Below are positions 1 through 64,000 of a stretch of 64,000 bases of DNA, one piece after another (the first letter of the stretch is position 1; the number at the start of each line of letters is the position of its first letter). The stretch lies in assembly GCA_027262695.1 (NCBI GenBank), contig GCA_027262695.1_4722.1; one strand, 5' to 3'. The position numbers were made by a program, and so were the translations under genes. Under the pieces are notes generated by a model. It had not been told where the DNA came from. It worked only from the letters and a program-made list of their open reading frames with translations, and searched no databases. Source of the DNA: a phage.

Positions 1-490
1 CAACTGGCCAGTTGAAAAGGATTGTTTTATTAAGACAAACAATTGGGGTAATTTCGCCGATACTCCGTATCTTGACTGAGGGGCAATTGCACACATACGG
101 AACAAAAACATCAATATCGTTGGTCGCTTCTTCAAGCATGCTAGCATACGCCATTGCTTCGGGACGATCGGTGAGATGAATAACAGCATAGACGATATCG
201 TCTTTTAACCACGCACGTTTCACTCGTCCTATAACACGATTGATGTCTACAATAACTCTCTGAGCTTTCATCTCCCATTTTACTGCATCAGTACCACCCG
301 CAACCACGTTCGGTTTATCCGTGTTTACACGATGAAGGAAACTATTGATTATTTCCTCATCGATCTGGATATCCTTTCTCGCAAAATTCAACAACGGAAT
401 AACGAACTCATTGTTACCGCACTTCTCTGCTCCGCGAATGATAGGAGTACACTTCTTGTTCTCATCTGATCCCCAGATAACTTTAGTCAT
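1..490 (-). CDS. hypothetical protein, N-terminal part only (gene runs off the window start)
   Basis: Hand translation from ATG at 490 is open through position 2 (MTKVIWGSDENKK...); not in ORF track because truncated by window edge. Confidence 0.5.
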   Translation of the reverse strand, partial: MTKVIWGSDENKKCTPIIRGAEKCGNNEFVIPLLNFARKDIQIDEEIINSFLHRVNTDKPNVVAGGTDAVKWEMKAQRVIVDINRVIGRVKRAWLKDDIVYAVIHLTDRPEAMAYASMLEEATNDIDVFVPYVCNCPSVKIRSIGEITPIVCLNKTILFNWPV

Positions 491-523
491 TTTCTGTTTC
501 CTTCTTGGGTTTTGCACAAGTTT

Positions 524-1138
524 CTAACGGCGTTTTGTACCGACCTTCCCATTTCGATGGTCATCAAGAATACGCCATTCTTCGAACAGGAGTTCGGCTG
601 CGAAATAACCTACAGCGATGCTGTCTATCGCATGCTCATCAAGATTCGCTAACACAACACCGTTTCTGGGTGTGATGTTCATGAGGTTCAACACTTTCTG
701 GCGAACATCGTCCTTACCAACACGGGACGTCATAATCCCAACAGCGCGTTTTGCGCTTCGGTTATCAACCCCTAAGAAAGACACCGTAGGGTCAAAATCG
801 ATAACCGTTGTCTGAATCGCTGAAAACAGCTCGCTGAGCGCCATACCGCTTTGCTTGAAACGACCGATGAATGGCGTCTCACAAGCGACCGCTTGCGGCT
901 GGTACTCTTGCAATAACGTTGTCAGCGAACGACGGTGTTCTTGGATACGTGCGGCACGATTACCGTATCCAAGCGCAATATCGCCATCGGGATCATATCG
1001 ACGTGAAGCGTGCCATGTCCCTGCATACAGCAGTTCAATATCTTCGACACGCACGTCCAAACGTAGTAACGACGCACCGAGTGTATCGGTGCCAGGGTCG
1101 ATTGCCAGAATATCGTAAGCGTATTCTGGTGGGATCAT
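524..1138 (-). CDS. RuvC-like Holliday junction resolvase
   Basis: N-terminal YDILAIDPGTDTLG resembles RuvC ILGIDPG catalytic motif; C-terminal DEHAIDSIAVGYF acidic motif; start at 1138 overlaps upstream stop as ATGA. Confidence 0.6.
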   Translation of the reverse strand: MIPPEYAYDILAIDPGTDTLGASLLRLDVRVEDIELLYAGTWHASRRYDPDGDIALGYGNRAARIQEHRRSLTTLLQEYQPQAVACETPFIGRFKQSGMALSELFSAIQTTVIDFDPTVSFLGVDNRSAKRAVGIMTSRVGKDDVRQKVLNLMNITPRNGVVLANLDEHAIDSIAVGYFAAELLFEEWRILDDHRNGKVGTKRR

Positions 1139-1950
1139 GGTGTTACAACAGCCTCTACTGACCATGGGAAGGTTTTCGCAACAACACCTTCCAGGAAGCG
1201 TTCAACTTCCGATTGCTCATACACCGAAAGCTTTTCGAACGGCGTTTGGTCTTCGGTTAAACCTACCGCATGAATAGGACCCAGGTCTTTAACCAGAGTG
1301 ACTTCGCCTTTAACGCCTTCGCGTTTAACGATGATCGCATGATCATTAACCTTGGGATCATACAGCACGCGCATCATGGTTACCGCGTCATCCGGTTCAT
1401 GACCGAAATCGATGGCAACACGAGCATTCGTCCCTTCATCATCCAGAAGCTTGCTCAGCGCTTTACAACGGTCTTCAATCCAATCCAACGCAACCACGGT
1501 TTCTTGGCGTAGCTGAACCTCAACTTCTTTTCCTTGTTCGTCGATACGTTTCACAGTAACAAAATCGTGTAATAGGCGGTCAGGAAGGAGGGAAGCAATA
1601 AGCTCAATGTTGGGTTCAGGTTTTTCGTTTTCCAGAATGATGGTCGCTTGTGCGTCCAGATGTTCTTTAAAACGGATGTAGCGCGTTAATCGCAGAACCT
1701 CGTCTTGGGATTTTGCGTCTTCGGGAATAATCTCCGTCATGACGTTATAAATCTTTTCAGCGAACGTCGGAATTACGGTGATTGTAATTCGTGCTGGTGT
1801 ACCGCGCTCCTGATACTCATCGGCTAACTTCTTGGCCATCCCGTTAAAATAGGTCTGGAGAAACGGTTGTTGTGTTAAAAACATTTTCTCCAGATCGGAA
1901 TAGCGATGCTTGCGTGCATGGCCTAGCTTCTTCATAGGCTTTTTCATCAA
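1135..1950 (-). CDS. hypothetical protein, between SbcC-like ATPase and resolvase; no metallophosphatase motifs seen
   Basis: 271 aa ORF, translationally coupled to downstream resolvase. Confidence 0.5.
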   Translation of the reverse strand: MMKKPMKKLGHARKHRYSDLEKMFLTQQPFLQTYFNGMAKKLADEYQERGTPARITITVIPTFAEKIYNVMTEIIPEDAKSQDEVLRLTRYIRFKEHLDAQATIILENEKPEPNIELIASLLPDRLLHDFVTVKRIDEQGKEVEVQLRQETVVALDWIEDRCKALSKLLDDEGTNARVAIDFGHEPDDAVTMMRVLYDPKVNDHAIIVKREGVKGEVTLVKDLGPIHAVGLTEDQTPFEKLSVYEQSEVERFLEGVVAKTFPWSVEAVVTP

Positions 1951-1968
1951 CAGAAATCCTTATTTGTC

Positions 1969-4425
1969 TTAAATTATCGTGACATGTTCGTTATACGTTT
2001 CGGGGAGAATGATGTTCGTTTTATCAAGAACCATACACTCGGCTTTACGGAATGATGCATGGTTAATAACATAGTGGCTGATGAACCACACTTGGCTTAC
2101 GCGGTGACCATCAACCAAACGACGAACAAAATCCATGGCATTAGATTGGTGCTGCGGATCAAATGTTGATGCGAATTCATCTAACATCAACGGATAATCC
2201 GTGAACCCTTTGTAATGCATCATCGCGATGATGAACGCGATATTGATAATTTCCTTTTGTCCCTTACTCCCATAAACAATATCTTTTCGCGGTGTCGGAT
2301 ACTTCTCGGTTAAAAGTGGAAAACGATAGTTCAATCCTTGCGCATCGATAGCACATGGGAGTATCTGAAGTTGGTATTCCCAAATACTCGCAATGATACC
2401 GTTCATGTACTCAACGAACGCGTTGATTGGACCAGCGATTGTTTCGGCAATCAGTCCGTTAGATGGACTTAACTCATCCAGAACAAGTTGTGCGTAACTG
2501 AGCTGTTCTTCCACCTCTTTTTGTGTCGTTTCCAACTGAACCAGAAGCTGCTGGTCGGTTTTAGCTTCCTGTAGTTGCTGTTCGACATGACTTATTCGGC
2601 GAACTGTATCAGACATCGCAGCACGTAACGATTTCGTGTAGAGGTGTTGCAGATACTCTAACCACAGTTGCGTTAACGCTTTATCGCTGTTATCAGAACG
2701 TACCTGATCTTCCATAATCGACGTAATGGTTTCCAATCTACCTTCCGTAGCTGTGATGGCTTGTGTTAACCGCTCAACGGTTGTTAACAACTCTGTCCTG
2801 TTCTTATAAAGCAATTCTCGACGTTGCTGTAACGGTTCAACATCAACCGCTTGTACCCGTTCGAGCATACCTTGAAGATGCTTCCGTTCCTGTTCGGCTT
2901 GTGTGTAACGCGCAAGTTTCTCAAACGCAAGCAACCAATCGTTAATGATTCCAATGCTGCGGAATCCTAAACCGTTTTTACGTCCTTCTTCCAACAGATT
3001 ATCCCACATGGGTTTAATGGCGTAATAATCCTTCGTCCAACGCGTTAACTGACGATGTTGTTCCATCCAAAGCGTATAGCGCTGCACCTTCTCATTAAGT
3101 TCGGCTAACGATTTCTCCTGTTCTTCAACCCAAGCACGACCCTTCTGAATACGTTGTTCAATACCCGCTTTGCTGGTCTTTTCTGTCTCACCAACATGAA
3201 AGCGATAATTGCATTTTGGACAGCTGGTCTGGGGTTGATGGTTAAGGTGGTCGAGGTGCGCTTCTAAATCGGCTAACGCATGTTTCGCGTTACGCAAACG
3301 CATTCTTGCTGCCTCTTCCTCCTTGATGTAAGCTTCAGCGTCGTAAACATGATAGGTGTTGTCGGTATCAATCCATTCTTGGAGTAATTCCGTTAACGGA
3401 GCCTGAACTTGTGTGAGCTGTTGTAAACAAACCGCGGCGTCCAGATTCATTGTTAAAAGCTCACCTGGATGATCTTGCTGAAGTTGTTCATCCAAACAGG
3501 CAAGGCGGGCTTTAATCTGATCGATATCGCCTTCTCCAGACTGTTTCAACTGGTCAAGGATATTATCGATACCCAACAGCTCGTCAACCTGACTTTCGAG
3601 TTTCGCATTCGCATTCGCGAGTTGCTCTCTTAGTTCAGCCAGATTCTGCTGTTCTTGTTGCGATGTTCCTCCTTGGTAACGAACAACCGCGCGAAGAAGT
3701 TCGCGATTAAAATGATGGGCACGTTGTGCGGATTCCAGAAGCTGTCGTTGATCAACGTCGCTATCGAATAACGGCAATCCCATCATCGCTTCGAGCGCTG
3801 AGCGTTGCTGCTTTAACTCTGCTTCCAATCCCTGGTGGTCGGTTCCGGTGTATTTCGCTTCAATACGCTGTGATGTTTCAACCAACTTATTCAGTGTATG
3901 CTCATTCACCGCTTTCAGTGAACGTACTTGTTGCTTAACAACCTGAAACAACTCGAGCGCATAATCGACGTTAACCGGACATATCTGTGTTAATCGTTCG
4001 CGGCGTTTCATCGGTCCCATTTCGGTGAACTGATAAGCCGTTTCGTAACCTAGCAACAAACGAATGGTGTCATCATTAAGTTCGAAATGTTCTTCAATCA
4101 GTTTCCATTGGGCCGGTTGTGTACCACCACCGTTCAGGTTCTCGCTGTCGTTAACGTAGAACTCATGCTTAAACCCTTTTTCTAAACGACTGATAAGACG
4201 GTATTGCTTATTACGGTGTTCGCAGCGGTACTCGTAATACCCGTCTTTATCAAAATCAGCACGCTCAGGAACGGTCGGATACAGCAAAGGCAATAGACTA
4301 CTCTTACCGGAACCATTACTGCCTAAAATGAGTTGTACGGGATTATCTGGCCGGATGACCAGCTCCCGAATCATCCCGGTATCAAAACGATTGAATCCAC
4401 GTAAGTGGAGATAGGTGCATCGCAT
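1969..4425 (-). CDS. SbcC/Rad50-like ABC-type ATPase with long coiled coil (recombination/repair)
   Basis: Walker A GSNGSGKSS near N-terminus, long Q/E/L-rich middle, C-terminal signature-like GSKGQKEI, Walker B YPLMLDEF, H-loop FISHY; start placed at ATG 4425 (AAGGA upstream), ORF extends to 4488. Confidence 0.65.
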   Translation of the reverse strand: MRCTYLHLRGFNRFDTGMIRELVIRPDNPVQLILGSNGSGKSSLLPLLYPTVPERADFDKDGYYEYRCEHRNKQYRLISRLEKGFKHEFYVNDSENLNGGGTQPAQWKLIEEHFELNDDTIRLLLGYETAYQFTEMGPMKRRERLTQICPVNVDYALELFQVVKQQVRSLKAVNEHTLNKLVETSQRIEAKYTGTDHQGLEAELKQQRSALEAMMGLPLFDSDVDQRQLLESAQRAHHFNRELLRAVVRYQGGTSQQEQQNLAELREQLANANAKLESQVDELLGIDNILDQLKQSGEGDIDQIKARLACLDEQLQQDHPGELLTMNLDAAVCLQQLTQVQAPLTELLQEWIDTDNTYHVYDAEAYIKEEEAARMRLRNAKHALADLEAHLDHLNHQPQTSCPKCNYRFHVGETEKTSKAGIEQRIQKGRAWVEEQEKSLAELNEKVQRYTLWMEQHRQLTRWTKDYYAIKPMWDNLLEEGRKNGLGFRSIGIINDWLLAFEKLARYTQAEQERKHLQGMLERVQAVDVEPLQQRRELLYKNRTELLTTVERLTQAITATEGRLETITSIMEDQVRSDNSDKALTQLWLEYLQHLYTKSLRAAMSDTVRRISHVEQQLQEAKTDQQLLVQLETTQKEVEEQLSYAQLVLDELSPSNGLIAETIAGPINAFVEYMNGIIASIWEYQLQILPCAIDAQGLNYRFPLLTEKYPTPRKDIVYGSKGQKEIINIAFIIAMMHYKGFTDYPLMLDEFASTFDPQHQSNAMDFVRRLVDGHRVSQVWFISHYVINHASFRKAECMVLDKTNIILPETYNEHVTII

Positions 4426-4539
4426 GCTATGATAATCCTTCTTCGATACCTTCTGAACCACGGGTTCAGAATGCGAAGCTGAAGCCATACTTCAGCGTTA
4501 TTTTCTATATCGTTATTTAAATCAGTAGGAGATTACAGC

Positions 4540-5628
4540 ATGAGCGACCTGGCAACAGACAATCGCACAAAAGGGAGTCAGCTAGCTCCAGACAACAACG
4601 TAAGCGTTTTCCGTATCTATGCCTTGGGTACTGTTGCTGCCGACTTTTCCAATAAAAGTCTGGAGGAAGATCCTAACCAAACGCTGGAGGTCTTTCTTGA
4701 TGAGATGATGTCAGGCGCTGATGGGAAAGTTGAAGCGGCGGGAAGCGTTAAAGAAGTCAGTGCAACAGACGCTCAAGGGAACAGTTATACGGCGAAAGCG
4801 GCAACAACAACCAGCGTACAGTGTTACTGGTTACCTTTCGGTAGTAACCGGATGACAGCACCTAACTTGAGGAAAGGTCAGCGTGTGGTGGTCTGGCGTA
4901 CTGCTGATGAAGAACAACTCTATTGGCAGCCCAAAGGAGGGGATAGTGAGCTGATGACCATGGAATCGGTTATCCTCACCGTCAGCGCACGTCCTAGCGC
5001 TAAGAAGGACCGTAAATCGATTTCAACGGAAGACTGCTATTACCTAATGGTTGATACCTTTCTTAAGAAAGCGGTTATCGGTACAAGCGCACAGCTTGGT
5101 GAAGTTACCCAAGTCTACATGGAACTTAATCTGGACGAGGGTTACCTACAGGTTGCGGACAGCGTCCATCAAAATCTGCTGTTACTCCATTTCGTTGAAC
5201 ATATGCTGCGTTATCAAAACCAGGACGACAGCATCATCGACGTGACAAAAAAGAACATCACATTCCAGTGCGAGGATACGCTCAAAGCCATCGCTAAGAA
5301 CGATATCCGAATGAAAGCAAAAAACATTTATACCGAATGTGAGAACTTCGAGCGTACCAGCAAAACAGAAAGCGTTACGAGTCAGAATGTTTCTTTGAAG
5401 TGTGACCGCTACACCGCGCAAGTATCAGGACAAACCACGTTCAAATGTCCTAATACGGTATTCACCGGAGCTGTAAGCTTCACAGGTGAGGACGGAAACA
5501 CGATGACGTTGAATGGGAACTTCGTACATGTTGCGGGCTCTTGGCGTTCACCAACCGGAACAAACGTATACACCCACGATCATGGTGGTGTAGATCGTGG
5601 TAGCGGTCGTACAGACCCGTTCCAATAA
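4540..5628 (+). CDS. hypothetical protein, possible virion protein
   Basis: 362 aa ORF with GGAG-type RBS (gtaGGAGattacagcATG), divergent from SbcC-like gene. Confidence 0.55.
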   Translation: MSDLATDNRTKGSQLAPDNNVSVFRIYALGTVAADFSNKSLEEDPNQTLEVFLDEMMSGADGKVEAAGSVKEVSATDAQGNSYTAKAATTTSVQCYWLPFGSNRMTAPNLRKGQRVVVWRTADEEQLYWQPKGGDSELMTMESVILTVSARPSAKKDRKSISTEDCYYLMVDTFLKKAVIGTSAQLGEVTQVYMELNLDEGYLQVADSVHQNLLLLHFVEHMLRYQNQDDSIIDVTKKNITFQCEDTLKAIAKNDIRMKAKNIYTECENFERTSKTESVTSQNVSLKCDRYTAQVSGQTTFKCPNTVFTGAVSFTGEDGNTMTLNGNFVHVAGSWRSPTGTNVYTHDHGGVDRGSGRTDPFQ

Positions 5629-5650
5629 ACAAAAAAGAAATGCAACACAA

Positions 5651-5684
5651 CCTCCTTCCCCGGCCTGATGGCTAGGGAAGGAGG
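5651..5684. terminator. GC-rich hairpin, CCTCCTTCCC / GGGAAGGAGG stem, at convergent gene ends
   Basis: 10-bp inverted repeat read directly; member of recurrent hairpin family. Confidence 0.5.
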
Positions 5685-5699
5685 ATTATGGTTTATTTA

Positions 5700-6089
5700 T
5701 TAACGGATTGCGTTTTGGATGATTTCTTTTCCGATCGTAATCAAAGCAGGTATCTGTACTGCGGTTGCGCCTTGATGACGAAACGCGGTCGTTAATGCGG
5801 TATCGATGCTCACAGCACGTCCGTGAAGACGATCGAAATAGACTTGAGTGATAGCAGCGGCATACTCTTTTCGCTGTTTCTTGGTTTGGTTTACCATCGT
5901 CGCACTACTACCGACGATGAAATAAGCGATTAAGAAGAATGCGGCTGACCGTGAGCCGGGTAGAAAGCCTTGGCGTTTAGGAAGCATTTCACAATCACGA
6001 ACAGTAATACTGTTCGTGAGCTTTTCCATGTCGACATGGCATAATTTTGCATAGGTGTGAAGATGATGGGTAAAAGTTGAATTTAACAT
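5700..6089 (-). CDS. hypothetical small protein with one hydrophobic segment
   Basis: 129 aa ORF; AAFFLIAYFIVGSSATMV looks like a transmembrane helix. Confidence 0.4.
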   Translation of the reverse strand: MLNSTFTHHLHTYAKLCHVDMEKLTNSITVRDCEMLPKRQGFLPGSRSAAFFLIAYFIVGSSATMVNQTKKQRKEYAAAITQVYFDRLHGRAVSIDTALTTAFRHQGATAVQIPALITIGKEIIQNAIR

Positions 6090-6193
6090 TTCTTTCCTCG
6101 GTTACAATGAGTTCAATGTATGGCGTAAACGTCACAGAACGACGTATAACAGTTTGTTTTGATTTCTAAGGTGTTTCCCTATCTAAGAGTGAA

Positions 6194-6556
6194 TTAAAGC
6201 GTTCTGAAGAGTTCTGTGGCGTTCTCAGCACGTAAACATGCTTCGTTCAACAACTCCGCTAACAACTTCGATCTAACTTCAACGAATGTCCTGGTACGAT
6301 GCTCCCAGTCTAAACGGATGGTGTAAGTATCATCCATGTTTCTGTGGTCAACAACAGATGTTGAACAACGTGTTTCTTGTTTATTCACAGCACTCCAGAC
6401 ATCACGGATAATCGTCATGCCTTTCTTGGTGCACGTAAACGTCAAGATACAACGATTATTCGCTGCTTCTTCACAAACGTGAATAAATTCGCTTCGTAGC
6501 GATGAGGTCTTGGTCAATCGATCGATAGCAAGCGATAACCCAATACGTTGTTGCAT
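6194..6556 (-). CDS. hypothetical protein
   Basis: 120 aa ORF in same-strand gene array. Confidence 0.45.
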   Translation of the reverse strand: MQQRIGLSLAIDRLTKTSSLRSEFIHVCEEAANNRCILTFTCTKKGMTIIRDVWSAVNKQETRCSTSVVDHRNMDDTYTIRLDWEHRTRTFVEVRSKLLAELLNEACLRAENATELFRTL

Positions 6557-6557
6557 A

Positions 6558-6971
6558 TCAAATTCCTTCTTTCAAAATCTCATTAAGGCCGTCTGCAACC
6601 GCGTCCAAATGGGCATCCATATCCGTTACGGTGTCAGCGGTAACTGTCCAGACGTGCTGTATTAATGTCTCACCATTCGTACATTTTACCATTTCCATCG
6701 CCAACTTTGTTTGTCCTGACGATGGTGAGATCTCATTGCTCCGCCAAAACGCAGCCTCGAGTAATGTTTTACCTAACGCTGTACACACAAAAGTAAATTC
6801 TACTTGACCAATACCTACCACCGAAGCGGATAACGGTTGGATATGTTCGCGCAGCTTATCATCTTCACGTAGGAGCAGCAGTGTACGATGTAAGTGTGTA
6901 CGGTGGGTAACAATAGCGTCGTAATGACCGATGCGTACATCGGCTACTGATTCAGGCCAGTTAATTTTCAT
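6558..6971 (-). CDS. hypothetical protein, paralog of 6987-7430
   Basis: Shared motif ALGKTLLEAAFWRSNE vs QTGKDVLENIFWSAEH. Confidence 0.5.
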   Translation of the reverse strand: MKINWPESVADVRIGHYDAIVTHRTHLHRTLLLLREDDKLREHIQPLSASVVGIGQVEFTFVCTALGKTLLEAAFWRSNEISPSSGQTKLAMEMVKCTNGETLIQHVWTVTADTVTDMDAHLDAVADGLNEILKEGI

Positions 6972-6986
6972 GTTCGATTCCTCGTA

Positions 6987-7430
6987 TTAACACTGTGTTC
7001 CATTCGATAAGCGGGTGGTATCAAAACGATCCAGTTGGTGTACAATGCTATTAGCAACACGATGCAAATAGTGTATTTTGTCCATTCGTGAAATCGCAGA
7101 AATCGTCCAGCAAGCCTCTGACGTCCAATAGGTGCCGTCTTCACTAAGGCTAACGTTATAAACTAACTTCGTCATCACATTTCTCGCCTTATGCTCAGCA
7201 GACCAGAATATGTTTTCTAACACATCCTTCCCCGTTTGTGAAAACACGAACCCAAGCTTCACGTCGAGGTCGGATGCTTCAAGATTAACGAAGTGAAGAT
7301 GATTCTCCAAAGGCGCAAAAGAGGCTAAACGTTCCAGCGCGTTTTGCAGCGTGGGATGATCGAGCTTTTCGAGATCATCCACAGGTTGTTCAGGTACAAT
7401 CGCGATCGATTTACAGAATTTAATTTCCAT
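6987..7430 (-). CDS. hypothetical protein, paralog of 6558-6971
   Basis: 147 aa ORF; tandem duplicate. Confidence 0.5.
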   Translation of the reverse strand: MEIKFCKSIAIVPEQPVDDLEKLDHPTLQNALERLASFAPLENHLHFVNLEASDLDVKLGFVFSQTGKDVLENIFWSAEHKARNVMTKLVYNVSLSEDGTYWTSEACWTISAISRMDKIHYLHRVANSIVHQLDRFDTTRLSNGTQC

Positions 7431-7460
7431 GGTAGGTTCCTCTTGATAGATGGTAGTAAC

Positions 7461-7480
7461 GGGGATACCGCGGTATCCCC
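7461..7480. promoter_or_regulatory. perfect 20-bp palindrome GGGGATACCGCGGTATCCCC (terminator or operator)
   Basis: Read directly; intergenic between 7488-7958 and 6987-7430; GGATACC/GGTATCC core recurs at 23135-23152. Confidence 0.4.
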
Positions 7481-7487
7481 TAAGTCT

Positions 7488-7958
7488 TTATAACACGCCC
7501 CAAGCCATATTGGGTACAGGCTCGTTACGTTCGATGTAATACATCAAGCGTTCTTTAAGTTTGGTTAACGCCTCAGCAACGATGTTCTCCATGGCAATCA
7601 CCTTTCCAATGTAATCCATGGTATCCTGCCACGTAAACCATTCGACGGTATTGACGATGTAAAGGGTTTCATCGTCGTCGGTCATGACCTTGGCATTTTC
7701 ACGATGATCGCGGGTCGCGTATAACGGTGTTTTTAGATTCGCTCTGATACGTACCCAGAGCTTCTCCAGGAAATCGCTCGGTTGACTATCTGTCGTGATG
7801 ATAAGTTCACTCCGTACTGAACGCTCTCCACGCTTTTCAATAACAAGTAAACCATCGTAAGTGATGTTCATCAAGTTACGAAGGTCATCATTGCTATTCC
7901 AGTCTTTTACAACAGCAGGAAGTTGGCTATTGTACTCTTCAGGTAATCTCTTAAGCAT
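7488..7958 (-). CDS. hypothetical protein
   Basis: 156 aa ORF, 8-nt overlap with upstream gene. Confidence 0.5.
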   Translation of the reverse strand: MLKRLPEEYNSQLPAVVKDWNSNDDLRNLMNITYDGLLVIEKRGERSVRSELIITTDSQPSDFLEKLWVRIRANLKTPLYATRDHRENAKVMTDDDETLYIVNTVEWFTWQDTMDYIGKVIAMENIVAEALTKLKERLMYYIERNEPVPNMAWGVL

Positions 7959-8403
7959 CGGTTTCTGCTCCTATATCACGTTTGAGTTCGGCGACCAGTT
8001 TGTCGTAATGGTCTTTTATCACATTCGCCATAACGAATTGCGCTTTTCTCACTAGCTGCTCATTGGCATCACTGAATGTAAAATACTCTCGCACTTCAAC
8101 CGGATGTGATACGCCACCGATATCGTAGGCTTTATTCGATGTGCGTTGAGCGATCACTGGGAGCGGTTTCGCGGCGTTCAGCGCAGTACAGATTTCCGTA
8201 ACGAGTTCTTGAATTTGGCTTTTCCCTTCGATGATAACGCTGCAACGATAAACATCCACCTCGTTAAGTTGTTCAACAACATCCGCCTTGATTTTGAATT
8301 GACCTACAAGCGCGCTTACTAAAGTGCGGTGCCAATTGTTCACCACTCCAACCAGCAATGGATGATTCTCAAGATCTCTTCTGTTCATTTCTGAGCTCCT
8401 CAA
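7951..8403 (-). CDS. hypothetical protein
   Basis: 150 aa ORF; GAGGAG RBS upstream. Confidence 0.5.
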   Translation of the reverse strand: MRSSEMNRRDLENHPLLVGVVNNWHRTLVSALVGQFKIKADVVEQLNEVDVYRCSVIIEGKSQIQELVTEICTALNAAKPLPVIAQRTSNKAYDIGGVSHPVEVREYFTFSDANEQLVRKAQFVMANVIKDHYDKLVAELKRDIGAETDA

Positions 8404-8425
8404 TCGCTCTATAACAAACTTTTAG

Positions 8426-8450
8426 AGGAAGGGAAACATATTCCCTTCCT
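8426..8450. terminator. hairpin AGGAAGGGAA-acata-TTCCCTTCCT
   Basis: 10-bp perfect inverted repeat between same-strand genes. Confidence 0.45.
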
Positions 8451-8467
8451 TGAGTTAGTTTATTGCG

Positions 8468-8743
8468 TTATACGTCTTTTCTGTGCGCGTAGAACGCCTT
8501 CGTTCCGTTGTTGATCGCCTCAACCACATCCGGGGTTAACACAACGGCGATATCGCTTCGAGATGACGGTGCGTAATACCCTTCACCGTTCTCGGTAATC
8601 AGGCGATAACGGACTAAGCCTATGTTCGGTTCAACGCGTACCACTCTTTCGAGTTTGTACTTGATGATCTTCGTCAGGCCGATAGTCTCTGATGCGTAGA
8701 TGGCTTTATAAACTTTGTTCTTTGCTGTCGTTTTCATCAACAT
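8468..8743 (-). CDS. hypothetical small protein downstream of paralog A
   Basis: Start chosen at ATG 8743 (AAGGA 10 nt upstream); ORF track extends to 8812, overlapping the upstream gene. Confidence 0.4.
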   Translation of the reverse strand: MLMKTTAKNKVYKAIYASETIGLTKIIKYKLERVVRVEPNIGLVRYRLITENGEGYYAPSSRSDIAVVLTPDVVEAINNGTKAFYAHRKDV

Positions 8744-9599
8744 GGTTTCTGTTTTCCTTGGTTTGTTGTGGTCCCAGGTCGGAGATATCCCAACGGATAT
8801 AACCAACATCACGGATTCGCTCGGCTGTTTCTTCGGATTGTGGATTACGACTGATAACCGGTAGCCATTCCCCTTCTCGGGTTATCTTAACTTCGGTGAT
8901 CTGTAAGCTCATGTTCCAACGAACGTCATAAACCAGCGCGTAACCAAGAGGATGAACAAGCCCATCTTGGTTATACATCTTCAAAAGACCTCTTACATCT
9001 TCGCTACGAAGTGATTTCATGGCTGGACGTACGCGTTGAAGTCTCTTTGTGATATCGTATCCCAACTTAATATCCTTCCAACCCGTCATGACGTAAGGAA
9101 CAACGTTGCGGCGACGGAGTTGATGGTTGTGAGTGGTTTCTTCGGCGGTAAGATGTACCCAACCGAGATCGCTGTACGCCACGAACCGCGCTCCTTCTCC
9201 ATCGAGCACTGTGTGCTCATCTAACGCTGCTGCAACACCATGGCCTGCGTAATACGACGGAAGAACGTTCAGCATTTTAATACGGCTTTCTTGACCGGTA
9301 TGGTCAGGGTCGATATGCGCGTAGTAATAATTACGGCTTACCGGACGACCTTCCGCCATACATCCACGGAAGACAGGGTCCTGCATTCCAAGCGGATGGT
9401 AATACGCGAGCTGTTGCTCGTCACCTTCCCCGATGACCAACAAACGATCTTCACGACTTGGTGTGCTAGGATCTTTCACCGTGATGTAGGTAACAATCAC
9501 TTTCAGATTGTCTAAAATGTCCTGTGGAAGTTTCTCTAAATCCCGTGCGTCGTAAATACGATTAACAACAACGTTTGCAATGTGTTTTGGTAAGCTCAT
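8706..9599 (-). CDS. hypothetical protein, tandem paralog A (YYHPxGMQ / DLGWxHL / GYxRWDISDL family)
   Basis: 297 aa; shares YYHPLGMQ, SDLGWVHL, RRNVVPYVM, HPLGY, GYIRWDISDL with the two neighbouring ORFs. Confidence 0.6.
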   Translation of the reverse strand: MSLPKHIANVVVNRIYDARDLEKLPQDILDNLKVIVTYITVKDPSTPSREDRLLVIGEGDEQQLAYYHPLGMQDPVFRGCMAEGRPVSRNYYYAHIDPDHTGQESRIKMLNVLPSYYAGHGVAAALDEHTVLDGEGARFVAYSDLGWVHLTAEETTHNHQLRRRNVVPYVMTGWKDIKLGYDITKRLQRVRPAMKSLRSEDVRGLLKMYNQDGLVHPLGYALVYDVRWNMSLQITEVKITREGEWLPVISRNPQSEETAERIRDVGYIRWDISDLGPQQTKENRNHVDENDSKEQSL

Positions 9600-9679
9600 T
9601 TTAGATCTCTCTTTGTTATCGGTAAAATAAATAACGGCATAAATGGGACATAACTGTCCCCGTGTTAAATATCAACTGT

Positions 9680-10522
9680 TCACGCTTTCAAGTCTGAAAT
9701 ATCCCAACGTACGTAACCTGTACGCTCAATGTCGTCAACCAGTCGCTCGGTTTGATTTTCAACGCCAACGACGGGCACCCAATTTAAACGCCAGCGTCCA
9801 CCGACATTAACCTCAACACGCTGCAGATCTTCATTCCAACAAACCCCATTCGGTCTCAAAAAGCCCATCGGATGGATGTAGTCCTCATCGTAATCTTTCA
9901 ATAGCGCGAGAATATCGCTTCGGCTATAAGTCTTCACGCTTGCTAGATGTACGCTTTGTAGCTTATCACGCAGACCCCAACCGTACTCACTATCACGCCA
10001 TTCAGGCATGACAACCGGCAGTACATTCCGATGACGGATGTATTTTGCCGCTTCAGCAATATCAGCTGGGAGATGTATCCAACCTAAATCGCTGTTAGCG
10101 ACAAAATCAGGACTATCCATTTCATGGATGTAACGATCGTAAAGCGTAGCAGCGAGTCCTTCAGCAAGCACGTTTGTTGGAAGGAGGCAGTTGGCGCTTA
10201 TCTTGAAATCGAATACATCGGCATCAGGATCCACGTATGCGTAAAACCCGCGCGCAAAAGCACCGCCATGCTCTTTGAAGTAGTATTGGAACACAGCGTT
10301 TTGCATTCCGATGGGGTGGTAGTAAGCCAACACACGTTGTTCGCCGTCCGTGATTTCAATGAGCCGATCTTTCGGCTTCGGCCAGGTGATCTTCTCAACA
10401 TCGCAAACGCTGACGATCTTTCGTAGATTCACCTTGATATGTTCCGGGAGATGCCCGATTTCATTTTCATGATAAACACGGGTGATGACGTGATGAATAA
10501 CAGATTGTGGTTTAGCTGTCAT
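9680..10522 (-). CDS. hypothetical protein, tandem paralog B
   Basis: 280 aa; YYHPIGMQ, SDLGWIHL, HRNVLPVVM, HPMGF, GYVRWDISDL. Confidence 0.6.
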   Translation of the reverse strand: MTAKPQSVIHHVITRVYHENEIGHLPEHIKVNLRKIVSVCDVEKITWPKPKDRLIEITDGEQRVLAYYHPIGMQNAVFQYYFKEHGGAFARGFYAYVDPDADVFDFKISANCLLPTNVLAEGLAATLYDRYIHEMDSPDFVANSDLGWIHLPADIAEAAKYIRHRNVLPVVMPEWRDSEYGWGLRDKLQSVHLASVKTYSRSDILALLKDYDEDYIHPMGFLRPNGVCWNEDLQRVEVNVGGRWRLNWVPVVGVENQTERLVDDIERTGYVRWDISDLKA

Positions 10523-10554
10523 TTGACGTCTCCTTTTCGTTTGTTGGTGATGGT

Positions 10555-10854
10555 TTAGGGTTTAGGTTCCGTTTTGTATTGTGCGAGTAATGCGTTGATC
10601 TGCTCCCGTTGTTCTTTTAAGCATGTGGGAAGCTGGTCTTCCCGTACCGTTCCGATTTCCAACGTGATGTACCAACGTTGTTCGGAAGCCTGCCATTGAA
10701 AACTGCTCTGTAACCGAAGGATGTTGGGATCGCGTACCTTGCTTGCGCTGTAGCGATCGAACCAATCCAGATAAGCGGCTTTTCCTTCCTCGTCGGCAAC
10801 GTAACGCTGCACGCTGTTCTTGCCTTTGTTCTCGTATCCCGTGATGCGGATCAT
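10555..10854 (-). CDS. hypothetical small protein coupled to paralog C
   Basis: Start at ATG 10854 forms ATGA overlap with stop of 10851-11627. Confidence 0.4.
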   Translation of the reverse strand: MIRITGYENKGKNSVQRYVADEEGKAAYLDWFDRYSASKVRDPNILRLQSSFQWQASEQRWYITLEIGTVREDQLPTCLKEQREQINALLAQYKTEPKP

Positions 10855-11627
10855 GCGAACGTTTCTCCTGTAACGTGTTGCGGATAGCGTAGCATGGTAA
10901 CATCCCATTGTACGAATCCCTGCTGTTGGAGTTGTTGCATAACCGCTTCAACGTCTTGTCCTGGATGCGCAACCGGCAACCAACGTGTATCCAGCACCTT
11001 CGCTTCAAGGCGGGCTTTGCGCTTGTTCCAACGTACCTCGCTGATCCATGCGAAGCCAAGCGGATGCACCACCTGCGGGTAATGCACGCGCAGCAGGTTC
11101 TTCATCCGGCGAAGGATTGCAAGCCTGGCGTCAAGCGCGTATGGTTTCACCTGGTTAAGCTTGCGGGTGTAATACGTTCCCACGGTTTGGTTCGCCCAAC
11201 CAGGAAGCGCATGATGGGACCCAGCCTGCAATGTATTGTCCCCGTTCGTCTTCAACCAACCGTATTGCCCTGCCGCACGTCCTTTCTCATGTTCAACTTG
11301 TACCAGCTGATCGATGAACGAAGCATCAACGATACCGTGATCCACCTCATCCAACGCATAGCGCACCACCAACCCGCTCGCGCTCATCCGTGCGGGATGC
11401 TGGCTCCGATGCGCGTACCAAACCCTATTAACATGCAGCCGAGAAGGATACGTGTGTGCGCCACGCCAAAACACTTTTCCGAGAACACGTTCTCCACAGT
11501 ACACCATCACCCCTTTGTGATCGATTAGGTAATCCAACACCTTCATGCATTCCGCTTTGATGCTATCCGGTAATGCTAAGTATTCCTCTTCGGTGAACAC
11601 GGTATCAAAAATGATTTCATCGCTCAT
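10851..11627 (-). CDS. hypothetical protein, tandem paralog C (more divergent)
   Basis: 258 aa; HPLGFAWISEVRWN and GFVQWDVTML correspond to motifs in A and B. Confidence 0.55.
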   Translation of the reverse strand: MSDEIIFDTVFTEEEYLALPDSIKAECMKVLDYLIDHKGVMVYCGERVLGKVFWRGAHTYPSRLHVNRVWYAHRSQHPARMSASGLVVRYALDEVDHGIVDASFIDQLVQVEHEKGRAAGQYGWLKTNGDNTLQAGSHHALPGWANQTVGTYYTRKLNQVKPYALDARLAILRRMKNLLRVHYPQVVHPLGFAWISEVRWNKRKARLEAKVLDTRWLPVAHPGQDVEAVMQQLQQQGFVQWDVTMLRYPQHVTGETFA

Positions 11628-11677
11628 GGATAAAGTTCCTTGTTTTCACGTTGTTTGATTAACGTATTGATTTCTGA

Positions 11678-11712
11678 TGATGATAACATCGATATGTTTG
11701 CTGTTATCAAGA
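11678..11712 (-). promoter_or_regulatory. candidate sigma70-like promoter for the minus-strand early gene array
   Basis: On minus strand TTGATA, about 17 nt spacer, then GTTATCAT about 50 nt upstream of the 11627 start; by eye only. Confidence 0.25.
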
Positions 11713-11879
11713 AGGTAATATAGCCGTGAAAGGATTTGTATTACAGAAAGGATATTTGTTTTTAAGAAGGGACGATGGTTATCAGGAAGGAGGTTATCGG
11801 TAGGTGTAGGAGAGGGGATTTCAAGGAAGGTTTAAGAGGATAGTTATGTTGTTTAGTTGAGAGTTTGCTAAAATAGCTT

Positions 11880-12070
11880 TATCGTTATCTTAGTTTATCT
11901 GTGTATTCGTTAGGTATCTTGATTTATCTTCTTAATGATCTTTTCAAAAGTGTTATCATGGTTATCTTAGGTTATGTCTTAATTGTTTTATCTTGGTATG
12001 TTTAAGTTGTTTTAAGTTATCTGTTTATCTATCTTGTTATCTTGTTTAAGTTGTTAATGGCTTATCTTCA
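11880..12070. repeat. iteron-like cluster: at least 9 copies of TTATCT plus two copies of GTTTAAGTTGTT
   Basis: Direct repeats read from sequence inside a roughly 950-bp ORF-poor AT-rich island (11628-12584). Confidence 0.55.
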
Positions 12071-12073
12071 AAA

Positions 12074-12130
12074 CAATGGATAACATGTGTTTACTACGCT
12101 CGTTGAGTTATAACTCAACGGTAACACATG
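12074..12130. repeat. nested palindrome ACATGTGTT...CGTTGAGTTATAACTCAACG...AACACATGT
   Basis: Perfect 20-bp palindrome CGTTGAGTTA/TAACTCAACG flanked by 9-bp outer inverted repeat. Confidence 0.5.
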
Positions 12131-12536
12131 TCATCTGTGCATTACACTACGTTACATGCTTATCAACGTTTTGTGAAGACAAAACGTTCAACTCTAAAAA
12201 ACCATTTGTGATACTCTTCTTCACGTTGTTCATCAGAGTATCTCGTCTATCCTCACTGCGTTCGCATACGACATCACCGTTATACGCTAACGCTACGCTT
12301 ATAGCTTATAACTCTAAGGATAAAAACATAAACTCGCTTCGCTCGTTTAGTTTTTCTTTTTCTTAGAGTTATCATGTTGCTCGTCTCTAAAGGACTTCGC
12401 TCCTCCCCCGTCCCCCGAAGGGGCCGAGGTCGTGGAAATTTTACTTTCCAAATACATTTACAACGTCTGTAAACTTTTACCGACACATACCTAATCTTAT
12501 ATTTAAAATTAGAAAAAGAGAAAATACGAACATAAC

Positions 12537-12566
12537 CCTCCTCCAACCCGGAAGGGAAGGAGGAGG
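12537..12566. terminator. hairpin CCTCCTCC-AA-CCC-GGAA-GGG-AA-GGAGGAGG (canonical family member)
   Basis: Read directly; immediately downstream of stop of 12585-13478. Confidence 0.55.
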
Positions 12567-12584
12567 TGATAACAGTCTATTTAA

Positions 12585-13478
12585 TTAATCGGAAGTGTTA
12601 TAACCGAATACTGCTTTACCGTAGGTGTGAGTACCATCACTGAGTGACAATACTAATACGTGGTTATACGCATCGTTAACACCCTTGTCGGTAGAATCGG
12701 TGGTAACACCGTTGTAGACAAAGGTAGCTGATTGCAGATTGGTTTTCAGTTCATTGATGATATCATCACTTACACCAGTCTGCTCTTTAATCAGAGTAGT
12801 CAGGTTACCTGCTAAGCTTGCGTCGAGATTTACTTCGTTGCCAGTAATAGCTTGTAAACCTGAAGCGTAAGTACTGAAGTCTAACGGATAGGTTAACAGA
12901 CGTGCTGACGTTTTGGTACCATTGCCTTCATCAACGTAGGTTAAGTTACCCAGGTTGGTAACCTTGATAATGTTAGACAGATCCAGCGTTGTGTTATAAA
13001 CTTTAACTTGAACAGAACCATACCAAGCCAACGAATCTTCTTTGGCTTCCAGGGTAACGGTTTGGATACCTGACTGATCAAAGGTAACGGGATTAGATAA
13101 CGTTTCAGCTTTGATGTCTTTTGTTTTATCCAGGAACTTCTCGCCGGAAGGCGTAACCATACCGTAGCGTTGAGCTACGAGGTCGACCACGTCACCGATG
13201 GTGGTGTTTGCTTCAACACTAACGCGCACCGCGATCTTCTGGAACCATTTAGCCAGATCCAGACGATGATAGGTGACATCGCGGGTATTGAAGTACGGTG
13301 TACCATCACCCGGACTGAGTGTTAATGTTGCTGCACTATCAGAATCGCTTTTGGATTTAAGAACGTATTTGAGATCAGTGTATTTGAAACTGGCTCCCGT
13401 ATCGGCGTTAAGCTGGTTGATCTCATCAACGATAAGTTGCCACGGTGTTTTCAAAGTAAGTGATACTCGACTTGACAT
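12585..13478 (-). CDS. putative tail/baseplate-associated structural protein, member of 4-copy paralog family
   Basis: 297 aa; shares Y-x-R-[IL]-D-L and LAW-[YT]-GSV motifs with 24541-25446, 26363-27214, 27225-28160. Confidence 0.55.
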   Translation of the reverse strand: MSSRVSLTLKTPWQLIVDEINQLNADTGASFKYTDLKYVLKSKSDSDSAATLTLSPGDGTPYFNTRDVTYHRLDLAKWFQKIAVRVSVEANTTIGDVVDLVAQRYGMVTPSGEKFLDKTKDIKAETLSNPVTFDQSGIQTVTLEAKEDSLAWYGSVQVKVYNTTLDLSNIIKVTNLGNLTYVDEGNGTKTSARLLTYPLDFSTYASGLQAITGNEVNLDASLAGNLTTLIKEQTGVSDDIINELKTNLQSATFVYNGVTTDSTDKGVNDAYNHVLVLSLSDGTHTYGKAVFGYNTSD

Positions 13479-13620
13479 TTTTTTACCTCGATGGTTGTTA
13501 CATCACTCTCAAAAGATGTAAATGTTTACAGAAAATAATATATTTTATATTTAATGTAAATGATATGGAGAACGACTCCGAATCTCCTTTTCGACCATCA
13601 AAATCAGAGGACACACAGTC
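13479..13620. promoter_or_regulatory. AT-rich divergent intergenic region, likely divergent promoters
   Basis: 142 bp between divergently oriented starts; contains TATATTTTATATTTAATG. Confidence 0.3.
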
Positions 13621-14163
13621 ATGGCCTTAGACTTTAACAAAGCAGCGAAATCCCTTCTGCTCGATCTTATCAACACCAAAGCAACTCGCACACTGACCGA
13701 AGAAGAACTGCAGTTCGGTACTCCGGGGGCATCTTCCGAACATTCTAAGAACACCGTTATTCAGCTGGATGCTGCGGATGAAGCAGAAAACCTGCAGGGT
13801 ACTCAGCAGTTCTACTACGATCGTCTGGCTCTATCTGACGTTTTCGCTGATGTAACCGGCGATGTTACTTTCGAACTGCCGCACGGTACTGAAAGCATCC
13901 AGGCTTCCGAGCTGGTAAGCAAGCTGGTCACCAAATTCGGCCTGGCTTCCCTGACCGGTGAAATCAAAGAAGAAACCTTCCAGCTGTCTGCAGGTACTGT
14001 TGGTCAGGTAACTCTGAGCGCGATCGAGAACGGTCTGGTATATACCGGCACTCTGCAGGTTGCTCTGACCTATGCAGCAGCACCGAAAGACGAACTGGCA
14101 ACCGTTCTGGCGAATAACGTAGCTGAAGGTTTCGTGAAACCTGAAGTAGCTGTCGTTGGCTAA
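13621..14163 (+). CDS. abundant small virion protein (decoration or tube-like; function not resolved)
   Basis: 180 aa ORF with strongly host-optimal codon choice (CTG, CGT, GGT, GAA, AAA) unlike neighbours. Confidence 0.55.
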   Translation: MALDFNKAAKSLLLDLINTKATRTLTEEELQFGTPGASSEHSKNTVIQLDAADEAENLQGTQQFYYDRLALSDVFADVTGDVTFELPHGTESIQASELVSKLVTKFGLASLTGEIKEETFQLSAGTVGQVTLSAIENGLVYTGTLQVALTYAAAPKDELATVLANNVAEGFVKPEVAVVG

Positions 14164-14362
14164 TAAGCACGTAGAGCAATAGTATGGGTTTTGTACAGCT
14201 CGGCTATTGCTCTTCTACAATTTGGTTGTAACAATCTGCGTGGTTGCACGCTTATCTTTCTCATTGAACGCTTCGTATGATGCGTGGTGTTGAAAGGGTT
14301 GTGGATCTCCTCAAGCGGCCAGGGACCCAGACCAACCTGAATAAACACAAACACATGTTAAG

Positions 14363-14394
14363 CCCCTCCTCATCCGTTATTGGGTGGGGAGGGG
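14363..14394. terminator. hairpin CCCCTCCTCATCC / GGGTGGGGAGGGG
   Basis: 13-bp stem with two G-U pairs at convergent ends of 13621-14163 and 14458-15093. Confidence 0.45.
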
Positions 14395-14457
14395 TCTTAT
14401 ACGTCTTTATGCGTTCCGTTCGTTCTGGAGCGTTTTAGAACGGTTTACGACAGGGTT

Positions 14458-15093
14458 TTATTCAGCACTGAAACCGTTCAAACGGATAGCTTCGTAACGT
14501 TTACGTTCACGACGTTTACGCGCCTGCCAACCGTAAATGAACTTCTCGTCTTTCTCACGACGTTCAGCTAATTCGATGTAATACATGCTCTGCATATCCA
14601 GCATCGCGTCGATAAGGTAATCTTTACCTTGCTCGCCACGTTTTGCGATATAAGCGTCCAACGCACCTAAGGTTTTAGGTCCCATCCCACCATCAGCGTC
14701 AATATCTTTCCAGTAAGTTTGACGGTTGTTCATGACGTTGAGGTAACGCTGGAGGTTCTTAACGGCAACGGATTTGCCTGCATTGATACCCAGATCAAAG
14801 AGACGGTCAGCTAAGAACACGGAACGCTTCATGACGTCATCAAGCTTCATCTTATCCCAGAAGTGGGTTTTGTAGATGAAGAACGCCATGTCGTAGGTCA
14901 GATTGCGCATATTACCATTCCAACCGAATTTCGTTTTCAGCGTGGTTTTGTATTGATCGGCGAGCGCTTTCGTAATTCCCATCATGGTTTCATTACCGCT
15001 GTCATCTGGGTCGTTGACGTATCCCGCCTCGATGTTGGTTTTATCACGAATGATGAATTCGCAGGTAAAATCTTTTTCAGTAATCTTGGTCAT
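14458..15093 (-). CDS. endolysin, GH108-type N-acetylmuramidase with C-terminal peptidoglycan-binding region
   Basis: N-terminal EAGYVNDPDDSGNETMMGIT matches GH108 signature EGGYxxDPxDxGGxTxxGIT. Confidence 0.7.
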   Translation of the reverse strand: MTKITEKDFTCEFIIRDKTNIEAGYVNDPDDSGNETMMGITKALADQYKTTLKTKFGWNGNMRNLTYDMAFFIYKTHFWDKMKLDDVMKRSVFLADRLFDLGINAGKSVAVKNLQRYLNVMNNRQTYWKDIDADGGMGPKTLGALDAYIAKRGEQGKDYLIDAMLDMQSMYYIELAERREKDEKFIYGWQARKRRERKRYEAIRLNGFSAE

Positions 15094-15195
15094 TAGAACT
15101 CCTCGTTTAGATAACGATTTAGAGGAACAGGAAGGCCCTAGAACGCGATAAACGATTTAAACCAGGCAAACCCTAGATTAAACTTTTCGAAGCGT

Positions 15196-15209
15196 TAGAA
15201 CGCGTTCTA
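15196..15209. promoter_or_regulatory. palindrome TAGAACGCGTTCTA upstream of endolysin, with additional CTAGAACGCG half-site at 15136-15145
   Basis: Read directly; located 100-130 bp upstream of the endolysin start. Confidence 0.35.
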
Positions 15210-15219
15210 GAGCGTGAAA

Positions 15220-17268
15220 TTAAATACCCTTGGTTCCTTTCACGCGGTGCGCAATTTCTTCAACCATTGCACGCAAGGCACGAAGCTGTTGGTCGTGTTC
15301 GTACCAACCGCCTAACAGAACCCCGCTATACACCATGGTGTCCAGACTTAACAGTCCTTTATCTGATACGTTGATCATTTCAGGGAACTGTTCTTGTACA
15401 CGTTGTGCGATAACACCGATCTTCTCAACATCAGGATCGTAGTCGTGACGGAAACGGGCAAGCCCGGTGTATGCCATTTCACGTAAACGATCACTGAAAG
15501 ATTCTGGATGGTCTTTCAGATAACGGATGTCGTGTTTACTACGCTCATCTGAACGGATGTATGCGTTAGGAACATCGATGTTGCTGTTGAAGTACAACGC
15601 GCTACCACCACCTGCAGAGTTACCCCAATAGAAGCTAGTAAGAATGCTACCGCCATTACCTGTAACATGCACGGTGCTTCCCACCCTCGTTCCACCGCTA
15701 CCATCAACGAAGACCAGTTTGTTTCCGCTGTAAGAACCCCAGAACAGACGACTATCGATGATGTTGGTTGCGGCGAGGCGGGCGTTACGTGGTGTAGAAT
15801 AGACGGTGTTGATATCTTGCTGCGCCTGTGCGTCAGAAGCGATACCGTAGTTCTGCACATTACCTAAACCTACTTGGGCTTTTGTAACAGCGTGAGGGTT
15901 GTCTCGACGGTTAGCGTGATTGTTAACCAGATCGCCCGCCAATTTCTGAATTGCCCAGTTGGTAGACTGTGGCGTCATGTAACGGTTAGTTGCAGAACCA
16001 CCTTGCGCCTCAGCTTGGTTAGCGGTTGGGTAGTTCTCAACGCTTCCTAACCCTACTTGTGCCTTAGACACTTGGTGCGGGTTATTCTTGTCGGCAATAT
16101 GTGCATTAAGCGGAACTAACGCGAAGGTCTCGATGGACGCTTTGGTTGTGTTCGGTGCCATTAATCGGTTAGCTGCAACCCCAGCACGTGCTTCATCCTC
16201 CGAAGCCATCGGATAGTCTTGCACATTACCTAATCCTACCTGCGCTTTGGTCACCTTGTGCGGGTTGTTGTAATCGGTTTTATGTGCGTTAAGCGGAATC
16301 AATGCGAATTGTTCAATCGCTGCAACGGTACGTAGCGGCGTCATGAATCGGTTATTCGCTGTTCCGTCCTTCGCCTCGCTATCCGAAGCGGTCGGGAAGT
16401 TATCAACGTTCCCAAGGTTAACCTGTGCTTTGGTAACGCTATGTGGGTTATCTTTACGATTAGCGTGAGCGTCGACTAGATCCCCACCCAGTTTAGCAAT
16501 CGCCCATCCAACCGTTTGTGCGGTCATGTATCGGTCAGGTGCTGTACCGGCTTCTGCCTCCGCCTTGTTTGCGGTAGGATAGTTCTGTACATTACCTAAA
16601 CCTACTTGGGCTTTTGTGGTTTCGTGCGGGTTATCGGTACGGTTAGCATGCGCGTAATGCAGATCGGTAAGGTCTTTATCCGCCGCTTGCATGTCTTTAC
16701 GTAGCTGATCGATTGCCGCCCAGAGACGGTTATCGGACGCAGCATCACCGATAAGTATTGCGGCTTTCAGCGAATAGATCGCTAAGCAAAGATGTTCGGT
16801 ACCGTAGATAGCACTAACATGGTGGATGTGTGGTTCAGGCGGATAAAGTTCCGGTTTGTTCTTGATGTCGTCCCAGTTGATCGGACGATCGTCAAGTTTG
16901 AGTTCTTCGATAGCCTGATATAACGCGTCAATAAGACTTACGTAAACACCACCGATGATACGATAGTCGTTAATTAACGTCCCCTCGATATCATCGTTGA
17001 TGATGGCGATCGCCGCACAGATTTCTTTACCTGCGTAAAGCGTCGCATCCTGATACAAGAAGATGGGTTTATAATCCACGCCTCGTACCAGTGTCTTACC
17101 GGTAAGCTTTTCAGTGATGACCAGACTTTCGGTAAAGAACGGTCCGCCATCAAGGGCGTAACATTTATTCTCGGTTCGTGGAACGGTATGCTCTTCACCA
17201 ACGATGTGGTTGCTGGCGAGTGTACCGGTCCAGTCCTCGGGGTACTTCAGGGTAATTGGTGTCGACAT
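15220..17268 (-). CDS. tail fibre protein with five NPH-x-VTKAQVGLGNV repeats and C-terminal S74-type intramolecular chaperone domain
   Basis: Repeats DNPHETTKAQVGLGNVQNY etc.; C-terminal IRSDERSKHDIRYL matches S-D-x-R-x-K auto-cleavage motif. Confidence 0.7.
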   Translation of the reverse strand: MSTPITLKYPEDWTGTLASNHIVGEEHTVPRTENKCYALDGGPFFTESLVITEKLTGKTLVRGVDYKPIFLYQDATLYAGKEICAAIAIINDDIEGTLINDYRIIGGVYVSLIDALYQAIEELKLDDRPINWDDIKNKPELYPPEPHIHHVSAIYGTEHLCLAIYSLKAAILIGDAASDNRLWAAIDQLRKDMQAADKDLTDLHYAHANRTDNPHETTKAQVGLGNVQNYPTANKAEAEAGTAPDRYMTAQTVGWAIAKLGGDLVDAHANRKDNPHSVTKAQVNLGNVDNFPTASDSEAKDGTANNRFMTPLRTVAAIEQFALIPLNAHKTDYNNPHKVTKAQVGLGNVQDYPMASEDEARAGVAANRLMAPNTTKASIETFALVPLNAHIADKNNPHQVSKAQVGLGSVENYPTANQAEAQGGSATNRYMTPQSTNWAIQKLAGDLVNNHANRRDNPHAVTKAQVGLGNVQNYGIASDAQAQQDINTVYSTPRNARLAATNIIDSRLFWGSYSGNKLVFVDGSGGTRVGSTVHVTGNGGSILTSFYWGNSAGGGSALYFNSNIDVPNAYIRSDERSKHDIRYLKDHPESFSDRLREMAYTGLARFRHDYDPDVEKIGVIAQRVQEQFPEMINVSDKGLLSLDTMVYSGVLLGGWYEHDQQLRALRAMVEEIAHRVKGTKGI

Positions 17269-17281
17269 AACCTGGAGGTCC

Positions 17282-19879
17282 TTATAACGTGACTGTACCT
17301 AATTTGGTTGTCTTATTGAGATTAATGACAGAGATCTGGGTATCGCTGGTCGTAATCGTTCCGATATTAACGCGCTGTCCTTTATCATCTTCTTGCTTGT
17401 AGATGGTTAACTCCAGTTCTAACTGGTCGCCATTAGGAACAACGGAAACGTACCATGTTTTATTACCTGGTGAACTATTATAGTCTTTTAGGTTATAATG
17501 GCCTTTAGGTAAGGTCATGGCCTTACCGGCAAACAAACATGAAATGTCCTCGTTGATATAAACGTCGAAACCGGAAGAAGCGATGACTGTTGAGGCCATT
17601 ATTCGAGACGCGACGATACCACGATTATAGTCGTCGATTGTGGTACCTATGACATTGAATACTTGCCCCCCGTTACCCATAATGGTCGATTCGCTAGTGT
17701 TTACGTAGCCGATACCCCAAGTCGGATGAATGTTCCAGCGGTACCCACTGTTTTGTAAATATGTATACATGTCCTCATAGGCCGCATTCACCCAACTACC
17801 ATCACTTTTTCGTCCAGCCCTAAATTGGAATGTGTTGCTATTTCCAGATGTCCCTCGGCCAAGCGGGACATGTCCCGCTACTAACCAACCATCCGTACTT
17901 TGCATATATGCGAACGAACCGTACGCTCTGTTATCAGCCCAAATATTCACGGTATCAACACGCTCAACGTAGGCGATTACCTTTTGTACGCCAGTTATAG
18001 CGATTGAACCCTTGCGTGCCGACAAATTAACTTCTGCGATTACAACACCCATTTTACGCTGGCTGCCACTAAACCCCAATACAACCATTAAACACGGTGC
18101 GTTTGTTGCTTCAGGAGGGATTGTTATCGATTGTTTCCAGTCGGTGATTCCGTTGAGTTTTGTTCCAGTGTATGCGTTCCAGACGGTTTGTCCAGCCGAT
18201 TTCAGATTCTGTTCAGAAATAGAAATGCTATCGCCCTCAGGGATTAACGTGTCGTAATTAAGACCGATGTTACTGGATAGACGATTGTCATTTAAGTAAG
18301 ATCCACTGAGTGTGACGTTATTGTTACGATATATTGTCAAGAATGGCGCAGCCAGAGCGTCTAATACCGTAAAGTTACTTGATGGCATGAAACCATAGAC
18401 ATCGATACCATTACCGTGGTAATGGTAGTTTGTCCAACTACCTTGATAACTTACGGTACGCCCATCGTAGTGACCTTGTTCACCGCCACTGCTAGACAAC
18501 GTGTATATCTTGGTTGCTGATAGAAATGCGAGATACCCATGAGCCGCCAAAGCTCCAACAACCCTGTCTTTTATCTTTAACCAATCTGAAGTATATAACG
18601 TACTGTCGGGATTCATTTTGGCTATTTCATCGTAAGCTGTGCCTGCGAAGTTTCCGATAGTGTACGTACGTATATCCGGCTGTCCGTTATTGTCGTTCTG
18701 TACAGCAATTACTTGCCCAGAATCATTGATATCGATATTACCGATACAGTTGTGAGGCCCCCACACCCAATATCCATCTTTATAATTGGATTCTCCTTGT
18801 GTGAATGTTGATGGTCCTCGCCACGCGATGCCGTTCGATTCGGCGTAGTAGGTCGCTTGCCCCGATCCGGGATTCATGGCGTATTTGTTATTGGTTGGGT
18901 CAAAATCGATGTAAAAATGATGCATTCCTTGACGTTGATGATTGTTCTGATCATTTGTCCACCACGATGAACCGACCAGAATTCGCGCTTTACCATTTTT
19001 TACAGTGGACCATAAACGTATTGCAGCGCGCCAGATGATTTGACCGATCCCGTTAGACGGGAAACTATTCGCACTTATACGGTTACAGACTATGAGTTCG
19101 CTGCTATTGTTTACTTGAGTCCCTTCAATTGTGACACCGTTTATGTTAGTGATCAGTGTTGCCGATACACTACCCCCTGTAGGGGCGATAGAGGAACGTT
19201 GAACGGTGTAAATTTTTAGTGATAATTTATAGCCGTCCCTAACAGCAATCCCAATGTAAATAGTCCCGTTAATTTCCCAACAACAAACATCGGGCATCGT
19301 TTCTTTGAAATCGGATAAAGCACCATCGATATACATTGCAACGTGTTTACTGGCATCGAATGTACCATCCGTTAACGCGATGAACATTTTGGCGTTATTA
19401 CCGTTGATATCAGCCGCTAATCCGAGTAGTATGTTGTTCTGATGACAGTAGATGGCTTTAGGTGCTAGATCCAACATAGCCGGTTGGTACTGTCGGCTTG
19501 TCGGTATTACGCTAGTAACTGCACCATTTTGATCCGTTTTACAAATAACGTAATATACGCCATGTATGATGCTGTTTGTCGCCGACCTTAGTAGGACAAT
19601 CGTCCCGTCAGATTCACGACATATACCGTAATGACGATAGTCGGTGATTAAGCCGATAGCACCATCAGCAGAGCCTTCAATTGCCAGAGGAAAATAACTT
19701 TGGTCCCCAACCTGTTCGATATCGGTTGCGCCAATATCGATGTATTTTTCCATCTCAGTGTTGAACTCAGCGGTACTGTAGGCACCGAGATCGCTCGCCT
19801 TTAGTCCCGTTGGGTTGTCGCGACTGGCGATACGCGTAGTAACGCTACTCACCAGTTCGCTGAACTTTTTCATTGCCAT
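17282..19879 (-). CDS. putative tail fibre / tailspike protein
   Basis: 865 aa, Gly/Ser/Thr/Asn-rich; N-terminus RDNPTGLKASDLG resembles the fibre repeat; in tail-fibre operon. Confidence 0.5.
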   Translation of the reverse strand: MAMKKFSELVSSVTTRIASRDNPTGLKASDLGAYSTAEFNTEMEKYIDIGATDIEQVGDQSYFPLAIEGSADGAIGLITDYRHYGICRESDGTIVLLRSATNSIIHGVYYVICKTDQNGAVTSVIPTSRQYQPAMLDLAPKAIYCHQNNILLGLAADINGNNAKMFIALTDGTFDASKHVAMYIDGALSDFKETMPDVCCWEINGTIYIGIAVRDGYKLSLKIYTVQRSSIAPTGGSVSATLITNINGVTIEGTQVNNSSELIVCNRISANSFPSNGIGQIIWRAAIRLWSTVKNGKARILVGSSWWTNDQNNHQRQGMHHFYIDFDPTNNKYAMNPGSGQATYYAESNGIAWRGPSTFTQGESNYKDGYWVWGPHNCIGNIDINDSGQVIAVQNDNNGQPDIRTYTIGNFAGTAYDEIAKMNPDSTLYTSDWLKIKDRVVGALAAHGYLAFLSATKIYTLSSSGGEQGHYDGRTVSYQGSWTNYHYHGNGIDVYGFMPSSNFTVLDALAAPFLTIYRNNNVTLSGSYLNDNRLSSNIGLNYDTLIPEGDSISISEQNLKSAGQTVWNAYTGTKLNGITDWKQSITIPPEATNAPCLMVVLGFSGSQRKMGVVIAEVNLSARKGSIAITGVQKVIAYVERVDTVNIWADNRAYGSFAYMQSTDGWLVAGHVPLGRGTSGNSNTFQFRAGRKSDGSWVNAAYEDMYTYLQNSGYRWNIHPTWGIGYVNTSESTIMGNGGQVFNVIGTTIDDYNRGIVASRIMASTVIASSGFDVYINEDISCLFAGKAMTLPKGHYNLKDYNSSPGNKTWYVSVVPNGDQLELELTIYKQEDDKGQRVNIGTITTSDTQISVINLNKTTKLGTVTL

Positions 19880-19891
19880 TATTCACCTCGA

Positions 19892-20377
19892 TTAAATAGG
19901 CGAGTCGGGTAGCTGACCATCATCGATCTCGATGGTGGCCACCTTACGTGTTGCAGCAAGATGTGATGTACCCTGGATTTTGTTCCAGGTGCCGATACGC
20001 ATGGCGTTTTTGTAGCTGCTATCGCTATCGTTCAGCGTGTAAACAAAACCGCTATCGGTTACGGCAAGATAGATCCAGCCTACAGACTCACTGATGCCTG
20101 ACACGTCCAAAGTTGCTGCTGGCACCGTCCCTACCACCGTGTTGTATTCCGCTGTACCTTGACCAATGCTGATCCGTCCGTTGCTGTAACTGGCTGCTGG
20201 AAGCGTTTTATTTCGACTGAAGAAAAGAAACGGAAGGTAACGCTGGGTAACAAGCGGTGCAAGTTTAGGAGCCACTTCGGTCTTAACGTAGACATCTGTT
20301 TGTGCTGGCGTTACCTCGTGAGGGTTCTTTTGGGTAAGATACGTCCCCCATTCAGAAAGCAGTGTTGATAGCTTCAT
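19892..20377 (-). CDS. small tail-fibre-associated protein
   Basis: 161 aa; N-terminus QKNPHEVTPAQTDV is a single copy of the fibre repeat. Confidence 0.45.
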   Translation of the reverse strand: MKLSTLLSEWGTYLTQKNPHEVTPAQTDVYVKTEVAPKLAPLVTQRYLPFLFFSRNKTLPAASYSNGRISIGQGTAEYNTVVGTVPAATLDVSGISESVGWIYLAVTDSGFVYTLNDSDSSYKNAMRIGTWNKIQGTSHLAATRKVATIEIDDGQLPDSPI

Positions 20378-20381
20378 GCGG

Positions 20382-20897
20382 TTACCCCATGTAACGTTTT
20401 TGGCCGAGGATGAAGACTTTGTTAAATACCACCGAAGTGATTCCTGTTGCGTTACAGCTCACCTGCCCGACGCGAATTGCTGTTGACGTATCGACCCCAG
20501 CACTACTCTGCCAGATCCAATCGATCGATCCGTCTTTCTGACGAATGAAAAGATAACCGGTTTTGTTCGCCCAGTCGGAAGTAAGTTTTTTGATGTCTAG
20601 CGTTCCCTTCGCCAGAATATAGTCGGTACCGGCGATCATGACGGGTATTTCAGGATACGAGATTACCGTACCGCTGGCAGTAACGTTGCTGATGCGTTCG
20701 CTACGAATATCGGTACAGTCACCGAAATACGCTACGGGGAGTATCCCCTTAGGGAGCTTTTTGCCGATTCTCGTATCGATCGTGTTTTTATCGGGTGCGT
20801 CGATTTGCGCTGCGGTGACTTGGTTAGGGTTATCCTTCCTTGCGTACCATGTCGTCATGCGAGCACCCAATTCACTCATTTTTGTGCCCATTTTCAC
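20382..20897 (-). CDS. small tail-fibre-associated protein
   Basis: 171 aa; N-terminus RKDNPNQVTAAQIDA is a single copy of the fibre repeat. Confidence 0.45.
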   Translation of the reverse strand: MKMGTKMSELGARMTTWYARKDNPNQVTAAQIDAPDKNTIDTRIGKKLPKGILPVAYFGDCTDIRSERISNVTASGTVISYPEIPVMIAGTDYILAKGTLDIKKLTSDWANKTGYLFIRQKDGSIDWIWQSSAGVDTSTAIRVGQVSCNATGITSVVFNKVFILGQKRYMG

Positions 20898-20948
20898 ATC
20901 CTATCGAAAAATAAAAAGAAGGAAAGGTGGGTAGAACCCACCCATCCG

Positions 20949-23102
20949 TTATAACGTTTCGAAGTCGGTTGCTTTGATAACCGCGTTGAAGTTGGCAAGG
21001 AATTCCTTAAGCAACGCTTGGAAGACATCACGGAACGCCGTGTTCGTCTTCAAACTGGTTAAATAATCGTTCTTAAGGTAATCGCTCAGCTTACCGATCT
21101 TCTGCATCTTCTCGCCGTCTTCGTTCTCTCCAGGTTCTTGGCTGTTGATGTTAACCCATTTGATCCCTTCGAGATCGCCATCGGCAAGGAAGTTAGCGGG
21201 CGTCTCATCGTCGTTCAGGATTTTAATTGTGTCGCTGGATTCAATGCCACCGTAAGCTTCCAGAAGCTGGTTGACTGTTAGCGTGTTGGTGTTGATTGAA
21301 CCATTGACACCATCAATACCGATGCCTGCACCTGTGATGGATGTCGCCGAAAGATCGATCGGCCCGGTTAACTTACCACCGTTGATCGGTAACGCACCAA
21401 CTTGCTCTGCGGTGTGTGTGTGGTTGGCTAACGCCGCAAACGCCGCGATAGACTTATATGTCGAATACGGCGTCATGTACGCTGATTGGTTGGTGTTGTC
21501 AGCGGCTTCAGTATCGGTAGCGACATTAAAGTTCTGCACGTTGCTGAGACCGACCTGCGCCTTCGTTACTTCATGCGGGTTGCTCTTATCGACAACGTGT
21601 GCTGCAAAACCGTCACCGGCTAAAGCGGTGATTGCTGCTTTTGTCGCAGCCGGTGTCATATAGCGGTTGGTTGCTTCACCTGCCTGTGCTTCCGCATCAG
21701 AAGCAACAGGATAGTTCTCAACGCTCCCCAAACCGACCTGAGATTTTGTTACTTGGTGTGGGTTTTCGGTATTCGCGATATGGCTACTGAATCCTTGACC
21801 AGCCAGTTGCTCGATTGCGTAACGAACAAGTATTGGCGTCATGTACTTGTTGTTAACCTGACCATCGATGGCTTCTTGGGTGGTGGCAACCCCGAAGTTT
21901 TGCACGCTCCCCAACCCAACTTGCGCTTTCGTAACAGCGTGGGGGTTATTGGTGTTACCGATGTGATCGGTAACCGTTGGGGTGATTAATCCTGCGATAG
22001 CGGCTGCCGTGGTCGCAGGGGTCATGTATTTATCGTTAGCAACACCCGCAGCAGCTTCTACGTTAGATGCTACACCGTAGTTCAATACATTTCCTAACCC
22101 AACCTGCGCCTTGGTTACCCCGTGGGGGTTGTTCTTGTCTCCGGTATGGGTTGTCAACGTAGCGTTAACGTTATCGATACGCGTGCTTAAGCTATCAGTG
22201 ATTGCTTTGATTGCGGCTCGTACACCCGCTGGTGTTGTGTACAGATCTGTGGCCGTACCGGTAATGGTTGTATTACTATCGGCTACACCGTAGTTCTCAA
22301 CGTTTCCGAGTCCCACCTGGGCTTTCGTTACCTTGTGTGGGTTGTTGTAGTTGCTGATGTGCGCAGCAGCACTATCACCACTCAGGTTAGCGATCATCTT
22401 ACGCGTCATCGCCAACGTCATGTACAGATTTTCACCGATGGTTTCCAGATCGCTCTCGGTCGCCGTTGTGAAGTTCTGCACATTCCCCAATCCAACTTGA
22501 GCCTTGGTTACCCCATGGGGATTATCGCGACGATTCTCGTGCTGCAGCAATGCGGTCATTGCTTTATTGAACCCTTCTTCAAGCGGTTCTTTCAATGATT
22601 CGATTGCAGCCACCACATCGTCCCACGTCATTGTGTCGGTTTCGACATTATGCTGGTGGTTGATTGGCGGGAATACGGAAGGAACGTCGGCAACCTTTTC
22701 CCAGAACGTAACGCGGGGATCGTAAAGGTTGTTGGCTAAAACGTTAAGAATTTGTTGTTGATCAAGTGTAAACTCACCCCCCAGTGAATAGTAGTTCAGT
22801 TGCAACTGTCCACTGAATGCGGTGTCCAACAGCATGATGGAACCGTATAATTCCAGGCCGGTCAGCGCAGCCATGGCACGGAAGGGGTGAGTGCATAAAA
22901 AGTCAACGCCTTCTTCCAGATACGCGTTTGTTTCCGGGTTGTAGATCTTTAATCCATTACGAAAATATGGCGCGTATTTAGGAACGAGAAAGTTAAATCC
23001 GGTCCCCGTGGAAGGACGGACAGTGACGAGTTCTTCTGGAACCCATGCGCCATCCAAATTCCCCTGCGGGTTATACGGAAGGCGTTTAATTTCATCTGTC
23101 AT
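20949..23102 (-). CDS. tail fibre protein with six NPH-x-VTKAQVGLGNV repeats
   Basis: 717 aa; repeats about 45-50 aa apart; C-terminal HTHTAEQVGALPINGGKLTG. Confidence 0.65.
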   Translation of the reverse strand: MTDEIKRLPYNPQGNLDGAWVPEELVTVRPSTGTGFNFLVPKYAPYFRNGLKIYNPETNAYLEEGVDFLCTHPFRAMAALTGLELYGSIMLLDTAFSGQLQLNYYSLGGEFTLDQQQILNVLANNLYDPRVTFWEKVADVPSVFPPINHQHNVETDTMTWDDVVAAIESLKEPLEEGFNKAMTALLQHENRRDNPHGVTKAQVGLGNVQNFTTATESDLETIGENLYMTLAMTRKMIANLSGDSAAAHISNYNNPHKVTKAQVGLGNVENYGVADSNTTITGTATDLYTTPAGVRAAIKAITDSLSTRIDNVNATLTTHTGDKNNPHGVTKAQVGLGNVLNYGVASNVEAAAGVANDKYMTPATTAAAIAGLITPTVTDHIGNTNNPHAVTKAQVGLGSVQNFGVATTQEAIDGQVNNKYMTPILVRYAIEQLAGQGFSSHIANTENPHQVTKSQVGLGSVENYPVASDAEAQAGEATNRYMTPAATKAAITALAGDGFAAHVVDKSNPHEVTKAQVGLSNVQNFNVATDTEAADNTNQSAYMTPYSTYKSIAAFAALANHTHTAEQVGALPINGGKLTGPIDLSATSITGAGIGIDGVNGSINTNTLTVNQLLEAYGGIESSDTIKILNDDETPANFLADGDLEGIKWVNINSQEPGENEDGEKMQKIGKLSDYLKNDYLTSLKTNTAFRDVFQALLKEFLANFNAVIKATDFETL

Positions 23103-23134
23103 GATGCGCCCTTTACAAGTTGTTAGTAAGTGTG

Positions 23135-23152
23135 GGATACCCTGGGGTATCC
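23135..23152. promoter_or_regulatory. inverted repeat GGATACC-ctgg-GGTATCC in divergent promoter region
   Basis: Same core as palindrome at 7461-7480; followed by CTATAAAATA at 23181-23190 (T4 late-promoter-like TATAAATA) upstream of 23207. Confidence 0.35.
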
Positions 23153-23206
23153 TGTGTTAACAGCGGTAAAATATTACTGTAACTATAAAATAAGGGGGCC
23201 TCTCCC

Positions 23207-24484
23207 ATGTATACATTGGTAAAAACTTACGGATTACCCGTAGGTTCCGGCACGGCCTGGACAGCACTTGAAGCGGGTGAAAGCGTCCTGAGCACGTTGT
23301 TCGCAACGTATCAAAAACTCAATATCCAGGTCCATGAAAGTTATACTGACCAGCAGCAGGTTATCGATCTTTATACGTTTCAATCCGAGCTTCAAAACAG
23401 CAGCGATACGCTTAATGCTTGGCTGAAGGCGAAGTCGGATGCCCACACCAACCTTCGTGGTCAACCGGGTGAACTCTCGATTAAAGCCCACAAGCTCTAT
23501 TGTCACGACGTTATCACGGTAGGCTTTCTTCCTAAAGTCGGTAATAGTGGATATCATCCAAGCAACGCGATTCCTGAATCGGAACGTACCGATATTCTCC
23601 TAACAAAAGCGAACACGAATTACGAGAACATCGGCAAGCACTGCTTGTTCACGGTAGGGGGTTACGTACACCCTCACGTTTACGGTAAGGATGTTGGTGT
23701 TTATATCCAGGGTGGATTCAAGACAGCCCAACGCAGCCAGGAAAACGATATCGGGATGATCGATTTCAGCTGTATCGGAAGTTTGGAGATTCATGCGATC
23801 ACAGAAGACATGATTGCGGATTCCACGAAGCTTTTACCGTACAAAGATGAGATGTATCTGCGCTTACCCCGTAAAGTCGCGGAAGATGAAACGGTCGCAT
23901 TAGTGTTCGGAGGTTACTTACATCTCCTCGATGACTGTTACACGATCGTTAGTGATACGACAGCAAAAATAAACTGCATTAACATGTTCTTGTACGAAAG
24001 GTATTTTCGTTCTCGTGAATATCTTGACTTAACCTCCCTCGGTATTCTCTTGGACGAAGAAAACCCACAATCGGATATTGTTGCGAACCGTTTGCTGTCC
24101 GATAAAGCCTTGAAAGCTTGGGTGACCCATCCATGCAGCTTTTGGGTTTATATCAAAGCAACCTCGATTCAAGTTACGCAAGAACCGCTACCGCGCAGTG
24201 GTGTGCCAGGACAGTATTTCTTAGGCAAGAAACCGGAAGGATTAATTCGCGCGGATCTTGGAGAACTACCTGCGTACGTACAGACTTACGAGAAACCACT
24301 GTGGGTACTTCATTCACGATGGGGACTTCGTAAGAACATGCTGTTTGAAAACACGTTATACAAACACACACGTGTTAAACGCCTCAATGATACACCGTAT
24401 CTCCATCAGGTATGGTTGGAAACGCATGCGACGTTACAAACCGTACACAAGCTGGAACTGATCGATTCCAGTCAGAAAAAATAA
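23207..24484 (+). CDS. hypothetical protein
   Basis: 425 aa ORF, divergent from tail-fibre operon. Confidence 0.55.
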   Translation: MYTLVKTYGLPVGSGTAWTALEAGESVLSTLFATYQKLNIQVHESYTDQQQVIDLYTFQSELQNSSDTLNAWLKAKSDAHTNLRGQPGELSIKAHKLYCHDVITVGFLPKVGNSGYHPSNAIPESERTDILLTKANTNYENIGKHCLFTVGGYVHPHVYGKDVGVYIQGGFKTAQRSQENDIGMIDFSCIGSLEIHAITEDMIADSTKLLPYKDEMYLRLPRKVAEDETVALVFGGYLHLLDDCYTIVSDTTAKINCINMFLYERYFRSREYLDLTSLGILLDEENPQSDIVANRLLSDKALKAWVTHPCSFWVYIKATSIQVTQEPLPRSGVPGQYFLGKKPEGLIRADLGELPAYVQTYEKPLWVLHSRWGLRKNMLFENTLYKHTRVKRLNDTPYLHQVWLETHATLQTVHKLELIDSSQKK

Positions 24485-24499
24485 ACACGGCAAACATAA

Positions 24500-24531
24500 C
24501 CCTCCTCCAACCCATCAGGGAAGGAGGAGGG
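24500..24531. terminator. hairpin CCCTCCTCC-AA-CCC-ATCA-GGG-AA-GGAGGAGGG
   Basis: Family member at convergent gene ends. Confidence 0.55.
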
Positions 24532-24540
24532 CATATGCCG

Positions 24541-25446
24541 TCAGGCTACGTATAACGTTAGATAACCTTCAATGAGGGTGTTCATTACACTGAGTTGGAG
24601 AACGACAGCTTTACTAACATCCGTACGCACCCCGAACGGTAGCGTTTTGAAGTGCTCTGGATCCGTAATAACTTTCGCGTTTTGTAGGTTAAGCGATCCT
24701 GGTATCGCTGACAATACCCAACGATCGTTAACCGTCAGACCAACGATCTCTTCAGAAAGTCCTAACTTCAGAGTGTTCATTTCTGCAATCAGGGCTTCTG
24801 AATGCGCATCGCCCGATGTTAACGTGTAACCATCGGTTAACGCCGTCAACACCGCATCCGATACGAACCAGTTGTACGATACGATCGCACCTGGTAGCTT
24901 ATCGCTATCCCGATCGATGATGTAGTTAAGACCAGCTAACATGTTGTTACGGATGAGGTTGTTCAGGTCGTTATGACCTGATGTCAACTCAACAAGCAGT
25001 TGACCGACCCAGACTTGGTTACCGGGTTTCGGTGTTATTACAACCTGTATCGGCTGTCGGGATTTGTCCAGATCAGCATCAACGATTTCGGTTTTATTCA
25101 GCAGGATACCGTACGTTGAGGCTAAGACAGGCAATACCTCAGAAACCTTGGTCAGTGTATCTAAGGTTTCGATTTCTATCGGCCAACGATGTTGCCCACC
25201 AGACCAAATACCGAGTTTGCTAAGATCGATACGGTTGTAATAGATGTCGACGGAGTTCACGAGCCCGGAACCCGGTTGTGGGTGCACGGTCAACATACTG
25301 TTGCGTTTGTATCCCGTGCTTTCAGAAGCCTCACCGATAACCAGCTTATCCAGCGTCACACCCCGAGCATCGAAATCGCTATGTTTTCGAATCAGTCGGA
25401 AGAGAATTTCCTTTGATTCTAGCCCCAGGATTTCACTGTACTCCAT
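24541..25446 (-). CDS. structural paralog family member
   Basis: 301 aa; YYNRIDLSKL and QVWVGQL motifs shared with 12585, 26363, 27225 genes. Confidence 0.55.
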   Translation of the reverse strand: MEYSEILGLESKEILFRLIRKHSDFDARGVTLDKLVIGEASESTGYKRNSMLTVHPQPGSGLVNSVDIYYNRIDLSKLGIWSGGQHRWPIEIETLDTLTKVSEVLPVLASTYGILLNKTEIVDADLDKSRQPIQVVITPKPGNQVWVGQLLVELTSGHNDLNNLIRNNMLAGLNYIIDRDSDKLPGAIVSYNWFVSDAVLTALTDGYTLTSGDAHSEALIAEMNTLKLGLSEEIVGLTVNDRWVLSAIPGSLNLQNAKVITDPEHFKTLPFGVRTDVSKAVVLQLSVMNTLIEGYLTLYVA

Positions 25447-25461
25447 TTAACACCCCTTAGG

Positions 25462-26346
25462 TTACGGTAGGATTTCTGCACCGGTTGGACCTGCCTTACG
25501 GGCTTCCAACGCACCAAGGTCGTATTTCAACGTTAACGTATCGTTGGTGGTGTAGAGGTTGTGGTACGTTGAAATCAGGTCGGTAACTTGAGCTCCTACG
25601 ATTTCGTTCATATCGAAGTTGGAACCTTGACCGTCATCAGCACGAACGATTTTATCGCCCGCAGAGACTATTCCAATTTCAGAAATAACCGCGTACTCTT
25701 CACCACCCTCGGTGAGCTTAGCCACATTGCGGTATTCGTTAATATCCCACGGTGTCCAAACCAGAGACACCTTGCAGCTGTAATCGTAATACTCACCTGT
25801 CGCCACTAAAATTCCGGTGGTCGGAATATCCGGTCGTGGCGGGTTGAGGTTCACATCGGTGGGATGCCATTCGATGGTCTGAGCAACACCATCAATGTAT
25901 TTGGTATAACGCATGGAGCGGACAACGTTATCGAAATCGATGCGGCGACCGTAATAACAGATGTACTTTTTACCGCTTTCCAGCGTCTCGATACGCCGTA
26001 ACCCAAATTTAGCACGTTCGTCCGTGGTTAAATCGTTACCCACTTCACGCATTACAAATGGCTTGATCTTCCACGGTGAAAGATTGCTTGCTTCATGGGC
26101 GATCGGCATCGAGGAAGGGATACCGTTCGCATTACGGATGAATTCATGACCCAGGTTACCGATACAGAAGTAACGTACGGCAGGATTACCTTCAGGGTAG
26201 ATCTTCGCTTGGATCTGAAGTTTTTCGTTCAGGGTGCTATGTTCTTCCCACGCGTGAGGAAGTCCCAACGTCAGGTTGGTTTGTACTTGACCACCGATAA
26301 TCGTACGAACGATACGATCGGTAGCACGGATTTGTGTAGAAGCCAT
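25462..26346 (-). CDS. hypothetical structural protein
   Basis: 294 aa ORF inside paralog cluster but not visibly related to it. Confidence 0.5.
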   Translation of the reverse strand: MASTQIRATDRIVRTIIGGQVQTNLTLGLPHAWEEHSTLNEKLQIQAKIYPEGNPAVRYFCIGNLGHEFIRNANGIPSSMPIAHEASNLSPWKIKPFVMREVGNDLTTDERAKFGLRRIETLESGKKYICYYGRRIDFDNVVRSMRYTKYIDGVAQTIEWHPTDVNLNPPRPDIPTTGILVATGEYYDYSCKVSLVWTPWDINEYRNVAKLTEGGEEYAVISEIGIVSAGDKIVRADDGQGSNFDMNEIVGAQVTDLISTYHNLYTTNDTLTLKYDLGALEARKAGPTGAEILP

Positions 26347-26362
26347 GTCTTTTCCTATTTAA

Positions 26363-27214
26363 TCAGTTATATTGCATCAACAGGATACCGCCGTAGTTCG
26401 TGCAGTAATCTTGACTTAGTGTAACGATAACCGCATTAGCGAATGCTGGGTTAACCGGATAGCCCTGGGCGATAAGGTCGGTTGTTTTACCTGTTGCGAG
26501 CACGGTTGCCCCATACAGGTTGTTTTCGTCCTCACGACCGTTATAAACCCAAGGGGTTGGTGCAACGTTGTTGAATAAACTCACCAGTGCGCTTAAGTTA
26601 CTACCAACCTTTAATCCAGCAAGATCGGAACGGATGGCTGTACAATCAATAGCGTAACTGTAAACCAATGCCTGGATACGATTTGCGGTGTAGTACGGGA
26701 AATTGAGGCCGGTCATCACCGTGGTCTTCATCATCCCTGCAATATCGCGTGCGCTATCGAGAAGATAAAATTTAACACTCCCTGTCCAGGCTAATCCGGT
26801 TGTTTTCAATTCTACGACATGAGGGAACGGATATTCATCACCTCGAACAATCGGAGAATCAACGCAGCTTTCCTGATCGATAACGATTCCGTACGTTGAT
26901 TGGATCAGCGGGATAAGATCGTGCGTGGTTTTAACACCGGCATCGATTGCAAGCTTCGGCTCCATTCCCAAGAAGAAATCCTGGATTGGAATACGATCGT
27001 ACCATACGTAGCTGCTTTCACGGTACTGCGCTGGTGTTACGGTTGCCGAAGGCGATACTTTAGCGCGGGTATTTCGATTATACGCGTGGTTTCCGTTTTC
27101 AGCAACATCCGTGATATCAAGTGCATCGAAGTTAAAGTCGAAGTCAGGATTGGCTACCTGAATAAGTTCGGCGACCAGTACTTTAGGACTTTTGTTTAAC
27201 AATTTCTGACTCAT
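26363..27214 (-). CDS. structural paralog family member
   Basis: 283 aa; YVWYDRIPIQDF and LAWTGSVKFYL. Confidence 0.55.
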   Translation of the reverse strand: MSQKLLNKSPKVLVAELIQVANPDFDFNFDALDITDVAENGNHAYNRNTRAKVSPSATVTPAQYRESSYVWYDRIPIQDFFLGMEPKLAIDAGVKTTHDLIPLIQSTYGIVIDQESCVDSPIVRGDEYPFPHVVELKTTGLAWTGSVKFYLLDSARDIAGMMKTTVMTGLNFPYYTANRIQALVYSYAIDCTAIRSDLAGLKVGSNLSALVSLFNNVAPTPWVYNGREDENNLYGATVLATGKTTDLIAQGYPVNPAFANAVIVTLSQDYCTNYGGILLMQYN

Positions 27215-27224
27215 TGTTTATTCC

Positions 27225-28160
27225 TTAGCCTTGTTCTTTCGGGGAACGGCCCTGAAGGCTTGCGGTATGCCCGTCGACATTATAATAGAAAATCAACGGA
27301 CCGCCAACAGCAGTACAGTAGTTTTCATCCAGACTGATTTCGATGCCGTATTGGTAACCTGCGCGAGCCGGGATACGTTCGCCTAACTCACCGTTGAAAT
27401 CCACCTTCGCGTTATACAGGTTGTATGGCGCTGTGTTATCGGTTAATACCCAACGATCGGTGGTCATTTCAGCCAGAAGGTCAGCAACCATCACATCGCT
27501 AACAACGGTACCTGTTACCAGCGAAGCCAAAAGCTCACCGTACTCAGACGTATCGCGACTGTAACTGTAGATTTCACCGCTTGCACGTACACCCTGTCCA
27601 AAGAACTTAAGACCGTCCAGCTCTTTGATCGCGATGATATCATCAAGATTCGGTACACGCGATTTCATCAGGATACGAACGCTCCCCGTCCAAGCCAGGC
27701 AACTAGATACGACGCGAAGCAACTGTCCGTTAACGGTATCCCAGTTAAGTTCATCGTTGACGATTTCTTCAGCTGTAAGGCCAAGACCGAAACGTTCCTT
27801 GATGATAGGCCAGATATCACGCATCTTGGTGGCGTCTGGCGCATCAATAAGAATAGGCGCTACGTTACGCAGATACGCGCCGATATTAATACGATCGTAA
27901 TACAGCGTCGTCGAACCTTCATAATCGTCTAACTCAGTAAGCTTAGCGGTTGCCGTTGCCGTAATCTGGGTGTCGCGCTCGTAGGCGCTTTGGTTAGTGG
28001 TTGGTGTTCCTAAAACCAATAATTCAGGTGTCAGGACGTGTTCTCCGTTCTGAGGTGGGTTATCGTGGTTGATAAGACCGTACACGAGATCGGATGAAGG
28101 TAAAGAGACGTCAACCGGGTAAAGTTCGGTGCCGTCAGTAGTTGTTACCGTATCACTCAC
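27225..28160 (-). CDS. structural paralog family member
   Basis: 311 aa; LYYDRINIGAYL and CLAWTGSVRILM. Confidence 0.55.
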   Translation of the reverse strand: MSDTVTTTDGTELYPVDVSLPSSDLVYGLINHDNPPQNGEHVLTPELLVLGTPTTNQSAYERDTQITATATAKLTELDDYEGSTTLYYDRINIGAYLRNVAPILIDAPDATKMRDIWPIIKERFGLGLTAEEIVNDELNWDTVNGQLLRVVSSCLAWTGSVRILMKSRVPNLDDIIAIKELDGLKFFGQGVRASGEIYSYSRDTSEYGELLASLVTGTVVSDVMVADLLAEMTTDRWVLTDNTAPYNLYNAKVDFNGELGERIPARAGYQYGIEISLDENYCTAVGGPLIFYYNVDGHTASLQGRSPKEQG

Positions 28161-28219
28161 GGTGGCCTCCTCGCCAGAAATTAGTTAAAAAAGAGTTTGC
28201 GATATGCTGCGCTATCACG

Positions 28220-30511
28220 TTAAGCATCCTCGGTAGGTAATGGTTTCACAATCAAACGATTGAGCGGATTCGATAGGCGCATACTGATAGGCTTATACGC
28301 AGCATGATTCGTTTCGCTCAATACAGCGGATCGGAAGCGACCTTCAACACGTTTATAGATTGGGTTTATCCAAAGACCCTGAAGACCCGGTTGACGGAAA
28401 CGTTGTTCGATAGGTTTAATCGGTTTCACGGTCAAACCACGTACCGCTTCTGACGGTATACGTTCGCTGATGTCGCGAGGCGCTCGACCTGGGAATGGAG
28501 CCAACCAGAGACCATCCAGCGGGTTCTTACGGAAACGCAACGAGATAGGATCGCTGATAACCTGCGCCCAGTATTGCGTGCTGAACCGTACCGTCTGGGT
28601 ATTCTCGTAACCGCTGCAATCGCACCAGGTGGGTTTCGGCGGGGCTTCTAAGCTCTCAACCGCGGATTCACGCCAGTTCGTCATTGGATTGTTATCATGG
28701 ACGAATTTGATAACTTCCGTAGCCTGGTTATCCGTATCGTGAACGTTTGCTTGTGCCCAGTCCTCCCACAGTTCTTCACTGCCGCTTACCAAACTTGAAC
28801 CGAGTCGAACGGCAATTTTGTTCAGTGGTTTGATCGGATCACTGTTGATTGTCTGGATAAAATGGATGGTGTAACTGCTCAGTGTCTTAAGCAGCTGTAG
28901 CATCCCGTATTGAATATCCTTAAGACTGGTAACGTCTTCCAAGTCTTGACCGGTGGCCTTCGTGAAGATATCGAGAGCCAGAATCCCTGCTTCTTCTTGA
29001 CTGATTGCGTCAAGTTCCCAATCCATCGCTAAGAACCATTCCTTGTAAAGCTGTCCAATACCGAAATCAACCCCAACGTCCATGTAGAAGTTTTCAACGA
29101 TCGCTTCAGCCATACCTCGAGCCTGGTAATGCTCCTGGAGCTGATACATGAACTGATGACGACGCCAACCCTGGTAAATTTCGGTAACGATGTTAAGAAA
29201 TTCCTCAGTACTGACGATAGGACGTAATGTCACCTGTTTATCTAAACACCACCAGATCAGTTTGTCAGGAATGATAACCGGATCGGTAATGCTACGAAGA
29301 TGCTCGAATGTCGGTAACGTTAAAACGCGGACGTGGTTAGCATGGATCTTAGGCACTTCAATCAGCGTCATACCCATCGAATAGTTCAGCAAATACAAGA
29401 ATAGCTTGTAGGCATCTTTCATCGACATGGTCATGGTATCACCCGTCACCGGGTTGGTGGTGGTTAACCGTGACTGATACATGCCGATGGAACTCAGATG
29501 GATCCATTCGTTGAGCAAGAAATCGTATTTCGGGTATAACTCACTGTCGGTAAGATCTTCCGCTTCACTTTCCAATACCTTGGTTGTTAAGGTATTATTG
29601 TCATGCATCGACATCTTCTCTATTGTGCGGTTAAGCTCGGTATAATACTCCGCTTCGTTATCCCGCGCTAGAGGGAACTGTTGTTGCATTACGGTGGTGA
29701 CCTTACGACGTACCGTCCCGTTACCAACGATCTCTTGAAGGTTAAGCGGTTTACGTTCCATGTAAACAGTGGGTTTTAACGTCTGAGGTATTTCGGAAGC
29801 GTCTTGTTTGATCGAAAACGCACCGATTGGAATGCCACGATCGGTTAATACCTTTTGAATGAGCTTATCGTAGTTTTCCGTTCTACCCATGTTCCTTTCG
29901 ACGTAAGCGATGTTACGATAGAACCAGAGCATTTGGGATTCTGTCATGTATCGCTTGAATCGATCAAGACCTTGATGGCTTGCCAGATAACTCCAGATAT
30001 GGAAGCTATGGGCATAATGGGTATGACAGTTTTCCCAACGAATACCTTTTATCATCTCAGGTATTTGTGTGAATAGAATAGCATATAACGCAGGCCAATG
30101 AAGCATATCGACGCTTTCATATGCCGGATGTTCCCAGCGTCTGAAGTAGTCGTCGATTTCTTGCTGTAATCGTGGAATAAGGTTGGCTTCGCGTGATTCA
30201 ACCTCACGGGTATCGTACCAGAGAATCTCGTGATTGCGTGCAGCAATGGCTTTCTCGATATCGATGGGGTTAAGGATACCCAAGATCAACATACGTTGTT
30301 CCGGGTACCGTGCAATTAGACGATTGAAATAATCTCCGCCGTACGCGTATTCCCTTGCGGTCATGCGGTGCCGTAGCATGTTTTCCTTGGTGAACTCGAT
30401 CTCTTCGAGCGTATCCAGGGAATTGACGGTCATCATTGTCTGACAAGGATGATACTCGCCAGCGAGATTCATGTAGTATAACCACGTGCGTGGGTCGTCC
30501 CCGACGGCCAT
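28220..30511 (-). CDS. hypothetical large protein with C-terminal tandem R-F-R / NPL / GLW repeats
   Basis: ORF track extends to 30700 but would overlap the divergent gene start at 30659; internal ATG 30511 used; start uncertain. Confidence 0.5.
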   Translation of the reverse strand: MAVGDDPRTWLYYMNLAGEYHPCQTMMTVNSLDTLEEIEFTKENMLRHRMTAREYAYGGDYFNRLIARYPEQRMLILGILNPIDIEKAIAARNHEILWYDTREVESREANLIPRLQQEIDDYFRRWEHPAYESVDMLHWPALYAILFTQIPEMIKGIRWENCHTHYAHSFHIWSYLASHQGLDRFKRYMTESQMLWFYRNIAYVERNMGRTENYDKLIQKVLTDRGIPIGAFSIKQDASEIPQTLKPTVYMERKPLNLQEIVGNGTVRRKVTTVMQQQFPLARDNEAEYYTELNRTIEKMSMHDNNTLTTKVLESEAEDLTDSELYPKYDFLLNEWIHLSSIGMYQSRLTTTNPVTGDTMTMSMKDAYKLFLYLLNYSMGMTLIEVPKIHANHVRVLTLPTFEHLRSITDPVIIPDKLIWWCLDKQVTLRPIVSTEEFLNIVTEIYQGWRRHQFMYQLQEHYQARGMAEAIVENFYMDVGVDFGIGQLYKEWFLAMDWELDAISQEEAGILALDIFTKATGQDLEDVTSLKDIQYGMLQLLKTLSSYTIHFIQTINSDPIKPLNKIAVRLGSSLVSGSEELWEDWAQANVHDTDNQATEVIKFVHDNNPMTNWRESAVESLEAPPKPTWCDCSGYENTQTVRFSTQYWAQVISDPISLRFRKNPLDGLWLAPFPGRAPRDISERIPSEAVRGLTVKPIKPIEQRFRQPGLQGLWINPIYKRVEGRFRSAVLSETNHAAYKPISMRLSNPLNRLIVKPLPTEDA

Positions 30512-30658
30512 CTGGTAGACTTCGGAAACCTTGAGGTTTAACCGTTCTGCCGTGATGTCGCTTTTAATAATCAGGGTGTCCGTTAGACGCTGCACGCTTT
30601 CCGAATAAAGCTGATAGTCAGTGTTGGACACGATCGGTCCTCCAAGGAGCCAGTGTAA

Positions 30659-33577
30659 ATGAACGATATAAATAAAGGGCGCGTCGCCCTCGAACGTCAA
30701 ATGAGCAATAATGACGTTGCGAAGGCACTCATGAACAAATTTGTCGCTCCTGCTCCGCAGTCACGTCTTTATAACACACGTGAAGCGGAAGGAGCGAGCG
30801 GTCGTTTCGGGTTAGTTGTTCCCGACCAGATGACGATGAACACGGTGACGCGTGCGACCGCAACAAACGTCGAGGATAATAAAAACATCCTCGAGTTGTT
30901 CCCTGAACTTAAACGCGTGATGCAGATCTATGTTGCCGCGTTGACGAACCCTAACGATCTTAAGACGGTCGAGATGTTCATCGACAGCGAAGATTTCCCC
31001 GGCAGAGTCGCAGAAATCGTTCAGCCGATGATCGATACCATCGACACGCATTTTAAGAATATCTATAAAATAAAGACGCTTATCCCTCGTATCATCGAAG
31101 ATGTCTTCTTTATCAAGGGCAGCTATAACTTCGTTGTTCTGCCTGAAAGCACGCTCGATCGTGCTATTAACGGCAACGGCCAACTGAAACTCGAAGAATA
31201 CGGATTTAAAAACAATCATTTCGCCAGCTGGGGGCTGCTGGGGAATGACAGCCGTATACGCAGTCAACATCAGTTACCGACAACGGTTTCGATGGAAGAT
31301 TATTTTTCAGGCGTTAACGAAACCATCCCGTACGATCCGGTTGTCCGTATCGATAGCATCAAGTTTACCAACACGATGCTCCGTGATAAAGACGGTAAAT
31401 TCATTGAAGCGAAGGTCGATATTCCGGATATGGTTACGGTTGTTGATAACCCAGACATCCTTCGCATGCCGATTTTACACCAACGTCGTGCGTCAACAGC
31501 CGTGCAACGTGCATTACGTGCAAACACCTTAGGCGGTAACGGCCTGGTGACGTTATCAGGCGATCCGACGCAAACCGCGAATCGACGTGAGCTGACACAA
31601 GAGCAAGTTAATGAGATCTGGAATAAACTAAACATCCAACGTCATACCAAGGTATCGCCTGTGTACGCACTAGCAACCCCGGATACCCTTGACCGTCAAA
31701 GTGTCGGTCATCCTGGTGTGATGCACGTACCACCTGAGTCATTAGAACCGGTTCATGCGCCTGGCGATCCAGAGAACCATATCGGTTATCTCGTCCAGCT
31801 GGATGAATTCGGTTACCCAGTACGTTTGGTTGAAGATGCTGCGTATTACAAACAGCTGGAAGGTCGACTGTCGAAGATCACGGCGGATATTGCCGGTACA
31901 TCAAGCAACGGAATGGCGAGTGAGATGATCGGGGCAGCGAAGAACATGGTTCAAGGTACGTCGTGTAACCAAGTCGATATGTCAGCGTTTGTCTCGTCGT
32001 ACGAATCACTGATGCAACGTTATATCGTTGAACGTATCGTTAACGGTTACCTCGGCAGTGCGGTAGAAATCGGTGCAACGTCGTCGTTCTATCTGTCGAT
32101 GCTTGCCCGCAGTCTTGCTCACAAGCAAACCCGTGTTTTGTTTATTCCTCGTGAGATGGTGACATACATCGCCTACGAATACAACAAATACGGGATTGGA
32201 CGTTCCTTGCTTGAAAGTACGAAGATGATCTCTTCGCAACGCGCGATGCTCATGGTTCAGGAACTGATGGCGAAAATCAAAAGTTCGTTGAACTATACGA
32301 CGCTGAGCGTGATGCTCGAAGACACCGATAGAAACCCGGTTGATACCGTTGAGCAGGCATTGCACAGTTTTGCTCGTGTTTATCAATCTGGTTTCCCGTT
32401 GGGTGAAACCAACCCAATGGATATCATCAATGCATACGAACGAAGCTCGATTCGATTGAAGGTTGAAGGGAACAACCCACGCTTCCCGAAACTGAACACC
32501 GACGTTAGCGTTGAACAACGTAACTACCAATCCCCGGATGATGAGCTGATGGATCGTTACCGTCGTGATCATTTCATGGGTCTGGGTGTTTCTCCAGAGA
32601 TCGTTGATACGTCCTATCAATCTGAATTCGCGGCGTCGGTGATTACGGCTAACGCGATGCAAGAGAAACAGTTCACGGTTTGTCGTGAGGTCGTCACGAA
32701 TGGCTTAACTGATCACATCAAGAAGTATACGGCTTACAGTCCTGTGCTTCTGACGTCGTTACGCAATACCGTTCGCGCGAATATGTCAAAGCTCTCTCAA
32801 GCGCAGCTGCAACAGCTCTTTGGTAGCGACTTCGAAAACGGTGTTATTCGTAACGTGAACGCGTATCAGGAGATTGATGATCGATCGGTGACAATGGATC
32901 TGGATTACACCAAACCGGAAGTCCAGGAAGTGATTGCCGACGCTTATGTCTCCATGTTCTTAAACAGCTTGCAGGTACGTTTACCGGATAGCAACGCGCG
33001 TCGCCTTGAAGATCAGGTACGTGAATATAATCAGTACAAGGAAGCGATTACAGCACAACTTGATGATTATTTAACACCGGATTATGTCATGGGTCTGGGT
33101 GGGGTCGATGAAACAACCCTGCAGATGATTCGAGCGTGCATCATTGGTACGGCGATGAGGACATGGGCGAAAGAAAACAACTTCAATCAGGAGCTGGCTG
33201 ATCTCTTTAGTCTCGACGATAAGAAGAATGCCGTCCAGGATTGGAAACGTGCATCCATGGAGCATATTGAAATCATGGGTAAATGCATGGGTGATTTCGC
33301 ACTCTATATCCAAAACCTGACGAAGCAAATCGAAGAGAAGATGGGCGACCAAGCACAAGACGGTAGCGTTTCATCTGACGGCTCATGGTCATCGGATTCC
33401 GGTTCGGATAGCGGTTCTTCCGATGATTTCGGTGGTGGTGATGACTTTGGTGGCGACGACGATTTCGGAATGGAAGAAACCGAAGAATCCACCGAGGAAA
33501 CCACTACGGAAGAAACAACCGATGAAACTGGTGATAATGCCGCATCAGAAGACGATACCGCAGGTGATATTGTCTAA
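30659..33577 (+). CDS. portal-like protein with acidic low-complexity C-terminal tail (call from size and context only)
   Basis: 972 aa; AGGAG RBS 9 nt upstream; C-terminal DDFGGGDDFGGDDDFGMEETEESTEE. Confidence 0.35.
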   Translation: MNDINKGRVALERQMSNNDVAKALMNKFVAPAPQSRLYNTREAEGASGRFGLVVPDQMTMNTVTRATATNVEDNKNILELFPELKRVMQIYVAALTNPNDLKTVEMFIDSEDFPGRVAEIVQPMIDTIDTHFKNIYKIKTLIPRIIEDVFFIKGSYNFVVLPESTLDRAINGNGQLKLEEYGFKNNHFASWGLLGNDSRIRSQHQLPTTVSMEDYFSGVNETIPYDPVVRIDSIKFTNTMLRDKDGKFIEAKVDIPDMVTVVDNPDILRMPILHQRRASTAVQRALRANTLGGNGLVTLSGDPTQTANRRELTQEQVNEIWNKLNIQRHTKVSPVYALATPDTLDRQSVGHPGVMHVPPESLEPVHAPGDPENHIGYLVQLDEFGYPVRLVEDAAYYKQLEGRLSKITADIAGTSSNGMASEMIGAAKNMVQGTSCNQVDMSAFVSSYESLMQRYIVERIVNGYLGSAVEIGATSSFYLSMLARSLAHKQTRVLFIPREMVTYIAYEYNKYGIGRSLLESTKMISSQRAMLMVQELMAKIKSSLNYTTLSVMLEDTDRNPVDTVEQALHSFARVYQSGFPLGETNPMDIINAYERSSIRLKVEGNNPRFPKLNTDVSVEQRNYQSPDDELMDRYRRDHFMGLGVSPEIVDTSYQSEFAASVITANAMQEKQFTVCREVVTNGLTDHIKKYTAYSPVLLTSLRNTVRANMSKLSQAQLQQLFGSDFENGVIRNVNAYQEIDDRSVTMDLDYTKPEVQEVIADAYVSMFLNSLQVRLPDSNARRLEDQVREYNQYKEAITAQLDDYLTPDYVMGLGGVDETTLQMIRACIIGTAMRTWAKENNFNQELADLFSLDDKKNAVQDWKRASMEHIEIMGKCMGDFALYIQNLTKQIEEKMGDQAQDGSVSSDGSWSSDSGSDSGSSDDFGGGDDFGGDDDFGMEETEESTEETTTEETTDETGDNAASEDDTAGDIV

Positions 33578-33611
33578 CCGTTCGTAAAAAAAAAAAATAA
33601 CACATAGTTAA

Positions 33612-33645
33612 CCTTCTCCCCAACCCGGAAGGGAAGGGGAGAAGG
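33612..33645. terminator. hairpin CCTTCTCCCC-AA-CCC-GGAA-GGG-AA-GGGGAGAAGG, preceded by A11 run
   Basis: Same core as canonical copy with compensatory stem changes; A-run at 33586-33596. Confidence 0.55.
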
Positions 33646-33662
33646 GCTATGCGCTATTTAAC

Positions 33663-33938
33663 TTATCTCGAGTTTAACCACGATTCAATTGTGGTGAGGT
33701 TGCTTCGCAATACGCGCCAACTAGGGTGTGGTGGGATCACAGCACCTTTGTCGATTACGGTTAGCTGAGCCTGGTACTTCTGTTTCATACGGGCTACCGT
33801 AGCGCTTACCGAAAGGAAAAGCTGGTAACGTTCGTACACCGTCAGTTCATCTTCCCGTCGAACTGCTCCTGTTGCTAACGTAATTTCGCGTAAGTCCTTT
33901 GCGTCCATCGGGACAGTAATGAGTTTATAATGACTCAT
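33663..33938 (-). CDS. hypothetical small protein
   Basis: 91 aa ORF. Confidence 0.4.
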   Translation of the reverse strand: MSHYKLITVPMDAKDLREITLATGAVRREDELTVYERYQLFLSVSATVARMKQKYQAQLTVIDKGAVIPPHPSWRVLRSNLTTIESWLNSR

Positions 33939-33988
33939 AGGGGTTTCCTTATCAACCAGGGTATTGCGTTAACAATACCCATCGTCAA

Positions 33989-36580
33989 TTACTGTTCGTC
34001 GCGTTCCAACAGGTACTCGGAAGCCGTAACACCGTTTACAGTACGGATGGCTTTCAGACGTGTATCATCGTTCAGAATCACGGTAACAGACTGCAGACCT
34101 TTTACCTTGGTTTCGAAGGTTTTGAATACCTGGTCTAACATACGTGCGATGCTTGGGTTGGTGGCAGCTGATGCGTGGGTATACCCACTCTGATTAAGTT
34201 TCAGAATCTTCGCGTTGGTTGGTACACGAACGATAACATGCGGACGCATAGCGAACACGCTGTGGTTGAACCAGTACGCATCCGGGCTGTCTTCATCGGT
34301 CACGAGGTCTGGATGGGTCTGCATATCTTCAGCTGCAGCATCCGCCAAACGACGTTCGATTTCGTCAGCATCCAGAGAACCATCTTTCTCCAGCTCGGCA
34401 CGATACTCATCCATGATTGCTGCACGACGCTCTTGATTTGCGACCATCTTATCATGAGCCGCATTCAGGTAGTCGTTCATGCTGTAAAGCTCTGCCATGG
34501 AAAGACGGATGTTCCACTGACCACCACCGTCACGATTGCAGTAGAGGCATTTCAACATATTGCCCCAGGTGTGATAGCAACGGGTGAACTCGTCTTCGAT
34601 GAACTTCTGATCCATTTTAAGTTCGTTGATCAGCCAGCTATACAGCTCACCGACATCATCTACGAAGCTTGCAATGGTGGTTTCAGAGAAGTTCTTAGGT
34701 ACAACACGCTTGATCCATTTGTTGATGTCTTTGGTCATGCTGTCGTTCAGGAAATGCCAGATACGCAGAGGGATAACCTCTCTGTGTTGTTGCATGACCT
34801 GACGATAGGCTGACACACCTTCAATATGACCTTTATCAATAGACAGGGCATCCAGGAATTCCTGGATAGCATCAAGCTGTTTATCGGTGTAGGTTCCCAG
34901 GTAGGAATTGACTGTGGTCAGGAACGCCAAAGCATCGTTCTGGTTGACGTCGGTATTGGTCTGCTGGATGATCGCAACCGTCGCTTTGGTTTCAGCGTCT
35001 TCGATGCTGGATGCCGGAACCATGTCAGTGACAGTGAACAGTTTCATCTCACGCTGTTCGCCAACAACAATCGGTTCACGTCTAACCGGTTTGTTCAGGC
35101 TAACACGCACAACTTCTGCTTGCGCGATACGATCCCATTCTGCCATTTCCAGCTCCGCCATACGACGTGCGGTTGGATCTGTTTCAAGTTGAATGTATTC
35201 CATTTCTTCCACCGTAAGTGAGGTAATATCAACAATGGTTTCATGAAGAATTCCATTTTCGTCGATGCGAGCACGACGAGCGAATTGCCTGAAGTCATAC
35301 GCGGTTGGCCAACGGCTATCAGGTGCGTAGTCTTTGGCTTTCAGACGCATTTGCATGAATTCTTCATGGTGAACAACACGACCGTATTGCTTCGCATCTT
35401 CGGTCGCATCAAGAGGGTCAACCGTTTTGGTTACCGTTGCAGGACGTACGCTACGTACCGGCTCAGGTTTTACCTTCACGGTTTCAGGTTGAGTAGGCGC
35501 TTTCTGCTCAGCCTTAACATGCCATTTCGGTTCTTCGTACTGCTCAGCGAATTGCTCAGCTACCGCAAAGATATCGTTGATACCGCCGATATCTCCATCC
35601 GGATGGGTTGAGTAAATACGCGTTTGTGGTGCTTCCCGACGTGTTGCTGCCGGAGCAGGTTTATCGTCAACTGGGTCATCATCACCAACATCGTACAAAC
35701 GGTTGAACGCACACTCCTTCGAATCCATATACGAAGGTGCTTGCTGCTGAACAACCGTTGGTCGAGGTTGTGTGCCGTATCCTGGCATTGTCGGAGCCAT
35801 ACCACGCATAACCGCTGGATTAGGTTGGTACTGCGGCTGAGGATAAGCTCCACCGTACGTGTTATACACAGGTTGTTGAGGTTGACCGTATCCGGCGTTG
35901 ACCATCGCGTTTGCTTGCGGTCCGCGATAGGTCATTCCCAACTGCGTTACCTGCGCTTTTAACGCACGTGTCTTCTGCGCGATTTGATTCAGAGTCCCAC
36001 CTTGATTCAGTTGTGTATACTTATTCGCTGCTTCCGGGTTAATGCGCGTTAATTCCTTTGCACGATAATACTCAGGATATTGATTGGCCTCAAAGAGCCA
36101 CTGTACAAGATGCATAAGTATCGTTGTACGTACCGCGGTGTCGATAATCTGATCGACTGAAGCATTCTGAGGCGCTGGGTTGATGTAAGAGAATACGTTC
36201 CAGCAGCAGTCTTCAACAAGTGACTCCATCGCCTCGTTGTTATTGGCGTAACGTGCCACGAACTGTGTTTGAATATCGTCTTGCTGGGCATGCTCTTTCA
36301 GGATAACAAAGATAGCCTGACGGATTTTGACGATATTTCCTTCGTTGGTGATGAACTGGTAGTTCTGCTGATATGCTGGATTAGGTTGGTATTGCGGTGG
36401 TTGTTGGTAACCGCCCCCGTATTGTGGATAAGCCGGTTGCTGGGGTTGGTACGGAGGTTGTTGATATTGCGGTTGCTGGTACTGTTGTTGACGCACCTGG
36501 TCAGCTGCAAATCGAACCGTGCTTGCGTACGGGTTCTCGCTATAGCCCATTTGTTGGTAAATGTTGTTACCGTTATACAT
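33989..36580 (-). CDS. hypothetical head-module protein with Q/P/Y-rich low-complexity N-terminus
   Basis: 863 aa; N-terminal QQQYQQPQYQQPPYQPQQPAYPQYGGGYQQPPQYQPNPAYQQNYQ. Confidence 0.55.
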   Translation of the reverse strand: MYNGNNIYQQMGYSENPYASTVRFAADQVRQQQYQQPQYQQPPYQPQQPAYPQYGGGYQQPPQYQPNPAYQQNYQFITNEGNIVKIRQAIFVILKEHAQQDDIQTQFVARYANNNEAMESLVEDCCWNVFSYINPAPQNASVDQIIDTAVRTTILMHLVQWLFEANQYPEYYRAKELTRINPEAANKYTQLNQGGTLNQIAQKTRALKAQVTQLGMTYRGPQANAMVNAGYGQPQQPVYNTYGGAYPQPQYQPNPAVMRGMAPTMPGYGTQPRPTVVQQQAPSYMDSKECAFNRLYDVGDDDPVDDKPAPAATRREAPQTRIYSTHPDGDIGGINDIFAVAEQFAEQYEEPKWHVKAEQKAPTQPETVKVKPEPVRSVRPATVTKTVDPLDATEDAKQYGRVVHHEEFMQMRLKAKDYAPDSRWPTAYDFRQFARRARIDENGILHETIVDITSLTVEEMEYIQLETDPTARRMAELEMAEWDRIAQAEVVRVSLNKPVRREPIVVGEQREMKLFTVTDMVPASSIEDAETKATVAIIQQTNTDVNQNDALAFLTTVNSYLGTYTDKQLDAIQEFLDALSIDKGHIEGVSAYRQVMQQHREVIPLRIWHFLNDSMTKDINKWIKRVVPKNFSETTIASFVDDVGELYSWLINELKMDQKFIEDEFTRCYHTWGNMLKCLYCNRDGGGQWNIRLSMAELYSMNDYLNAAHDKMVANQERRAAIMDEYRAELEKDGSLDADEIERRLADAAAEDMQTHPDLVTDEDSPDAYWFNHSVFAMRPHVIVRVPTNAKILKLNQSGYTHASAATNPSIARMLDQVFKTFETKVKGLQSVTVILNDDTRLKAIRTVNGVTASEYLLERDEQ

Positions 36581-36614
36581 CTTCTTACAATCCTTTTATT
36601 TATTCGATTAGGTG

Positions 36615-38414
36615 TCAATCGATTATGTCACGATCGTTAATTTCTACAATTTCTTCATCGAATCGACCGACGTCTTTCTTCAAGCCTGCGTTTGTTGCTG
36701 CAACGTCATTTGCGATTTGTGGGGTAACGATTAACCGACCACGATCGTCAATCGGTGCGTACATACTGAACTTCTGGCGTCCGGTTGGTTCGGAGTGCGG
36801 AAGATTCAGATAGCTCGCGCAGAACGGGATGGAACCGCTCACCAAACGACTCTCGTCAGCCAATGCGGCACCGCCCGCATTTTGACTCTGGAGAACAACA
36901 TGTGTACTTACTTTGAACAGCATGCAGTCACCAGGTGATTGAATCGAGGTTGCCACTTTCTCGCGTTTATCACGATTGCTCTGGATGTTGAGAATCGCTT
37001 CTGTTGCAACTTGATTGCGTAACGCTTTTTGTACATCGCGATTGGTCATCTCTTTCCGGTTGTTCTGTCGTTTACCACGTTCAGTGGTTTTAAGATGGAA
37101 CCCCAGTTTAAAGATGCTCTTACGCACATCCTCCATGACGTATTCCAACACCATCAGTTCCTTACCGAACATCGTCGTGGTGTCGACACGACTCATTTCG
37201 ATAGTGACGTTATCAATCAAATACGCCATGAATTCGTAGAAGTCGTCGCACGGAATATTTTCCTGTTTGAACTTCTTCTGTTGAATTTCGTCAACGTAAA
37301 GATCGAGGCTGTCGATGTGGTGGTTTACATCACGCAACAAACGCGCATCCGCGTTGTTGTTATTAAAGATAATCAAACCGAGTAGCGTACGCCAGTGGTC
37401 TGGCGCATTCGCGAACTCTTCAACCGGATAGTCTTCTGGAAAACGATCGTAATAACGGTCGATGAGATAGAGGAACGCACCGACAAGACCGAGCACAATA
37501 CGTTCCGTGCCGCCACGTCTTACCGCGATTTGAATATCAGGATGTTTATAACGTACCGCGCTAACGCTACGACTCTTACCGCTTTTGCTAATACTAAAGC
37601 CTTTAGGAATAACGCCCATGGTGCGATAGATTACCCATTGGTCGCGCGGAAAATCACGTTCAGCGAGATTCCGTCCGGTTATTGCTTCGACGCCTGCAAA
37701 ACGCCGGAAACATTCACCCACGCCATATTTCGCAAAGAGATAATGGCCCAACGTGGTTACGCTGGTGTGGTTGATGTTGTCCCCGTTCACCTTGCTTTGT
37801 TTGGTAAGGTGATAGATTTGCGACCAGGGCAATGACAAGTAATGTCGATAATCATTACCGGTTGGTGTATCATTGCTCAGGAACTGATACGGCGTACGCT
37901 TAACGGTGATTTTGTCACGCGGAAGCATGATGAACGCCATGTCTTTCGTGTAACTGATTACCGGGTCAGCAAGCACCGCACTGAGAATGAAGTTCGCACC
38001 ACGTAGACGCATCTTGCCACCCTGACCTACCGCAGGCAATAGGAGAGGATGCCGGATGATGCAGTAATCCTTGCCGGGTTCACGACGGTCACCTGCTTCC
38101 ATCGCGCCATACCAGCGGAATTCCAGCATCACCATGAACACATCGGAAGGCGCAAGGTCGAACGTCAGCTTACCGCTATCCTTCCCTTTGGTTTTCTTTC
38201 CTCCGCTTAAGTAGTGAAACTGTTCGCGGGCCATACAACGACGTAGGCCATGATACACCAGATCCTTAGGTAAACTATCTTTGCTGTTCCGCCAAAGACG
38301 ATCGACGTAGGACTCAACATCTTGCATCTTATCGACAACGATGTTGCGTGCTATCTTCTCGTTCATCTTCGGTGCAAGCTCAGCGACAGCTTTGCAGAAT
38401 CTAGGATCCATCAC
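36615..38414 (-). CDS. hypothetical head-module protein
   Basis: 599 aa ORF. Confidence 0.5.
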   Translation of the reverse strand: MMDPRFCKAVAELAPKMNEKIARNIVVDKMQDVESYVDRLWRNSKDSLPKDLVYHGLRRCMAREQFHYLSGGKKTKGKDSGKLTFDLAPSDVFMVMLEFRWYGAMEAGDRREPGKDYCIIRHPLLLPAVGQGGKMRLRGANFILSAVLADPVISYTKDMAFIMLPRDKITVKRTPYQFLSNDTPTGNDYRHYLSLPWSQIYHLTKQSKVNGDNINHTSVTTLGHYLFAKYGVGECFRRFAGVEAITGRNLAERDFPRDQWVIYRTMGVIPKGFSISKSGKSRSVSAVRYKHPDIQIAVRRGGTERIVLGLVGAFLYLIDRYYDRFPEDYPVEEFANAPDHWRTLLGLIIFNNNNADARLLRDVNHHIDSLDLYVDEIQQKKFKQENIPCDDFYEFMAYLIDNVTIEMSRVDTTTMFGKELMVLEYVMEDVRKSIFKLGFHLKTTERGKRQNNRKEMTNRDVQKALRNQVATEAILNIQSNRDKREKVATSIQSPGDCMLFKVSTHVVLQSQNAGGAALADESRLVSGSIPFCASYLNLPHSEPTGRQKFSMYAPIDDRGRLIVTPQIANDVAATNAGLKKDVGRFDEEIVEINDRDIID

Positions 38415-38450
38415 ACACTCCTTACAGAAAGTTGCTTAAGCAGATTAAAG

Positions 38451-39833
38451 TTATTTCTTCGATGACGCCTTCTCAAGAATCTTGAAAAAGGTCATACCTA
38501 TACCGACAACGGCTGCGGTGATGCTTGCTGCAGCTTTCCAGACATCGACGTTACGTTGACGTCGTGCTTCTTCCGCCTCACGTTGTCTTTTTGCCTCTTC
38601 ATCACGTCGGCGTATTTCAGCAGCGAATTCCTCATGCTTACGTTTCGCGTCTTCGTCTCGGCGACGCATTTCAGCGATAAGTTCATCGTGCTTACGTTTC
38701 GCGTCTTCATCGCGACGTTTGAGTTCAGCCAGATGGTCATCTTGCATTTGTCGCCGAAGTTCGTCCTGACGTTTTATTTCGGCTCTATGCTGCTCATCAC
38801 GCAGTTTTGCTTCAGCGCGATGGGTCTCTTGCATCCGTTCGATGACGTCTTTATGTTCATCCGCCATACGTCGCATTTCAGCCATCACCCCTTTAAGGGT
38901 TTCTTCTGATGACTTACGTTCGTAGCTACGCTGGTCGAAATCATTTTTGTAGGCTTCCTTCTGGATGGGATCGCGCCAATGCAATGCCGATTCGCGGGTT
39001 GGAAAAACATTGTATTTCCACATTTCTTTTTCCAAATCTTCTACCGGTACGAAGACGGAATCATTATTCCCGAAGGTAACCAACATCCCTGGAGCACCTG
39101 CCCCGTTCGTTGGTTTTATTTCGAACGCTTTCCCCAAGACGTTAACCCATAAGCTGTACGGATTATGGAAGTCTGGTGGCGTCCAATGGATGGTGAGCTG
39201 TGTTCCGAGAATCCGGAACCCCTCTGGTTTTCCTGTTAAACTTCGCGCACATGTTGCGATATAGGGGTGATCAATCCCTTTCGTAACATGGTCAGCGCTT
39301 TTGTATTCTCCTTTAACTTTTACGATTGCCACGTTAATTTGCGCGACATACACAGGTTGATTAAAATTTAAGGCTGTTAGGTCTATTCGACATATCTCGT
39401 CCAAGGTGTCGTACCAATCTTCCTGGTCGAGCAACCTGGGTTTTCTCTCGACGCACGTAATGCGTCGGATATGGGGTTTTCTTACCGCATAACCGCTTCG
39501 GTTTTTAACGCCCAGTATATCCCGTCGTCTACCGTCGTAGACGAAGTTCTTGAACGCGCCATTCGCATTAGATATGTCATGGCTGTCAACTATTACAGGA
39601 CTACGAAATTTTGAACGTCGTACGATCCTGAATGTGTTACCCTCTTCGACCCTACCTGGAATGTATTGGAACATATTGTCGGATGTAATGACCAATACCG
39701 TATGCCCAGACTCATTAATACAACCCCACCCTAACTCTAAGTCATATAACGGTTCCTGGTATCCGTCGATGCTATACGTGCCTGTGCCATCCCACGGCTC
39801 AAACGGCGTATCGCAAACCGGCATAGAGGACAT
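38451..39833 (-). CDS. hypothetical protein: globular N-domain, E/R/K-rich repeat helix, C-terminal hydrophobic anchor
   Basis: 460 aa; repeats RRDEDAKRKHDELIAEMRRRDEDAKRKHEEFAAEIRRRDEEAKRQ then AAASITAAVVGIGMTFF. Confidence 0.55.
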   Translation of the reverse strand: MSSMPVCDTPFEPWDGTGTYSIDGYQEPLYDLELGWGCINESGHTVLVITSDNMFQYIPGRVEEGNTFRIVRRSKFRSPVIVDSHDISNANGAFKNFVYDGRRRDILGVKNRSGYAVRKPHIRRITCVERKPRLLDQEDWYDTLDEICRIDLTALNFNQPVYVAQINVAIVKVKGEYKSADHVTKGIDHPYIATCARSLTGKPEGFRILGTQLTIHWTPPDFHNPYSLWVNVLGKAFEIKPTNGAGAPGMLVTFGNNDSVFVPVEDLEKEMWKYNVFPTRESALHWRDPIQKEAYKNDFDQRSYERKSSEETLKGVMAEMRRMADEHKDVIERMQETHRAEAKLRDEQHRAEIKRQDELRRQMQDDHLAELKRRDEDAKRKHDELIAEMRRRDEDAKRKHEEFAAEIRRRDEEAKRQREAEEARRQRNVDVWKAAASITAAVVGIGMTFFKILEKASSKK

Positions 39834-40045
39834 TGATTATCCTCCCTCAAACAGACAACATACATGCATAATGCACGTCCCTTTTCTTGTTATCATCACA
39901 ACGACAGTCGACGGTTTCAGCATCATTCTTAGCGCGAGAACGACCTTACGTGTTGTCTATGCCTTTTTTCATTGAAGGCTTCTGTCACCTAGGTAATGTA
40001 AGCGTCAAATTTTTTCTAATCTAACCCAGCATAACAGCATAATAA

Positions 40046-40074
40046 CCTCCCTCAGCCCGTAAGGACCGAGGGAG
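40046..40074. terminator. hairpin CCTCCCTC...GAGGGAGG downstream of putative capsid gene
   Basis: 8-bp outer stem with inner CCGTAAGG. Confidence 0.45.
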
Positions 40075-40174
40075 GTTGACTTATGTATCACGGTGCCGGA
40101 TGAATGTCCGGTGTAATGAAACCATCCGCAACGTTGTTTTCAAGAACTTCATCCAACGAAGCAGCTCCGGTATT

Positions 40175-42397
40175 TCAGTTAGTCTGAACCGGCAGCTTGA
40201 TGTTTTCAGTGTAGACCTTACGCAGGTTCACAACGTTGATCAGACCCAGCAGCGGGCAGTTGTTCACGAAACGGCAGCGCGGCTGAACCATGGTTTCTTT
40301 AGAAACCTGACCGTTACGAGTAACCTGAGCAACGGATACCAGTTCCGGTACGTACAGGAACATACCGAAGGTCAGCGGATCCGGAGAACCCTGGATACCA
40401 CGAGACAGGGTCACGAAGATCTTGTCGCGCAACATGACGTTCGGGTTGTCTACAACCACGAAGTTGAAGCTTACACCCACGGTGCGGAAGTCACCGTCGG
40501 TCTGCAGGAACTGCGGGATGTAGTTGTCGGTTGCTACTACGCAACGCGGTTTCTCATCAGCGTTGGAAGACAGCAGCTGCAGAGCTGGCTGATAACCAGA
40601 CTCGGAGTACATGCGGTACGCCATTTCACGAATCACGTTCATGATCGCAGCGGATACTTCAGCACGACGTTCTGCAGTGGTGGTACCCTGAACGGATTTC
40701 TCCAGGTCCAGATCGATTTCTTCGAACCACGGACGAATCAGGTAACGACCGAAACCTTCGATCTGAATGTCACCGAACTGACGGAAGCGAGAAGTTGCAA
40801 CCGCTTTCAGGGCGTCTTTGTAGCTGAACAGTTTCTCAACCATCAGGTTGTCGAAACGTGCGTTAGCTGCTTGGATCAGAACATCCAGGTCAGCAGCGTT
40901 TTCTTCCCAATCCAGCGGACGAGGAATGGAGAACGGAGCCAGCAGGCCGATTGCGTAACGTTCTTGCTTCATGTTGAAGTCAAGATGTTTACCGCGTTCA
41001 CGACGGTTGCTGTTGTTACGACGGATACGCAGTTCGTAACCCACCAGTTTGAAGCTCAGGTCTTCAGCCAGATCTTTGAATTCCTGGCTCTTACGCGGTT
41101 GTTCGATGTTGTCCTGGTCAACCAGACGATACAGTTCAGCGGTAGCGCCATTAACACGCAGACCCGCTTTCTCTACGTTGGAAGAACCGTAAACTTCGAT
41201 CGCCAGCTGAGCAGCAGATTTCGCATCGATGATGTCCTGCAGCGCTTCAGCTTTCGCACCTTTAACGTCAACGGTGTTCTCATCAACGAAGATGGAGTGG
41301 GTGTCGAACGCCAGGGTCATTTTGCGGAAGTCGCCTTCCAGGGATTTCTGGAAACCGTTGGTGATCAGACCGGATACGTCGAACGGAACGTAAGAGGTTT
41401 TGCTGTGCTTGGTGGATTTAATTTCCACCAGGATTTTGGTCAGCGTGATCTGAGCATCCAGCGCGTCAGTGTTGTCGCTGTAACCGTTAGCCAGAATGCT
41501 ATCGTCTTCAGCGATACCGATCATGTCGATCAGTTTATCAACCGCCAGGTAAGACGTTTTGTAAGTAACGCCTTTGATTTCGATGTCGCGCGGAGCAACG
41601 ATGGTTTTATCAACGAAGTACTGCGCGTTAGCATCGTCAGCACGGTAGATCGGATGCAGATCGGTCACGTCGTTGGACAGAACGTCGTTGTACATGAACG
41701 CATCCAGCAGCGGACGACGTACCCAATCAGCCGGAGTACCATCACCGTTACGACGCAGGTGGTTGAACACCAGCGGACGACGGAAGGAAACGTCATAACC
41801 GATCTGGTTCGGAGCCAGAACGATGGTGTTGTACAGTTCGTTACCCATGCGGCTCAGACGAGACGCCTTCACGTTGAACACAACGGAGTACGGCATCATG
41901 TCACGCAGTTCTTTCTGGTCGTAGGACAGCTGAACCAGTTCTTCAGATTCACAACCGCAGGAATCCGCAGCCATCATGACGAAGTTAGCGCTGTCAACAT
42001 CACGGCCGGACGGCGAGGTGCTGATGTTCATGGAACGTGCTTGTTTAGCATATTCCACCGGGTTGCCATGTGCCAGCATGATCAGCGCTGCAGCGCGAGC
42101 CTGCTGTGCGTTCATGGTGAACAGCTGTTCTTCAATACGTTGCTTCTCTTCCGGAGTTGTGGTTTCGAAGCCCAGCATGGACAGAACCGGTTCTTCAGCT
42201 TTACGGATGTCGCTGCTGAAGCTCTTAACATCCATTTCGTTAACCAGTTTGTCCATGGATTTGAAATCAACCTTAGAAGCAGATTCCATAGACAGGAAGG
42301 TGTTTTCCAGACCTTTGTCTGCTGGTTTGCTACCATTAGCGGTCAGGAACTGGCGAGTGGCCGCGACCTGTTGGCTAAGAAGGGTTTTATCATTCAT
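40175..42397 (-). CDS. putative major capsid protein (large HK97-fold type, by size and codon usage)
   Basis: 740 aa; strongest host-optimal codon bias in window, producing a 774-codon stop-free antisense ORF; AAGGA RBS. Confidence 0.45.
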   Translation of the reverse strand: MNDKTLLSQQVAATRQFLTANGSKPADKGLENTFLSMESASKVDFKSMDKLVNEMDVKSFSSDIRKAEEPVLSMLGFETTTPEEKQRIEEQLFTMNAQQARAAALIMLAHGNPVEYAKQARSMNISTSPSGRDVDSANFVMMAADSCGCESEELVQLSYDQKELRDMMPYSVVFNVKASRLSRMGNELYNTIVLAPNQIGYDVSFRRPLVFNHLRRNGDGTPADWVRRPLLDAFMYNDVLSNDVTDLHPIYRADDANAQYFVDKTIVAPRDIEIKGVTYKTSYLAVDKLIDMIGIAEDDSILANGYSDNTDALDAQITLTKILVEIKSTKHSKTSYVPFDVSGLITNGFQKSLEGDFRKMTLAFDTHSIFVDENTVDVKGAKAEALQDIIDAKSAAQLAIEVYGSSNVEKAGLRVNGATAELYRLVDQDNIEQPRKSQEFKDLAEDLSFKLVGYELRIRRNNSNRRERGKHLDFNMKQERYAIGLLAPFSIPRPLDWEENAADLDVLIQAANARFDNLMVEKLFSYKDALKAVATSRFRQFGDIQIEGFGRYLIRPWFEEIDLDLEKSVQGTTTAERRAEVSAAIMNVIREMAYRMYSESGYQPALQLLSSNADEKPRCVVATDNYIPQFLQTDGDFRTVGVSFNFVVVDNPNVMLRDKIFVTLSRGIQGSPDPLTFGMFLYVPELVSVAQVTRNGQVSKETMVQPRCRFVNNCPLLGLINVVNLRKVYTENIKLPVQTN

Positions 42398-42546
42398 TGA
42401 AAGTATCCTTTACAGATTTAACTTATATAAGTCGGTCGATAGACCATAGCGTACACGCGTGCATGCGCCACTATAGTATCAGTAAACACTTACCGTTATT
42501 GAGGTTGTGATACAACACTAAAAATGCCGCATAACTTTTCCCTACG
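42398..42546 (-). promoter_or_regulatory. upstream region of putative capsid gene with TTATATAAGT motif
   Basis: Minus-strand TTATATAAGT about 25 nt upstream of start; late-promoter-like by analogy only. Confidence 0.25.
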
Positions 42547-43167
42547 TCACAAACGACGCAGGCGATAATGGATGGAACGATTGGTGCAATATGAACGGAA
42601 CAGCGGTAATTGCGCAACTTCCGCAAGACTCATATTAATTCGCAGATGTTCGATAACCGCGCTGTAGTTATCGGCGATACGATCGCTCAGTAACTCTTCT
42701 GCCAATAAAGGAAGACAATCGACAACGATGGCGATCACATCCTCATTAACATAACGCACCCGAACATTGAGTGGACGTTTGTCTGGGCCGTAAGTTGGAT
42801 CCGCCAAACGACGTTCAATATCGCGTGGATAGCTCGTCAGTAAATGGTAATAACCATTGTCATAACGATTGATGTACTCACACAGCACATCAACATTCTT
42901 CTCTGGCGGCAAACCTGTTTCGTCATAGTGATACGCAAACATACCACCAAGCAGGTTGTTAAGATGAACAGCCGCATTCGTTTGTTCGTGTTCTTTCGTA
43001 ATGAAGAAAGGCACGTTCTGAGCTGCGAAATAAAAACCTACATCATTGGGCGATAGTATGCCGAAAAGACTTTTAGGATCCAACAGCACCTGTAAGTCAT
43101 CACGCGCATTTCGCATAATCGCGTGTTCTACCCAATTCGGAACGACGAGATATCGGAGTTCCTTCAT
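42547..43167 (-). CDS. hypothetical protein
   Basis: 206 aa ORF divergent from 43207 gene. Confidence 0.5.
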   Translation of the reverse strand: MKELRYLVVPNWVEHAIMRNARDDLQVLLDPKSLFGILSPNDVGFYFAAQNVPFFITKEHEQTNAAVHLNNLLGGMFAYHYDETGLPPEKNVDVLCEYINRYDNGYYHLLTSYPRDIERRLADPTYGPDKRPLNVRVRYVNEDVIAIVVDCLPLLAEELLSDRIADNYSAVIEHLRINMSLAEVAQLPLFRSYCTNRSIHYRLRRL

Positions 43168-43206
43168 TATGATTACCTCTTTGTAAGTATCGAAAGGATT
43201 GAGTCG

Positions 43207-44817
43207 ATGGACCCAAAACAGATAGCCATTAAGATTATTACGTTACTGTTTCGTAATGCACAATTGAACCATCCCGATCCCAGTACGATCGAACATGTTA
43301 AATCCGTCTTAGATAAAATCGAACCCCCGAAAAACCATCTCACCGTTGATGTGGATAGAGAGGTTTTCAACAACCTGATGAACACCATTCATTGGATGTT
43401 GGAACAACCGTTATCGGAACCTTTCGATAAACAACAGTTGCTACAAAGGATACGTTTAGATTGCCTGGAACAAAGCCACGTTTACGAAATTCTCGCCGAC
43501 GGATTGTACGATATCGAAGACGATGCTCATATCAGTAAGGTCTGTTCGCTTTACTACAATGAATTACGTAATCTGATTACCCGTCGTCGTGTATTTGAAA
43601 CCTTTAAAAACACGTACATGGATATCAGTAACGGCCGCCTTGGGGACAAAGAATTTTTCGACGCGATGGCGAATTTGAAACTATCGCTAGATACCATCGA
43701 AATGGATACTGAAAACCCCGAAGAAATGTCCTGTATGATTGACGGCTTCATCGCTGATAGTGAAGACGATATTGAAAAAGTCGAACGTATGTTCGTTAAG
43801 GCGATGGAGCGTAACAGTCCTGAAGGGGGATTTGTCACCGGCTGGCAGGGGTTTAATAAAATGTTGGGGTCGGTCGGCGTATTACGTCGTGGTACTCTAG
43901 GATTGATTGGTGCGATGCAACACCGTAATAAATCAGGGGTGTTATTAAAACTTTTCACCCACCTGGCGTTGTACAATAAACCCCATTTCTTTTTTCCGGA
44001 GCGCGCAAAGAAAGCCTTATTGATTCATCTCTCAACAGAGAACGAAGTTGAAGAAAACACGCTTCAAATCTACAAGAACATGCGAGAACAGGAAACAGGT
44101 GAATATGTCGATATTCGTAAGATTGACCCACGTGAAGCTTCACGCTATGTACTGAACGTTTTCAATAATGCGGGGTTCTCTGTCTGCATGCGTCGTGTTG
44201 ATGGAATGAGCTATAAACAACTTGCTAACCTTATCGACCATTTTGAACGTATGGGTTATGAAGTTATGGCTTTGTTCATCGACTATCTAAAAATGTTCTC
44301 GTCAGAAGGATTAGATAGGAATGGGCCTACGGGCGCTTGGCTGCAAGAACTCTTCAACAAAGTACGTAACCTCTGTAGCGTTAAACGTATTTTAGGTATG
44401 ACCGTACACCAGTTGTCTTCTGATGCGAAGATGCGGGCACGTGATGGTAACGATGAAGAATTTGTTGACCAAGTCGCCGGTTTAAGTTACTGGGATGGAT
44501 GTAAAGGGATTGACCGTGAGATTGACCTTGAGGTAATTGTTGATATCGTTAAGGAACCTGGCAAACGTCAAAGCTGGCAGGTCTTTGCGCTAGGGAAAGA
44601 CCGTCAACCGGATAACGGCTCAACAAAACCTGAAGATAAACATTTTGCGATGCCGTTCCAAACCATCGGGATGCTTCCTGACGATTACGGTAAGAAAGCG
44701 GTGTATTGCCGCAAGGTTGGCGGACAACCGGTCTCTGAAGGAGGCAAAGGTCCGTGGAACAAGTTTGATGAACATGCCGCACCGAGTAATGAACTACAAT
44801 TTGATTTAGAATTCTAA
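43207..44817 (+). CDS. hypothetical protein with degenerate P-loop-like segment
   Basis: Start moved to ATG 43207 (AAGGA 9 nt upstream); ORF track start 43123 is GTG and overlaps the divergent gene. Confidence 0.5.
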   Translation: MDPKQIAIKIITLLFRNAQLNHPDPSTIEHVKSVLDKIEPPKNHLTVDVDREVFNNLMNTIHWMLEQPLSEPFDKQQLLQRIRLDCLEQSHVYEILADGLYDIEDDAHISKVCSLYYNELRNLITRRRVFETFKNTYMDISNGRLGDKEFFDAMANLKLSLDTIEMDTENPEEMSCMIDGFIADSEDDIEKVERMFVKAMERNSPEGGFVTGWQGFNKMLGSVGVLRRGTLGLIGAMQHRNKSGVLLKLFTHLALYNKPHFFFPERAKKALLIHLSTENEVEENTLQIYKNMREQETGEYVDIRKIDPREASRYVLNVFNNAGFSVCMRRVDGMSYKQLANLIDHFERMGYEVMALFIDYLKMFSSEGLDRNGPTGAWLQELFNKVRNLCSVKRILGMTVHQLSSDAKMRARDGNDEEFVDQVAGLSYWDGCKGIDREIDLEVIVDIVKEPGKRQSWQVFALGKDRQPDNGSTKPEDKHFAMPFQTIGMLPDDYGKKAVYCRKVGGQPVSEGGKGPWNKFDEHAAPSNELQFDLEF

Positions 44818-44843
44818 AACGCAAAAAAAAAAATCGTACGGTT

Positions 44844-44874
44844 CCCTCCTCCAACCCGGAAGGGAAGGAGGAGG
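44844..44874. terminator. hairpin CCCTCCTCC-AA-CCC-GGAA-GGG-AA-GGAGGAGGG, preceded by A11 run
   Basis: Canonical copy; A-run 44823-44833 gives a U-run after the hairpin for minus-strand transcripts. Confidence 0.6.
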
Positions 44875-44892
44875 GTTATGACCGTTATGGTG

Positions 44893-45219
44893 TTAACTTA
44901 TCGTCATGAATTCCGTAGGTGAGAATTTCCAACCGTTTTCATTGAGAAGCGTGTTAAGTTTCGCTGCAACGATAAGCCATGCGTGCATGGCTGTCACATC
45001 GTATTGGCGATTAACACGGCGTTGGTTTTCGATATCGATTTGCTCCCGTTCGGTGATGTTTGGGTAGAGCGCGACGGCGCTGGGCTTCCCTAACGCATCA
45101 CTCATTACCGCCTGACATTCACTGATGATGTTATTGAGATGATAATTGTAAACCGTTCCACGCATAACACGATGACGGCATTCAATAATAGCGTCGTAAA
45201 TAATTTCTCTTGTTGTCAT
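44893..45219 (-). CDS. hypothetical protein
   Basis: 108 aa ORF. Confidence 0.45.
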   Translation of the reverse strand: MTTREIIYDAIIECRHRVMRGTVYNYHLNNIISECQAVMSDALGKPSAVALYPNITEREQIDIENQRRVNRQYDVTAMHAWLIVAAKLNTLLNENGWKFSPTEFMTIS

Positions 45220-45225
45220 GATCGA

Positions 45226-45627
45226 TTAAAACACACGTTCGTTTTTAGCACGGGCATCCATAACCAAATCGTAGATACCAGCTGTTCGTAAACATTCTTC
45301 GTAATAACGGTGCGTACCTTCCTCCGCCATCCACGATAACCCACGACTATCGGCAACAATAACCAGTTTGTTATTGTTGAATGCGCATACCACACGGTAA
45401 GTCGCATTGTTGTTTGGATCACGTGTAATCAGTTCGTAAACACCATTAACCGGTTTACTGAATTCACCGTTCAGCGGAATAAGTTCCGTTGTACCTTCAG
45501 CAAACGTTACATTGATTGATGCTGGCTCTTTAGCAATGACGGTGTATTCCACGTTGTGTTCTTTACTGGTCATGATACCGAAATAAGAACTTACTGGAGA
45601 ACGTGGTACACTAAGAATATTAAACAT
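45226..45627 (-). CDS. hypothetical protein
   Basis: 133 aa ORF. Confidence 0.45.
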   Translation of the reverse strand: MFNILSVPRSPVSSYFGIMTSKEHNVEYTVIAKEPASINVTFAEGTTELIPLNGEFSKPVNGVYELITRDPNNNATYRVVCAFNNNKLVIVADSRGLSWMAEEGTHRYYEECLRTAGIYDLVMDARAKNERVF

Positions 45628-45690
45628 GAATGTTGTCCTCTTAATTGGATATAGATTGTTGGTATGTATTTGAATAAGGTTGGTTTACTT

Positions 45691-46260
45691 TTAGACGATG
45701 AGCGTCCAGGTGGTCAGTACACCGCTTGCGAATTCAAGCTTAAGACGTTTACCAATAAGCTGTTGTTGGATCATCTTTTCCGTGATCCGACGATCGTGTT
45801 GAACGGCTTTATCGAATGCCTCTTTTGCTTCGGCTTGATAAAAGTTCGTTTCTTCGTTCTCGTCGATATCTTCGAATGCATCATCGTCGATATCAGCAAG
45901 TTTTACACGGCCGTTTTCATCGGGTTGTTCGGCCGGTTCGTTGTCGTAAGGCGTGTCTTTTGTCGGTGCGACACGGTGCTGTAGTTCAACCTGGGTTAGC
46001 ATCACTTCCATCTCACCGTCGATAGGGATGATGTCATCAGCACTACCGTTTTCGGTTAGCTCTCGACTTTCCAGTAACGTCGTAGTAACAGTGAACACCT
46101 CCTCGACAGGAACCTCATCATCGTCGATGGTGTTAACCGTATCGCTGGTCACTTCGGCAACAACCATCAAATCGAATGCGTGAGGGTCGCCGGGCATTTT
46201 GATCCCAGGAAGTTTGTTGAGATACCAAGGATCAAGAATCATGATTTCGGGATTAAACAT
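45691..46260 (-). CDS. hypothetical strongly acidic protein
   Basis: 189 aa, D/E-rich (DDDEVPVEE, DIDDDAFEDIDENEE). Confidence 0.5.
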   Translation of the reverse strand: MFNPEIMILDPWYLNKLPGIKMPGDPHAFDLMVVAEVTSDTVNTIDDDEVPVEEVFTVTTTLLESRELTENGSADDIIPIDGEMEVMLTQVELQHRVAPTKDTPYDNEPAEQPDENGRVKLADIDDDAFEDIDENEETNFYQAEAKEAFDKAVQHDRRITEKMIQQQLIGKRLKLEFASGVLTTWTLIV

Positions 46261-46335
46261 CGTATTTACCTTTTTATGTTAGGTGGGTTGCGGATAGAAG
46301 AATCAATGCATAGTCTGATTTAAGTTTGTTAAGAC

Positions 46336-47169
46336 TTACTTAGCTTTCGGATTATACGGACTAACATGTTGCTGCATTCGTTGGATTGTTTCGTAGTACG
46401 GGTTATAATGAGTGAACATATTGTTGTATGGATGGTAGCCGTAAAGCGCATTTTGCCTTGCCGGTGAGAAACCTTTTTGAGAAGGACGATTTGAATTTAC
46501 TGCGAGCACGTAGTAAACCAAATTTTGATGGTCGAATGTTCCTTCGTTTTTGAAGGTGTCAGCATAGGCGCTTACCGCAGGAGCAAGTCTATCACCATCG
46601 GTTGTAATGATCGTACCATCCGGGTAAACTTCTCGAACGATACACCATGTTCCGATGAGAACATCTTCGGGTGTCTTATTACTGTATCCGACTGTAACGG
46701 TAAGGTAAGTATCGAATCCTCCTGAGCACTGCGGATGTCGATAAATTGGGCCAGTCGTTTCTGCTTTATCGGTTACGGTTTTTTCGTAAGGACACTTCTT
46801 GATTGCTTTGATGTAAATATCGGGAATCTCTAATACCGCCTTATCAGGATGAATTCTAAAATGATTCTTGAGTAAGCCCAAAAGGTTGGTTGCTACCACG
46901 TCGTGAGGTAGTACCCAATAACTGGTAGGGGAGTCATCGCCGTCTCTCTTGGAGAAGATGACTGCCTTGTTATCGTCGTCTGGTAGACTGAAGAAAACGA
47001 TTGACTCAATAGGCATAGCCAGCTCACCACAACAGGGGTCAGCGGATAACACCCAATTGTATTTGTTGTCCGTTTCGTATAAATGTTCTGTTCTGTCGAT
47101 ACTACGATCCTTCAATTGGATGTAGCGTTCACGTTGTTTCTTGGTTAATTTACGGTAGATAGTGGTCAT
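46336..47169 (-). CDS. hypothetical protein, paralog of 47255-48028
   Basis: YRHPQCSGGFDTYLTVTVGY...VREVYPDGTIITTDG vs YVHPECHTTYDRYLTITGGV...IREIYPDGRITTF. Confidence 0.55.
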   Translation of the reverse strand: MTTIYRKLTKKQRERYIQLKDRSIDRTEHLYETDNKYNWVLSADPCCGELAMPIESIVFFSLPDDDNKAVIFSKRDGDDSPTSYWVLPHDVVATNLLGLLKNHFRIHPDKAVLEIPDIYIKAIKKCPYEKTVTDKAETTGPIYRHPQCSGGFDTYLTVTVGYSNKTPEDVLIGTWCIVREVYPDGTIITTDGDRLAPAVSAYADTFKNEGTFDHQNLVYYVLAVNSNRPSQKGFSPARQNALYGYHPYNNMFTHYNPYYETIQRMQQHVSPYNPKAK

Positions 47170-47254
47170 GTTAAGCTCCTTGATTACGGTAAGGATGATT
47201 TCGGTTTTGTGATGATGGTAGGACCACTTTGTTTAGGATCCTACCAGTACGGGA

Positions 47255-48028
47255 TTATTCATGATCAGTGTAGAAATGGTGAGGATAGCCGGAGTACGAT
47301 CCTGCGTTACCGGCTATGGATTCTTTCTGGGAATCGACGACGAGCGCGTAGAACTGTCGGGAATTTGTTAACGTTGAGAAATAAGAGGAAAGGACTTTTT
47401 CGTTCAACGCATCGCACGGTAGACAGGTACGCCCACAGAACGTCGTAATACGGCCATCCGGATAGATCTCACGGATCATACGCCATTCACCGATATCAAC
47501 CGGCGATGGCGCTGCTACACCACCTGTTATCGTTAAATAACGATCATACGTGGTATGACATTCTGGATGTACGTAAATTGGCTTATTGGCCTCAACTTCT
47601 TCAGGAGCATAGCGTCGACCGAGAAGTTCAATAACCTCCAGATAGATTGTAGGCAGATCGCAAAGAACCCCTTCCTCTTTACGTTTCTTCGTGATTCGAG
47701 GACGAACCTCATTGATAACGTAGGCGAGTTCATTCAGCGCTTCTTGCGCTGGTAGCACGAATAAACGGTCCGGTTTGTCGGACAAGTCTTCATTTACGTA
47801 AACGTAACAAACATCGTCTTTAGGCGCGTAGAAGAAGCGAGAGACCTTAAAGGTTTCCGTAGTACGATAACCGAGACGCGTTTGGTCCTGCACCAGAGAA
47901 AATATCCAGCGACGTCCTTCGTCCTGTTCAATGATATCATTGAACATCTTTGTTTGATCAGGAAGTTGATATTCTTCCTGTAATTTAGCAAGTGCTTCAT
48001 TATCCAGTTTGGTGTAAACATCAGTCAT
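47255..48028 (-). CDS. hypothetical protein, paralog of 46336-47169
   Basis: 257 aa; motifs as above. Confidence 0.55.
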   Translation of the reverse strand: MTDVYTKLDNEALAKLQEEYQLPDQTKMFNDIIEQDEGRRWIFSLVQDQTRLGYRTTETFKVSRFFYAPKDDVCYVYVNEDLSDKPDRLFVLPAQEALNELAYVINEVRPRITKKRKEEGVLCDLPTIYLEVIELLGRRYAPEEVEANKPIYVHPECHTTYDRYLTITGGVAAPSPVDIGEWRMIREIYPDGRITTFCGRTCLPCDALNEKVLSSYFSTLTNSRQFYALVVDSQKESIAGNAGSYSGYPHHFYTDHE

Positions 48029-48055
48029 GATAGTATCCTCGATTAGTAAGGTTGG

Positions 48056-48460
48056 CTAGTCTATCTTAAGCCAGATTGATGGTAAATGGAAATAGACACC
48101 GTCGTCTATTTGTTTTTGTGTTAACGGGGTTGGAAGTTTAGTGATGATGTTGTCGATCGATTCCTCAATGTCACTTGTTAGAACGTCGATGTGGTAATAG
48201 CGAGCGATGCGTCCGTTACGTTCTAGCCAAAACAGACGAACGAAATCACTATTTTTATTAATCGCATTCATAAACACGATTTGATGAAGCAGGATCATTC
48301 TTGACGAGGGGTAATCGTCAGGACGCGGAGTCATCACCAGTTCCCAACGTTTCCGTCGCACGCCTTTTTTGAATTGACTCGTTACATTTGAACCACTTTT
48401 ACCTAAGTTTATAACAAATTGCTTTAGACGATACGGTGTATTTCTGTAAATATCGGTCAT
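48056..48460 (-). CDS. hypothetical protein, possibly truncated relative of the 46336/47255 family
   Basis: 134 aa; C-terminal DDGVYFHLPSIWLKID resembles family N-terminal region. Confidence 0.4.
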   Translation of the reverse strand: MTDIYRNTPYRLKQFVINLGKSGSNVTSQFKKGVRRKRWELVMTPRPDDYPSSRMILLHQIVFMNAINKNSDFVRLFWLERNGRIARYYHIDVLTSDIEESIDNIITKLPTPLTQKQIDDGVYFHLPSIWLKID

Positions 48461-48544
48461 TGATTATAGCTCCAGGTTATTATCACTAAGGTAATATAGT
48501 CGTGAAATAAACTGGAGTAATAGAAATAATAAGACGGCATAAGA

Positions 48545-48575
48545 CCCTCTCCCAACCCGTAAGGGAAGGGAGAGG
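48545..48575. terminator. hairpin CCCTCTCCC-AA-CCC-GTAA-GGG-AA-GGGAGAGG
   Basis: Family member with GTAA tetraloop and compensatory stem variant. Confidence 0.55.
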
Positions 48576-48580
48576 AAGTA

Positions 48581-49948
48581 TTAAACGGTTGGACGAACGG
48601 TGTTGTCTTTTTCCGGTGCAAGCCAGAGTGTGACGGTACCGTGGCAGGTCCATTGGGGTTCACGTACAGAAGAACCCGCCATCGTAACAGCGCAATCGGT
48701 ACGCATAACAACGCCGTAAGCTTCGCAAAGGTTATTGTCTTGCATCCAAACAACTTTAGCAGGCATGCCAGGATACAGTAAATCCATGTTGGCATGTTCC
48801 CATACCAACTGCATCGTTCGACCGCGTAACCCAGCAGTATTACTTAATTCCCGCCAACGGTTATCCGTTACCCGGCCCATCCCTTTTGCTACCTTCACGT
48901 TATCACTACGTTCTTCCGTCACATACTCGCTTACGTTCACGGTACGACTGATGATCGTATCACCGCCCTTCGATAACGTCATTCCCTGGCTCATCTGACT
49001 CGCTGAAACAAAGCGTCCACCCGCATTACCTAACAATGAAGCTGCGTTGCTGATATCGCTGACCGACGCACCTCGTGTACACGCGATCTCCACGTATTTG
49101 TCACGATTGATCCAGGTATTTTCCATGCCGGGAAACATATCGGCCGGATAATTGTAAAAAATCGCCGTACGTCGACCGTCGGAGAAACGGGTTTCGTCAT
49201 ACAGAGGGTAGATATACAAATACGGTGATTGGTAATAGCAACCAACGTCCGCTGAATAAATACCGACCTGGTTCTGGATCTTATCAACAAGATCCATCGC
49301 GTTGGTACCATGAGGAAGAATCAATAACTTGAACAAATCATTGTTATTCGGTGCGACAATATCAACACCCTGCATTTTGAAGCCGGTATCCGCTTCAACA
49401 GCAGAAAGGATTTTACTGAATTCGAGTCGCAGTACATCCAGAACTTTCGATCCAGTATAGTTCTCACCGGTTTCTGACTGCATGAAGCTTTCAAGAACAG
49501 GATCGAACAACTGGAATTGAAGATCGACCATCTGCTCGTAATCTTTCTTCGCAGAATCGGTTGCAGTACGTTCATCGGTTGCGGACATACGACTGTCTAC
49601 GGTGGTTAAACAAACTGCCCGATAGACATAAGCTTGTGCGGCATCGTCTACGGTTTGGCGTTGTCCACGCATCAGACTGTACGCCTGCACGATGACGCGC
49701 ATTTTAAGTTGTTGCTGGTACGGTAAAATGTATTTTCCGTAACTGCCCGGAGGGAACTTTACAGAGATATAAAGTTCATCTCCTGCGTTACGTTCATAGT
49801 CTCGATACGTGTGGACTTGAGTCACTAAAGGAACAGACACCGTCATTGACGGCGTGATTAATTCCGCGGTGACTTTATACGCAACAGCAACTGCTTCCTG
49901 CGCAAATGTACCGATATACCGTCCTAACGGCGTCTGTTTGTAATCCAT
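48581..49948 (-). CDS. hypothetical structural protein
   Basis: 455 aa; first gene of a tightly coupled minus-strand block. Confidence 0.5.
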   Translation of the reverse strand: MDYKQTPLGRYIGTFAQEAVAVAYKVTAELITPSMTVSVPLVTQVHTYRDYERNAGDELYISVKFPPGSYGKYILPYQQQLKMRVIVQAYSLMRGQRQTVDDAAQAYVYRAVCLTTVDSRMSATDERTATDSAKKDYEQMVDLQFQLFDPVLESFMQSETGENYTGSKVLDVLRLEFSKILSAVEADTGFKMQGVDIVAPNNNDLFKLLILPHGTNAMDLVDKIQNQVGIYSADVGCYYQSPYLYIYPLYDETRFSDGRRTAIFYNYPADMFPGMENTWINRDKYVEIACTRGASVSDISNAASLLGNAGGRFVSASQMSQGMTLSKGGDTIISRTVNVSEYVTEERSDNVKVAKGMGRVTDNRWRELSNTAGLRGRTMQLVWEHANMDLLYPGMPAKVVWMQDNNLCEAYGVVMRTDCAVTMAGSSVREPQWTCHGTVTLWLAPEKDNTVRPTV

Positions 49949-49950
49949 GG

Positions 49951-50556
49951 TTAACGGCCTCGTTGTTGCTGCTGAATGATAAACTCTTCGATTTTAGTTC
50001 CTTTGAACTCGCTATGGCGTACGGCTTGCAGCTGTTCTTCAACCGTCGGACCCGCATTGAGACCGCCGCGACGTGCACGGTGGATACCGATTTTACGTCG
50101 CTGACCGATTTCACGTAAACGTGAGGTTAACCCGCTCATTTCCGTCGGATCTTTAATACGTCCACGTGCAACGTTCCATAGACCACCCATGAACTCTTCG
50201 AGGATACGACTTGCTTCAAGCGAAGGCGCACGCGCGTTAGGATCGTTTTCAAGATTGTACTTTACATACTCCGTGTGCTCCAGAAGAAGCGTGAACATTT
50301 TCATCGCGTTGACATCAGGATTAGCGATACGCATCGGAACACCACGAGAGTGTTTTTCAGCGGCTTGTGGGATGGTAAGCTGTGCCGGTACCTCTTCGTT
50401 CATCGTCATATCGTCGATTTCTGCAACCCCTGACGAGTAGACACCACTGACTTCGTTGGTATAGTTATCCACCATGAATTTACGGGGGATCCAGAATTCG
50501 AATTTACGTTCGAAAAGACGTTTGGTTGGGGTATCTTTAACGTGTTGTAGACTCAT
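49951..50556 (-). CDS. hypothetical protein
   Basis: 201 aa; ATGA overlap with upstream stop at 50553. Confidence 0.5.
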   Translation of the reverse strand: MSLQHVKDTPTKRLFERKFEFWIPRKFMVDNYTNEVSGVYSSGVAEIDDMTMNEEVPAQLTIPQAAEKHSRGVPMRIANPDVNAMKMFTLLLEHTEYVKYNLENDPNARAPSLEASRILEEFMGGLWNVARGRIKDPTEMSGLTSRLREIGQRRKIGIHRARRGGLNAGPTVEEQLQAVRHSEFKGTKIEEFIIQQQQRGR

Positions 50557-51869
50557 GGTTCAATAGCTCCTGCTCGTAACAGCATAATAACGAACGGTGT
50601 GAAATAATAACGATCTAACGGAGAAAGCAGTGGTATAGCGTCAACCATCTGCTTCAGTGCCGGATGACTGATTGCCTTTTCATCAATCATGTCGCGCACC
50701 ATACTTTCAATAATCGTCATTGGCGCTTGGTTGCGATAGAACGCCTCGGTGAAAACATAGTACGGATCATCTACTACTGATGGAAACAACGGAACGCCGT
50801 CATACTCCATCGATGTAAGGTTGGTCACCAACGGATTTGTCGGTGGTGTGCTTTCAGGTACCGCCAACTCTTTACCGACGTCTTCACCGAGCGACGTGGT
50901 CACAGGCCACATACAGAACCGCGCACCACTAAAACGAATCCCGCCTGCAGCCGGGTATTGGTAGAAACGCTTTGTTGACAACAGTGTGAATTTCACCGTC
51001 AACCGTGCTTCGTCTTCCCGACGTCCGTCCATGACCCATTCAAAGACAGAAATCGCATTCGCTTCCTGGTTATCGTCTACGTTAAGGCGTCCAAAGTTCC
51101 ATGATGGCTTTCCTTCAAGCGACGACCATAATTTCGTAAACGCATTAACACACCAGGGATCGTAGGTTGCCGCATCCTGACCAGGAACAAGTAGTGTGTT
51201 TAATTCACGGCTGTAAAATTCGTGGTAATACGCGTGACAAAGTCCCAGTGCACGACGGAGATAATCGTACTTACGATTGTATTTCTCCGTTGCCATTACG
51301 GGATGTTTTCCGTGCTTTAACTGGTCTTGGTCGTATAGCGTATCCTCAACGATTTTCGCTTCCAGTTCGATAAGCTGTTTTTCGTCAAGAATACGTTGGA
51401 AGGAAATGTCGCATTCGTAAGCCGGTGCTAAGCTGATGTTCTTCGGCGTGATTCGGGTGATTGTGTACACCGCGATACGATGATCGAGACCGGAGATTAA
51501 CAGCATGTTACCTAAAAGAGGAACCGATACCGCCGGAAGTATACACGTACCCTCTGATTGAAAACGTGCGGTACCGTTGTCGTACGACGGCGTCAATGAC
51601 GACATTAACTTGATAGGGTAATGTCTGATGCGACGGTACTGCTGTTCAGCGATATCGCGGTTAGCTTGAAAACTGCTTTGTTCATCATCGCGACCGAGAA
51701 TCTGTTCGTAATAATCACATTCTACGGAATAACCGGATGCGTAATTCACTAACCCGATTTGACTATTGTATTGCTCATCCACCACCGCAGAACGATAAAC
51801 ATCGTCGCGAGCCTTCGCGGGTTGTTGGGGGTTGATGATGGGTTTCGCGGGCTTCTTAGCGAGCGCCAT
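50553..51869 (-). CDS. hypothetical structural protein
   Basis: 438 aa. Confidence 0.5.
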   Translation of the reverse strand: MALAKKPAKPIINPQQPAKARDDVYRSAVVDEQYNSQIGLVNYASGYSVECDYYEQILGRDDEQSSFQANRDIAEQQYRRIRHYPIKLMSSLTPSYDNGTARFQSEGTCILPAVSVPLLGNMLLISGLDHRIAVYTITRITPKNISLAPAYECDISFQRILDEKQLIELEAKIVEDTLYDQDQLKHGKHPVMATEKYNRKYDYLRRALGLCHAYYHEFYSRELNTLLVPGQDAATYDPWCVNAFTKLWSSLEGKPSWNFGRLNVDDNQEANAISVFEWVMDGRREDEARLTVKFTLLSTKRFYQYPAAGGIRFSGARFCMWPVTTSLGEDVGKELAVPESTPPTNPLVTNLTSMEYDGVPLFPSVVDDPYYVFTEAFYRNQAPMTIIESMVRDMIDEKAISHPALKQMVDAIPLLSPLDRYYFTPFVIMLLRAGAIEP

Positions 51870-53448
51870 AGCGTTTCACTCCTACGATGGTACCGACAAG
51901 AATTCTCGGTACGAATAAACTACGATGTTTGAACCACGAAGCGGTTGTCGGGATACGTTTGATGGCTTCGATAAGCCCGATTAGCGTATAGCACCCCCGA
52001 CTGTTCTTCTTAGGCCAGTACTTTTTATCTAGACCTAATACTGCAAACAGCTCATCCACCAGATTGGGATAACAACACAATGCTTCAAGTGTTTCAACCT
52101 GTAACTGACTTAAATCTAACAGTATCGCCAGACGAACGTGGTAATCACTCCGTAGGTCTAATGGATCTTTCGCTTCAAGATCGCCAACGTCGGTTAATGT
52201 CCACGCGTCTCTTGCGTAGCGGTATTTGCCCTTCCAAACTTCAAGGAAAAAAGGAGACTGGTAATGGCATTTTGACCATTCCGGGTACTCACGGAACCAC
52301 CGAACAAGATCGGGATGGAATTCACCTTCTTCGGCTAACGAGTCCAACGTCACCAACAGGTTAGGTTGTTCAGGATCGATAGCGAGCAGCGCGGTGAAAA
52401 GCGTGCTTGATGGAAGCTCGGTCTCTACGCTCGATGGAGGCAGCCATTCATCCAAATCGGGATACCGATACGCTTGAATCGACGCACCCTGTTCCGGCAA
52501 GAACGAATCACGAAGAATGTCCTGATACTGCACCACCATACCACCACGACGCGCACGGGATTTATCACGCACCGAAAGGCTCGGTTTGTAAAGGTACTCT
52601 TCGGGGAGTATCTGTTGGTGTACTTGAACAGGATACCGCGCTACGATGTGTGTTGGCGTGTCGTATGTGTAACGGTAAGAGAAGGTTGCGTTGTACGAAG
52701 AACTGTTCTCATTCTTCTCGGGTTTCGGAGCGTCGGTGAAATCAAATTGACCAGAGATCTCTTCTTGCATTTCCCTGATAACCAATTTAACGCTCTTACC
52801 GTCACCTGCAACCGTCGTCATGGTGGTTGCGCGGTTGTCGAACCCGTCTCTAAGGTATTCGCTGAACTTATCCCCGTAACCCGCTATTGCTTCCCGGTGT
52901 GTATGAATAACTTTTAACAACATGAGAAACTGTGTTGGGATCGCATAGCTGTATTCGGCGCTAAGGAAGGCAGCGACGTGCTGACTTGTCAGCAAACGTT
53001 TCATGTCGTACCACCAACGTTCGGCGGTGACCTGATCCTCGAACCGTTTGGTGATCTGCATGGTCGCAACCATCGTACTGTAAACAGGTACTAGCGATAC
53101 GCCAAGGTTACGGTCTTCAAATACGGGAAGACTGTTTCGTTTGTAAACGGTATCGTACATAGAGGCCTGTTCTTCAGGGACAATGTTAAGCTCAATTTGG
53201 ATAAACCCGTCAGCAGGCCCCTTTACATCCTGATCAACAACTTGCGGCGGTTGCTCGTTCGCAGCACTCATTTTAGCGTGAAGAGCTTCCCCTCGAAAAA
53301 GAATGTTCTCCCGACTATAATCCCACCCGCAAAGCTCGCTGATCTGCCGTAACACCGCGATTGCAACCGGACGTGTTACCGTCGCGTATACGTCATTGAT
53401 TTTTCGATCAAGTTTAGGCATCGGTGTCGTCCTCGCTAATTTCCCCAC
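51856..53448 (-). CDS. hypothetical structural protein
   Basis: 530 aa. Confidence 0.5.
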   Translation of the reverse strand: MGKLARTTPMPKLDRKINDVYATVTRPVAIAVLRQISELCGWDYSRENILFRGEALHAKMSAANEQPPQVVDQDVKGPADGFIQIELNIVPEEQASMYDTVYKRNSLPVFEDRNLGVSLVPVYSTMVATMQITKRFEDQVTAERWWYDMKRLLTSQHVAAFLSAEYSYAIPTQFLMLLKVIHTHREAIAGYGDKFSEYLRDGFDNRATTMTTVAGDGKSVKLVIREMQEEISGQFDFTDAPKPEKNENSSSYNATFSYRYTYDTPTHIVARYPVQVHQQILPEEYLYKPSLSVRDKSRARRGGMVVQYQDILRDSFLPEQGASIQAYRYPDLDEWLPPSSVETELPSSTLFTALLAIDPEQPNLLVTLDSLAEEGEFHPDLVRWFREYPEWSKCHYQSPFFLEVWKGKYRYARDAWTLTDVGDLEAKDPLDLRSDYHVRLAILLDLSQLQVETLEALCCYPNLVDELFAVLGLDKKYWPKKNSRGCYTLIGLIEAIKRIPTTASWFKHRSLFVPRILVGTIVGVKRYGAR

Positions 53449-53797
53449 CTCCTTGTTGTCGATATCCGGTATAATGAATCAGACTGCTCTGTAGAAGCTC
53501 TTTAACGAGCCCTAGACGCGTTTTATCTGTTTCATTGGACGTTTCCATTAATGTTTCTATTTCATTGTTTAAAACAGCGTATAGCGCTTCTAACGGCAAT
53601 CCTTGGATGATTGGTTTGATGGTACCTTCCGGTAGTGCCGCAACAGGAATCTGCACGACGGTTTCGTGTGCGGTATGTGGGTTAATACGGCAAATATACA
53701 TACCGGGTACTGAATGTCGCGGGCACGCCGCTACCAAGCATGTCTGTTGCTGCGCACCGTTAAGTGCGAGTGAAAGAAATTTTGCTTCACGTGTCAT
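53414..53797 (-). CDS. hypothetical small protein
   Basis: 127 aa ORF. Confidence 0.4.
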   Translation of the reverse strand: MTREAKFLSLALNGAQQQTCLVAACPRHSVPGMYICRINPHTAHETVVQIPVAALPEGTIKPIIQGLPLEALYAVLNNEIETLMETSNETDKTRLGLVKELLQSSLIHYTGYRQQGGGEISEDDTDA

Positions 53798-53885
53798 CGC
53801 AGATTCCTGTTTGAAAGATAAGATATCACATGATGGTCGACAGCATAAAGCCCACCCCGAAGGGCGGGCTGTTTATGCGTACGGA

Positions 53886-56800
53886 TTACTTGTAGGCACC
53901 GCAATGGGCTTTGATGAGGAAAAGCACCGCTTGCATCGGTTTATTGAACTGTTGCCATAACGTCAATGCCGGATGGAACAGCCAATCTTCCAGGCCAAGA
54001 ACAATACCGTAGTTAACGACATTATTAACATCATTCTCAACGTTGAGTTCACTGTCCAGGAATTTGTCGATGGAACGCAGGGTCTGCATGGCGTTATCAG
54101 CGATAAGCCAAGCTTCATGCGCTTCCCGAGCTGCACGCAGCAGTGCTTCCAGTTCGCTGGTGCTGGCAACCGGCAACTCTTCGCTGATGAGATCATCGGA
54201 CACCGTGAAGCTACGGTTGATACCGGTATAGATCCACTGCATCAGTTTCGCTGCTTCCTCGTTCGGGTTGTTGCGCGTTGTCGCATAGGTCGCGCTCATC
54301 TTCACGATATGCGTTTCACCAAGATACGCTTTGGACCCAACGCCTTTACGATCGCTGTCTTTCCACGGTTGTACGGCAGCAACCATAAGCTTATCCCATT
54401 TCTGAATAGGAATACGCTTCAGACCAACAACCGATCCGGCGGATGTTTCGGACTGGTTGCTCTTCCGCACGTCGCTGAGTTCACGATCGATAGCAACGAT
54501 TAATTCACGCGTCATGTTACCAAGCATTTTGATTTCACCCAACGCAGCGATGAGCTTCTTCACATCGGTAACAGGTTCACCACCGATGGTAAGATGACGG
54601 ATGAAACGTTTCAGAATAATCCGTTCTGCTGCTGGGTTGCCGCGACGCGCTTTAGCCAATGCTTGCTGCGTTTCGGCGAACAGCTTATCCCATGGAGCCG
54701 TAGCGGCGGTATAGTAACGGTGGTTGGTTTCAATCCAGTTACCGATACGGTTGACCGCGCTCTTAACGGTATCCATGAATCCTTCCATCGCAATTTCGGT
54801 AGCTTCGACGTTACCCTGGAAGTTATCAGGACCGATCTCACGTGCCGCTACCAGAATACCTTCCACCGCGCTCACCGCATGACGACCGATAGCCAGATTT
54901 CGCTGCGCTTCTTCAGCACGCTCAACGAATTCCACTACCGCAGGATCGTCAACGATTTCCGCCTCAGCAACAACACGAGTACCAGCATCGCCTTCCAGTG
55001 TCTCGATGGTGACAACCGGATCGTTTTCACCGGCAACATCCTGATACTCTTCCTGTTTGAGATCACCGTTATCAGCCGCTGCGACAGCGGTGAGTATACG
55101 AACGGTGACATCGCCCAGTTCTTTTGCAGCGAATCCGTAAACAGTACATGCGGTCGTTGCAAAGTTCATCAGGGTGCGTGTGCGCTGCGTGGTGTAACGT
55201 GCGCCTGATTCGTTTTCCACTTTGTCGAGATCACGGAGTAACTGCTCAGCCGTCTCCTGAAGTTGAGTAGCTGCTTTCAGGAGGTCTTCGTCGAACAGTT
55301 TTGTTGACGCATCGATCAGCATTTCAACGCTAACGTTGGACGGTACAGCATCATCCTGTTGTTTCATGGTGCTAAGTTCGTCACGGAACTCACGAATACC
55401 GTTTAACGCATCGTCGATGGAATACCCGAACGCTTTCACACCCGCCATTCCAAGAGCCGCTTTCATTTCACCCGGATGCTGAACTTGCTCGCCTTCCTTG
55501 CTGTTCTTTAACTCATCGAAATATTTCTTCGACGCGTCCGCAATACGTTTACTGTCTTTGACCGCGTTTACGATCTTATCGACAGATTTAGCATCGTTTG
55601 CGAGCAGAGTATCCAGTTTATTCCACTCAACGTCAACCTTCTTGGCATCGCTTGGTGGTGGAAGCAGTTTCATCACTGGTGTTGTGCGTTGTTCTTTGGT
55701 GAGCTTATCGGCCTTCTCATCGATTTTCTTTTTACTAACACCGAAGAGTTTTCTTAGGCGTGCCACGATTGCTTTTAAGAACTTCGCGACCGCTTCGTAA
55801 ACCGATTTCAGAATCTGTTTAAAGCGACCTGGCTGCTTTTCCCCGTCTTCCAGATTGAGATCGCTATTCAGTGCGACATCAAGCTGTTTGTACGATTCCA
55901 TGATGTATTCGTCTTTGATTTCAGGACGAATCTCGAAGCTTTCCATCGGACCTTCAGCCGGACGGAATTCCATTTTCAGTTCGCCTTGCAGAGTAGGGTC
56001 GACAATGGCGATCGCTTCACCCTGACCATCAGCGTTAAAGCGTTCAGCGTAACGAGTACGACGAACAATAACACTCTTATCCCCCTCAAGACGACGGACC
56101 ACCATGGTGCCAGGAATGTACGGTTGTTCTGTTTCGATGACGGTTACATCTGCCTCACCTTCGCCGAGAATAACCGATGCACGCTGTTCAACAACAGGAA
56201 CATCTAATACGCCACGTGCTTCCAGCTCTTGATGAATTTCGAACGACTCTTGTTTCAGATCTTCATCTTCTTCGTTTTCGTCTTCATCACCGTCACCTTT
56301 GGTGTCTTCATTACCCTCGGTGGTTTTGGTGTCGGTAGCATCAGCGTCGGCGTCTGTGTTGGTAGGTTCTTCGGACGCGGGTTCGGTGGTGCTATCCTCG
56401 GTGGACGTTTCGTCGGCGTTATCGACGTCAACATCACCTTGCAGCTCCGTTTCTTGAGCAACGGCGTCGGCTTTCTGCTCACCAGTATTGCCGTCATTAG
56501 CGTCGACAACAGGTTGTTCGTCAGCGACGGTATCTTCAACCTTTTCTACTTTCTCCACAACACGTTTAATCACGGTGACTTTGATGGGTTCTTCCGTCGT
56601 TTTGGTTTCTGGCGTCGCCTCGGCTACCTCAGCTGCTGTTTCAGCAACAGGTTCTGCTTTTTCCGGTTCGACGACATTGCCTTTAACACCTTCGGTGGTT
56701 TCTGCAGGTTGCGTCGCCTGTTCGATTTGTGCCGGATTGGTTGGATCGATGGCGTTAGCCGCATCCTGAATCTTGTTCTTCAGGTTGTCACGGTCAGCGT

Positions 56801-57260
56801 TAACGGTCGGATCATTGGTCACTTTCGGTGCCGGTGTTTCGGTCGGTGCGTTTGCTGGATATGGGTTCTTCGGCTCTTCACCAGGTGCGGTCGGTACGGC
56901 GATCAGCACGAACGGCTGCACGTCGTTACCGTCTTCCATGGTAACGCCACCGTTGCTCGGTGTGAAACGAATTCGTAAACTACCATCGATAGGACGGGTC
57001 ACAATAACAGCACGTACGACATCCTCGCCGTTCTCATCCGTGCTACGAATTACGCGAACGGCATCATCAACAGTAGCCCCTTCCTCGAGCGTATCTGATT
57101 CGATCGTCGCTTCGATGCTGTCTGGCCGTGCCGCTGTAGGTAATGCGATCACCTGCTCTTCTTTATCAGTAGAAAGCGTTGCTTTGACTTCGATCGGTGT
57201 ATCGCCGCTTTCCAGGTTAAGATGCGACTTACGCATCAGATCAGCTAACGATTTTTTCAT
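53886..57260 (-). CDS. large head-module protein with internal acidic low-complexity segment
   Basis: 1124 aa; DADADATDTKTTEGNEDTKGDGDEDENEEDEDLKQ around 56255-56540. Confidence 0.55.
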   Translation of the reverse strand: MKKSLADLMRKSHLNLESGDTPIEVKATLSTDKEEQVIALPTAARPDSIEATIESDTLEEGATVDDAVRVIRSTDENGEDVVRAVIVTRPIDGSLRIRFTPSNGGVTMEDGNDVQPFVLIAVPTAPGEEPKNPYPANAPTETPAPKVTNDPTVNADRDNLKNKIQDAANAIDPTNPAQIEQATQPAETTEGVKGNVVEPEKAEPVAETAAEVAEATPETKTTEEPIKVTVIKRVVEKVEKVEDTVADEQPVVDANDGNTGEQKADAVAQETELQGDVDVDNADETSTEDSTTEPASEEPTNTDADADATDTKTTEGNEDTKGDGDEDENEEDEDLKQESFEIHQELEARGVLDVPVVEQRASVILGEGEADVTVIETEQPYIPGTMVVRRLEGDKSVIVRRTRYAERFNADGQGEAIAIVDPTLQGELKMEFRPAEGPMESFEIRPEIKDEYIMESYKQLDVALNSDLNLEDGEKQPGRFKQILKSVYEAVAKFLKAIVARLRKLFGVSKKKIDEKADKLTKEQRTTPVMKLLPPPSDAKKVDVEWNKLDTLLANDAKSVDKIVNAVKDSKRIADASKKYFDELKNSKEGEQVQHPGEMKAALGMAGVKAFGYSIDDALNGIREFRDELSTMKQQDDAVPSNVSVEMLIDASTKLFDEDLLKAATQLQETAEQLLRDLDKVENESGARYTTQRTRTLMNFATTACTVYGFAAKELGDVTVRILTAVAAADNGDLKQEEYQDVAGENDPVVTIETLEGDAGTRVVAEAEIVDDPAVVEFVERAEEAQRNLAIGRHAVSAVEGILVAAREIGPDNFQGNVEATEIAMEGFMDTVKSAVNRIGNWIETNHRYYTAATAPWDKLFAETQQALAKARRGNPAAERIILKRFIRHLTIGGEPVTDVKKLIAALGEIKMLGNMTRELIVAIDRELSDVRKSNQSETSAGSVVGLKRIPIQKWDKLMVAAVQPWKDSDRKGVGSKAYLGETHIVKMSATYATTRNNPNEEAAKLMQWIYTGINRSFTVSDDLISEELPVASTSELEALLRAAREAHEAWLIADNAMQTLRSIDKFLDSELNVENDVNNVVNYGIVLGLEDWLFHPALTLWQQFNKPMQAVLFLIKAHCGAYK

Positions 57261-57275
57261 AAAGCGTTATTCCTC

Positions 57276-58382
57276 TTAAAAGTAATATTTCAGCGCCTCG
57301 CGAGAGACATCAAGCATAGCCGCTGTTGAATTCGTAAAGAACTCGGCATAGCCCACAAGCGGCACCTTGATCCACGCGGTATACGCTGTAAGGTATCGAG
57401 AAAGGGCTACCATAGCATCATCAGAAGCAGTAGCAACTGACAACTGACCTTGTTGACGATAAACGTCGTTAAGTTTTGCTTGTAGATTCCCTGCGATTTC
57501 GAGTAACTCGTTGGCGTACTTTTTACGATGGTAACTAACCAGCAAATCAACACCCGTATTTACAGACTCGAGTAGCACACCAACTTGTTCTAATGTTGGC
57601 ATTGTAACCACCATATCCCGTTCAACTGACGGTATATCCTGGACTTCAAACCGTGCGGATTGAATGGCGAGGGACTGTTGAATTGAACCGGAACCTGAGG
57701 CGGTAACCTGATCGAGTCGCAGCATACGGTTGCCCAGTAACGTTACGTTGGCGAGTTTCGATTCGTTCAGCGTACTGTAGACTTTATGCAATAACGTATA
57801 CGCATCACGGTTAATCACATCGATTAATGCGGTATCCGTCTGTTTTAAGATAATGTCGAGCGCTCTATCTAACGTATTAGCGAACTGCTTGAAATCATCA
57901 CGGAACGACGAAGACAAGAGATATTCAGCGATCGCTAAATTCTGCTTGTATAACGTATTCCCGGTGGTGAAATCGAACCCAAAACTGTTCCCATACCGTA
58001 GGTGTGGGGCCAGCGTCGACGAAGCTTCGAAGCTTTGCGCGATAGGTTTACGACCAACGGCTTTTGTGTAATGGCGGCGGATGTTACTGAGTTCGAGTTG
58101 TAGTGCGCGACTACGATCGATAAACCGTGCGATAAACGCGGTAATGTTCCGCAACGTTGTCCAGATTGCATCGATGATGGCTTTGATGATTTTCATCGCA
58201 AGCTGATTGTACGATTCCATCGTGAGGAGATCAGCACTTTCTGTGGTATAACTGGTTGCCAGCATCCCGCCCGCTTGCTGATAAATAAGCTGGTGAATTT
58301 GTCGTTGCGTTGCTGTCTCTGGTACAGGTAATGTCTTTAACAAGCTTAACGCTTGAATCTGTCCGTCATAGGTCTGCAGCAT
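57276..58382 (-). CDS. hypothetical protein
   Basis: Start at ATG 58382 (GAGGA 8 nt upstream); ORF track extends to 58445. Confidence 0.5.
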   Translation of the reverse strand: MLQTYDGQIQALSLLKTLPVPETATQRQIHQLIYQQAGGMLATSYTTESADLLTMESYNQLAMKIIKAIIDAIWTTLRNITAFIARFIDRSRALQLELSNIRRHYTKAVGRKPIAQSFEASSTLAPHLRYGNSFGFDFTTGNTLYKQNLAIAEYLLSSSFRDDFKQFANTLDRALDIILKQTDTALIDVINRDAYTLLHKVYSTLNESKLANVTLLGNRMLRLDQVTASGSGSIQQSLAIQSARFEVQDIPSVERDMVVTMPTLEQVGVLLESVNTGVDLLVSYHRKKYANELLEIAGNLQAKLNDVYRQQGQLSVATASDDAMVALSRYLTAYTAWIKVPLVGYAEFFTNSTAAMLDVSREALKYYF

Positions 58383-59667
58383 TGCTGGTTTCCTCAAGTT
58401 CGAGATGCGCGTCAAGATAATCATTAAGACCATCGATGACGTCACAGACAGTTAACAGGAATCGGGCAAAAGCAACCGCCTGGAAGCCGACGACGTTACG
58501 CGCGATACCCACACGTTGAACGATAGCGGATGCTGCGGTATCGTTGTTGTCCATCTGTTGTAGCAAACGTTCATACGGTTGAATCCATTCGTCCTGGTCG
58601 GCAAGGCTTGCTTCAAGACAACGTTTAAATTCCAACTGTCGTAGCGTAGACCATAACGTACTTAATGCGCTGATGATCGCGTTGGTTCCGTCGATAACAT
58701 CGTTTAACGGCAAGAAACGGAATCCGTCTTTTGCTGATTGGAAAGGTACAGCTTCCCATACAACACTGAACTGCGTTCCTGATGCGTCTTCGATGTTGTG
58801 TAATTTAAGATAGGAAGCACCAACAGGTACGTCAACGACCAGATCGTCTGTTCCGGTAGGCGTTAACGGCTTCTCGCATAACGCCTCGTTGATGACCTCG
58901 AGAATATTCTCCCAACAGGCCTCGTTTTCCGCAGCGATACCTTCTTTGTTATCCGCTGATGGTGCTTTTAGTAGCTGCATTAATAACGGATCAAGTTGAC
59001 GATGCCATGCTGCGAGGATTCCTGTGTTCGTTACGATGTTTTCTGCGGTTTGTCGTAAATCAGCAATACTGCTTACCGCACCGCCTTTCGGATGAAGATA
59101 TCGCCAGTTGTAGGGAAAGTTCTCCCAGAATGCGTTATCTTCATCGACGTCGTATTCGGAAATATTTTTCAACGCAGCCGCTTTCTTTAATAGCGGCTTC
59201 ACCTGACGAACGAATCGACGATAACAACGATTACAGATATCGATCGCATAGCGATACAATTCGTTCATGTAAAGCCATAACGCCCGGGTTGCTTCTTTCG
59301 CGGTTTTGTCAAAACTTTCCATGTTTAGGCTCATTCCGTTGGAAGTTTCCTCTTCCATCCCATCGATGATCTGATTGGGATCCATTCCCATCCCAGCCGC
59401 TGCGGTTGAAGCGATATGTTTAATCGTGCTGATATCACGTTCTTCAACTTCGGTCATGTTAGGGACAATATCTAACCGGAGTTTATTTAATGTTTGAAGG
59501 TGCTGTTCACCTTCCTTCATGACGGCGTTCGTTTCATCGAGTGAGTGAAGCTGATTTTCGATATTACCGACATCGAGAATGTTTCCAGCGATACCGAATG
59601 ATTCTACAGGTTCATCATCTATCCCTTGAAACAACGCGGTCATGGGTTGTTGCAACACGTTTTCCAT
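58366..59667 (-). CDS. putative internal head / ejection-type protein, paralog family member
   Basis: 433 aa; IASTAAAGMGMDPNQ and RALWLYMNEL resemble 59823 and 61125 genes. Confidence 0.5.
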   Translation of the reverse strand: MENVLQQPMTALFQGIDDEPVESFGIAGNILDVGNIENQLHSLDETNAVMKEGEQHLQTLNKLRLDIVPNMTEVEERDISTIKHIASTAAAGMGMDPNQIIDGMEEETSNGMSLNMESFDKTAKEATRALWLYMNELYRYAIDICNRCYRRFVRQVKPLLKKAAALKNISEYDVDEDNAFWENFPYNWRYLHPKGGAVSSIADLRQTAENIVTNTGILAAWHRQLDPLLMQLLKAPSADNKEGIAAENEACWENILEVINEALCEKPLTPTGTDDLVVDVPVGASYLKLHNIEDASGTQFSVVWEAVPFQSAKDGFRFLPLNDVIDGTNAIISALSTLWSTLRQLEFKRCLEASLADQDEWIQPYERLLQQMDNNDTAASAIVQRVGIARNVVGFQAVAFARFLLTVCDVIDGLNDYLDAHLELEETSNAADL

Positions 59668-59782
59668 TTAGGACTCCTACGTAGGAAAGATCATGGTGGG
59701 TGATCATGTCCACCATTGTGCGTGGTATGAAGCGTGGCTTCATACCCAAGTCAAAAGATAACCGGTCATCAACACCATAAAA

Positions 59783-59814
59783 CCCTCCTCCAACCCATTA
59801 GGGAAGGAGGAGGG
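59783..59814. terminator. hairpin CCCTCCTCC-AA-CCC-ATTA-GGG-AA-GGAGGAGGG
   Basis: Family member between same-strand genes. Confidence 0.55.
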
Positions 59815-59822
59815 TGCTTATC

Positions 59823-61115
59823 TTATTTTGCTTTCTCGGTTACCGCGTCGAAGTATTTTGCGGCAGCGAAGACAGCTTCGGCGTACTGGCGCACCGACAG
59901 ACGAAGTATTTTCGTGGAGATGGTCATGCCTTGACGTGCCATTTCTGAAACCGCTGCGATGTACGGACGTATGGTCTCTCGATCCACTTCCGGCATTCTA
60001 TCGAGTATATCACCCCATTTTGATTTAATTTTCATGCCAACTAATTTCGCGGTGCGTTCTAGCGTATTTGCCAGCATTTCAACTTCGCTATGATAAGTCG
60101 GCGGTACCTTATAAAACACCCCGAGGTATCCTGTCAAGCCGGTTTCCAGATCCTTCTCATTTTTGAAAATGTTCGGATCGGTAATATCACCTGAACTGAC
60201 GTCGGCTAGTTCGATAGTAATCTGTTTCACCAATTCACAAGCCTTTATTGGGTCGCTTTCTTTTACGACCGCATCAATGCCTTTAACGACGATATGTTTC
60301 CCGGCACTTTCAGGCGCATCAAAACGTTTCAGCGAGACCCTGATGGCTTCGAGGTATTTTACCAGAATAGCATCAAGGGAAGAGATATTTGTCAGTTTTT
60401 CCAGTTCACCGTTCAGGATGGCGATATCGCTCAGGAAATCACTGGAGGAGACCGCCATCTGCGCAAGCTGGCCAATATGCACACCCATGATGTACGCGTT
60501 TGCTGATTTCGCGTTCGGGAACATCGTGAGCATGTTGTCGGTAGGCTTCTCGATTTGCTTCAGTTTACGTTTGCCGTCCTTCACGTCATCTGCAATATCG
60601 TGGATTTTATTGTAAGCATACATCAGATTCTTGAACAACATCTTGAAGAATTTGAAAAGCGCCTCGGCGATATTAGCGATAATAATCCATACCGCATAGA
60701 GCGCTTGCGCCGCACGTTCCTTAAACCCTTCCAGCACGATGGCTTGCCCTTCGACTAACTTGTCGTTAGCCTGGAACATGTCTTCATCAGACATACCCAG
60801 ATTAGCTGCCGATGTTGATGCGATTTGGCGGATAAGCGCAACGTCGCTGGCGCGGGCTTCTGTGATCGTTGGTGCAATTACATAGGCGGTGTCTTCCAAT
60901 GTTGCTGCAGTGCGCAAAGCGATTTCAGCCAGTTCGCTGTTCTCATCGATGCTGTCGTCGGTGTGACGAATCACCAGCTCAACTTCATCTTCCTCAATTT
61001 CTGCGTTAGGATCTTGTTGCTCGGGTGAAATCGATGCAAGAACATCTTCAGCGCTGAGTAAGGCGAGTTCGAAAGCGTTTTTATTGATGTTATCAAAAAG
61101 AGAAATCCGGGCCAT
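59823..61115 (-). CDS. putative internal head / ejection-type protein, paralog family member
   Basis: 430 aa; APTITEARASDVALIRQIASTSAANLGM and VLEGFKERAAQAL align with 61125 gene. Confidence 0.55.
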   Translation of the reverse strand: MARISLFDNINKNAFELALLSAEDVLASISPEQQDPNAEIEEDEVELVIRHTDDSIDENSELAEIALRTAATLEDTAYVIAPTITEARASDVALIRQIASTSAANLGMSDEDMFQANDKLVEGQAIVLEGFKERAAQALYAVWIIIANIAEALFKFFKMLFKNLMYAYNKIHDIADDVKDGKRKLKQIEKPTDNMLTMFPNAKSANAYIMGVHIGQLAQMAVSSSDFLSDIAILNGELEKLTNISSLDAILVKYLEAIRVSLKRFDAPESAGKHIVVKGIDAVVKESDPIKACELVKQITIELADVSSGDITDPNIFKNEKDLETGLTGYLGVFYKVPPTYHSEVEMLANTLERTAKLVGMKIKSKWGDILDRMPEVDRETIRPYIAAVSEMARQGMTISTKILRLSVRQYAEAVFAAAKYFDAVTEKAK

Positions 61116-61124
61116 ATGGGTTCC

Positions 61125-62468
61125 TTAACCTTTAGTGTAGGCTTTAACGAGGGTGTTAATAAAAGAAGTTAGTGCACGAAGGTACTGATAAGCGAATTGG
61201 TTTTCAATACGTTGCTCTTTACTGCAAAGCATGATCGCCCGTTTCACCAGTTTAGGATATATTTCAACGTACGGTTTATAACTGTCGTCGTATTGCTGCG
61301 TATCGAAATTTTTCATGGCTTCATACTGCAGCTTTTCCATCTGACGAACACGAGCACGATCGAAGATCTTGGAGAACGCACGTCCGCGTTGGGTGATTGC
61401 AATCAGATCTTTCGCTAATGAAAGCGGTTTAACGCTACGGAAATCATCCGGTGTGGGTAACGTGTAGTTTTCTGGATCGCTATTCCATTCGGTCACCGCA
61501 TCTTCAACCACAACATCCAATTTCAGATAATTTTCAATCGCAGCAAGAACGTTGTCTTTTGCTGCATTGAATTCTTTTAAGAACACAGCAGCATTAACAT
61601 AACGAATACGTTTACCAGAAACCGCCGGTGTAACTACGTCACTCCCGTCGACGGAACCTCTGTTCTCCAACGCGGTTTTCAATGTATCCAGAAACGACAT
61701 GTAGTCCACAGGAAGTTGGTCAACACGATCTAAACGAAAATCGAATGTCTTCACACCAAGACCGGTGGTAAGGTCGTAACGTGCACCGCCCGCCATGATT
61801 CGGTTGTAGTTCTCAAGGTTCTTCTTAATTTCGTCAACACCACCGACATGATTGCGATTGGAGAAGAGGATACGCCAACCGGCTTTAAACGGCACGGTAA
61901 CCGTTTCTTCTTTACCTTTCGGAAGGTTTTCTAGCGCTTTGATCGCATTCTGGAAATTGCGGGTTTCATCATAGATGATCCGTGTTAATCCTTCCAGGAC
62001 AGCAGCCAGTTGCAGAACAATATCAACAATGATATCCCAGATCTTTTTCAACGCTCGAACTACGGTGTCTTTGAACCCTTCAACAACCAACGCTTCGCCA
62101 ACGGCGATGTTGTCGGTAGGACGAAGCATCGCATCGGAAGGTAAACCTAAAGCAATTGAAGCGGATTCTTGAACGTTACGTACCAGTGCAACGTCACTGT
62201 AATTAGCCGTCTCAATCGTTGGTGCAACATCAAAACTGATTTCTCGTAATGCTTCAACAGCGGGGAAAGCACGATCGAGTGCCTCCTCATGTTCATCGAT
62301 GTTCGCTAAACGGAGTTCAACGCCATCGGCGTCAATGACTTCGGTGGTAGGTTCTACGGCAAGCGCCTCGGCAACGATGGGATCCTTCTCAAAAGCTTCA
62401 AGGCTGATATCACCTTGTGTAGCAAATAGTGGTATACGTACCATGTGATGTCTCCAGTAATAATTCAA
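61125..62468 (-). CDS. putative internal head / ejection-type protein, paralog family member
   Basis: 447 aa; APTIETANYSDVALVRNVQESASIALGL and VVEGFKDTVVRAL. Confidence 0.55.
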   Translation of the reverse strand: MNYYWRHHMVRIPLFATQGDISLEAFEKDPIVAEALAVEPTTEVIDADGVELRLANIDEHEEALDRAFPAVEALREISFDVAPTIETANYSDVALVRNVQESASIALGLPSDAMLRPTDNIAVGEALVVEGFKDTVVRALKKIWDIIVDIVLQLAAVLEGLTRIIYDETRNFQNAIKALENLPKGKEETVTVPFKAGWRILFSNRNHVGGVDEIKKNLENYNRIMAGGARYDLTTGLGVKTFDFRLDRVDQLPVDYMSFLDTLKTALENRGSVDGSDVVTPAVSGKRIRYVNAAVFLKEFNAAKDNVLAAIENYLKLDVVVEDAVTEWNSDPENYTLPTPDDFRSVKPLSLAKDLIAITQRGRAFSKIFDRARVRQMEKLQYEAMKNFDTQQYDDSYKPYVEIYPKLVKRAIMLCSKEQRIENQFAYQYLRALTSFINTLVKAYTKG

Positions 62469-62492
62469 AAGATAAATCAGAGCAGCATAGAA

Positions 62493-62523
62493 CCCTCTCC
62501 CTTCCCTGACGGGTTGGGAGAGG
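62493..62523. terminator. hairpin family member in inverted orientation (CCCTCTCCC-TT-CCC-TGAC-GGG-TTG-GGAGAGGG)
   Basis: Reverse complement gives the AA-CCC-loop-GGG-AA core. Confidence 0.5.
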
Positions 62524-62546
62524 GAATATGTCAGTTTGCTAACTGA

Positions 62547-63878
62547 TTATTTCTGTGCTGCGTCAGCCGGTTTTTCAGCCGCCTGGCCGCCGTACTCTTT
62601 CAGCATTTTAGCAACGCCGTCCAGTACTGCGTTACCCGCCTGAACACCGTACTTCATCAGGCTAACCTGCGGGTTGATGTAGCAAGAACGTGCGTCTTTC
62701 AGTGCAGACAGCACAGTTTTAACACGCTGTTTCTCTTGAGCAGAAACTTCGCCTTTCTTAGCCAGTTCAGCTTCCATATCGTCGCCGAATTTAACAGCGT
62801 CTTTGAAGCCCTGGGATTTCTTACCGATGTTACCTTTCGCAGCCAGCAGTTTATCGGCCAGCGCTTCAACGCTGTTGATCACCGCAGCCATCTGGTTCGG
62901 GGACAGTACATCGGCTTCCTGTTCCATCACGGTGATTGCGTTATTGCCGCGTTCCCAGGTCACTTTACCGTCGGTGGTTTTGAATCCCCAACCGTTCGGA
63001 CCTTTCACATCAGCGATCGCAGGCGCGTTCAGTTTGTCGGTGTACTCAGTATGTGATTTAGACTTAACGAGTTCAACGAATTTATCCGCACGATCGTCAG
63101 CCGCCTTCATTGCTTTCTCGAAGGTATCTGCGATTTTGCTTGATGCACCAGCGATATCGATATCGCCAATATAACCGGTAACAGTGGTGCCCAGTTTAAC
63201 TTTCGCGTTCTTCGGAGAGCCTTTACGTTTGGCGATCATTTCTTTCAGTTTAGCCGCACGTGCTTTCAGCTTGGTTGCACCGTCGAAGATACGATCGATG
63301 AACTTCACGAAGTTGTCCCAGGTGGATTTCAGGAAGTTCTTAATTGCAGTCCACAGTTTCTGCCACCATTTCTGTTCTTCCAGGAAGATCATGTTGGTTG
63401 CATCATAACGGGAAGCGGAACCGCCGAAGCTTTCGAAGGAAGGCATGGTTTCCGGCAGTTTGAAGCCGATAGTACCACACAGACGTTTCAGATTACGCAT
63501 GTGTTCTTGCGCGGTCTGTGCAGACATACCACCGTCTTTCAGATAGCTTTCGGTCGCAACAACGGTTTCCGTCATTTCGTCCATGGCTTCGTCCATGGCT
63601 TCAGCGGTTTCGTCGTCTTTTGCGATTTCGATAACAACAGCATCAACCTGCTCGATGTCACCACGGACTTCGATAGCCAGTTCGGTTTCAGCAGCGGTGT
63701 CTTCAGCGATTTCAGCACGTTCGGTCAGTTCAGCCACAACGGTTTCATCGCCTGCAGCAGCATCGGCTGCCGGTTCTGCTTCAACGGTTGCCGCAGCTTC
63801 CGGATCGATCTCAGCAGCCAGTTGAACCAGCTGTGCGTTAGATGGATTTGCGACAAGACGATCAAAAATAGAAGGCAT
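62547..63878 (-). CDS. hypothetical head-module protein, possibly distant member of the 58366-62468 family
   Basis: 443 aa; highly expressed-type codons; acidic Ala/Glu-rich N-terminus. Confidence 0.5.
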   Translation of the reverse strand: MPSIFDRLVANPSNAQLVQLAAEIDPEAAATVEAEPAADAAAGDETVVAELTERAEIAEDTAAETELAIEVRGDIEQVDAVVIEIAKDDETAEAMDEAMDEMTETVVATESYLKDGGMSAQTAQEHMRNLKRLCGTIGFKLPETMPSFESFGGSASRYDATNMIFLEEQKWWQKLWTAIKNFLKSTWDNFVKFIDRIFDGATKLKARAAKLKEMIAKRKGSPKNAKVKLGTTVTGYIGDIDIAGASSKIADTFEKAMKAADDRADKFVELVKSKSHTEYTDKLNAPAIADVKGPNGWGFKTTDGKVTWERGNNAITVMEQEADVLSPNQMAAVINSVEALADKLLAAKGNIGKKSQGFKDAVKFGDDMEAELAKKGEVSAQEKQRVKTVLSALKDARSCYINPQVSLMKYGVQAGNAVLDGVAKMLKEYGGQAAEKPADAAQK

Positions 63879-63903
63879 AATTTGTTTCCTTTACAATAAA
63901 TTG

Positions 63904-63946
63904 CACATTAGCTAATGCGGCTTAAGCAAGCTGTAATCTTGCTTAA
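63904..63946. promoter_or_regulatory. two adjacent palindromes upstream of 62547-63878
   Basis: CATTAGCTAATG (perfect 12-bp) then TTAAGCAAG-ctgtaat-CTTGCTTAA, 25-70 bp upstream of the minus-strand start. Confidence 0.35.
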
Positions 63947-64000
63947 AAGCCCTTAAAACCCGGTGCCATAGGTTGCCCAAACACCGCATTTAAAGTACAT

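Follow-up and report, generated by a model that had tools for sequence, protein, structure and literature searches.

SbcCD of E. coli, gp46/gp47 of phage T4 and the Mre11-Rad50 complexes process DNA ends and hairpins for recombination. All of them combine an ABC ATPase, which carries a coiled coil and a CxxC hook, with a calcineurin-like phosphoesterase as partner, and in E. coli and T4 the genes of the two subunits are adjacent. In the Chimalliviridae, the corresponding ATPase gene of phage phiKZ (orf165) belongs to the conserved core and has been reported as essential; it is free of transposon insertions and was positive in an antisense knock-down screen. In Escherichia phage Goslar of the same family (NC_048170 / MK327938), a cluster of three genes with such an ATPase is annotated at 6054-9955 as gp012, gp011 and gp010.

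Here, a 64-kb stretch of phage DNA (the window) was analyzed, in which genes for an SbcC/Rad50-like ATPase, an orphan protein (X) and a RuvC-like resolvase follow each other on the minus strand. An earlier sequence-only reading had located these three open reading frames correctly and had proposed either a highly diverged or replaced nuclease partner of the ATPase or a non-canonical recombination or defence-related module. In our view the cluster very probably comprises ordinary recombination genes of a Goslar-like nucleus-forming jumbo phage, with SbcD encoded far away and X being a lineage-specific orphan.

The DNA of the window is about 95% identical to that of Goslar, with 95.9% identity for positions 497-6000, and collinearity extends to about 65 kb of the Goslar genome, so that the window matches a Goslar span of approximately 5.5–65 kb. 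Order and orientation of the three genes are identical to those of gp010-gp012, and the arrangement is known and already annotated. The amino acid identities are 100% for RuvC, 98.5% for X and 99.3% for SbcC, while the approximately 5% nucleotide divergence is nearly all synonymous. Synonymous and non-synonymous differences number 88 versus 6 in the SbcC gene, 24 versus 4 in the X gene and 10 versus 0 in the RuvC gene, which shows that the three are real genes and not chance open reading frames. The features of the region are listed in the table.

Table. Features of the SbcC-X-RuvC region in the window, ordered by position
Feature	Position	Strand	Evidence or remark
5' part of a fast-evolving gene, 163 aa, running off the window (Goslar gp009 slot)	1..490	-	32% aa identity over 113 aa
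RuvC-type Holliday-junction resolvase, 204 aa (Goslar gp010)	524..1138	-	Pfam RuvC, phrog_159
X, orphan protein, 270 aa (Goslar gp011-like)	1135..1947	-	ORF and Goslar annotation
SbcC/Rad50-family ABC ATPase, 818 aa (ortholog of Goslar gp012 and phiKZ orf165)	1969..4425	-	phrog_77, Pfam SMC_N, motifs
C-terminal ATPase half of SbcC	2071..2274	-	motifs and 6-genome alignment
SbcC H-loop ISHY	2071-2082	-	motif
SbcC D-loop STFDP	2155-2169	-	motif
SbcC Walker B LMLDEF	2173-2190	-	motif
SbcC signature motif YGSKGQK	2254-2274	-	motif
Zinc-hook motif CPKC, SbcC aa 402-405, midpoint of coiled-coil insert	3211..3222	-	alignment
SbcC Walker A (P-loop) GSNGSGKSS, aa 35-43	4297..4323	-	motif and 6-genome alignment
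Divergent intergenic region between SbcC and tail-spike genes	4426..4539	.	hairpin GCTGAAGCCATACTTCAGC at 4478-4496
Baseplate/tail spike protein (Goslar gp13, phiKZ gp164 family)	4540..5628	+	phrog_3216, E 1e-61

Upstream of the SbcC gene, the divergent spike gene is present in both Goslar and the window, and the intergenic hairpin carries a terminator annotation in the Goslar genome. The spike protein gp13 was modelled as a trimer in the cryoEM structure of Goslar. A divergent baseplate or structural gene also adjoins SbcC in phiKZ, 201phi2-1, RAY, Eowyn, L015 and L016, and the spike gene is the only SbcC neighbor conserved across the family; functionally it is outside the SbcC-X-RuvC module. 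On the other side, the gene in the gp009 slot lies 3' of the RuvC gene in the same direction of transcription. It differs strongly from Goslar, the product being merely 32% identical, and gave no family match in profile searches.

Regarding the junctions, the stop codon of X and the start codon of RuvC overlap in an ATGA at 1135-1138, as the sequence-only reading had stated, and this overlap is retained in the window, Goslar and L016. The coupling that it had also assumed between SbcC and X holds only as close spacing. The SbcC stop codon TAA lies at 1969-1971 and X starts with ATG at 1947 or TTG at 1950, which leaves a gap of 18-21 nt with no overlap and with an AAGGA Shine-Dalgarno-like sequence of its own. 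The length of X is accordingly 271 aa if translation begins at the TTG and 270 aa if it begins at the ATG, which is the start annotated for Goslar.

With its 818 aa, the SbcC-like protein is a genuine member of the Rad50/SbcC ATPases, encoded by a vertically inherited core gene. It matches phrog_77 (SbcC-like) with E 3.2e-74 and Pfam SMC_N with E 1e-9, and 287 phage records contain SbcC-like proteins to which it is 24-28% identical over its full length. Its start at 4425 agrees with the Goslar annotation and the N-termini of homologues; an ATG further upstream at 4488 could lengthen the reading frame, with no support from homologues. The ATPase motifs named before (GSNGSGKSS, SKGQ, LMLDEF, ISHY) were found again at their positions, in two ATPase halves separated by about 500 residues. 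In an alignment of six genomes, Walker A, the Q-loop residue Q106, C402/C405, S720 of the signature GSKGQ, D749/E750, D756 of the D-loop FD and H784 of ISH are invariant. The CPKC zinc hook, overlooked in the sequence-only reading, is the sole CxxC of the protein, and both cysteines are invariant in the six chimallivirus orthologues. In the arms beside it (aa 151-395 and 413-650), Pro and Gly together make up 4-5 of every 100 residues, against 10-13 in the heads; the arms are also rich in E/K/Q/R/L/A and have about twice the 3.5-residue hydrophobic periodicity of the heads; this crude test of composition and periodicity supports two predicted coiled-coil arms of about 240 residues each.

phiKZ orf165, 201phi2-1 gp250 and RAY gp23 are full-length homologues with 23-25% identity and share the motif set and the zinc hook. 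In these phages, too, a divergent baseplate or structural gene stands beside SbcC and SbcD is unlinked. They differ in that the genes 3' of SbcC are unrelated small open reading frames, with no X homologue, and in that RuvC lies 10-26 kb from SbcC; the phiKZ subgroup is reported to employ RusA instead of RuvC. Sequence similarity of the phage proteins to the solved SbcC/Rad50 and SbcD structures is below phmmer detection.

Weak PADLOC matches of the ATPase to LmuB (8e-12), mad3 (2e-10), AbiLi, AriA and PtuA would be compatible with a module for defence or counter-defence around an SMC/ABC ATPase, of the Lamassu, Wadjet or PARIS type. These matches reflect generic ABC/SMC similarity and lie more than 60 orders of magnitude behind the match to SbcC (LmuB 8e-12 versus phrog_77 3e-74). 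PADLOC returned nothing for X and RuvC, no effector-type partner such as LmuA, JetABD or AriB is present, and the ATPase is a core gene with vertical inheritance, reported as essential in phiKZ. Membership in a Lamassu/SMC-type system, for which the weak LmuB match was the only sign, was therefore rejected, and a defence-related role of the cluster is extremely improbable.

The nuclease partner was searched for with the SbcD proteins of Noxifer, pir03, RAY and Huxley, which had no match within the 64-kb window, and GNH[DE] is absent from every open reading frame of at least 100 aa in the window. In Goslar, an ordinary SbcD ortholog is encoded by gp178 at 162.6 kb, about 155 kb from SbcC and beyond the window. 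It matches SbcD of Noxifer (E 2e-49, tblastn), pir03 (7e-38), RAY (1e-37) and Huxley (4e-24) as well as phrog_100 (SbcD-like; E 1.8e-40). Its phosphoesterase motifs are DIH, GDVFD, GTNLHD and GHIH, the third one differing from the GNH[DE] of E. coli SbcCD, T4 and Mre11. The downstream neighbor gp177 resembles RAY gp239, the gene after RAY SbcD. Orthologs of SbcD are present in 314 related phage records, and SbcC and SbcD are 70–170 kb apart in at least 13 relatives. The positions (SbcC/SbcD, in kb) are 9.6/85.8 in pir03, 153.7/47.0 in Noxifer, 180.7/63.8 in 201phi2-1, 28.8/193.4 in RAY, 170.8/21.0 in SPN3US, 279/72 in FBKp24, 158.5/20.3 in Derbicus, 50.3/141.3 in Kc263, 72.6/245.7 in LAh10, 195.2/99.2 in Aphrodite1, 172.2/22.5 in ChrisDB, 172.1/21.4 in Kwan and 64.8/219.5 in SURPRISE13; in PhiRP12, SbcC is ORF69 and SbcD is ORF282. 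Separation of both genes is the rule across the Chimalliviridae relatives examined, unlike the adjacent subunit genes of E. coli and T4. From Goslar and this family-wide pattern we infer that the phage of the window possesses an SbcD encoded outside the 64 kb. The earlier idea of a diverged or replaced partner thus gives way to that of an ordinary, unlinked one.

The resolvase matches Pfam PF02075 (26.0 bits versus a cut-off of 22.2) and phrog_159 (E 1.6e-21); the earlier assignments of ATPase and resolvase were both right. D14, E87, H169 and D172 align, in this order, with what we take to be D7, E66, D138 and D141 of E. coli RuvC; D14, E87 and D172 are invariant, and H169 is kept in all six phage sequences. 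The protein resembles the bacterial and poxvirus-type RuvC family with its RNase H-like fold and has the D-E-H-D tetrad at the expected positions, while it differs from E. coli RuvC by C-terminal and internal extensions.

The N-terminal tail of X is basic (MKKPMKKLGHARKHR) and its body acidic (pI 5.3). It had no match in Pfam (E<=1), PHROGs, PADLOC or PDB sequences, and its homologues P0003 and P0004 were likewise without profile matches. In collections of 5.8 G proteins and of 1.84 G representative proteins and in IMG/VR, X is carried by three Goslar-like lineages only, always between SbcC and RuvC, with 43-45% identity between the X proteins of these lineages. The dN/dS versus Goslar is 0.045, and X is under strong purifying selection. 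Expression is documented by four peptides of Goslar gp011 (22% coverage) in LC-MS/MS of a virion preparation (bioRxiv 10.64898/2026.04.21.720040, Table S4). X is a clade-restricted, expressed orphan gene under purifying selection that the Goslar lineage, with its neighboring SbcC and RuvC genes, has inherited at this place, and it is almost certainly not the nuclease.

X as a highly diverged or non-homologous nuclease replacing Mre11/SbcD would fit its place directly 3' of SbcC, where SbcD-type partners are encoded in bacteria and many phages, and the lack of a recognizable family leaves room for a cryptic enzyme. Against this, Goslar and the 314 related records contain a conventional SbcD, and X is missing from all chimalliviruses outside one small clade despite the same SbcC. 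X contains none of the five phosphoesterase motifs (D-x-H, GD-x-x-D, GNH[DE], H, GH-x-H), the first three of which the sequence-only reading had already failed to find; in addition, neither His nor Cys is invariant in the family. Neither Metallophos nor any standard Mre11/SbcD nuclease was matched by X in Pfam, PHROGs and PADLOC. Fold searches with the AF2 models, which are of low confidence (pLDDT 46 and 54), returned neither a phosphoesterase nor another nuclease fold. The absence of the motifs, of profile matches and of an invariant His speaks strongly against an Mre11/SbcD phosphoesterase, and a replacement nuclease of any kind is very unlikely.

X may instead be an accessory or regulatory subunit that the recombination machinery has in this lineage alone. 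It could load or regulate RuvC as an adaptor, or it could be a partner of the SbcC head; Nbs1/Xrs2 and other Rad50-Mre11 cofactors would be its counterparts in role, though unrelated by ancestry. The order SbcC, X, RuvC retained in three lineages at 43-45% X identity, the retained ATGA overlap with RuvC and the strong purifying selection point in this direction; X, SbcC, SbcD and gp009 were all low-level in one Goslar mass-spectrometry sample, and the basic N-terminal tail could touch nucleic acid. The three lineages form one clade, however, so that the shared order may be mere inheritance, and outside this clade SbcC and RuvC function 10-26 kb apart without an X homologue. The gene upstream of RuvC is elsewhere a virion structural one (DUF7208 or DUF7941), and no structural or sequence similarity of X to any known cofactor was found. 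We regard such a subunit as a tentative possibility.

That X is an unrelated passenger, such as a virion or ejected protein of low copy number or a factor interacting with the host, is quite conceivable but still short of probable. Goslar gp011 was estimated at 4.6-10.8 copies per virion, in the range of the vRNAP subunit gp205 and the 3-copy spike gp13. Structural genes (spike gp13, DUF7941 genes) flank the region, the adjoining gp009 slot is a hot spot of accessory genes, and structural and replication genes are interleaved in chimallivirus genomes. In that dataset, however, proteins that do not belong to the virion exceed 100 'copies' (126 for chimallin, 171 for PhuZ), and replication enzymes are given 0.2-5; detection at low copy number is therefore no proof of packaging. 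X is also absent from the Goslar cryoEM model and from its authors' discussion.

Taken by itself, a function of X tied to SbcC or RuvC at all is possible but rather doubtful, whereas the position kept at 43% identity and the ATGA overlap leave room for a real functional link. As a weak guess, X might be an accessory or DNA-associated factor that is peculiar to this lineage and expressed together with RuvC.

For the cluster as a set of ordinary recombination genes, a mechanism can be proposed that rests on homology, because no biochemical work on any chimallivirus SbcC, SbcD or RuvC was found in the literature; all of its steps derive from family membership. The SbcC-like ATPase would act in trans, its partner being an ordinary SbcD/Mre11 metallophosphoesterase whose gene lies about 155 kb away (gp178 in Goslar). 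Together they would clamp DNA ends or hairpins and perform ATP-dependent resection, as T4 gp46/gp47 and bacterial SbcCD do, and this resection would feed recombination-dependent replication by a phage RecA/UvsX-like protein. Before the replicated concatemer is packaged, RuvC, whose catalytic tetrad is intact, would cleave the Holliday junctions and branches in it.

For genome annotation, this means that an SbcC/Rad50 gene without an adjacent Mre11/SbcD gene is normal in nucleus-forming jumbo phages and needs no flag for a lost or replaced nuclease. Neither this point nor the orphan X would surprise a specialist. X nevertheless is a conserved, expressed protein without detectable relatives, and its gene stands between those of two recombination enzymes in an E. 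coli chimallivirus that is amenable to genetics. It is unlikely that X is a new Goslar-clade cofactor physically linking the Rad50-like ATPase and/or the distant SbcD to RuvC in the phage nucleus. If this were true, X might target junction or end processing or serve as a DNA-binding adaptor, and a viral Mre11-Rad50 or RuvC system would gain an accessory subunit of a new type.

The window is closely related to Escherichia phage vB_EcoM_Goslar, a Chimalliviridae jumbo phage that forms a nucleus. Positions 497-6000 match Goslar 6027-11536 with 95.9% nucleotide identity, collinearity persists to about 65 kb of Goslar, and comparison with Goslar and two IMG/VR contigs gave 94-95% identity. The three-gene cluster is essentially identical to annotated Goslar genes (see table), all on the minus strand of Goslar and divergent from gp013, which has since been modelled as a baseplate spike in the Goslar cryoEM structure. 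Further on, window 6600-12000, occupied by small hypothetical genes (Goslar gp014-gp021), is mosaic, with blocks of 78-91% identity between stretches without megablast match, in contrast to the ~95% identity of 497-6593.

Features of the SbcC region and of the unlinked SbcD gene, with copy estimates for the Goslar proteins (bioRxiv 10.64898/2026.04.21.720040, Table S4)
Feature	Position	Strand	Goslar counterpart (annotation)	Estimated copies per virion
Gene running off the window start	window 1-490	-	gp009	1.5-3.4
RuvC, 204 aa	window 524-1138	-	gp010 ('RuvC')	
X, middle gene, 270 aa	window 1135-1947	-	gp011 ('hypothetical protein')	4.6-10.8
SbcC-like ATPase, 818 aa	window 1969-4425	-	gp012 ('putative SbcC-like protein')	2-4.7
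Hairpin GCTGAAGCCATACTTCAGC	window 4478-4496			
Spike gene	window 4540-5628	+	gp013	
SbcD/Mre11-like ortholog	Goslar NC_048170 162609-163751 (locus L009 2609-3751)	-	gp178 ('hypothetical protein' only)	1.3-3.1

A check of the sequence located the ORFs and ATPase motifs where the sequence-only reading had placed them. The SbcC-like protein begins at 4425, as annotated and in line with the N-termini in an alignment of homologues, and carries Walker A (GSNGSGKSS), Q106, the signature GSKGQ, Walker B (LMLDEF), a D-loop and the H-loop ISHY. Overlooked before, a single CxxC motif (CPKC, residues 402-405) is located halfway along the insert, and both cysteines are invariant in the orthologues of phiKZ, 201phi2-1, RAY, Eowyn and one metagenomic relative. 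By a crude composition and periodicity test, the stretches of ~240 residues on each side are poor in proline and glycine, and their heptad-type periodicity is double that seen in the head domains. Motif set, CxxC and flanking stretches together indicate that the protein is complete as a Rad50/SbcC-type ATPase and bears a zinc hook, so that the original SbcC/Rad50 identification holds. A defence-related module, also considered there, is unsupported, since the PADLOC matches of the ATPase show generic SMC/ABC similarity alone (LmuB, 8e-12) and SbcC is a vertically inherited core gene. Its phiKZ orthologue, orf165, remained free of insertions in a genome-wide transposon screen, was positive in an antisense knock-down screen, and has been reported to be essential. 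The divergent baseplate/structural gene is the only neighbour of SbcC conserved across the family.

Within the window, no SbcD gene was detected: scans of all ORFs with the expressions GNH[DE] and G[ND]H[DE] gave no relevant match, and neither did tblastn with SbcD of pir03, RAY, Noxifer and Huxley. In Goslar, the same four queries identified a single site, gp178 (E-values of 2e-49 for Noxifer, 7e-38 for pir03, 1e-37 for RAY and 4e-24 for Huxley), which also matches the PHROG SbcD family phrog_100 (E-value 1.8e-40). Its phosphoesterase motifs are NLSDIHF, SGDVFD, EGTNLHD, MHG and SGHIH; simple motif scans miss it because the third motif reads GTNLHD, not GNH[DE]. The next gene, gp177, is similar to the one that comes after SbcD in RAY. 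Two other Goslar proteins were considered as SbcC partners and rejected, namely gp157, a 185-aa Metallophos_2 protein of the small COG4186-type phosphoesterases, and gp147, a DUF5051/Rv2179c-like exonuclease; both are non-orthologous to the SbcD family of 314 relatives.

Separation of the two genes is found throughout the family. For phiKZ-related phages, SbcC and SbcD have been published as far-apart ORFs, e.g. ORF69 and ORF282 of PhiRP12 (PMC5468394), and in pir03 the SbcC-like gene lies at 9.6 kb, versus 85.8 kb for SbcD (ORF115; PMC7765460). A comparative study (PMC7824862) describes the two subunits as nearly ubiquitous among jumbo phages; the RAY core-genome paper names neither gene. With pir03 SbcD as tblastn query, homologues were detected in 314 phage records, while an SbcC homologue was present in 287 records from the same genera, and in thirteen genomes found with either query a distance of 70-170 kb separates SbcC from SbcD. 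The sequence-only reading had proposed a partner nuclease either highly diverged or replaced. The gp178 ortholog and the family-wide separation instead point to a nuclease that is merely unlinked and, judged from sequence, encoded outside the 64-kb window, neither diverged in place nor replaced.

The middle gene X has no family in Pfam, PHROGs or PADLOC, hence no Mre11/SbcD match there, and no match among PDB sequences. It also contains no phosphoesterase motif, as the sequence-only reading had noted, and across its family no histidine or cysteine is invariant, which speaks strongly against a metallophosphoesterase; that X is a cryptic nuclease is very improbable. A basic tail at the N-terminus precedes the acidic body of the protein (pI 5.3), no internal repeats emerged when tested, and two AF2 runs reached pLDDT values of 45.9 and 54.2. 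Comparisons by hhalign (probability 0.2% or lower) rejected relationships to the DUF7208 protein preceding RuvC in Noxifer, to RAY gp24, which comes after SbcC in that phage, and to Goslar gp009. A DUF7941 fibre protein was dismissed as well, as X has no Pfam match and is absent from the ten published Goslar DUF7941 proteins.

A word-indexed search of 5.8 G proteins returned three matches to X, and a full HMMER profile search of 1.84 G representatives three real matches plus one fragment; a further hit, P0006, was a spurious repeat protein. By tblastn against 50,697 phage records X was found in Goslar only, and an IMG/VR scan gave 99%-identical copies only. In all, these exhaustive searches placed X in three lineages only: Goslar-like phages (97-99% identity), one 9-kb contig (protein P0003, 45%) and large metagenomic contigs of up to 255 kb (protein P0004, 43%). 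All three keep the order spike (opposite strand)-SbcC-X-RuvC-Tmk, with a variable gene just before Tmk in two of them. Outside the Goslar clade, SbcC and RuvC are 10-26 kb apart, and RuvC is preceded by virion structural genes, DUF7208 or DUF7941.

Substitution counts against Goslar revealed strong purifying selection on SbcC, X and RuvC; X differs by 24 synonymous and 4 non-synonymous changes (dN/dS 0.045). In the Goslar virion study, 4 peptides covering 22% of gp011 were identified (bioRxiv 10.64898/2026.04.21.720040, Table S4). We take this as proof of expression but not of packaging, because the non-virion proteins chimallin and PhuZ reach 126 and 171 estimated copies per virion. RNase HI, DNA ligase and DNA polymerase are listed too, and together with SbcC, SbcD, gp009 and gp011 they span roughly 0.2-11 copies; the list reflects either carry-over of DNA-bound nuclear proteins or cell debris in the preparation. 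X is an orphan protein and the residual novelty of the cluster. Its role is a guess: a function tied to SbcC or RuvC and an unrelated passenger gene each have a modest and roughly equal probability.

The RuvC score exceeds the Pfam threshold and the D-E-H-D catalytic tetrad is present, in agreement with the designation of the protein as a RuvC-like resolvase. The described ATGA coupling was found, the end of X overlapping the RuvC start; SbcC and X, proposed to be translationally coupled, are closely spaced without overlapping, X following about 20 nt after the SbcC stop with its own AAGGA. In the Noxifer, Deimos-Minion and Asesino loci (L019, L020, L021), RuvC is located inside a virion structural gene block, its start abutting or overlapping a structural gene of ~290 aa (DUF7208 or DUF7941). 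Resolvase genes are not usually placed in this way, and a possible reason is late expression that is linked to packaging.

On the other side of RuvC, nucleotide similarity to Goslar and two Goslar-like IMG/VR contigs ends exactly at base 497. The minus-strand gene in window 1-497 is a strongly diverged allele of Goslar gp009, with 32% amino acid identity over 113 aa, beside RuvC, X and SbcC with 98.5-100% protein identity, and matches no family in PHROGs or PADLOC. In one metagenomic lineage this slot holds a distant 163-aa relative, and in another it is empty. Located between RuvC and thymidylate kinase, the slot looks like a hot spot of accessory-gene replacement.

In the 114-nt spacer between the divergent SbcC and spike starts, a perfect 7-bp hairpin, GCTGAAGCCATACTTCAGC, has a T-rich stretch after it on the plus strand. 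Its annotation in Goslar is terminator, unexpected in a region with divergent promoters; it may be regulatory. A sigma-70 promoter scan performed no better than on shuffled sequence and is uninformative, because Goslar-type phages transcribe with their own RNA polymerases.

By family membership (T4 gp46/gp47, bacterial SbcCD and RuvC), the SbcC dimer would act with SbcD supplied in trans to resect DNA ends and hairpins, leading to recombination-dependent replication, and RuvC would clear junctions ahead of packaging. The 'missing' Mre11 is an already known feature of chimallivirus genome organisation.

Follow-up and report, generated by a model that had tools for sequence, protein, structure and literature searches.

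The Goslar gp21 family, a lineage-restricted protein family encoded in an ordered cassette array of Goslar-like chimalliviruses

The stretch of DNA analysed here, 64 kb in length and referred to throughout as the window, belongs to a Goslar-like chimallivirus, i.e., a giant nucleus-forming phage of E. coli. Three large paralogous genes (P1, P2, and P3) and two small open reading frames (sA and sB) lie together on its minus strand, accompanied by a predicted promoter and several intergenic elements (Table 1). A first-pass annotation had described three tandem minus-strand paralogs with associated short ORFs, one of them coupled through an ATGA sequence at 10851-10854. This layout was borne out, as both small ORFs are real, the TGA stop codon of P3 does overlap the ATG of sA at that position, and all three large genes were found to be homologous over their full length. 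A six-frame HMM scan of the window returned exactly these three family members. The start of sB is most likely at 8743, giving the same length as Goslar gp19, and sB overlaps the 3' end of P1 over 38 nt. The last ~20 residues of P1 are a read-through into the sB leader; an earlier TGA stop is retained in the corresponding gene of two related genomes (L002 and L010), yielding a protein of 277 aa. The proteins of the family are soluble and hydrophilic, with a pI of 5.6-8.8 and neither membrane segments nor signal peptides.

Table 1. Features of the gp21-family array in the window, listed in the direction of the minus strand.
Feature	Position	Strand	Remarks
Early (virion-RNAP type) promoter box, TTTCACGGCTATATTACCTTC	11711..11731	-	Predicted; 84 nt ahead of where P3 starts
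P3, subfamily A paralog	10851..11627	-	258 aa; Goslar gp21 ortholog; constant first gene of the array
sA, 99-aa ORF	10555..10854	-	Goslar gp20 ortholog; joined to the end of P3 by the ATGA overlap
Junction leader, AAACCCTAA-CCATCACCAACAAACGAAAAGGAG	10523..10554	-	From junction comparison
P2, subfamily C paralog	9680..10522	-	280 aa; optional cassette, lacking in Goslar
Hairpin GGGGACAgttaTGTCCC, then a T-rich run	9645..9661	-	From junction comparison
P1, subfamily D paralog	8706..9599	-	297 aa; optional cassette
sB, 91-aa ORF	8468..8743	-	Goslar gp19 ortholog; constant last gene of the array
GC-rich hairpin, AAGGAAGGGAAtatgtTTCCCTTCCT	8425..8451		Just after sB; resembles a terminator

The relatedness of the three paralogs was established by BLASTP for P1 and P2 (36% identity over 275 aa, E=3e-58), P1 and P3 (27% over 161 aa, E=1e-13), and P2 and P3 (26% over 115 aa, E=2e-8). 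Profile-profile comparison with hhalign then matched subfamily A (P3-like) to subfamilies B, C, and D (P1/P2-like) with 98.8% probability (E=8.7e-17), and since this match spans 236 columns, the homology is taken to be full length. P1 and P2 are also connected by residual DNA repeats, one of 44 nt and one of 30 nt, at a spacing of ~917 nt. The motifs first reported as common to all three proteins hold in part: YYHPxGMQ, SDLGWxHL, and RRNVxPxVM are confined to P1 and P2, whereas P3 shares with them HPLGF, WLPV, and a degenerate GFVQWDVTML. Subfamilies C and D are ~20% identical to A, and the four subfamilies altogether only ~20% identical to each other. Of the residues invariant across all of them, just two are polar (His in HPxG, Asp in WD), and the rest are W, L, V, P, and G. 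Such a His and Asp could constitute a catalytic pair, which was counted against a non-enzymatic reading of the proteins. By BLASTP, sA and sB are related neither to each other nor to the large paralogs. Kinship with a second tandem pair of orphan genes in the window, at 46336-48028, was rejected (hhalign probability 0.1%).

The family is confined to Goslar-like phages, as the phage restriction check proposed in the first-pass annotation has now made clear. It comprises 25 clusters among 5.8 billion proteins and eight representatives among 1.84 billion in an exhaustive HMMER profile search, which found no relatives outside the family, and Goslar was the sole match among 50,697 phage records. 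In the matching papers of a literature search, gp21 of Goslar was not found as a whole word. Against Pfam, PHROGs, NCBIfam, and PADLOC, none of the five ORFs had a significant match; P1 and P2 had no Pfam match at E up to 1, and P3 produced sub-threshold noise only. The same Pfam scan recognised the neighbouring gene at 12585-13478 as DUF7941 (2e-51), serving as a positive control. No defence-related match arose from PADLOC, Pfam, or NCBIfam, although PADLOC, as a collection of defence rather than anti-defence proteins, says little about the latter. A hit to GTP cyclohydrolase I in the PDB, obtained with a three-sequence profile (E=0.016), was dismissed as chance, having vanished with a 24-sequence profile. 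The earlier remark that the family could be placed in no known fold therefore stands with respect to both family and structure searches; the structure models are of moderate quality, however (pTM 0.50 and 0.70), so that similarity to a known fold may have gone unnoticed. Similarity to virion components, which had been named as the outcome that would speak against a non-structural role, was looked for with these models and not seen.

P1, P2, and P3 all show significant full-length homology to Goslar gp21 (QBO63814 / YP_009820706, annotated as "hypothetical protein"), of which P3 is the ortholog (61% identity over the full length, E=7e-100). Goslar gp20 and gp19 are 95% and 89% identical to sA and sB, respectively. 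The family has the DUF7941 gp22 homologue on one side and the gp20/gp19/gp18 homologues on the other, on the same strand as in Goslar; the two phages also agree in the location between gp22 and gp18, the ATGA overlap, and the upstream promoter box. Goslar carries the A copy alone, whereas the window adds C and D between sA and sB.

Published RNA-seq of Goslar under ChmA knock-down reports log2 fold changes of +0.8 to +1.4 for gp014-021 and of -3 to -7 for gp005-013 and gp022-036. The gp19-21 transcripts thus hold their level when the phage nucleus is depleted while the neighbouring structural genes fall ~30-fold, indicating early, nucleus-independent transcription. As for the particle, LC-MS/MS of Goslar virions (Table S4, 10.64898/2026.04.21.720040) gives ~580 copies of gp22 and ~2140 copies of gp23, and gp19-21 are absent among the proteins listed in that table, which does include trace proteins of ~4 copies. 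The expression and virion data concern A, sA, and sB as they occur in Goslar, a phage without C and D, and for these the earlier proposal of early, non-structural genes is upheld. For the array of the present phage, conservation of the promoter box and synteny lead us to infer the same early, nucleus-independent expression and absence from virions.

That the array sits directly behind a putative early promoter was also proposed from the outset, and a phiKZ-type box is indeed conserved at this position in Goslar, L002, and L003. Within it, TTTCACGGCTATATTAC at 11715-11731(-) fits the TATATTAC-type consensus with an upstream TTTYA element. Expressed as TTTCACGnCTAyATTAC, the box matches the early promoter consensus sequences of phiKZ (TATATTAC), 201phi2-1 (WTTTRARR_BTATATTAC), and EL (WTTTYAAACCTACATTATY) given in PMC7058600 Table 2. 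The window contains just two occurrences of the box, for an expectation of 0.01. In the first 50 kb of Goslar (1-50 kb), there are three matches against 0 expected, located upstream of gp004, gp021, and gp046, and all three head early blocks defined by RNA-seq. No match was obtained for gp037-040, which makes up the fourth early block, with up to three mismatches allowed.

Comparison of 14 related genomes revealed a constant gene order, A-sA-[B]-[C]-[D]-sB, in which P2 occupies slot C and P1 slot D. The arrays hold one to four copies in seven combinations, including one C/D chimera and an allelic replacement of A; B, C, and D are all missing in six of the 14. Their order is fixed, and each subfamily is 60-98% conserved across genomes. 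What was originally taken for a local triplication is hence better described as part of an older array with four ordered slots, subject to differential loss, gain, and recombination. The view of the small ORFs has to be corrected as well, in that sA and sB do not go with individual paralogs but serve as constant flanking genes. sA, found only in Goslar-like contigs and 80-96% conserved, is missing in L004, and in L017 it is 99% identical to that of Goslar next to an A copy only ~43% identical to Goslar gp21.

The junctions between cassettes are homologous. The leader in front of P2 recurs behind the B and C copies of other genomes; judging from the junction alignments, it is likely to be where cassettes are gained and lost by recombination. 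Every D copy (those of the window, L002, L003, L006, and L008) is preceded by the GGGGACAgttaTGTCCC hairpin, which may act as an attenuator, a terminator, or an RNA-stability element. Rfam and tRNA scans for a conserved intergenic element returned no match.

Between genomes, the paralogs display ortholog identities of 40-93% and dN/dS values of 0.16-0.51, compared with 71-99.7% and 0.01-0.27 for neighbouring genes; the P2 ortholog in L003, for instance, is 74% identical with a dN/dS of 0.16. The corresponding dN/dS ranges are 0.08-0.38 for sA and 0.14-0.36 for sB. The paralogs are under purifying selection yet change several-fold more quickly than their neighbours. A sliding-window Nei-Gojobori analysis for positive selection gave no convincing dN/dS above 1, the single value above it (1.26, residues 1-30 of D) being based on very few changes, and an arms race is accordingly unsupported by dN/dS. 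As dS is also high, the divergence reflects in part old allelic variation.

Given that the Goslar equivalents are early and virion-absent and that copy number varies from one to four between relatives, it is reasonable but unproven to regard the array as a candidate for host manipulation or counter-defence. The best explanation of the whole, to which we would give somewhat less than an even chance, is that the family consists of early soluble binding proteins engaging host factors and extended by optional cassettes. According to this proposal, the proteins would be synthesised in the cytoplasm of the host, minutes into the infection, from mRNA that the virion RNA polymerase makes in the early-infection (EPI) vesicle. 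The paralogs would be soluble and probably non-enzymatic binders, built on a conserved Trp/Leu/Pro/Gly-rich core with variable regions, and would engage host factors, for takeover or counter-defence, in the vulnerable period that precedes nucleus formation. The general function would fall to A, while the optional B, C, and D would widen the range of targets, with homologous recombination at the shared stop-codon/leader junctions and between paralogs serving to gain, lose, and fuse cassettes. A bolder version, possible but rather doubtful, sees in the paralogs modular cytoplasmic effectors of a new fold, deployed by chimalliviruses of enterobacteria from the EPI vesicle. A, B, C, and D would each neutralise a different immune or housekeeping target of the host in the one phase when the phage lacks the shield of its nucleus, and cassette shuffling between co-circulating phages would tune which E. 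coli, Shigella, and Salmonella hosts they can infect.

Such an arrangement has partial parallels. The hyperplastic regions of T-even phages and the early 0.3-0.7 region of T7 are hypervariable early regions of host-takeover and anti-defence genes. The gp21 array has in common with them a place directly behind an early promoter, orphan ORFs of small to medium size, gene content that varies among close relatives, and fast divergence. It differs in consisting of one paralog family in fixed slots, whereas the T-even and T7 regions are mixtures of unrelated genes.

Several other accounts of the family deserve consideration. The proteins might act within the phage programme as early accessory factors, sub-functionalised paralogs that, perhaps through a small OB/PH-like beta-barrel, would for example handle mRNA or DNA on its way out of the EPI vesicle or assist nucleus formation, and this we consider unlikely. 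A novel enzyme family, for example a hydrolase or a modifying enzyme acting early on a host or phage substrate, would accommodate the His and Asp that persist across such divergent subfamilies, as well as the moderately His-rich composition (10-13 His in each protein), and is nevertheless judged improbable. A role in inter-phage competition or superinfection exclusion, with the family diversified against related co-infecting phages, would agree with the early expression, the presence/absence polymorphism, and the shuffling of alleles among co-circulating relatives. The proteins, however, are hydrophilic, are devoid of membrane segments and signal peptides, and bear no likeness to known exclusion proteins, leaving this account decidedly improbable.

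There is also but a slim prospect that the cassettes are selfish or nearly neutral mobile elements, persisting through recombination-prone junctions to little benefit. Their modular behaviour at shared junction sequences and the dispensability of B, C, and D in some genomes would be in keeping with this. Against it, all copies are intact and under the purifying selection described above, the order and conservation of the subfamilies are maintained, and neither homing motifs nor an HNH, GIY-YIG, LAGLIDADG, or other nuclease domain was found.

Lastly, the proteins could be virion or injected structural components like their DUF7941 or PF12699 counterparts, as paralogous families of virion proteins are a known trait of chimalliviruses and the array adjoins the DUF7941 virion genes gp22/gp23, but this is largely refuted and most improbable in view of the early rather than late expression, the absence of Goslar gp19-21 from the virion table, and the lack of any Pfam or structural likeness to virion proteins. 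PF12699 (injected, inner-body type) and DUF7941 (the gp22/gp23 "fibre cloud") are likewise lineage-specific, multi-copy, and of a fold not known. They are nonetheless late and abundant in the virion, whereas the gp21 family is early, undetected in virions, and has no sequence relationship to them, the paralogs giving no Pfam match to either.

Should the family turn out to be no more than a minor accessory, the finding would be quite ordinary, a further orphan family of a jumbo phage. Being early, non-virion, fast-changing, and copy-variable, and with genetic tools for this lineage such as CRISPRi-ART knock-down and GFP localisation already in existence, the array is a concrete candidate for host-takeover or counter-defence functions and one that is easy to test, for which natural variants with one, two, three, or four cassettes offer ready-made comparisons. 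The protein nucleus shields chimalliviruses from DNA-targeting immunity; if the proposed engagement of host factors is true, the array would bear on how these phages are protected or prepared at the EPI-vesicle stage in the first minutes of infection.

The three large genes P1, P2 and P3 and the two small ORFs sA and sB are all present on the minus strand as the first-pass annotation described them. P1, P2 and P3 belong to one paralog family, referred to here by Goslar gp21, the ortholog of P3. P1 and P2 are 36% identical across 275 residues (BLASTP, E=3e-58). Alignment of P3 to P1 and P2 by BLASTP was limited to its C-terminal 115-160 residues (E=1e-13 and 2e-8), and a profile-profile comparison of P3-like with P1/P2-like sequences spanned the full length (236 columns, E=8.7e-17, probability 98.8%). 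The collinear motifs attributed to all three hold only in part: HPxG[YF], WxP and xWDxxxL occur in each, but YYHPxGMQ, SDLGWxHL and RRNVxPxVM are missing from P3. In a six-frame HMM scan, these three were the only members in the 64 kb window.

Features of the array and its surroundings in the window
Feature	Coordinates	Strand	Remarks
ORF downstream of sB	7488-7958	minus	
ORF downstream of sB	7951-8403	minus	
sB	8468-8743	minus	91 aa; start at 8743 set by comparison with Goslar gp19
P1	8706-9599	minus	subfamily D
P2	9680-10522	minus	subfamily C
sA	10555-10854	minus	99 aa
P3	10851-11627	minus	subfamily A
Early box	11711-11731	minus	21 nt
Hypervariable A-rich zone	11863-12046		
Noncoding core	12194-12490		~300 nt
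Terminator-like hairpin	12536-12555	minus	after gp22 homolog
gp22 homolog	12585-13478	minus	
Second orphan pair	46336-47169	minus	277 aa
Second orphan pair	47255-48028	minus	257 aa
ORF in second early-box block	48056-48460	minus	
Second early box	48487-48507	minus	

Each copy in the window and 13 other Goslar-like genomes was assigned by HMM and BLAST to one of four subfamilies, namely A (gp21-like, 249-264 aa), B (284-298 aa), C (280 aa, including P2) and D (277-297 aa, including P1); B, C and D share 30-37% identity with one another and ~20% each with A. The slot order is constant, A-sA-[B]-[C]-[D]-sB, and the content varies: A only (Goslar, L011, L013, L014, L015 and L017), A+D (L002 and L010), A+C (L012), A+C+D (the window), A+B+D (L006 and L008), A+B+C+D (L003), and A+B with a C/D chimera (P0007) lacking sA (L004). 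The window thus fills three of the four slots of an older array, and the local tandem triplication originally proposed has to be abandoned. Among the genomes compared, A alleles are independent of cassette content. L012 carries C and L008 carries B+D, yet the A copy of each matches Goslar gp21 at ~95% identity. L017, whose sA, sB and gp18 are 98-99% identical to their Goslar counterparts, possesses a divergent 249-aa A allele, 92% identical to that of L006, which in turn shows ~43% identity to Goslar gp21; this is an allelic replacement amid Goslar-like flanks.

The last codons of sA with the leader behind them, AAACC[C/T]TAA-CCAnCAnCAACAAnCGAAAAGGA, are found again downstream of B and C, whose copies terminate in ...DLKP*. 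These recurring ends and leaders supply short stretches of homology at which unequal crossover could take place. A conserved hairpin, GGGGACAnnnnTGTCCCC, with TTTTATG behind it, stands ahead of each D copy. In the 297-aa D proteins, the last 20 residues come from reading on into the ribosome-binding site and opening codons of sB; L002 and L010 retain an earlier TGA stop, and their D is 277 aa. In P1, whose 3' end overlaps the 5' end of sB by 38 nt, the C-terminal ~20 residues, QQTKENRNHVDENDSKEQSL (8706-8774), are coded by the sB leader, ribosome-binding site and first codons in another frame, and this tail arose when that stop codon was lost, a case of overprinting by read-through. Small ORFs had been described as coupled to two of the paralogs; both ORFs exist, as does the ATGA overlap of the P3 stop with the sA start, but by the junction structure they belong to the array as a whole, as its constant flanks, and are not partners tied to individual paralogs.

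In Nei-Gojobori estimates, the gp21 family gave dN/dS of 0.16-0.51 at ortholog identities of 40-93%, against 0.01-0.27 and 71-99.7% for the neighbours gp13, gp14, gp15, gp22 and gp24 in the same genome pairs, with sA and sB intermediate. The paralogs are thus real and constrained, and change several-fold faster than their surroundings. The dS of the family is also elevated, which points to old alleles swapped by recombination. Sliding windows showed no convincing dN/dS >1, so diversifying selection is not demonstrated.

The array stands, as suspected, behind an early-type promoter: 84 nt separate P3 from a conserved phiKZ-type box upstream of it, TTTCACGGCTATATTACCTTC, which agrees with the early promoters predicted for phiKZ-like phages (PMC7058600, Table 2) and is kept in Goslar, L002 and L003 amid variable surrounding sequence. 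It occurs only twice in the window against 0.01 expected; Goslar has three hits in its first 50 kb against none expected, upstream of gp004, gp021 and gp046. These genes head three of the four Goslar blocks whose transcripts persist under knock-down of ChmA, the nuclear shell protein (bioRxiv 10.1101/2023.09.20.558163, Supplementary Table 2). In that study, gp019, gp020 and gp021 showed log2 fold changes of +1.0 to +1.4 while flanking gp022-gp036 and gp005-gp013 fell by 3-7 log2 units, and the persistent pattern was interpreted by the authors as early, EPI-vesicle transcription. One Goslar box (49721-49741, minus) falls within the annotated 62-codon gp047 (49584-49772), which casts doubt on the start codon annotated for that ORF, or on the ORF as a whole.

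Between the gp22 homolog and the promoter lies a single-copy noncoding core, 96-100% identical across 10 Goslar-like genomes, exceeding both flanking genes, and extending to ~12047 at lower conservation. It forms a chain of hairpins (RNA folding z -4.0 on the minus strand, -4.8 on the plus strand), has no Rfam or tRNA match, occurs in IMG/VR only in Goslar-like contigs, and may be a new structured RNA or a new DNA element acting in cis. Directly between it and the promoter is a hypervariable zone of degenerate AGATAAC/TTATCT-type short repeats (mean pairwise identity 35-64% among relatives). The early block also varies downstream of sB, where the window, L003, L006 and L008 carry two ORFs of ~145-156 aa at the position of the single Goslar gp18 (135 aa), and L012 a 156-aa ORF only. 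The second early box heads a block of the same design, with tandem orphan paralogs (30% identity, E=5e-23, no Pfam match) where Goslar has only gp47; kinship of this pair with the gp21 family was rejected (probability 0.1%).

Searched against 50,697 phage records, the region 8400-11700 matched solely Escherichia phage vB_EcoM_Goslar (81% identity, 44% query coverage), a nucleus-forming jumbo phage (Chimalliviridae, Goslarvirus); collinearity between the window and that genome runs from the RuvC-like gp10 onwards. There, gp21 (260 aa), gp20 (99 aa) and gp19 (91 aa) are each annotated 'hypothetical protein'. The only entries for the exact P1-P3 proteins are on a 248 kb contig, under the name 'hypothetical protein [Escherichia coli O157]'; isolate assemblies of Salmonella and Shigella contain near-identical copies. 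When 5.8 billion clustered proteins were searched with a profile, 25 clusters came back, all from E. coli, Shigella or metagenomes, several on ~235-250 kb contigs and none with a Pfam domain; exhaustive HMMER against 1.84 billion 50%-identity representatives returned only eight. Goslar was the only tblastn match among all phage records, IMG/VR contained Goslar and one 183 kb relative, and sA and sB are likewise limited to Goslar-like contigs. Pfam, PHROGs, NCBIfam and PADLOC were all blank, in keeping with the initial failure to place the family, which is undescribed beyond those 'hypothetical protein' entries in Goslar and isolate assemblies. Isolate assemblies of E. coli O157, Salmonella enterica (several serovars), Shigella flexneri and Shigella sonnei repeatedly contain a Goslar-like genome as one contig of 235-248 kb, L002, L010, L011 and L012 being examples. 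This points to a carrier state, to pseudolysogeny or to contamination that is frequent, as well as to a host range across the three genera.

A host-takeover or anti-defence role had been proposed from context, to which a virion component would be contrary; for the Goslar ortholog, neither a virion fold nor presence in the virion proteome was found. Table S4 of that proteome (bioRxiv 10.64898/2026.04.21.720040) lists gp022 (~580 copies per virion), gp023 (~2140) and even gp018 (~4), and the gp019-021 accessions are absent. The gene upstream of the array encodes the ortholog of this gp22, a DUF7941 protein (Pfam 2e-51) recently reported to be an abundant, filament-forming virion protein.

The array proteins are soluble (pI 5.6-8.8), with no hydrophobic segments. 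Invariant positions are nearly all Trp, Leu, Val, Pro and Gly, the polar ones being one His and one Asp, a composition less suggestive of an enzyme than of a conserved scaffold whose surfaces vary. Since early timing would also put the proteins in the cytoplasm at a stage when the nucleus has yet to form, we tentatively read them as host-directed binders, with confidence falling somewhat short of even. The selection tests came out negative, which counts against such binders. So does the presence of subfamily A throughout the lineage, which is just as compatible with an early role internal to the phage; that role we regard as unlikely. Enzyme, exclusion, selfish-cassette or structural readings are less probable still.

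The array is a lineage-restricted and cassette-variable set of soluble paralogs behind an early-type promoter, non-virion in Goslar. Hypervariable early accessory regions are well known in phages, and these ordered-slot cassettes add a new one, in a chimallivirus that is amenable to genetics.

Follow-up and report, generated by a model that had tools for sequence, protein, structure and literature searches.

A near-invariant non-coding core and a canonical early promoter within a composite intergenic region of Goslar-like jumbo phages

Genomic setting

The window analysed here, a 64,000-nucleotide stretch of phage DNA, comes from a relative of the Escherichia coli jumbo phage Goslar (Chimalliviridae), to which it gives an 84% megablast match. 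Between the start codon of an ORF at 10851..11627 and the stop codon of an ORF at 12585..13478 lies a gap of 957 bp. Because both bordering genes are on the minus strand, the gap runs from a terminator to a promoter and is not divergent. Its GC content is 35.6% (47.1% across the whole window). No other internal stretch of at least 300 bp lacks an ORF of at least 90 aa, and the only other such ORF-free stretch of at least 200 bp is 14164-14457 (294 bp). A sequence-only reading of the window had described a non-coding, AT-rich island of about 950 bp as its only long ORF-poor stretch. That description stood, and a conserved protein-coding gene across the gap, which would have spoken against it, was not found among relatives.

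The same gap, also without annotation, is present in Goslar (14972-15825) and in 20 other Goslar-like genomes. A search of the region with ARAGORN found no tRNA or tmRNA, and sigma-70 promoters were no more numerous there than in shuffled sequence. In the papers searched, nothing was found on this locus or on Goslar transcripts from it. Most of what is known of the Goslar-like clade comes from persistent infections in isolates of E. coli, Salmonella and Shigella. The features assigned to the gap are as follows.

11628..11711, minus strand: 5' UTR of the ORF at 10851..11627, read directly from the sequence and conserved in relatives
11712..11730, minus strand: Goslar-type early (virion RNA polymerase) promoter TTCACGGCTATATTACCTT of a leftward accessory-gene operon, assigned by motif recurrence
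11735..11850, minus strand: CCTTC(C/T)TGAWAA repeats (repeat family D3), partial copies of the 3' half of the early promoter (ACCTTCTTGATAAC)
11880..12070, minus strand: array of AAGATAA(C/A) motifs (TTATCT on the plus strand; the AAGATAAC array) with two copies of AACAACTTAAAC, defined by repeat counts
12079..12135, minus strand: long AU-rich hairpin with a variable tip, followed by UUGUUUUG, found as inverted repeats
12165..12188, minus strand: optional perfect 10-bp hairpin AACGTTTTGT/ACAAAACGTT, found as an inverted repeat
12196..12480, minus strand: near-invariant non-coding core, a candidate structured ncRNA of about 285 nt, delimited by diversity profile and folding
12466..12480, minus strand: 15-mer GTAAAAGTTTACAGA, a near-palindrome (GTAAA-N2-TTTAC) at the 5' edge of the core, found by recurrence
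12537..12566, minus strand: intrinsic-type terminator hairpin of the DUF7941 virion gene (12585..13478), from a terminator scan and an inverted repeat

The gap is a single-copy intergenic module of a Goslar-like chimallivirus, read on the minus (gene) strand, and constitutes a composite control region that combines a conserved non-coding core, a fast-changing repeat array and a typical early promoter. The analysis shows that the module starts with the terminator of the upstream virion gene and finishes with a canonical early promoter and the 5' UTR of a hypervariable accessory operon. In the outgroup L011 (50% identity), which lacks the core and the array, the terminator lies only about 20 nt from the early promoter; core and array thus form a discrete inserted module.

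Terminator and early promoter

At the upstream end, the terminator scan matched 12555-12536, where a GC-rich hairpin after the gene is followed by a U-rich tract. The hairpin, CCTCCTTCCC...GGGAAGGAGG, occurs five times in the window and matches an annotated Goslar terminator. Next on the minus strand comes TTATG (TATG at 12534->12531), which also follows 8 of the 18 annotated Goslar terminators, in agreement with the TATG core of phiKZ late promoters (PMC7598289).

At the downstream end, the sequence TTCACGRCTATATTACCTT has two exact copies in the window (11712-11730 and 48488-48506), compared with 0.05 expected. Twelve copies of the consensus TTTCACGRCTAYATTACYT were found in Goslar, all on the gene strand and one of them upstream of chimallin, and the motif is present in every relative checked as well as in L011. 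The conserved AT-rich motif of about 10 nt near -10 that marks chimallivirus early promoters was found, within the gap, at 11712-11730 only and not in the TTATCT repeats. Judged by these motif features, 11712-11730 on the minus strand is a genuine early-promoter copy, located outside the TTATCT zone. It resembles the early promoters of phiKZ-like jumbo phages in its conserved AT-rich element around -10 (here CTATATTAC), its T-rich upstream part, its orientation on the gene strand and its position upstream of early operons, including that of chimallin (PMC7598289, PMC8244752). The gap differs from those systems in that this is its one full copy, whereas the TTATCT/AAGATAA and CCTTCC repeats correspond to the initiator-proximal half without the -10 element. 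In the 5' UTR between promoter and ORF, a 5' hairpin (TGATAAC...GTTATCA), a second and conserved hairpin (ACGTT...AACGT) and the Shine-Dalgarno sequence AAGGA can be recognised.

The partial copies begin within the promoter itself, where the first member of family D3 (GTTATCAAGAAGG / GTTTTTAAGAAGG / GTTATCAGGAAGG) falls. AGGAAGG units at 11784 and 11824 and GAAAGGAT units at 11728 and 11746 were located to the left of the array, as the earlier reading had noted. Relative to Goslar, the repeat zone at 11735..11850 of the window has a 29-bp extra unit, and conserved blocks are visible in it among relatives.

The repeat array and the palindrome

TTATCT occurs nine times within 11885-12067, every copy on the plus strand, and 43 times in the whole window on both strands; 2000 dinucleotide-preserving shuffles of the same 191 bp gave a mean of 0.79 and a maximum of 5. 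The claim of at least nine copies at irregular spacing (10, 29, 38, 26, 29, 8, 12 and 25 bp) was thus borne out, on one strand and above chance, and the array shows the enrichment over shuffled sequence on which the earlier reading had staked its case. The two copies of GTTTAAGTTGTT that it had reported were located at 12000 and 12044; the window has no others. The zone at 11880-12070 has a GC content of 26.2% (74% A+T), and its minus strand is A-rich and G-poor. In Goslar, no other part of the 237-kb genome is as dense in TTATCT as the cluster of the gap (6 per 200 bp, with at most 2 for the reverse motif), and the AAGATAAC array is the single such cluster in that genome. AGATAA is present in 4-9 copies in each of the 13 of 16 genomes in which both anchor motifs were found; its number, order and spacing differ between close relatives, and the spacer in these 13 genomes measures 269-472 bp. 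The AAGATAA array was also considered as an RNA structure and rejected as unstructured (MFE of -18.2 kcal/mol for 341 nt; z +0.9).

Beyond the array, a perfect 20-bp palindrome at 12101-12120 forms the tip of a hairpin whose arms (12079-12091 and 12123-12135) are 92% complementary, confirming the nested palindrome with a perfect core that had been read from the letters. Its stem is kept in 16 of 17 genomes with four different tips, and the 20-bp palindromic tip is found in only three of the 17 (the window, L025 and L026); L005 has lost the hairpin altogether. The hairpin may act as a terminator or insulator. The optional hairpin at 12165..12188 is present in the window, L013, L019 and L021; Goslar and others have unrelated sequence in its place.

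A pac site recognised by terminase is suggested in generic terms only, by the presence of palindromes and of short repeats on one strand in non-coding, single-copy DNA. The gene for the Goslar terminase large subunit lies at 189.5-191.8 kb, about 175 kb away; the ends of short-read contigs near the locus are accounted for by a 31-nt terminator repeat, and the ends of long contigs lie several kb away and are not common to different assemblies. Nothing was thus found in favour of this function, one of those proposed from the sequence, and we regard it as extremely unlikely.

A replication origin, in which the AAGATAAC array would be an iteron-like cluster of initiator-binding sites within a 74% A+T unwinding region and the core would supply single-stranded DNA initiation signals or a structured pre-primer transcript, can draw on more of these observations. 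As in the iteron origins of lambda, P1 and RSF1010 (oriV), the repeats form a single-copy, same-orientation, AT-rich cluster near palindromes and a gene of unknown function, and the adjacent region is far richer in A+T than the window (26.2% versus 47.1% GC). The motif, however, measures 6-8 bp and not 17-22 bp, and phased iterons of 17-22 bp do not vary between close relatives in copy number and order as this array, with its fluid spacing of 8-38 bp, does. No initiator, helix-turn-helix or helicase signature was recognised in the adjacent gene, about whose function the searches were uninformative: its product had no match in Pfam or PHROGs, the AF2 model was poor (pLDDT 57), and Foldseek against the PDB returned nothing at E<=0.001. 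GC skew, proposed as a check for an origin, gave no signal, with no inflection near 12 kb in the window or 15 kb in Goslar (extremes at about 1 kb and 214 kb), although this is a weak test because phage skew follows transcription. The nearest outgroup, moreover, is without the whole module.

Conservation and coding potential of the core

The high identity of the core to its Goslar equivalent (15432-15717) was not accepted by itself as proof of constraint, because the two genomes form a recombination mosaic with many blocks at 99-100% identity; a diversity profile across 16 genomes was used instead. Nucleotide diversity (pi) in these genomes was 0.002-0.03 over 12300-12480 and 0.05-0.07 over 12190-12300; the corresponding ranges were 0.06-0.32 for the DUF7941 gene, 0.13-0.46 for the left gene and 0.07-0.41 for the remainder of the gap. 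Core diversity is 10-50 times below that of the flanking genes. Among 21 genomes, about 15 columns of the core vary, and its identity is 95-98%, as against 77-89% for their flanking gene. The edges of the core are sharp in the profile and coincide with the shared 15-mer motif and the U-run, and the core is single-copy in the 237-kb Goslar genome.

Uniformity of this kind could also arise if the core were a recombination anchor with no function of its own, kept homogeneous by frequent homologous exchange at the edge of a hypervariable accessory cassette; the PeSL boundary elements of T4-type phages offer a parallel. The DNA to the left of the gap (about 7.5-11.6 kb of the window) is indeed mostly unalignable to Goslar or just 66-89% identical, and core haplotypes are mosaic (L015 and L031 mix window-type and L013-type sites), as is the genome pair overall. 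Yet both sides of the core within the gap are as diverse as coding DNA, with sharp edges at the shared motif and the U-run, and exchange alone would leave unexplained both the base-pair-preserving changes described below and the retention of the module at 270-470 bp in compact genomes. We consider such an anchor very unlikely.

No long ORF is conserved in the core, the 96-aa and 88-aa ORFs being specific to the window, and nothing in the gap combines a conserved frame and length with a coding substitution pattern. The sole conserved ORF encodes 36 aa (12347..12457, minus strand, MYLESKISTTSAPSGDGGGAKSFRDEQHDNSKKKKN). None of the 12 distinct core variants disrupts it, and it overlaps the least diverse stretch, as expected if the microprotein were the conserved product. 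This explanation is highly improbable, however, since the ORF has no Shine-Dalgarno sequence and its start codon lies within hairpin H1, three of its four substitutions are nonsynonymous (one synonymous), and conservation runs about 170 nt past it on the 3' side.

A scan of 10500-14000 against Rfam 15 returned just a chance snoRNA match outside the core, and a scan of 12050-12560 at E<=10 gave three sub-threshold chance matches (11-18 bits, against gathering thresholds of 42-90). The segment GGGGGAGGAGCGAAGUCC, which we took to resemble RNase P CR-I, was rejected as such when no RNase P model scored even at E<=10. Neither 5,426 E. coli genomes nor phages besides Goslar gave a match to the core, and a two-block pattern scan of IMG/VR for distant homologues recovered Goslar-like contigs only, plus one chance match (L010). 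In the protein database, the identity range from 77% down to 54% contained no lineage represented by long contigs. No extended complementarity to the core was found elsewhere in the phage, and its duplex with the gp021 5' UTR was no better than with shuffled sequence. By these comparisons, the core appears to be a previously undescribed element.

Predicted structure of the core

The predicted fold of the core comprises about eight hairpins, whose main elements on the minus strand are listed below.

12456-12474, minus strand: H1, predicted hairpin
12433-12450, minus strand: H2, predicted hairpin
12406-12429, minus strand: H3, predicted hairpin with a cUUCGg loop
12390-12405, minus strand: H4, predicted hairpin
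12308-12372, minus strand: H5, predicted long hairpin with a GCGAAGC tip
12292-12298, minus strand: predicted GCGUAGC mini-hairpin
12255-12261, minus strand: predicted covarying GNA mini-hairpin, with compensatory changes
12210-12242, minus strand: H7, predicted hairpin
12196-12201, minus strand: U-run, from the sequence

As RNA, the minus strand reaches an MFE of -87.7 kcal/mol (z -5.0) and the plus strand -68.4 kcal/mol, with z about -5 for both. RNAalifold predicted 84 pairs, two of them with compensatory changes; because 72 of the 84 never vary, the fold remains mostly a prediction. Pairing is held in 99.5% of cells, versus 36-53% with the partners slid, and all pairing-preserving stem changes are G.U wobbles or compensatory on the minus strand: UA>UG at columns 30-42, CG<>UG at 73-94 and 74-93, and, in the GNA mini-hairpin, AU/GC/GU at 241-247 and CG/UA at 242-246. 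Covariation is confined to these two base pairs of one mini-hairpin, and the inclusion of four more genomes did not extend it. Only on the minus strand do the cUUCGg and G-N-A loops have the right sequence. Together with the diversity profile, these data show that the core is under very strong purifying selection, is non-coding and folds best as the minus strand.

The GNA mini-hairpins deserve separate comment, as they bear on the possibility of an origin. The core contains two-base-pair stems closing G-N-A loops in which the N position varies freely: GCGAAGC at columns 159-165, GCG(U/A)AGC at 204-210, and ACGCAGU, AUGCAAU, GCGAAGC or GCGCAGU at 241-247. Phage G4 and RSF1010 (ssiA/ssiB) carry GCGAAGC-type mini-hairpins as single-stranded DNA initiation signals. 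The core likewise has GCGAAGC, GCG(U/A)AGC, GCGAAGU and covarying NN-GNA-NN elements all on one strand, in keeping with the GCGNAGC sites of the G4 origin, RSF1010 ssiA and the N4 virion-RNAP promoter P1 (GTTGCGAAGCAAC) and with a GNA motif that allows a free N position (PMC13037366, PMC12633501). The minus strand also folds significantly as single-stranded DNA (z -4.8), as an origin read in this form would have it. Strict GC-stem GNA hairpins are, however, not enriched in the core over the Goslar genome; with no significance genome-wide, they are kept as a descriptive feature only, and priming is an analogy. The cUUCGg loop, furthermore, stabilises RNA and not DNA. Weighing these points with those from the array, we regard an origin as doubtful, though it would suit the single-copy status of both repeat cluster and core and the long-term persistent infections from which Goslar-like phages are mostly known (10.1101/2024.12.31.630880).

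The resemblance to N4 does not extend to a DNA-hairpin promoter of its type. The N4 polymerase is a single-subunit enzyme, whereas chimalliviruses use multisubunit enzymes, and Goslar-like phages encode split multisubunit beta/beta' polymerases; the core hairpins are not placed upstream of a gene, and the actual early promoter of the gap is linear and AT-rich. At the other end of the core, the U-run lies 8 nt past the last stem, too far for a canonical intrinsic terminator, and it does not resemble the terminators of the phage itself.

The 15-mer at the 5' edge

The 15-mer GTAAAAGTTTACAGA belongs to a recurring motif. In Goslar, GTAARNGTTTACWG occurs five times, always in intergenic positions: at the edge of the core, upstream of gp023 (by 90 nt), of the major head protein gene (by 82 nt) and of chimallin, and at 176758. 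The window has three copies, at 12480 (minus strand), 13518 (plus strand) and 42493 (minus strand). Upstream of gp023, GTAAnnnTTTACAG is conserved though its flanks diverge. The core's copy is without the upstream element ATCACNNCTCAAWAA of the other copies, and four GTAAA half-sites fall within the first 45 nt of the core. From its recurrence, the 15-mer is a candidate middle or late promoter or regulator site; phiKZ chimallin carries both early and middle promoters (PMC8244752). It could also be a protein operator rather than a promoter.

Extended to the whole module, the operator idea becomes one of purely DNA-level control, with core and array held by phage DNA-binding proteins (as operators, an enhancer or a late/early insulator) that govern the early promoter or the shift away from it, and with no functional RNA. 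The half-sites, the recurrence of the palindromic 15-mer upstream of regulated genes, and the sequence shared by the repeats and the initiator half of the promoter would all suit it. The loops are as invariant as the stems, which fits protein contacts along double-stranded DNA; such near-total invariance is atypical for structured RNAs and would suit a DNA site equally well. Duplex recognition nevertheless predicts neither substitutions that keep pairing on one strand nor a strong strand asymmetry in folding energy, a near-invariant tract of 285 nt goes far beyond what known operators need, and other Goslar early promoters have no upstream module like the core and array. Control at the DNA level alone is, on this evidence, decidedly unlikely.

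Discussion

Four functions had been proposed for the gap by the sequence-only reading: a replication origin, a packaging site, an early promoter or operator cluster, and a small non-coding RNA locus. The early promoter and the non-coding RNA gained support, but outside the zones to which that reading had pointed. The TTATCT array and the palindrome, which it had stressed, are the least constrained parts of the gap.

We put about an even chance on the core being a new stand-alone structured ncRNA of the minus strand. Such an RNA would be made in middle or late infection by the phage non-virion RNA polymerase. Its 5' end would lie at the GTAAAAGTTTACAGA element that the major-capsid, chimallin and gp023 genes also have, or immediately beyond it, or else at the TATG behind the upstream terminator; the 3' end would fall at the conserved U-run or at the AU-rich hairpin and UUGUUUUG slightly further on. 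The invariance of its loops and linkers suggests that the core works through binding partners, either proteins or other RNAs, and not through its shape alone. Between this RNA and the downstream promoter, the optional hairpins would serve as insulators. The repeats of both kinds, AAGATAAC and CCTTCYTGA, may be incomplete copies of the early promoter's initiator half that are prone to slippage; they would be kept because the polymerase or a regulator binds them as clustered sites on one strand, or because they provide spacing upstream of the promoter.

Stable structured ncRNAs are known from phages, the species 1 and 2 RNAs of T4 being examples. Among large lytic phages, ncRNAs have been reported for PA5oct and phiKZ (PMC7318152, PMC13282480), and the core resembles them as a discrete, hairpin-rich, non-coding unit on the gene strand, conserved in the genus and set between a terminator and the next promoter. 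As a candidate RNA, it differs in lacking sequence or covariance-model similarity to any Rfam family and in an unusual invariance that includes loops and linkers.

A bolder reading, which we consider unlikely, would see in the module a cis-acting locus for replication or maintenance, the first to be defined in a nucleus-forming jumbo phage. Initiation would be primed or nucleated next to the fluid AAGATAAC array by the invariant, hairpin-rich transcript of the minus strand, or by the same sequence as single-stranded DNA. The single-copy status of core and array fits this reading, under which the module may be linked to the long-term persistent infections of Goslar-like phages. ColE1 RNA II and the promoter-dependent origins of T4 and T7 provide models of structured pre-primer transcripts. 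The module shares with them a promoter-like element, a multi-hairpin transcript of about 300 nt and an AT-rich region, and Goslar encodes an RNase H-like protein; the likeness is wholly inferential. Since the downstream RNA would be A-rich and G-poor, conditions would be unfavourable for a stable R-loop, in contrast to a ColE1-type origin.

Chimalliviruses transcribe their genes inside a protein-walled phage nucleus, apart from translation. To our knowledge, both the RNA biology and the replication origin of this family are poorly known; the papers searched describe no Chimalliviridae origin, and the phiKZ ncRNAs in them are only unvalidated or unexplained. Against this background, the Goslar-like phages offer a 285-nt element with precise bounds, whose conservation far exceeds that of its neighbour genes in every genome sampled. 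Its sharp bounds, its conservation and the clear predictions for strand and structure make it an easy, well-defined experimental target. Three working Goslar-type motifs also emerge, namely the early promoter, the motif shared by the capsid, chimallin and gp023 genes, and the terminator-TTATG pairing, and these could improve annotation across the clade.

Location and content of the gap

The gene-free gap at window positions 11628-12584 (957 bp) has a GC content of 35.6%, compared with 47.1% window-wide, and is the sole internal stretch of at least 300 bp in the window to be devoid of ORFs of 90 aa or more. In a search of 50,697 phage records, the span and its flanks matched Escherichia phage vB_EcoM_Goslar (~84% identity) and no other entry; Goslar is a jumbo phage that forms a nucleus and belongs to the Chimalliviridae. 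The equivalent Goslar gap (14972-15825) is unannotated, with gp021 (hypothetical) on one side and gp022 (virion structural protein) on the other. Elsewhere in Goslar, and outside the window, the second-largest unannotated gap (82469-83289, 820 bp; 32469-33289 of locus L003) immediately follows gp068, a DNA polymerase fragment, and gp069, a NUMOD1/HNH endonuclease, and is thus probably intron-related. Because both genes flanking the window gap are on the minus strand, it separates the 3' end of one from the 5' end of the other and is read on that strand.

Features of the gap and its flanks (window positions)
10851..11627, minus strand, left flanking gene, no known family
11712-11730, minus strand, putative early promoter TTCACGGCTATATTACCTT, full motif copy
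11880-12070, array of TTATCT (plus) or AGATAA (minus) repeats
12079-12135, big hairpin
12196-12480, minus strand, core, candidate structured ncRNA
12535-12566, terminator hairpin
12585..13478, minus strand, DUF7941 virion protein gene

All features listed in the sequence-only reading were recovered. TTATCT occurs nine times in 11885-12067, on one strand only, against a mean of 0.79 and a maximum of 5 in 2000 dinucleotide shuffles of the same 191 bp; the counterpart cluster ranks highest in TTATCT density across the whole 237 kb of Goslar. Both window copies of GTTTAAGTTGTT fall in the gap, and a perfect 20-bp palindrome (12101-12120) sits inside 13-nt arms.

Diversity among Goslar-like genomes

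Homologous gaps were gathered from Goslar, two IMG/VR contigs, and 18 more Goslar-like contigs (ENA, NCBI, and Logan assemblies), located via the flanking DUF7941 protein, whose gene shares 77-89% nucleotide identity with the window copy. Most relatives (L012-L037) were present in E. coli, Salmonella, or Shigella isolate assemblies or in metagenomes rather than in phage isolates, in agreement with a preprint in which 59/60 Goslar-like genomes derived from persistently infected bacterial isolates (10.1101/2024.12.31.630880). Window and Goslar form a recombination mosaic (mean identity 89%, with many 99-100% blocks), so identity to Goslar alone is little proof; the decisive measure was a diversity (Pi) profile of 16 genomes.

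Diversity (Pi) in 16 genomes
Left gene: 0.13-0.46
Gap 11730-12190 (many indels): 0.07-0.41
Core 12190-12300: 0.05-0.07
Core 12300-12480: 0.002-0.03
Gap 12500-12584: 0.15-0.26
DUF7941 gene: 0.06-0.32

The low-diversity valley is sharply bounded, with GTAAAAGTTTACAGA at its 5' edge (12480) and a run of 5-9 U at its 3' edge (12196-12201). The conspicuous array and palindrome are the least constrained parts: relatives carry four to nine AGATAA copies in differing unit order, with a spacer of 269 to 472 bp, and the big hairpin comes with any of four tips. The window, L025, and L026 alone have the perfect palindrome as the tip, and a single genome, L005, has no such hairpin at all. A role as a pac site is among the less likely explanations.

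Left of the early promoter, the accessory-gene array (window ~7500-11600, compared with Goslar 11.2-15.0 kb) is hypervariable. The leading gene of this operon shares just 40-98% identity among Goslar-like phages, and the 280-aa (9680..10522) and 297-aa (8706..9599) window ORFs have no Goslar counterpart and no Pfam or PHROGs family. That the core is a recombination anchor at the edge of this cassette is likewise less likely.

Predicted fold of the core

Folding models indicate that the core folds on the minus strand, where its minimum free energy as RNA is -87.7 kcal/mol, compared with -68.4 on the plus strand; z is ~ -5 against shuffles of either strand. The RNAalifold consensus of 12 distinct variants contains 84 pairs in a chain of about eight hairpins. 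Paired cells amount to 99.5%, dropping to 36-53% once the partners are shifted by 1-3 columns, a control that favours the structure because the latter was derived from the same sequences; pairs are broken in five cells. Variation is scarce (72 pairs are invariant), and in so shallow a clade near-invariance limits all comparative tests. Three varying pairs form wobbles valid on the minus strand only (30-42, UA to UG; 73-94 and 74-93, CG/UG swaps), and covariation support amounts to two fully covarying base pairs, both in one 2-bp mini-hairpin (ACGCAGU, AUGCAAU, GCGAAGC, or GCGCAGU). This mini-hairpin and three others (GCGAAGC, GCG(U/A)AGC, and GCGAAGU) are G-N-A triloops with N free to vary, and a cUUCGg tetraloop caps another hairpin; only on the minus strand do such motifs read correctly. 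A DNA-only regulatory role is considered less likely. No Rfam family matched the core, even at E<=10, and no counterpart was found in E. coli genomes or elsewhere in the phage.

Core hairpin H7 and the gp021 5' UTR have an identical minus-strand 11-mer, AACAACGTGAA, which lies within the 17-nt loop of H7 (12220-12230), itself invariant, and immediately ahead of the Shine-Dalgarno sequence in the UTR (11645-11655). The two copies might bind the same protein, although the sharing is not significant alone (chance ~0.1) and Goslar shares only 8 nt.

The core does not encode a protein. A conserved gene across the gap would have spoken against the non-coding view; the 96-aa and 88-aa window ORFs are absent from Goslar, and a 36-aa ORF in the core, though intact in all variants, has several points against it. 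It lacks a ribosome-binding site and starts within a hairpin, three of its four substitutions are nonsynonymous and one is synonymous, and conservation runs ~170 nt beyond its stop codon. A microprotein is thus less likely.

Signals flanking the core

Upstream, the end of the DUF7941 gene is marked by a hairpin of the family CCTCCTTCCC...GGGAAGGAGG (variable loop), annotated as terminators in Goslar and present five times in the window (5651-5685, 12535-12566, 24499-24530, 44861-44893, and 59782-59815). Two copies are identical over 31 nt, which explains why short-read contigs L016, L018, and L020 break ~45 bp past the DUF7941 gene. TTATG(C/T) follows within ~10 nt of 8/18 annotated Goslar terminators (e.g., 3508, 27746, 55080, 93445, 132985, 176545, 180588, and 232609), including that of the DUF7941 gene (window equivalent 12531-12566). 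As TATG is the core of phiKZ late promoters (PMC7598289), this arrangement suggests coupled terminator/promoter or RNA-processing junctions.

The near-palindromic 15-mer GTAARNGTTTACWGA lies between genes at window 12466-12480(-), 13518-13532(+), and 42479-42493(-), and only between genes in Goslar (15717, 16758, 45757, 173098, and 176758). In Goslar, GTAAAAGTTTACAGA, the 15 nt with which the conserved block opens, is seen again 90 nt ahead of gp023 (virion protein), 82 nt ahead of the gene for the major head protein, upstream of chimallin on the far side of its early promoter, and at a fourth site. ATCACNNCTCAAWAA, just upstream of the 15-mer, is common to the three gene-associated copies, and GTAAnnnTTTACAG is kept upstream of gp023 despite diverging flanks. 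phiKZ chimallin has an early and a middle promoter (PMC8244752). We infer that the 15-mer may serve as a middle/late promoter or a regulator site, and that the core may form a transcription unit of its own. GTTTACA of the 15-mer can pair with the preceding GTAAA or the downstream TGTAAAT, giving two alternative hairpins from three arms, both at the core edge (12456-12480(-)) and upstream of gp023 (13518-13570(+)).

Downstream, TTCACGGCTATATTACCTT has a second window copy at 48488-48506(-), two against 0.05 expected. Its Goslar consensus, a T-rich stretch followed by TTTCACGRCTAYATTACYTNNGTGA, is unannotated in that record, where it occurs 12 times, always on the dominant gene strand and once directly upstream of the chimallin (nuclear-shell) gene.

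Goslar copies of the early-promoter motif (record positions)
2568, 15068, 49733, 86706, 113798, 142801
160792, 166070, 172979, 187640, 201945, 226696

The motif was found in all relatives checked and in the outgroup, and fits published jumbo-phage early promoters read by virion RNA polymerase (PMC7598289, PMC8244752); promoter and regulator assignments here are motif-based and hence putative. The CCTTCC/GAAAGGAT units at 11735-11850 (repeat family D3) are partial copies of the promoter 3' half ACCTTCTTGATAAC, of which AAGATAAC units have only the last part in common. As RNA, the array, whose minus strand is 53% A and 10% G, showed no structure (z +0.9).

Possible origin or control region

The main rival, a replication origin, has a low but appreciable probability. 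Core and array are both single-copy, the array is AT-rich with repeats on one strand, and the core shares GCGAAGC-type mini-hairpins with the G4 and RSF1010 initiation sites and an N4 promoter (PMC13037366, PMC12633501). However, the repeats lack the length and geometry of iterons and have been arranged fluidly in evolution, nothing in the adjacent gene points to an initiator, and GC skew gave no signal. We favour reading the gap as a composite control region and consider it an even call that its core is a new structured ncRNA. The module is missing in its entirety from the closest outgroup, L011, whose DUF7941 protein is 50% identical: in its 101-kb contig (Logan SRR33371455, 4883-5256), the terminator is followed after ~20 nt by the early promoter CACGGCTACATTACCT and a small hydrophobic (membrane) ORF, directly after which lie thymidylate kinase, RuvC, and SbcC-like genes. 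With terminator and early promoter so close there, core and array together constitute a discrete module of the Goslar-like clade only.

Follow-up and report, generated by a model that had tools for sequence, protein, structure and literature searches.

The gene ends of a 64,000-nt stretch of phage DNA (NCBI GenBank assembly GCA_027262695.1, contig GCA_027262695.1_4722.1; this whole stretch is called the window throughout) carry a family of GC-rich hairpins, and we describe here their anatomy, placement, directionality, strand asymmetry and match to the terminator motif of phage phiKZ. We argue that these hairpins are probably the factor-independent transcription terminators, that is the signals at which 3' ends are formed, in a Goslar-like member of the Chimalliviridae. 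They would belong to the already known phiKZ-type terminators, in which a hairpin is followed by TTATG; what is new is a stem that is longer, built in two tiers and mostly bidirectional.

By its sequence, the source of the window is a Goslar-like nucleus-forming jumbo phage of E. coli within the Chimalliviridae. Escherichia phage vB_EcoM_Goslar (Goslarvirus), a nucleus-forming jumbo phage of 237 kb, shows synteny with the window at 79-95% identity. The window is at most 96% identical to Goslar or to either of two further Goslar-like genomes, retrieved by a pattern scan of IMG/VR, and thus represents a fourth genome. About 93% of it is coding and about 7% non-coding under a heuristic gene model that combines greedy ORF choice with the Goslar annotation. 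No polymerase gene lies inside the window, and Goslar, whose record annotates several phiKZ-like RNA polymerase beta/beta' subunits, serves as proxy in this respect.

Design and membership of the hairpin family

An earlier note on this DNA had claimed that at least 11 intergenic sites share one architecture. GC-rich hairpins are indeed present at all 11 coordinates, but the count was overstated: the exact canonical design is found at seven sites (12537, 24500, 33612, 44844, 48546, 59782 and 62493, the last with its core inverted), three more (5651, 40046 and 14363) are divergent relatives that all lack the AA/CCC core, and one (8426) is no member. The canonical design has two tiers, namely an outer stem of 8-10 bp of the CCTCC type, in which an all-pyrimidine 5' arm pairs with a complementary all-purine 3' arm, followed by AA/AA, CCC, a tetraloop and GGG. 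The polarity of the arms, pyrimidine CCYCC-type on the 5' side and purine GGRGG-type on the 3' side, is common to the seven canonical and three divergent sites of the window, and is the same in 51 canonical copies across four genomes. The hairpin at 8426 was rejected as a family member on account of its opposite purine/pyrimidine polarity and its failure to match the family covariance model. The sites and the boxes that accompany them are as follows.

12537..12566, minus strand: canonical hairpin, the site flagged in the earlier note, CCTCCTCC-AA-CCC-GGAA-GGG-AA-GGAGGAGG; 18 nt past the stop of the minus-strand gene 12585..13478; 45.4 bits with covariance model R1; -20.9 kcal/mol on the plus and -21.9 on the minus strand
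12531..12534, minus strand: TATG box of the 12537 hairpin, beginning at +3 after it and reading GTTATGTTCGT; predicted transcript 3' end
24500..24531: canonical hairpin between the convergent genes 23207..24484 (plus) and 24541..25446 (minus); 56.1 bits; putative bidirectional terminator
24534-24537 (plus) and 24495-24498 (minus): TATG boxes of the 24500 hairpin
33612..33645: canonical hairpin, stem CCTTCTCCCC/GGGGAGAAGG, between the convergent genes 30659..33577 (plus) and 33663..33938 (minus); 47.7 bits
33648-33651 (plus) and 33603-33606 (minus): TATG boxes of the 33612 hairpin
44844..44875: canonical hairpin between the convergent genes 43123..44817 (plus) and 44893..45219 (minus); 56.3 bits
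44877-44880, plus strand: the only TATG box of the 44844 hairpin
48546..48575, minus strand: canonical hairpin 5 nt past the stop of the minus-strand gene 48581..49948; 47.1 bits
48538-48541, minus strand: TATG box of the 48546 hairpin, reading TCTTATGCCGT, one mismatch from the phiKZ consensus
59782..59815, minus strand: canonical hairpin 7 nt past the stop of the minus-strand gene 59823..61115; 54.3 bits
59776-59779, minus strand: TATG box of the 59782 hairpin
62493..62524, minus strand: canonical hairpin with inverted core, 22 nt past the stop of 62547..63878 (minus); 56.4 bits on the minus strand
62486-62489 (minus) and 62527-62530 (plus): TATG boxes of the 62493 hairpin
5651..5684: divergent member, stem CCTCCTTCCC with an inner GCC/GGC tier, between the convergent genes 4540..5628 (plus) and 5700..6089 (minus); 18.3 bits; -27 kcal/mol
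5687-5690, plus strand: TATG box of the 5651 hairpin
40046..40075, minus strand: divergent member 100 nt past the stop of the minus-strand major capsid gene 40175..42397
40038-40041, minus strand: TATG box of the 40046 hairpin, reading TTATTATGCTGTTA
14363..14394, plus strand: divergent member, CCCCTCCTCA.../...TGGGGAGGGG; 13.3 bits
53849..53870, minus strand: putative plain single-tier terminator, absent from the earlier list, AGCCCGCCC-UUCG-GGGUGGGCU as minus-strand RNA
53844-53847, minus strand: TATG after the 53849 hairpin, within TTATGCTGT, one mismatch from the phiKZ consensus
53874-53877, plus strand: second TATG at the 53849 hairpin
8426..8450: non-member hairpin, AGGAAGGG...CCCTTCCT, with a purine-rich 5' arm, no TATG box and no model match

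The family covariance model scores the seven canonical sites at 45-56 bits (E 1e-10 to 1e-13) and the divergent relatives at 18 bits (5651), 15.5 bits (40046) and 13 bits (14363). When the whole window was searched with it, no score above noise was obtained beyond these ten sites, and nothing reached 13 bits inside coding sequence, despite the window being about 93% coding. An Rfam scan of the whole window returned no family at gathering score. No local structures of the window are more stable than the hairpins at the 11 coordinates, which fold at -15 to -27 kcal/mol, the background for 34-nt windows being -4.6 +/- 2.8 kcal/mol. An identical core recurs at three sites, and the loops and stems of other copies vary, just as the earlier note had it.

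The family is well represented in the relatives. Goslar holds 15-16 canonical two-tier copies and, in addition, about 15 GC hairpins that are weaker, while each of the two IMG/VR genomes has 13-15 canonical copies; wherever orthologous regions could be aligned, the positions of the sites are orthologous among the window, Goslar and both IMG/VR genomes. Plain single-tier hairpins coexist with the two-tier form, for example at 53849 in the window and at 140971 in Goslar. The pattern scan of IMG/VR also met many unrelated AT-rich contigs with a C6-AA-CCC-RAAA-GGG-AA-G6 hairpin; these have no proteins in common with Goslar, and use of the two-tier core as a marker of related phages was dropped.

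A minority of these elements had been noticed before. In the Goslar record, the label "putative transcriptional terminator" is attached to 2 of 15 canonical copies and to three long variants, these annotations being ARNold predictions. The Goslar orthologues of the window sites at 5651 (11186..11220), 14363 (17603..17637) and 24500 (27746..27777) are among the putative terminators annotated by the depositors, and the orthologue of 53849 (55080..55101) is annotated likewise.

Placement and the directional TATG box

All ten family sites of the window are intergenic. The seven canonical hairpins and 5651 lie 5-22 nt past a stop codon, 14363 lies 63 nt and 40046 lies 100 nt past one. Five window sites are placed at convergent gene pairs, as are 10 of the 15 canonical copies of Goslar. 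Junction type goes with hairpin length: hairpins spanning at least 29 nt are found at 16 convergent and 11 tandem junctions, shorter ones at 0 and 14, respectively (p=1.4e-4).

On the 3' side of the stem, TATG starts after 2-6 nt, and it does so almost only on sides that receive gene transcription. For Goslar, 22 of the 25 directions that a gene runs into have the box, versus 1 of the 5 others (1.9% expected by chance; Fisher p=0.006); for the window the figures are 9 of 10 versus 1 of 4. The three incoming-gene directions of Goslar that lack it are 48107 minus, 174267 plus and 174267 minus, the first of which is orthologous to the minus side of window site 44844; there, too, TATG is missing, and a T11 run lies 12 nt downstream. 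The flagged hairpin at 12537 is one-sided: its plus side (TGATAACAG) has no TATG, and no plus-strand gene ends within 120 nt upstream, the nearest plus-strand ORF end being that of an unannotated ORF (12076..12366) 170 nt away. At 14363 the hairpin is followed at +3 by TTATA. TATG is also present 3' of plain single-tier hairpins, at 53849 in the window and at 3508, 55080, 132985 and 180588 in Goslar. The earlier note had missed this directional box, which is the most informative feature of the sites.

The sequences downstream of the hairpins are GTTATGTTCG, CATATGCCGT, AATATGTCAG and similar ones, the box extending to TATG-YY-GT and often reading TTATGCTGTTA. No U-tract of about 7-9 nt directly follows any of the hairpins, and runs of A or T are found 10-15 nt away at some sites. 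Given that no U-tract adjoins the stem, the elements would be weak terminators by the rules of cellular polymerases. Symmetric sites read CATA-(1-4 nt)-hairpin-(1-4 nt)-TATG, and four further A-U/G-C pairs are possible at such sites; the idea that the flanks are a mere extension of the stem was nevertheless rejected, because one-sided sites keep the box and its presence goes with the direction of transcription, which argues that it is a signal in its own right. Inside window genes, TATG is found 156 times on the minus strand (sense for most genes) and 87 times on the plus strand, with no sign of its avoidance there.

The purine arm also reads as a GGAGG sequence, in which the earlier note had seen a likeness to a strong ribosome-binding site. 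The hairpin might be a translational element that masks or unmasks such a site for a downstream ORF or for re-initiation, and GGAGGAGG does stand 3-8 nt before an ATG at most sites, with Goslar gene 00047 annotated as starting at such an ATG. However, the ATGs behind the window hairpins open ORFs of only 3-39 codons, and convergent sites show the same ATG on either strand. The arm itself is buried in stems of -21 to -27 kcal/mol, and the starts of real genes are immediately preceded by GAGGA-type sites of their own. The ribosome-binding reading therefore fails, and we find a translational role scarcely credible. A binding site for the RNA-binding protein ChmC was considered as well and rejected, since the binding seen by eCLIP is reported to be near start codons, with no motif.

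Base pairing, covariation and strand asymmetry

Among the 51 canonical copies of the four genomes there are 24 distinct sequences, which use six types of outer stem and are all perfectly complementary. Among the 22 distinct sequences with a 4-nt loop (the Goslar orthologue of 33612 has a 5-nt loop), pairing holds in 100% of cells and both partners change in 7 of 14 pairs, counts that are not to be taken as independent events since the copies have a common descent and may also have undergone gene conversion. This level of covariation was reached by 0 of 500 shuffles, and no slid register comes near it. Compensatory C-G to T-A changes separate the window sites 12537 and 59782 from their Goslar counterparts at 15778 and 61009, respectively. 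Half-broken copies were not found; matches to the core have either an outer stem of at least 8 complementary pairs or no stem at all, and the covariation is thus not an artefact of how copies were selected. Because several loci have stem types in common, gene conversion could have yielded some of it. With this proviso, the covariation pattern proposed in the earlier note is borne out.

Less can be kept of the suggestion, made at the same time, that the conserved core is of the GNRA type. The copies have the loops GTAA, GGAA, GTGA, GTCA, ATCA, ATTA, AACA and AGCA, and while GGAA, GTAA and GTGA fit GNRA, the other five do not. The fit is, moreover, limited to one strand, in most cases the one that does not correspond to the mRNA: transcripts of most one-directional sites have the complement UU...UUAC...UU, not AA...GTAA...AA. 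Finally, orthologues have their central 14 nt in opposite orientation at 62493 and 5651 (window versus Goslar) and at 44844 (window versus IMG/VR genome 3300045988_173921). The reading as a structured RNA built on a GNRA tetraloop fails on the non-GNRA loops and on this flipping of the core between orthologous sites. Read on the AA strand, all loops have A at position 4 and a purine at position 1.

The two strands of a hairpin can differ as RNA when G·U pairs are involved. At 25 one-directional Goslar hairpins, RNA stability favours the sense strand at 17 and the antisense strand at 4 (Wilcoxon p=0.0014), and 17 G·U pairs were counted on the sense strand versus 4 on the antisense strand. The preference of G·U pairs for the transcribed strand indicates that selection acts on the RNA, in agreement with the earlier view of a selected RNA structure at gene ends. 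In the window, 40046 is fully paired only as minus-strand RNA, via G·U pairs, and folds at -25.5 kcal/mol on that (sense) strand versus -17.9 on the plus strand, with the same asymmetry in its Goslar orthologue; 14363 folds at -26.4 kcal/mol on the plus versus -17.7 on the minus strand, and the Goslar orthologue of 53849 has a G·U pair on the sense strand. G·U pairs are absent from the canonical two-tier copies, whose two strands fold equally well, as would suit use in both directions. The two-tier Watson-Crick form, with a TATG box on each side, would be the bidirectional version, mainly for convergent genes, while one-directional sites more often use shorter or G·U-containing hairpins that fold well only in the sense transcript.

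These asymmetries also bear on whether the element acts as DNA, be it as a palindrome for a dimeric protein, a cruciform, a recombination site or a mobile repeat of the REP/MITE type. Such a reading would accommodate the near-perfect palindrome, which includes the CATA...TATG flanks, the core flip between sister genomes, which is an event at the level of DNA, and the stem types common to several loci, which suggest gene conversion. It is, however, extremely unlikely: the asymmetry of G·U versus C·A follows the transcribed strand (p=0.0014) and would leave no trace in duplex DNA, the presence of TATG varies with the direction from which transcription arrives, and orthologous positions in four genomes argue that the element is not mobile.

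Transcript 3' ends and comparison with known systems

The earlier proposal of a dedicated terminator gains from phiKZ, in that hairpin and 3' flank match a motif defined there from mapped 3' ends. ONT-cappable-seq mapped 61 terminators in phiKZ (Putzeys et al. 2024, PMC10914365), with the motif 5'-BCCYCCCCHWWDGGGRRGGBYTTATKYYGT-3', a stem-loop followed by TTAT (PMC10914365). In phiKZ itself, actual copies have the sequence ...CATAagc-CCTCCC-loop-GGGAGGG-cTTATGCTGTTA, their flanks being the same as in Goslar (cTTATGCTGTTA), and the 3' half of the phiKZ consensus matches six window hairpin sites with 1-3 mismatches. We placed the published phiKZ 3' ends (preprint Table S4, of which only the coordinates were used) on 100 kb of phiKZ sequence. 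There, 13 of 46 mapped ends are hairpin+TATG sites, and each of these 13 ends maps within -1 to +2 nt of the TATG G, at a distance of 4-8 nt downstream of the stem; ends obtained by this method do not separate termination from exonuclease trimming back to a hairpin.

Phages of this kind use multisubunit RNA polymerases of their own for transcription, and we propose that these respond to a signal of two parts. The first would be an RNA hairpin with a pyrimidine 5' arm, CCYCC..., and a purine 3' arm, ...GGRGG; the second would be a TATG box of consensus (T)TATG-YY-GT located 2-6 nt past the stem and taking the place of the U-tract. By analogy with phiKZ, the last nucleotide of the transcript would be the G of TATG or one that follows it by 1-2 nt, some 5-11 nt downstream of the stem, and the hairpin left at the 3' end would probably also shield the mRNA from 3' exonucleases. 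On the strength of the motif homology to phiKZ, transcripts of the window phage should end at the TATG boxes listed above.

Alternatively, the hairpins could be 3'-end processing or stability elements only, such that the polymerase reads through, host 3' exonucleases or an endonuclease then trim the transcript back to the hairpin, and the hairpin sets the mRNA half-life without stopping transcription. PNPase and RNase II typically stall at about 4-8 nt past a stem, the very interval in which the mapped phiKZ ends lie; this reading would also account for the lack of a U-tract, and stems of -21 to -27 kcal/mol are good exonuclease blocks. Nevertheless, trimming leaves unexplained a conserved, directional TATG-YY-GT box at a fixed distance, and the phiKZ ends track the G (-1 to +2) and not the end of the stem (4-8 nt). 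Furthermore, according to the 201phi2-1 report (PMC11512511), eight mapped terminators of that phage, chosen across motif classes, were active in a terminator-trap reporter. We thus regard processing alone as unlikely.

The box invites another comparison. TATG is the essential motif of the phiKZ late promoter, its G being the first transcribed base (Yakunina et al. 2015, PMC4666361), and the terminator box consists of the same four bases, the last transcribed base at phiKZ terminators being at or next to that G. The sites could hence be composites of a terminator and a promoter, in which TATG would be the core of a late promoter of the non-virion polymerase that restarts transcription for the next gene; at tandem sites that gene lies 20-200 nt further on, and phiKZ promoters often closely follow terminators. 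Against this, hairpins at convergent junctions have TATG on either side, with no gene of the same direction beyond it; none of the start sites tabulated for phiKZ from 19.9 to 118 kb falls on the TATG of a terminator, the promoters lying 5-50 nt further downstream; and the phiKZ late promoter P119L, a model late promoter, has no upstream hairpin. A composite of this kind therefore seems to us very improbable.

Within the terminator reading that we prefer, it is conceivable, though doubtful, that the TATG box does more than form a weak RNA-DNA hybrid and is read by the phage polymerase itself, through the pocket of its beta-like subunit that binds the non-template TATG of late promoters; in phiKZ, the beta-like subunit gp123 binds TATG of the non-template strand, with contacts at -3 to +1 (PMC12809450). 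The elongating polymerase would pause in a promoter-like register with its active site at the G of TATG, whereupon the hairpin, formed 5-9 nt behind, would release the transcript; the same four bases would then mark late starts and stops, replacing the U-tract. The fixed spacing, the position of the phiKZ ends at -1 to +2 from the G, the gp123 contacts and the use of U-tract terminators, with no TATG, by the relative SPN3US are all compatible with such a reading, if only indirectly. The coincidence of terminator and late-promoter TATG thus offers a concrete idea of how a sigma-less phage polymerase may recognize a stop signal.

If the hairpins are terminators, they provide a map of transcription-unit ends for Goslar-type phages, a main E. 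coli model for phage-nucleus biology, and they are candidate strong insulators for the engineering of jumbo phages. They also suggest a design rule, in which a Watson-Crick two-tier hairpin with TATG on each side serves convergent genes, and shorter or G·U-containing hairpins serve one direction. The phiKZ "hairpin + TTATG" grammar would be common to Pseudomonas and E. coli chimalliviruses despite their different GC content. It does not extend to SPN3US, a relative that has ordinary hairpin+T-tract terminators: a scan for perfect-stem hairpins, which is blind to two-tier stems and informative only for phiKZ and SPN3US, found TATG on 24 of 56 hairpin sides in phiKZ (3.3% expected) and on 0 of 30 in SPN3US, and the grammar is thus not universal among chimalliviruses.

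Compared with bacterial intrinsic terminators, the window elements have in common a GC-rich hairpin right after the gene, a 3' end (predicted here) that lies just a few nucleotides beyond the stem, and symmetric versions that serve convergent genes; they differ in that the TATG box replaces the U-tract of 7-9 nt beside the stem. In 201phi2-1 (PMC11512511), terminator motifs A-E are distinguished, of which motif A is described as resembling the phiKZ motif and motifs A and B together form an elongated stem-loop; 15 terminators are assigned as bidirectional, and the authors suggest that long stems may resist antitermination.

The main window form differs from that of phiKZ in its stem. The phiKZ terminator has a single stem of 6-8 bp, a loop of 4-6 nt and about -15 to -18 kcal/mol, whereas the main form of the window has an 8-10 bp stem, a 2x2 AA/AA internal loop, a CCC/GGG tier and a tetraloop, at -21 to -27 kcal/mol. 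Its canonical copies total 11-13 bp over two tiers and fall outside the published phiKZ definition of a single short stem. No two-tier copy is present in 100 kb of phiKZ, where model R1 gives only partial matches of 13-20 bits, or in 50 kb of SPN3US. The phiKZ and window elements both have CCYCC/GGRGG arms and a TTATG-YY-GT box 2-4 nt past the stem, both show CATA...TATG on the two sides of the hairpin at convergent genes, both are intergenic and placed just past stop codons, and both come from phages with the same type of multisubunit polymerase.

The TATG box in terminators and promoters

At phiKZ terminators in which a hairpin is followed by TATG, the mapped 3' ends fall within -1 to +2 nt of the G of that TATG in 13 of 13 cases, when the positions from Table S4 of bioRxiv 10.1101/2023.10.13.562163 are applied to 100 kb of phiKZ sequence (L126-L128). 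Late promoters of the TATG type have their +1 at this same G of the motif, a coincidence of terminator 3' end and promoter start on which we found no comment in the phiKZ literature examined. The box also touches on annotation in the relative Goslar, where the start codon given for Goslar_00047 (Goslar 49584..49772, 62 aa) belongs to the TATG box of a terminator. Since the matching ATG in the window (48540) opens an ORF of only 27 codons, this gene call may be spurious.

Other non-coding elements and divergence from Goslar

Two palindromes of the form GGATACC-N(2-4)-GGTATCC and one long non-coding stretch were recorded in the window:

7463-7478, palindrome
23135-23152, palindrome
11628-12075, non-coding stretch of 448 nt between divergent genes

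The second palindrome lies within a divergent promoter region and is kept in Goslar (26383-26400), which rules it out as a terminator; a DNA-binding protein may use it as an operator. The non-coding stretch is dense in short repeats of the GTTATC/TTATCT type (more than 10 copies) and carries four TATG on the + strand, and its counterpart in the Goslar record, which runs up to the hairpin (Goslar 14972-15777), has no annotated gene. Possible roles of the stretch are a promoter cluster, an origin or an array of protein-binding sites.

Nucleotide matches to Goslar are absent for 8760-10530 and 46320-48480, which are extra or replaced genes relative to that phage, and identity is 79% in 60494-64000 as against 85-95% over most of the window. 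Naive longest-ORF gene calling is misdirected by one further feature, almost certainly a shadow ORF:

40076-42400, + strand, 774-codon ORF antisense to the entire major capsid gene (40175..42397, - strand)

Look-alike hairpins and inverted cores

A two-tier hairpin of similar design, CCCCCC-AA-CCC-(A/G)AAA-GGG-AA-GGGGGG, occurs in dozens of unrelated AT-rich viral contigs from IMG/VR (among L006-L125), for example:

L006:3610
L017:8551
L042:10644

Because the A runs on its flanks are T runs on the opposite strand, the hairpin resembles a canonical bidirectional intrinsic terminator. No proteins common to Goslar and these contigs were found in the nine tested. The AA-CCC-loop-GGG-AA inner tier is thus either a case of convergence or a design that is favoured in general.

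When orthologous sites in sister genomes are compared, the 14 nt in the middle of the hairpin, comprising its internal loop, inner stem and loop, prove to be exactly inverted while the outer stem is unmoved, as seen in comparison with Goslar and the sister genome L061 at:

62493-62524, core-inverted hairpin
5651-5684, core-inverted hairpin
44844-44875, core-inverted hairpin

The change is a small hairpin-mediated inversion, and chloroplast DNA is known for similar "flip-flops" of hairpin loops.
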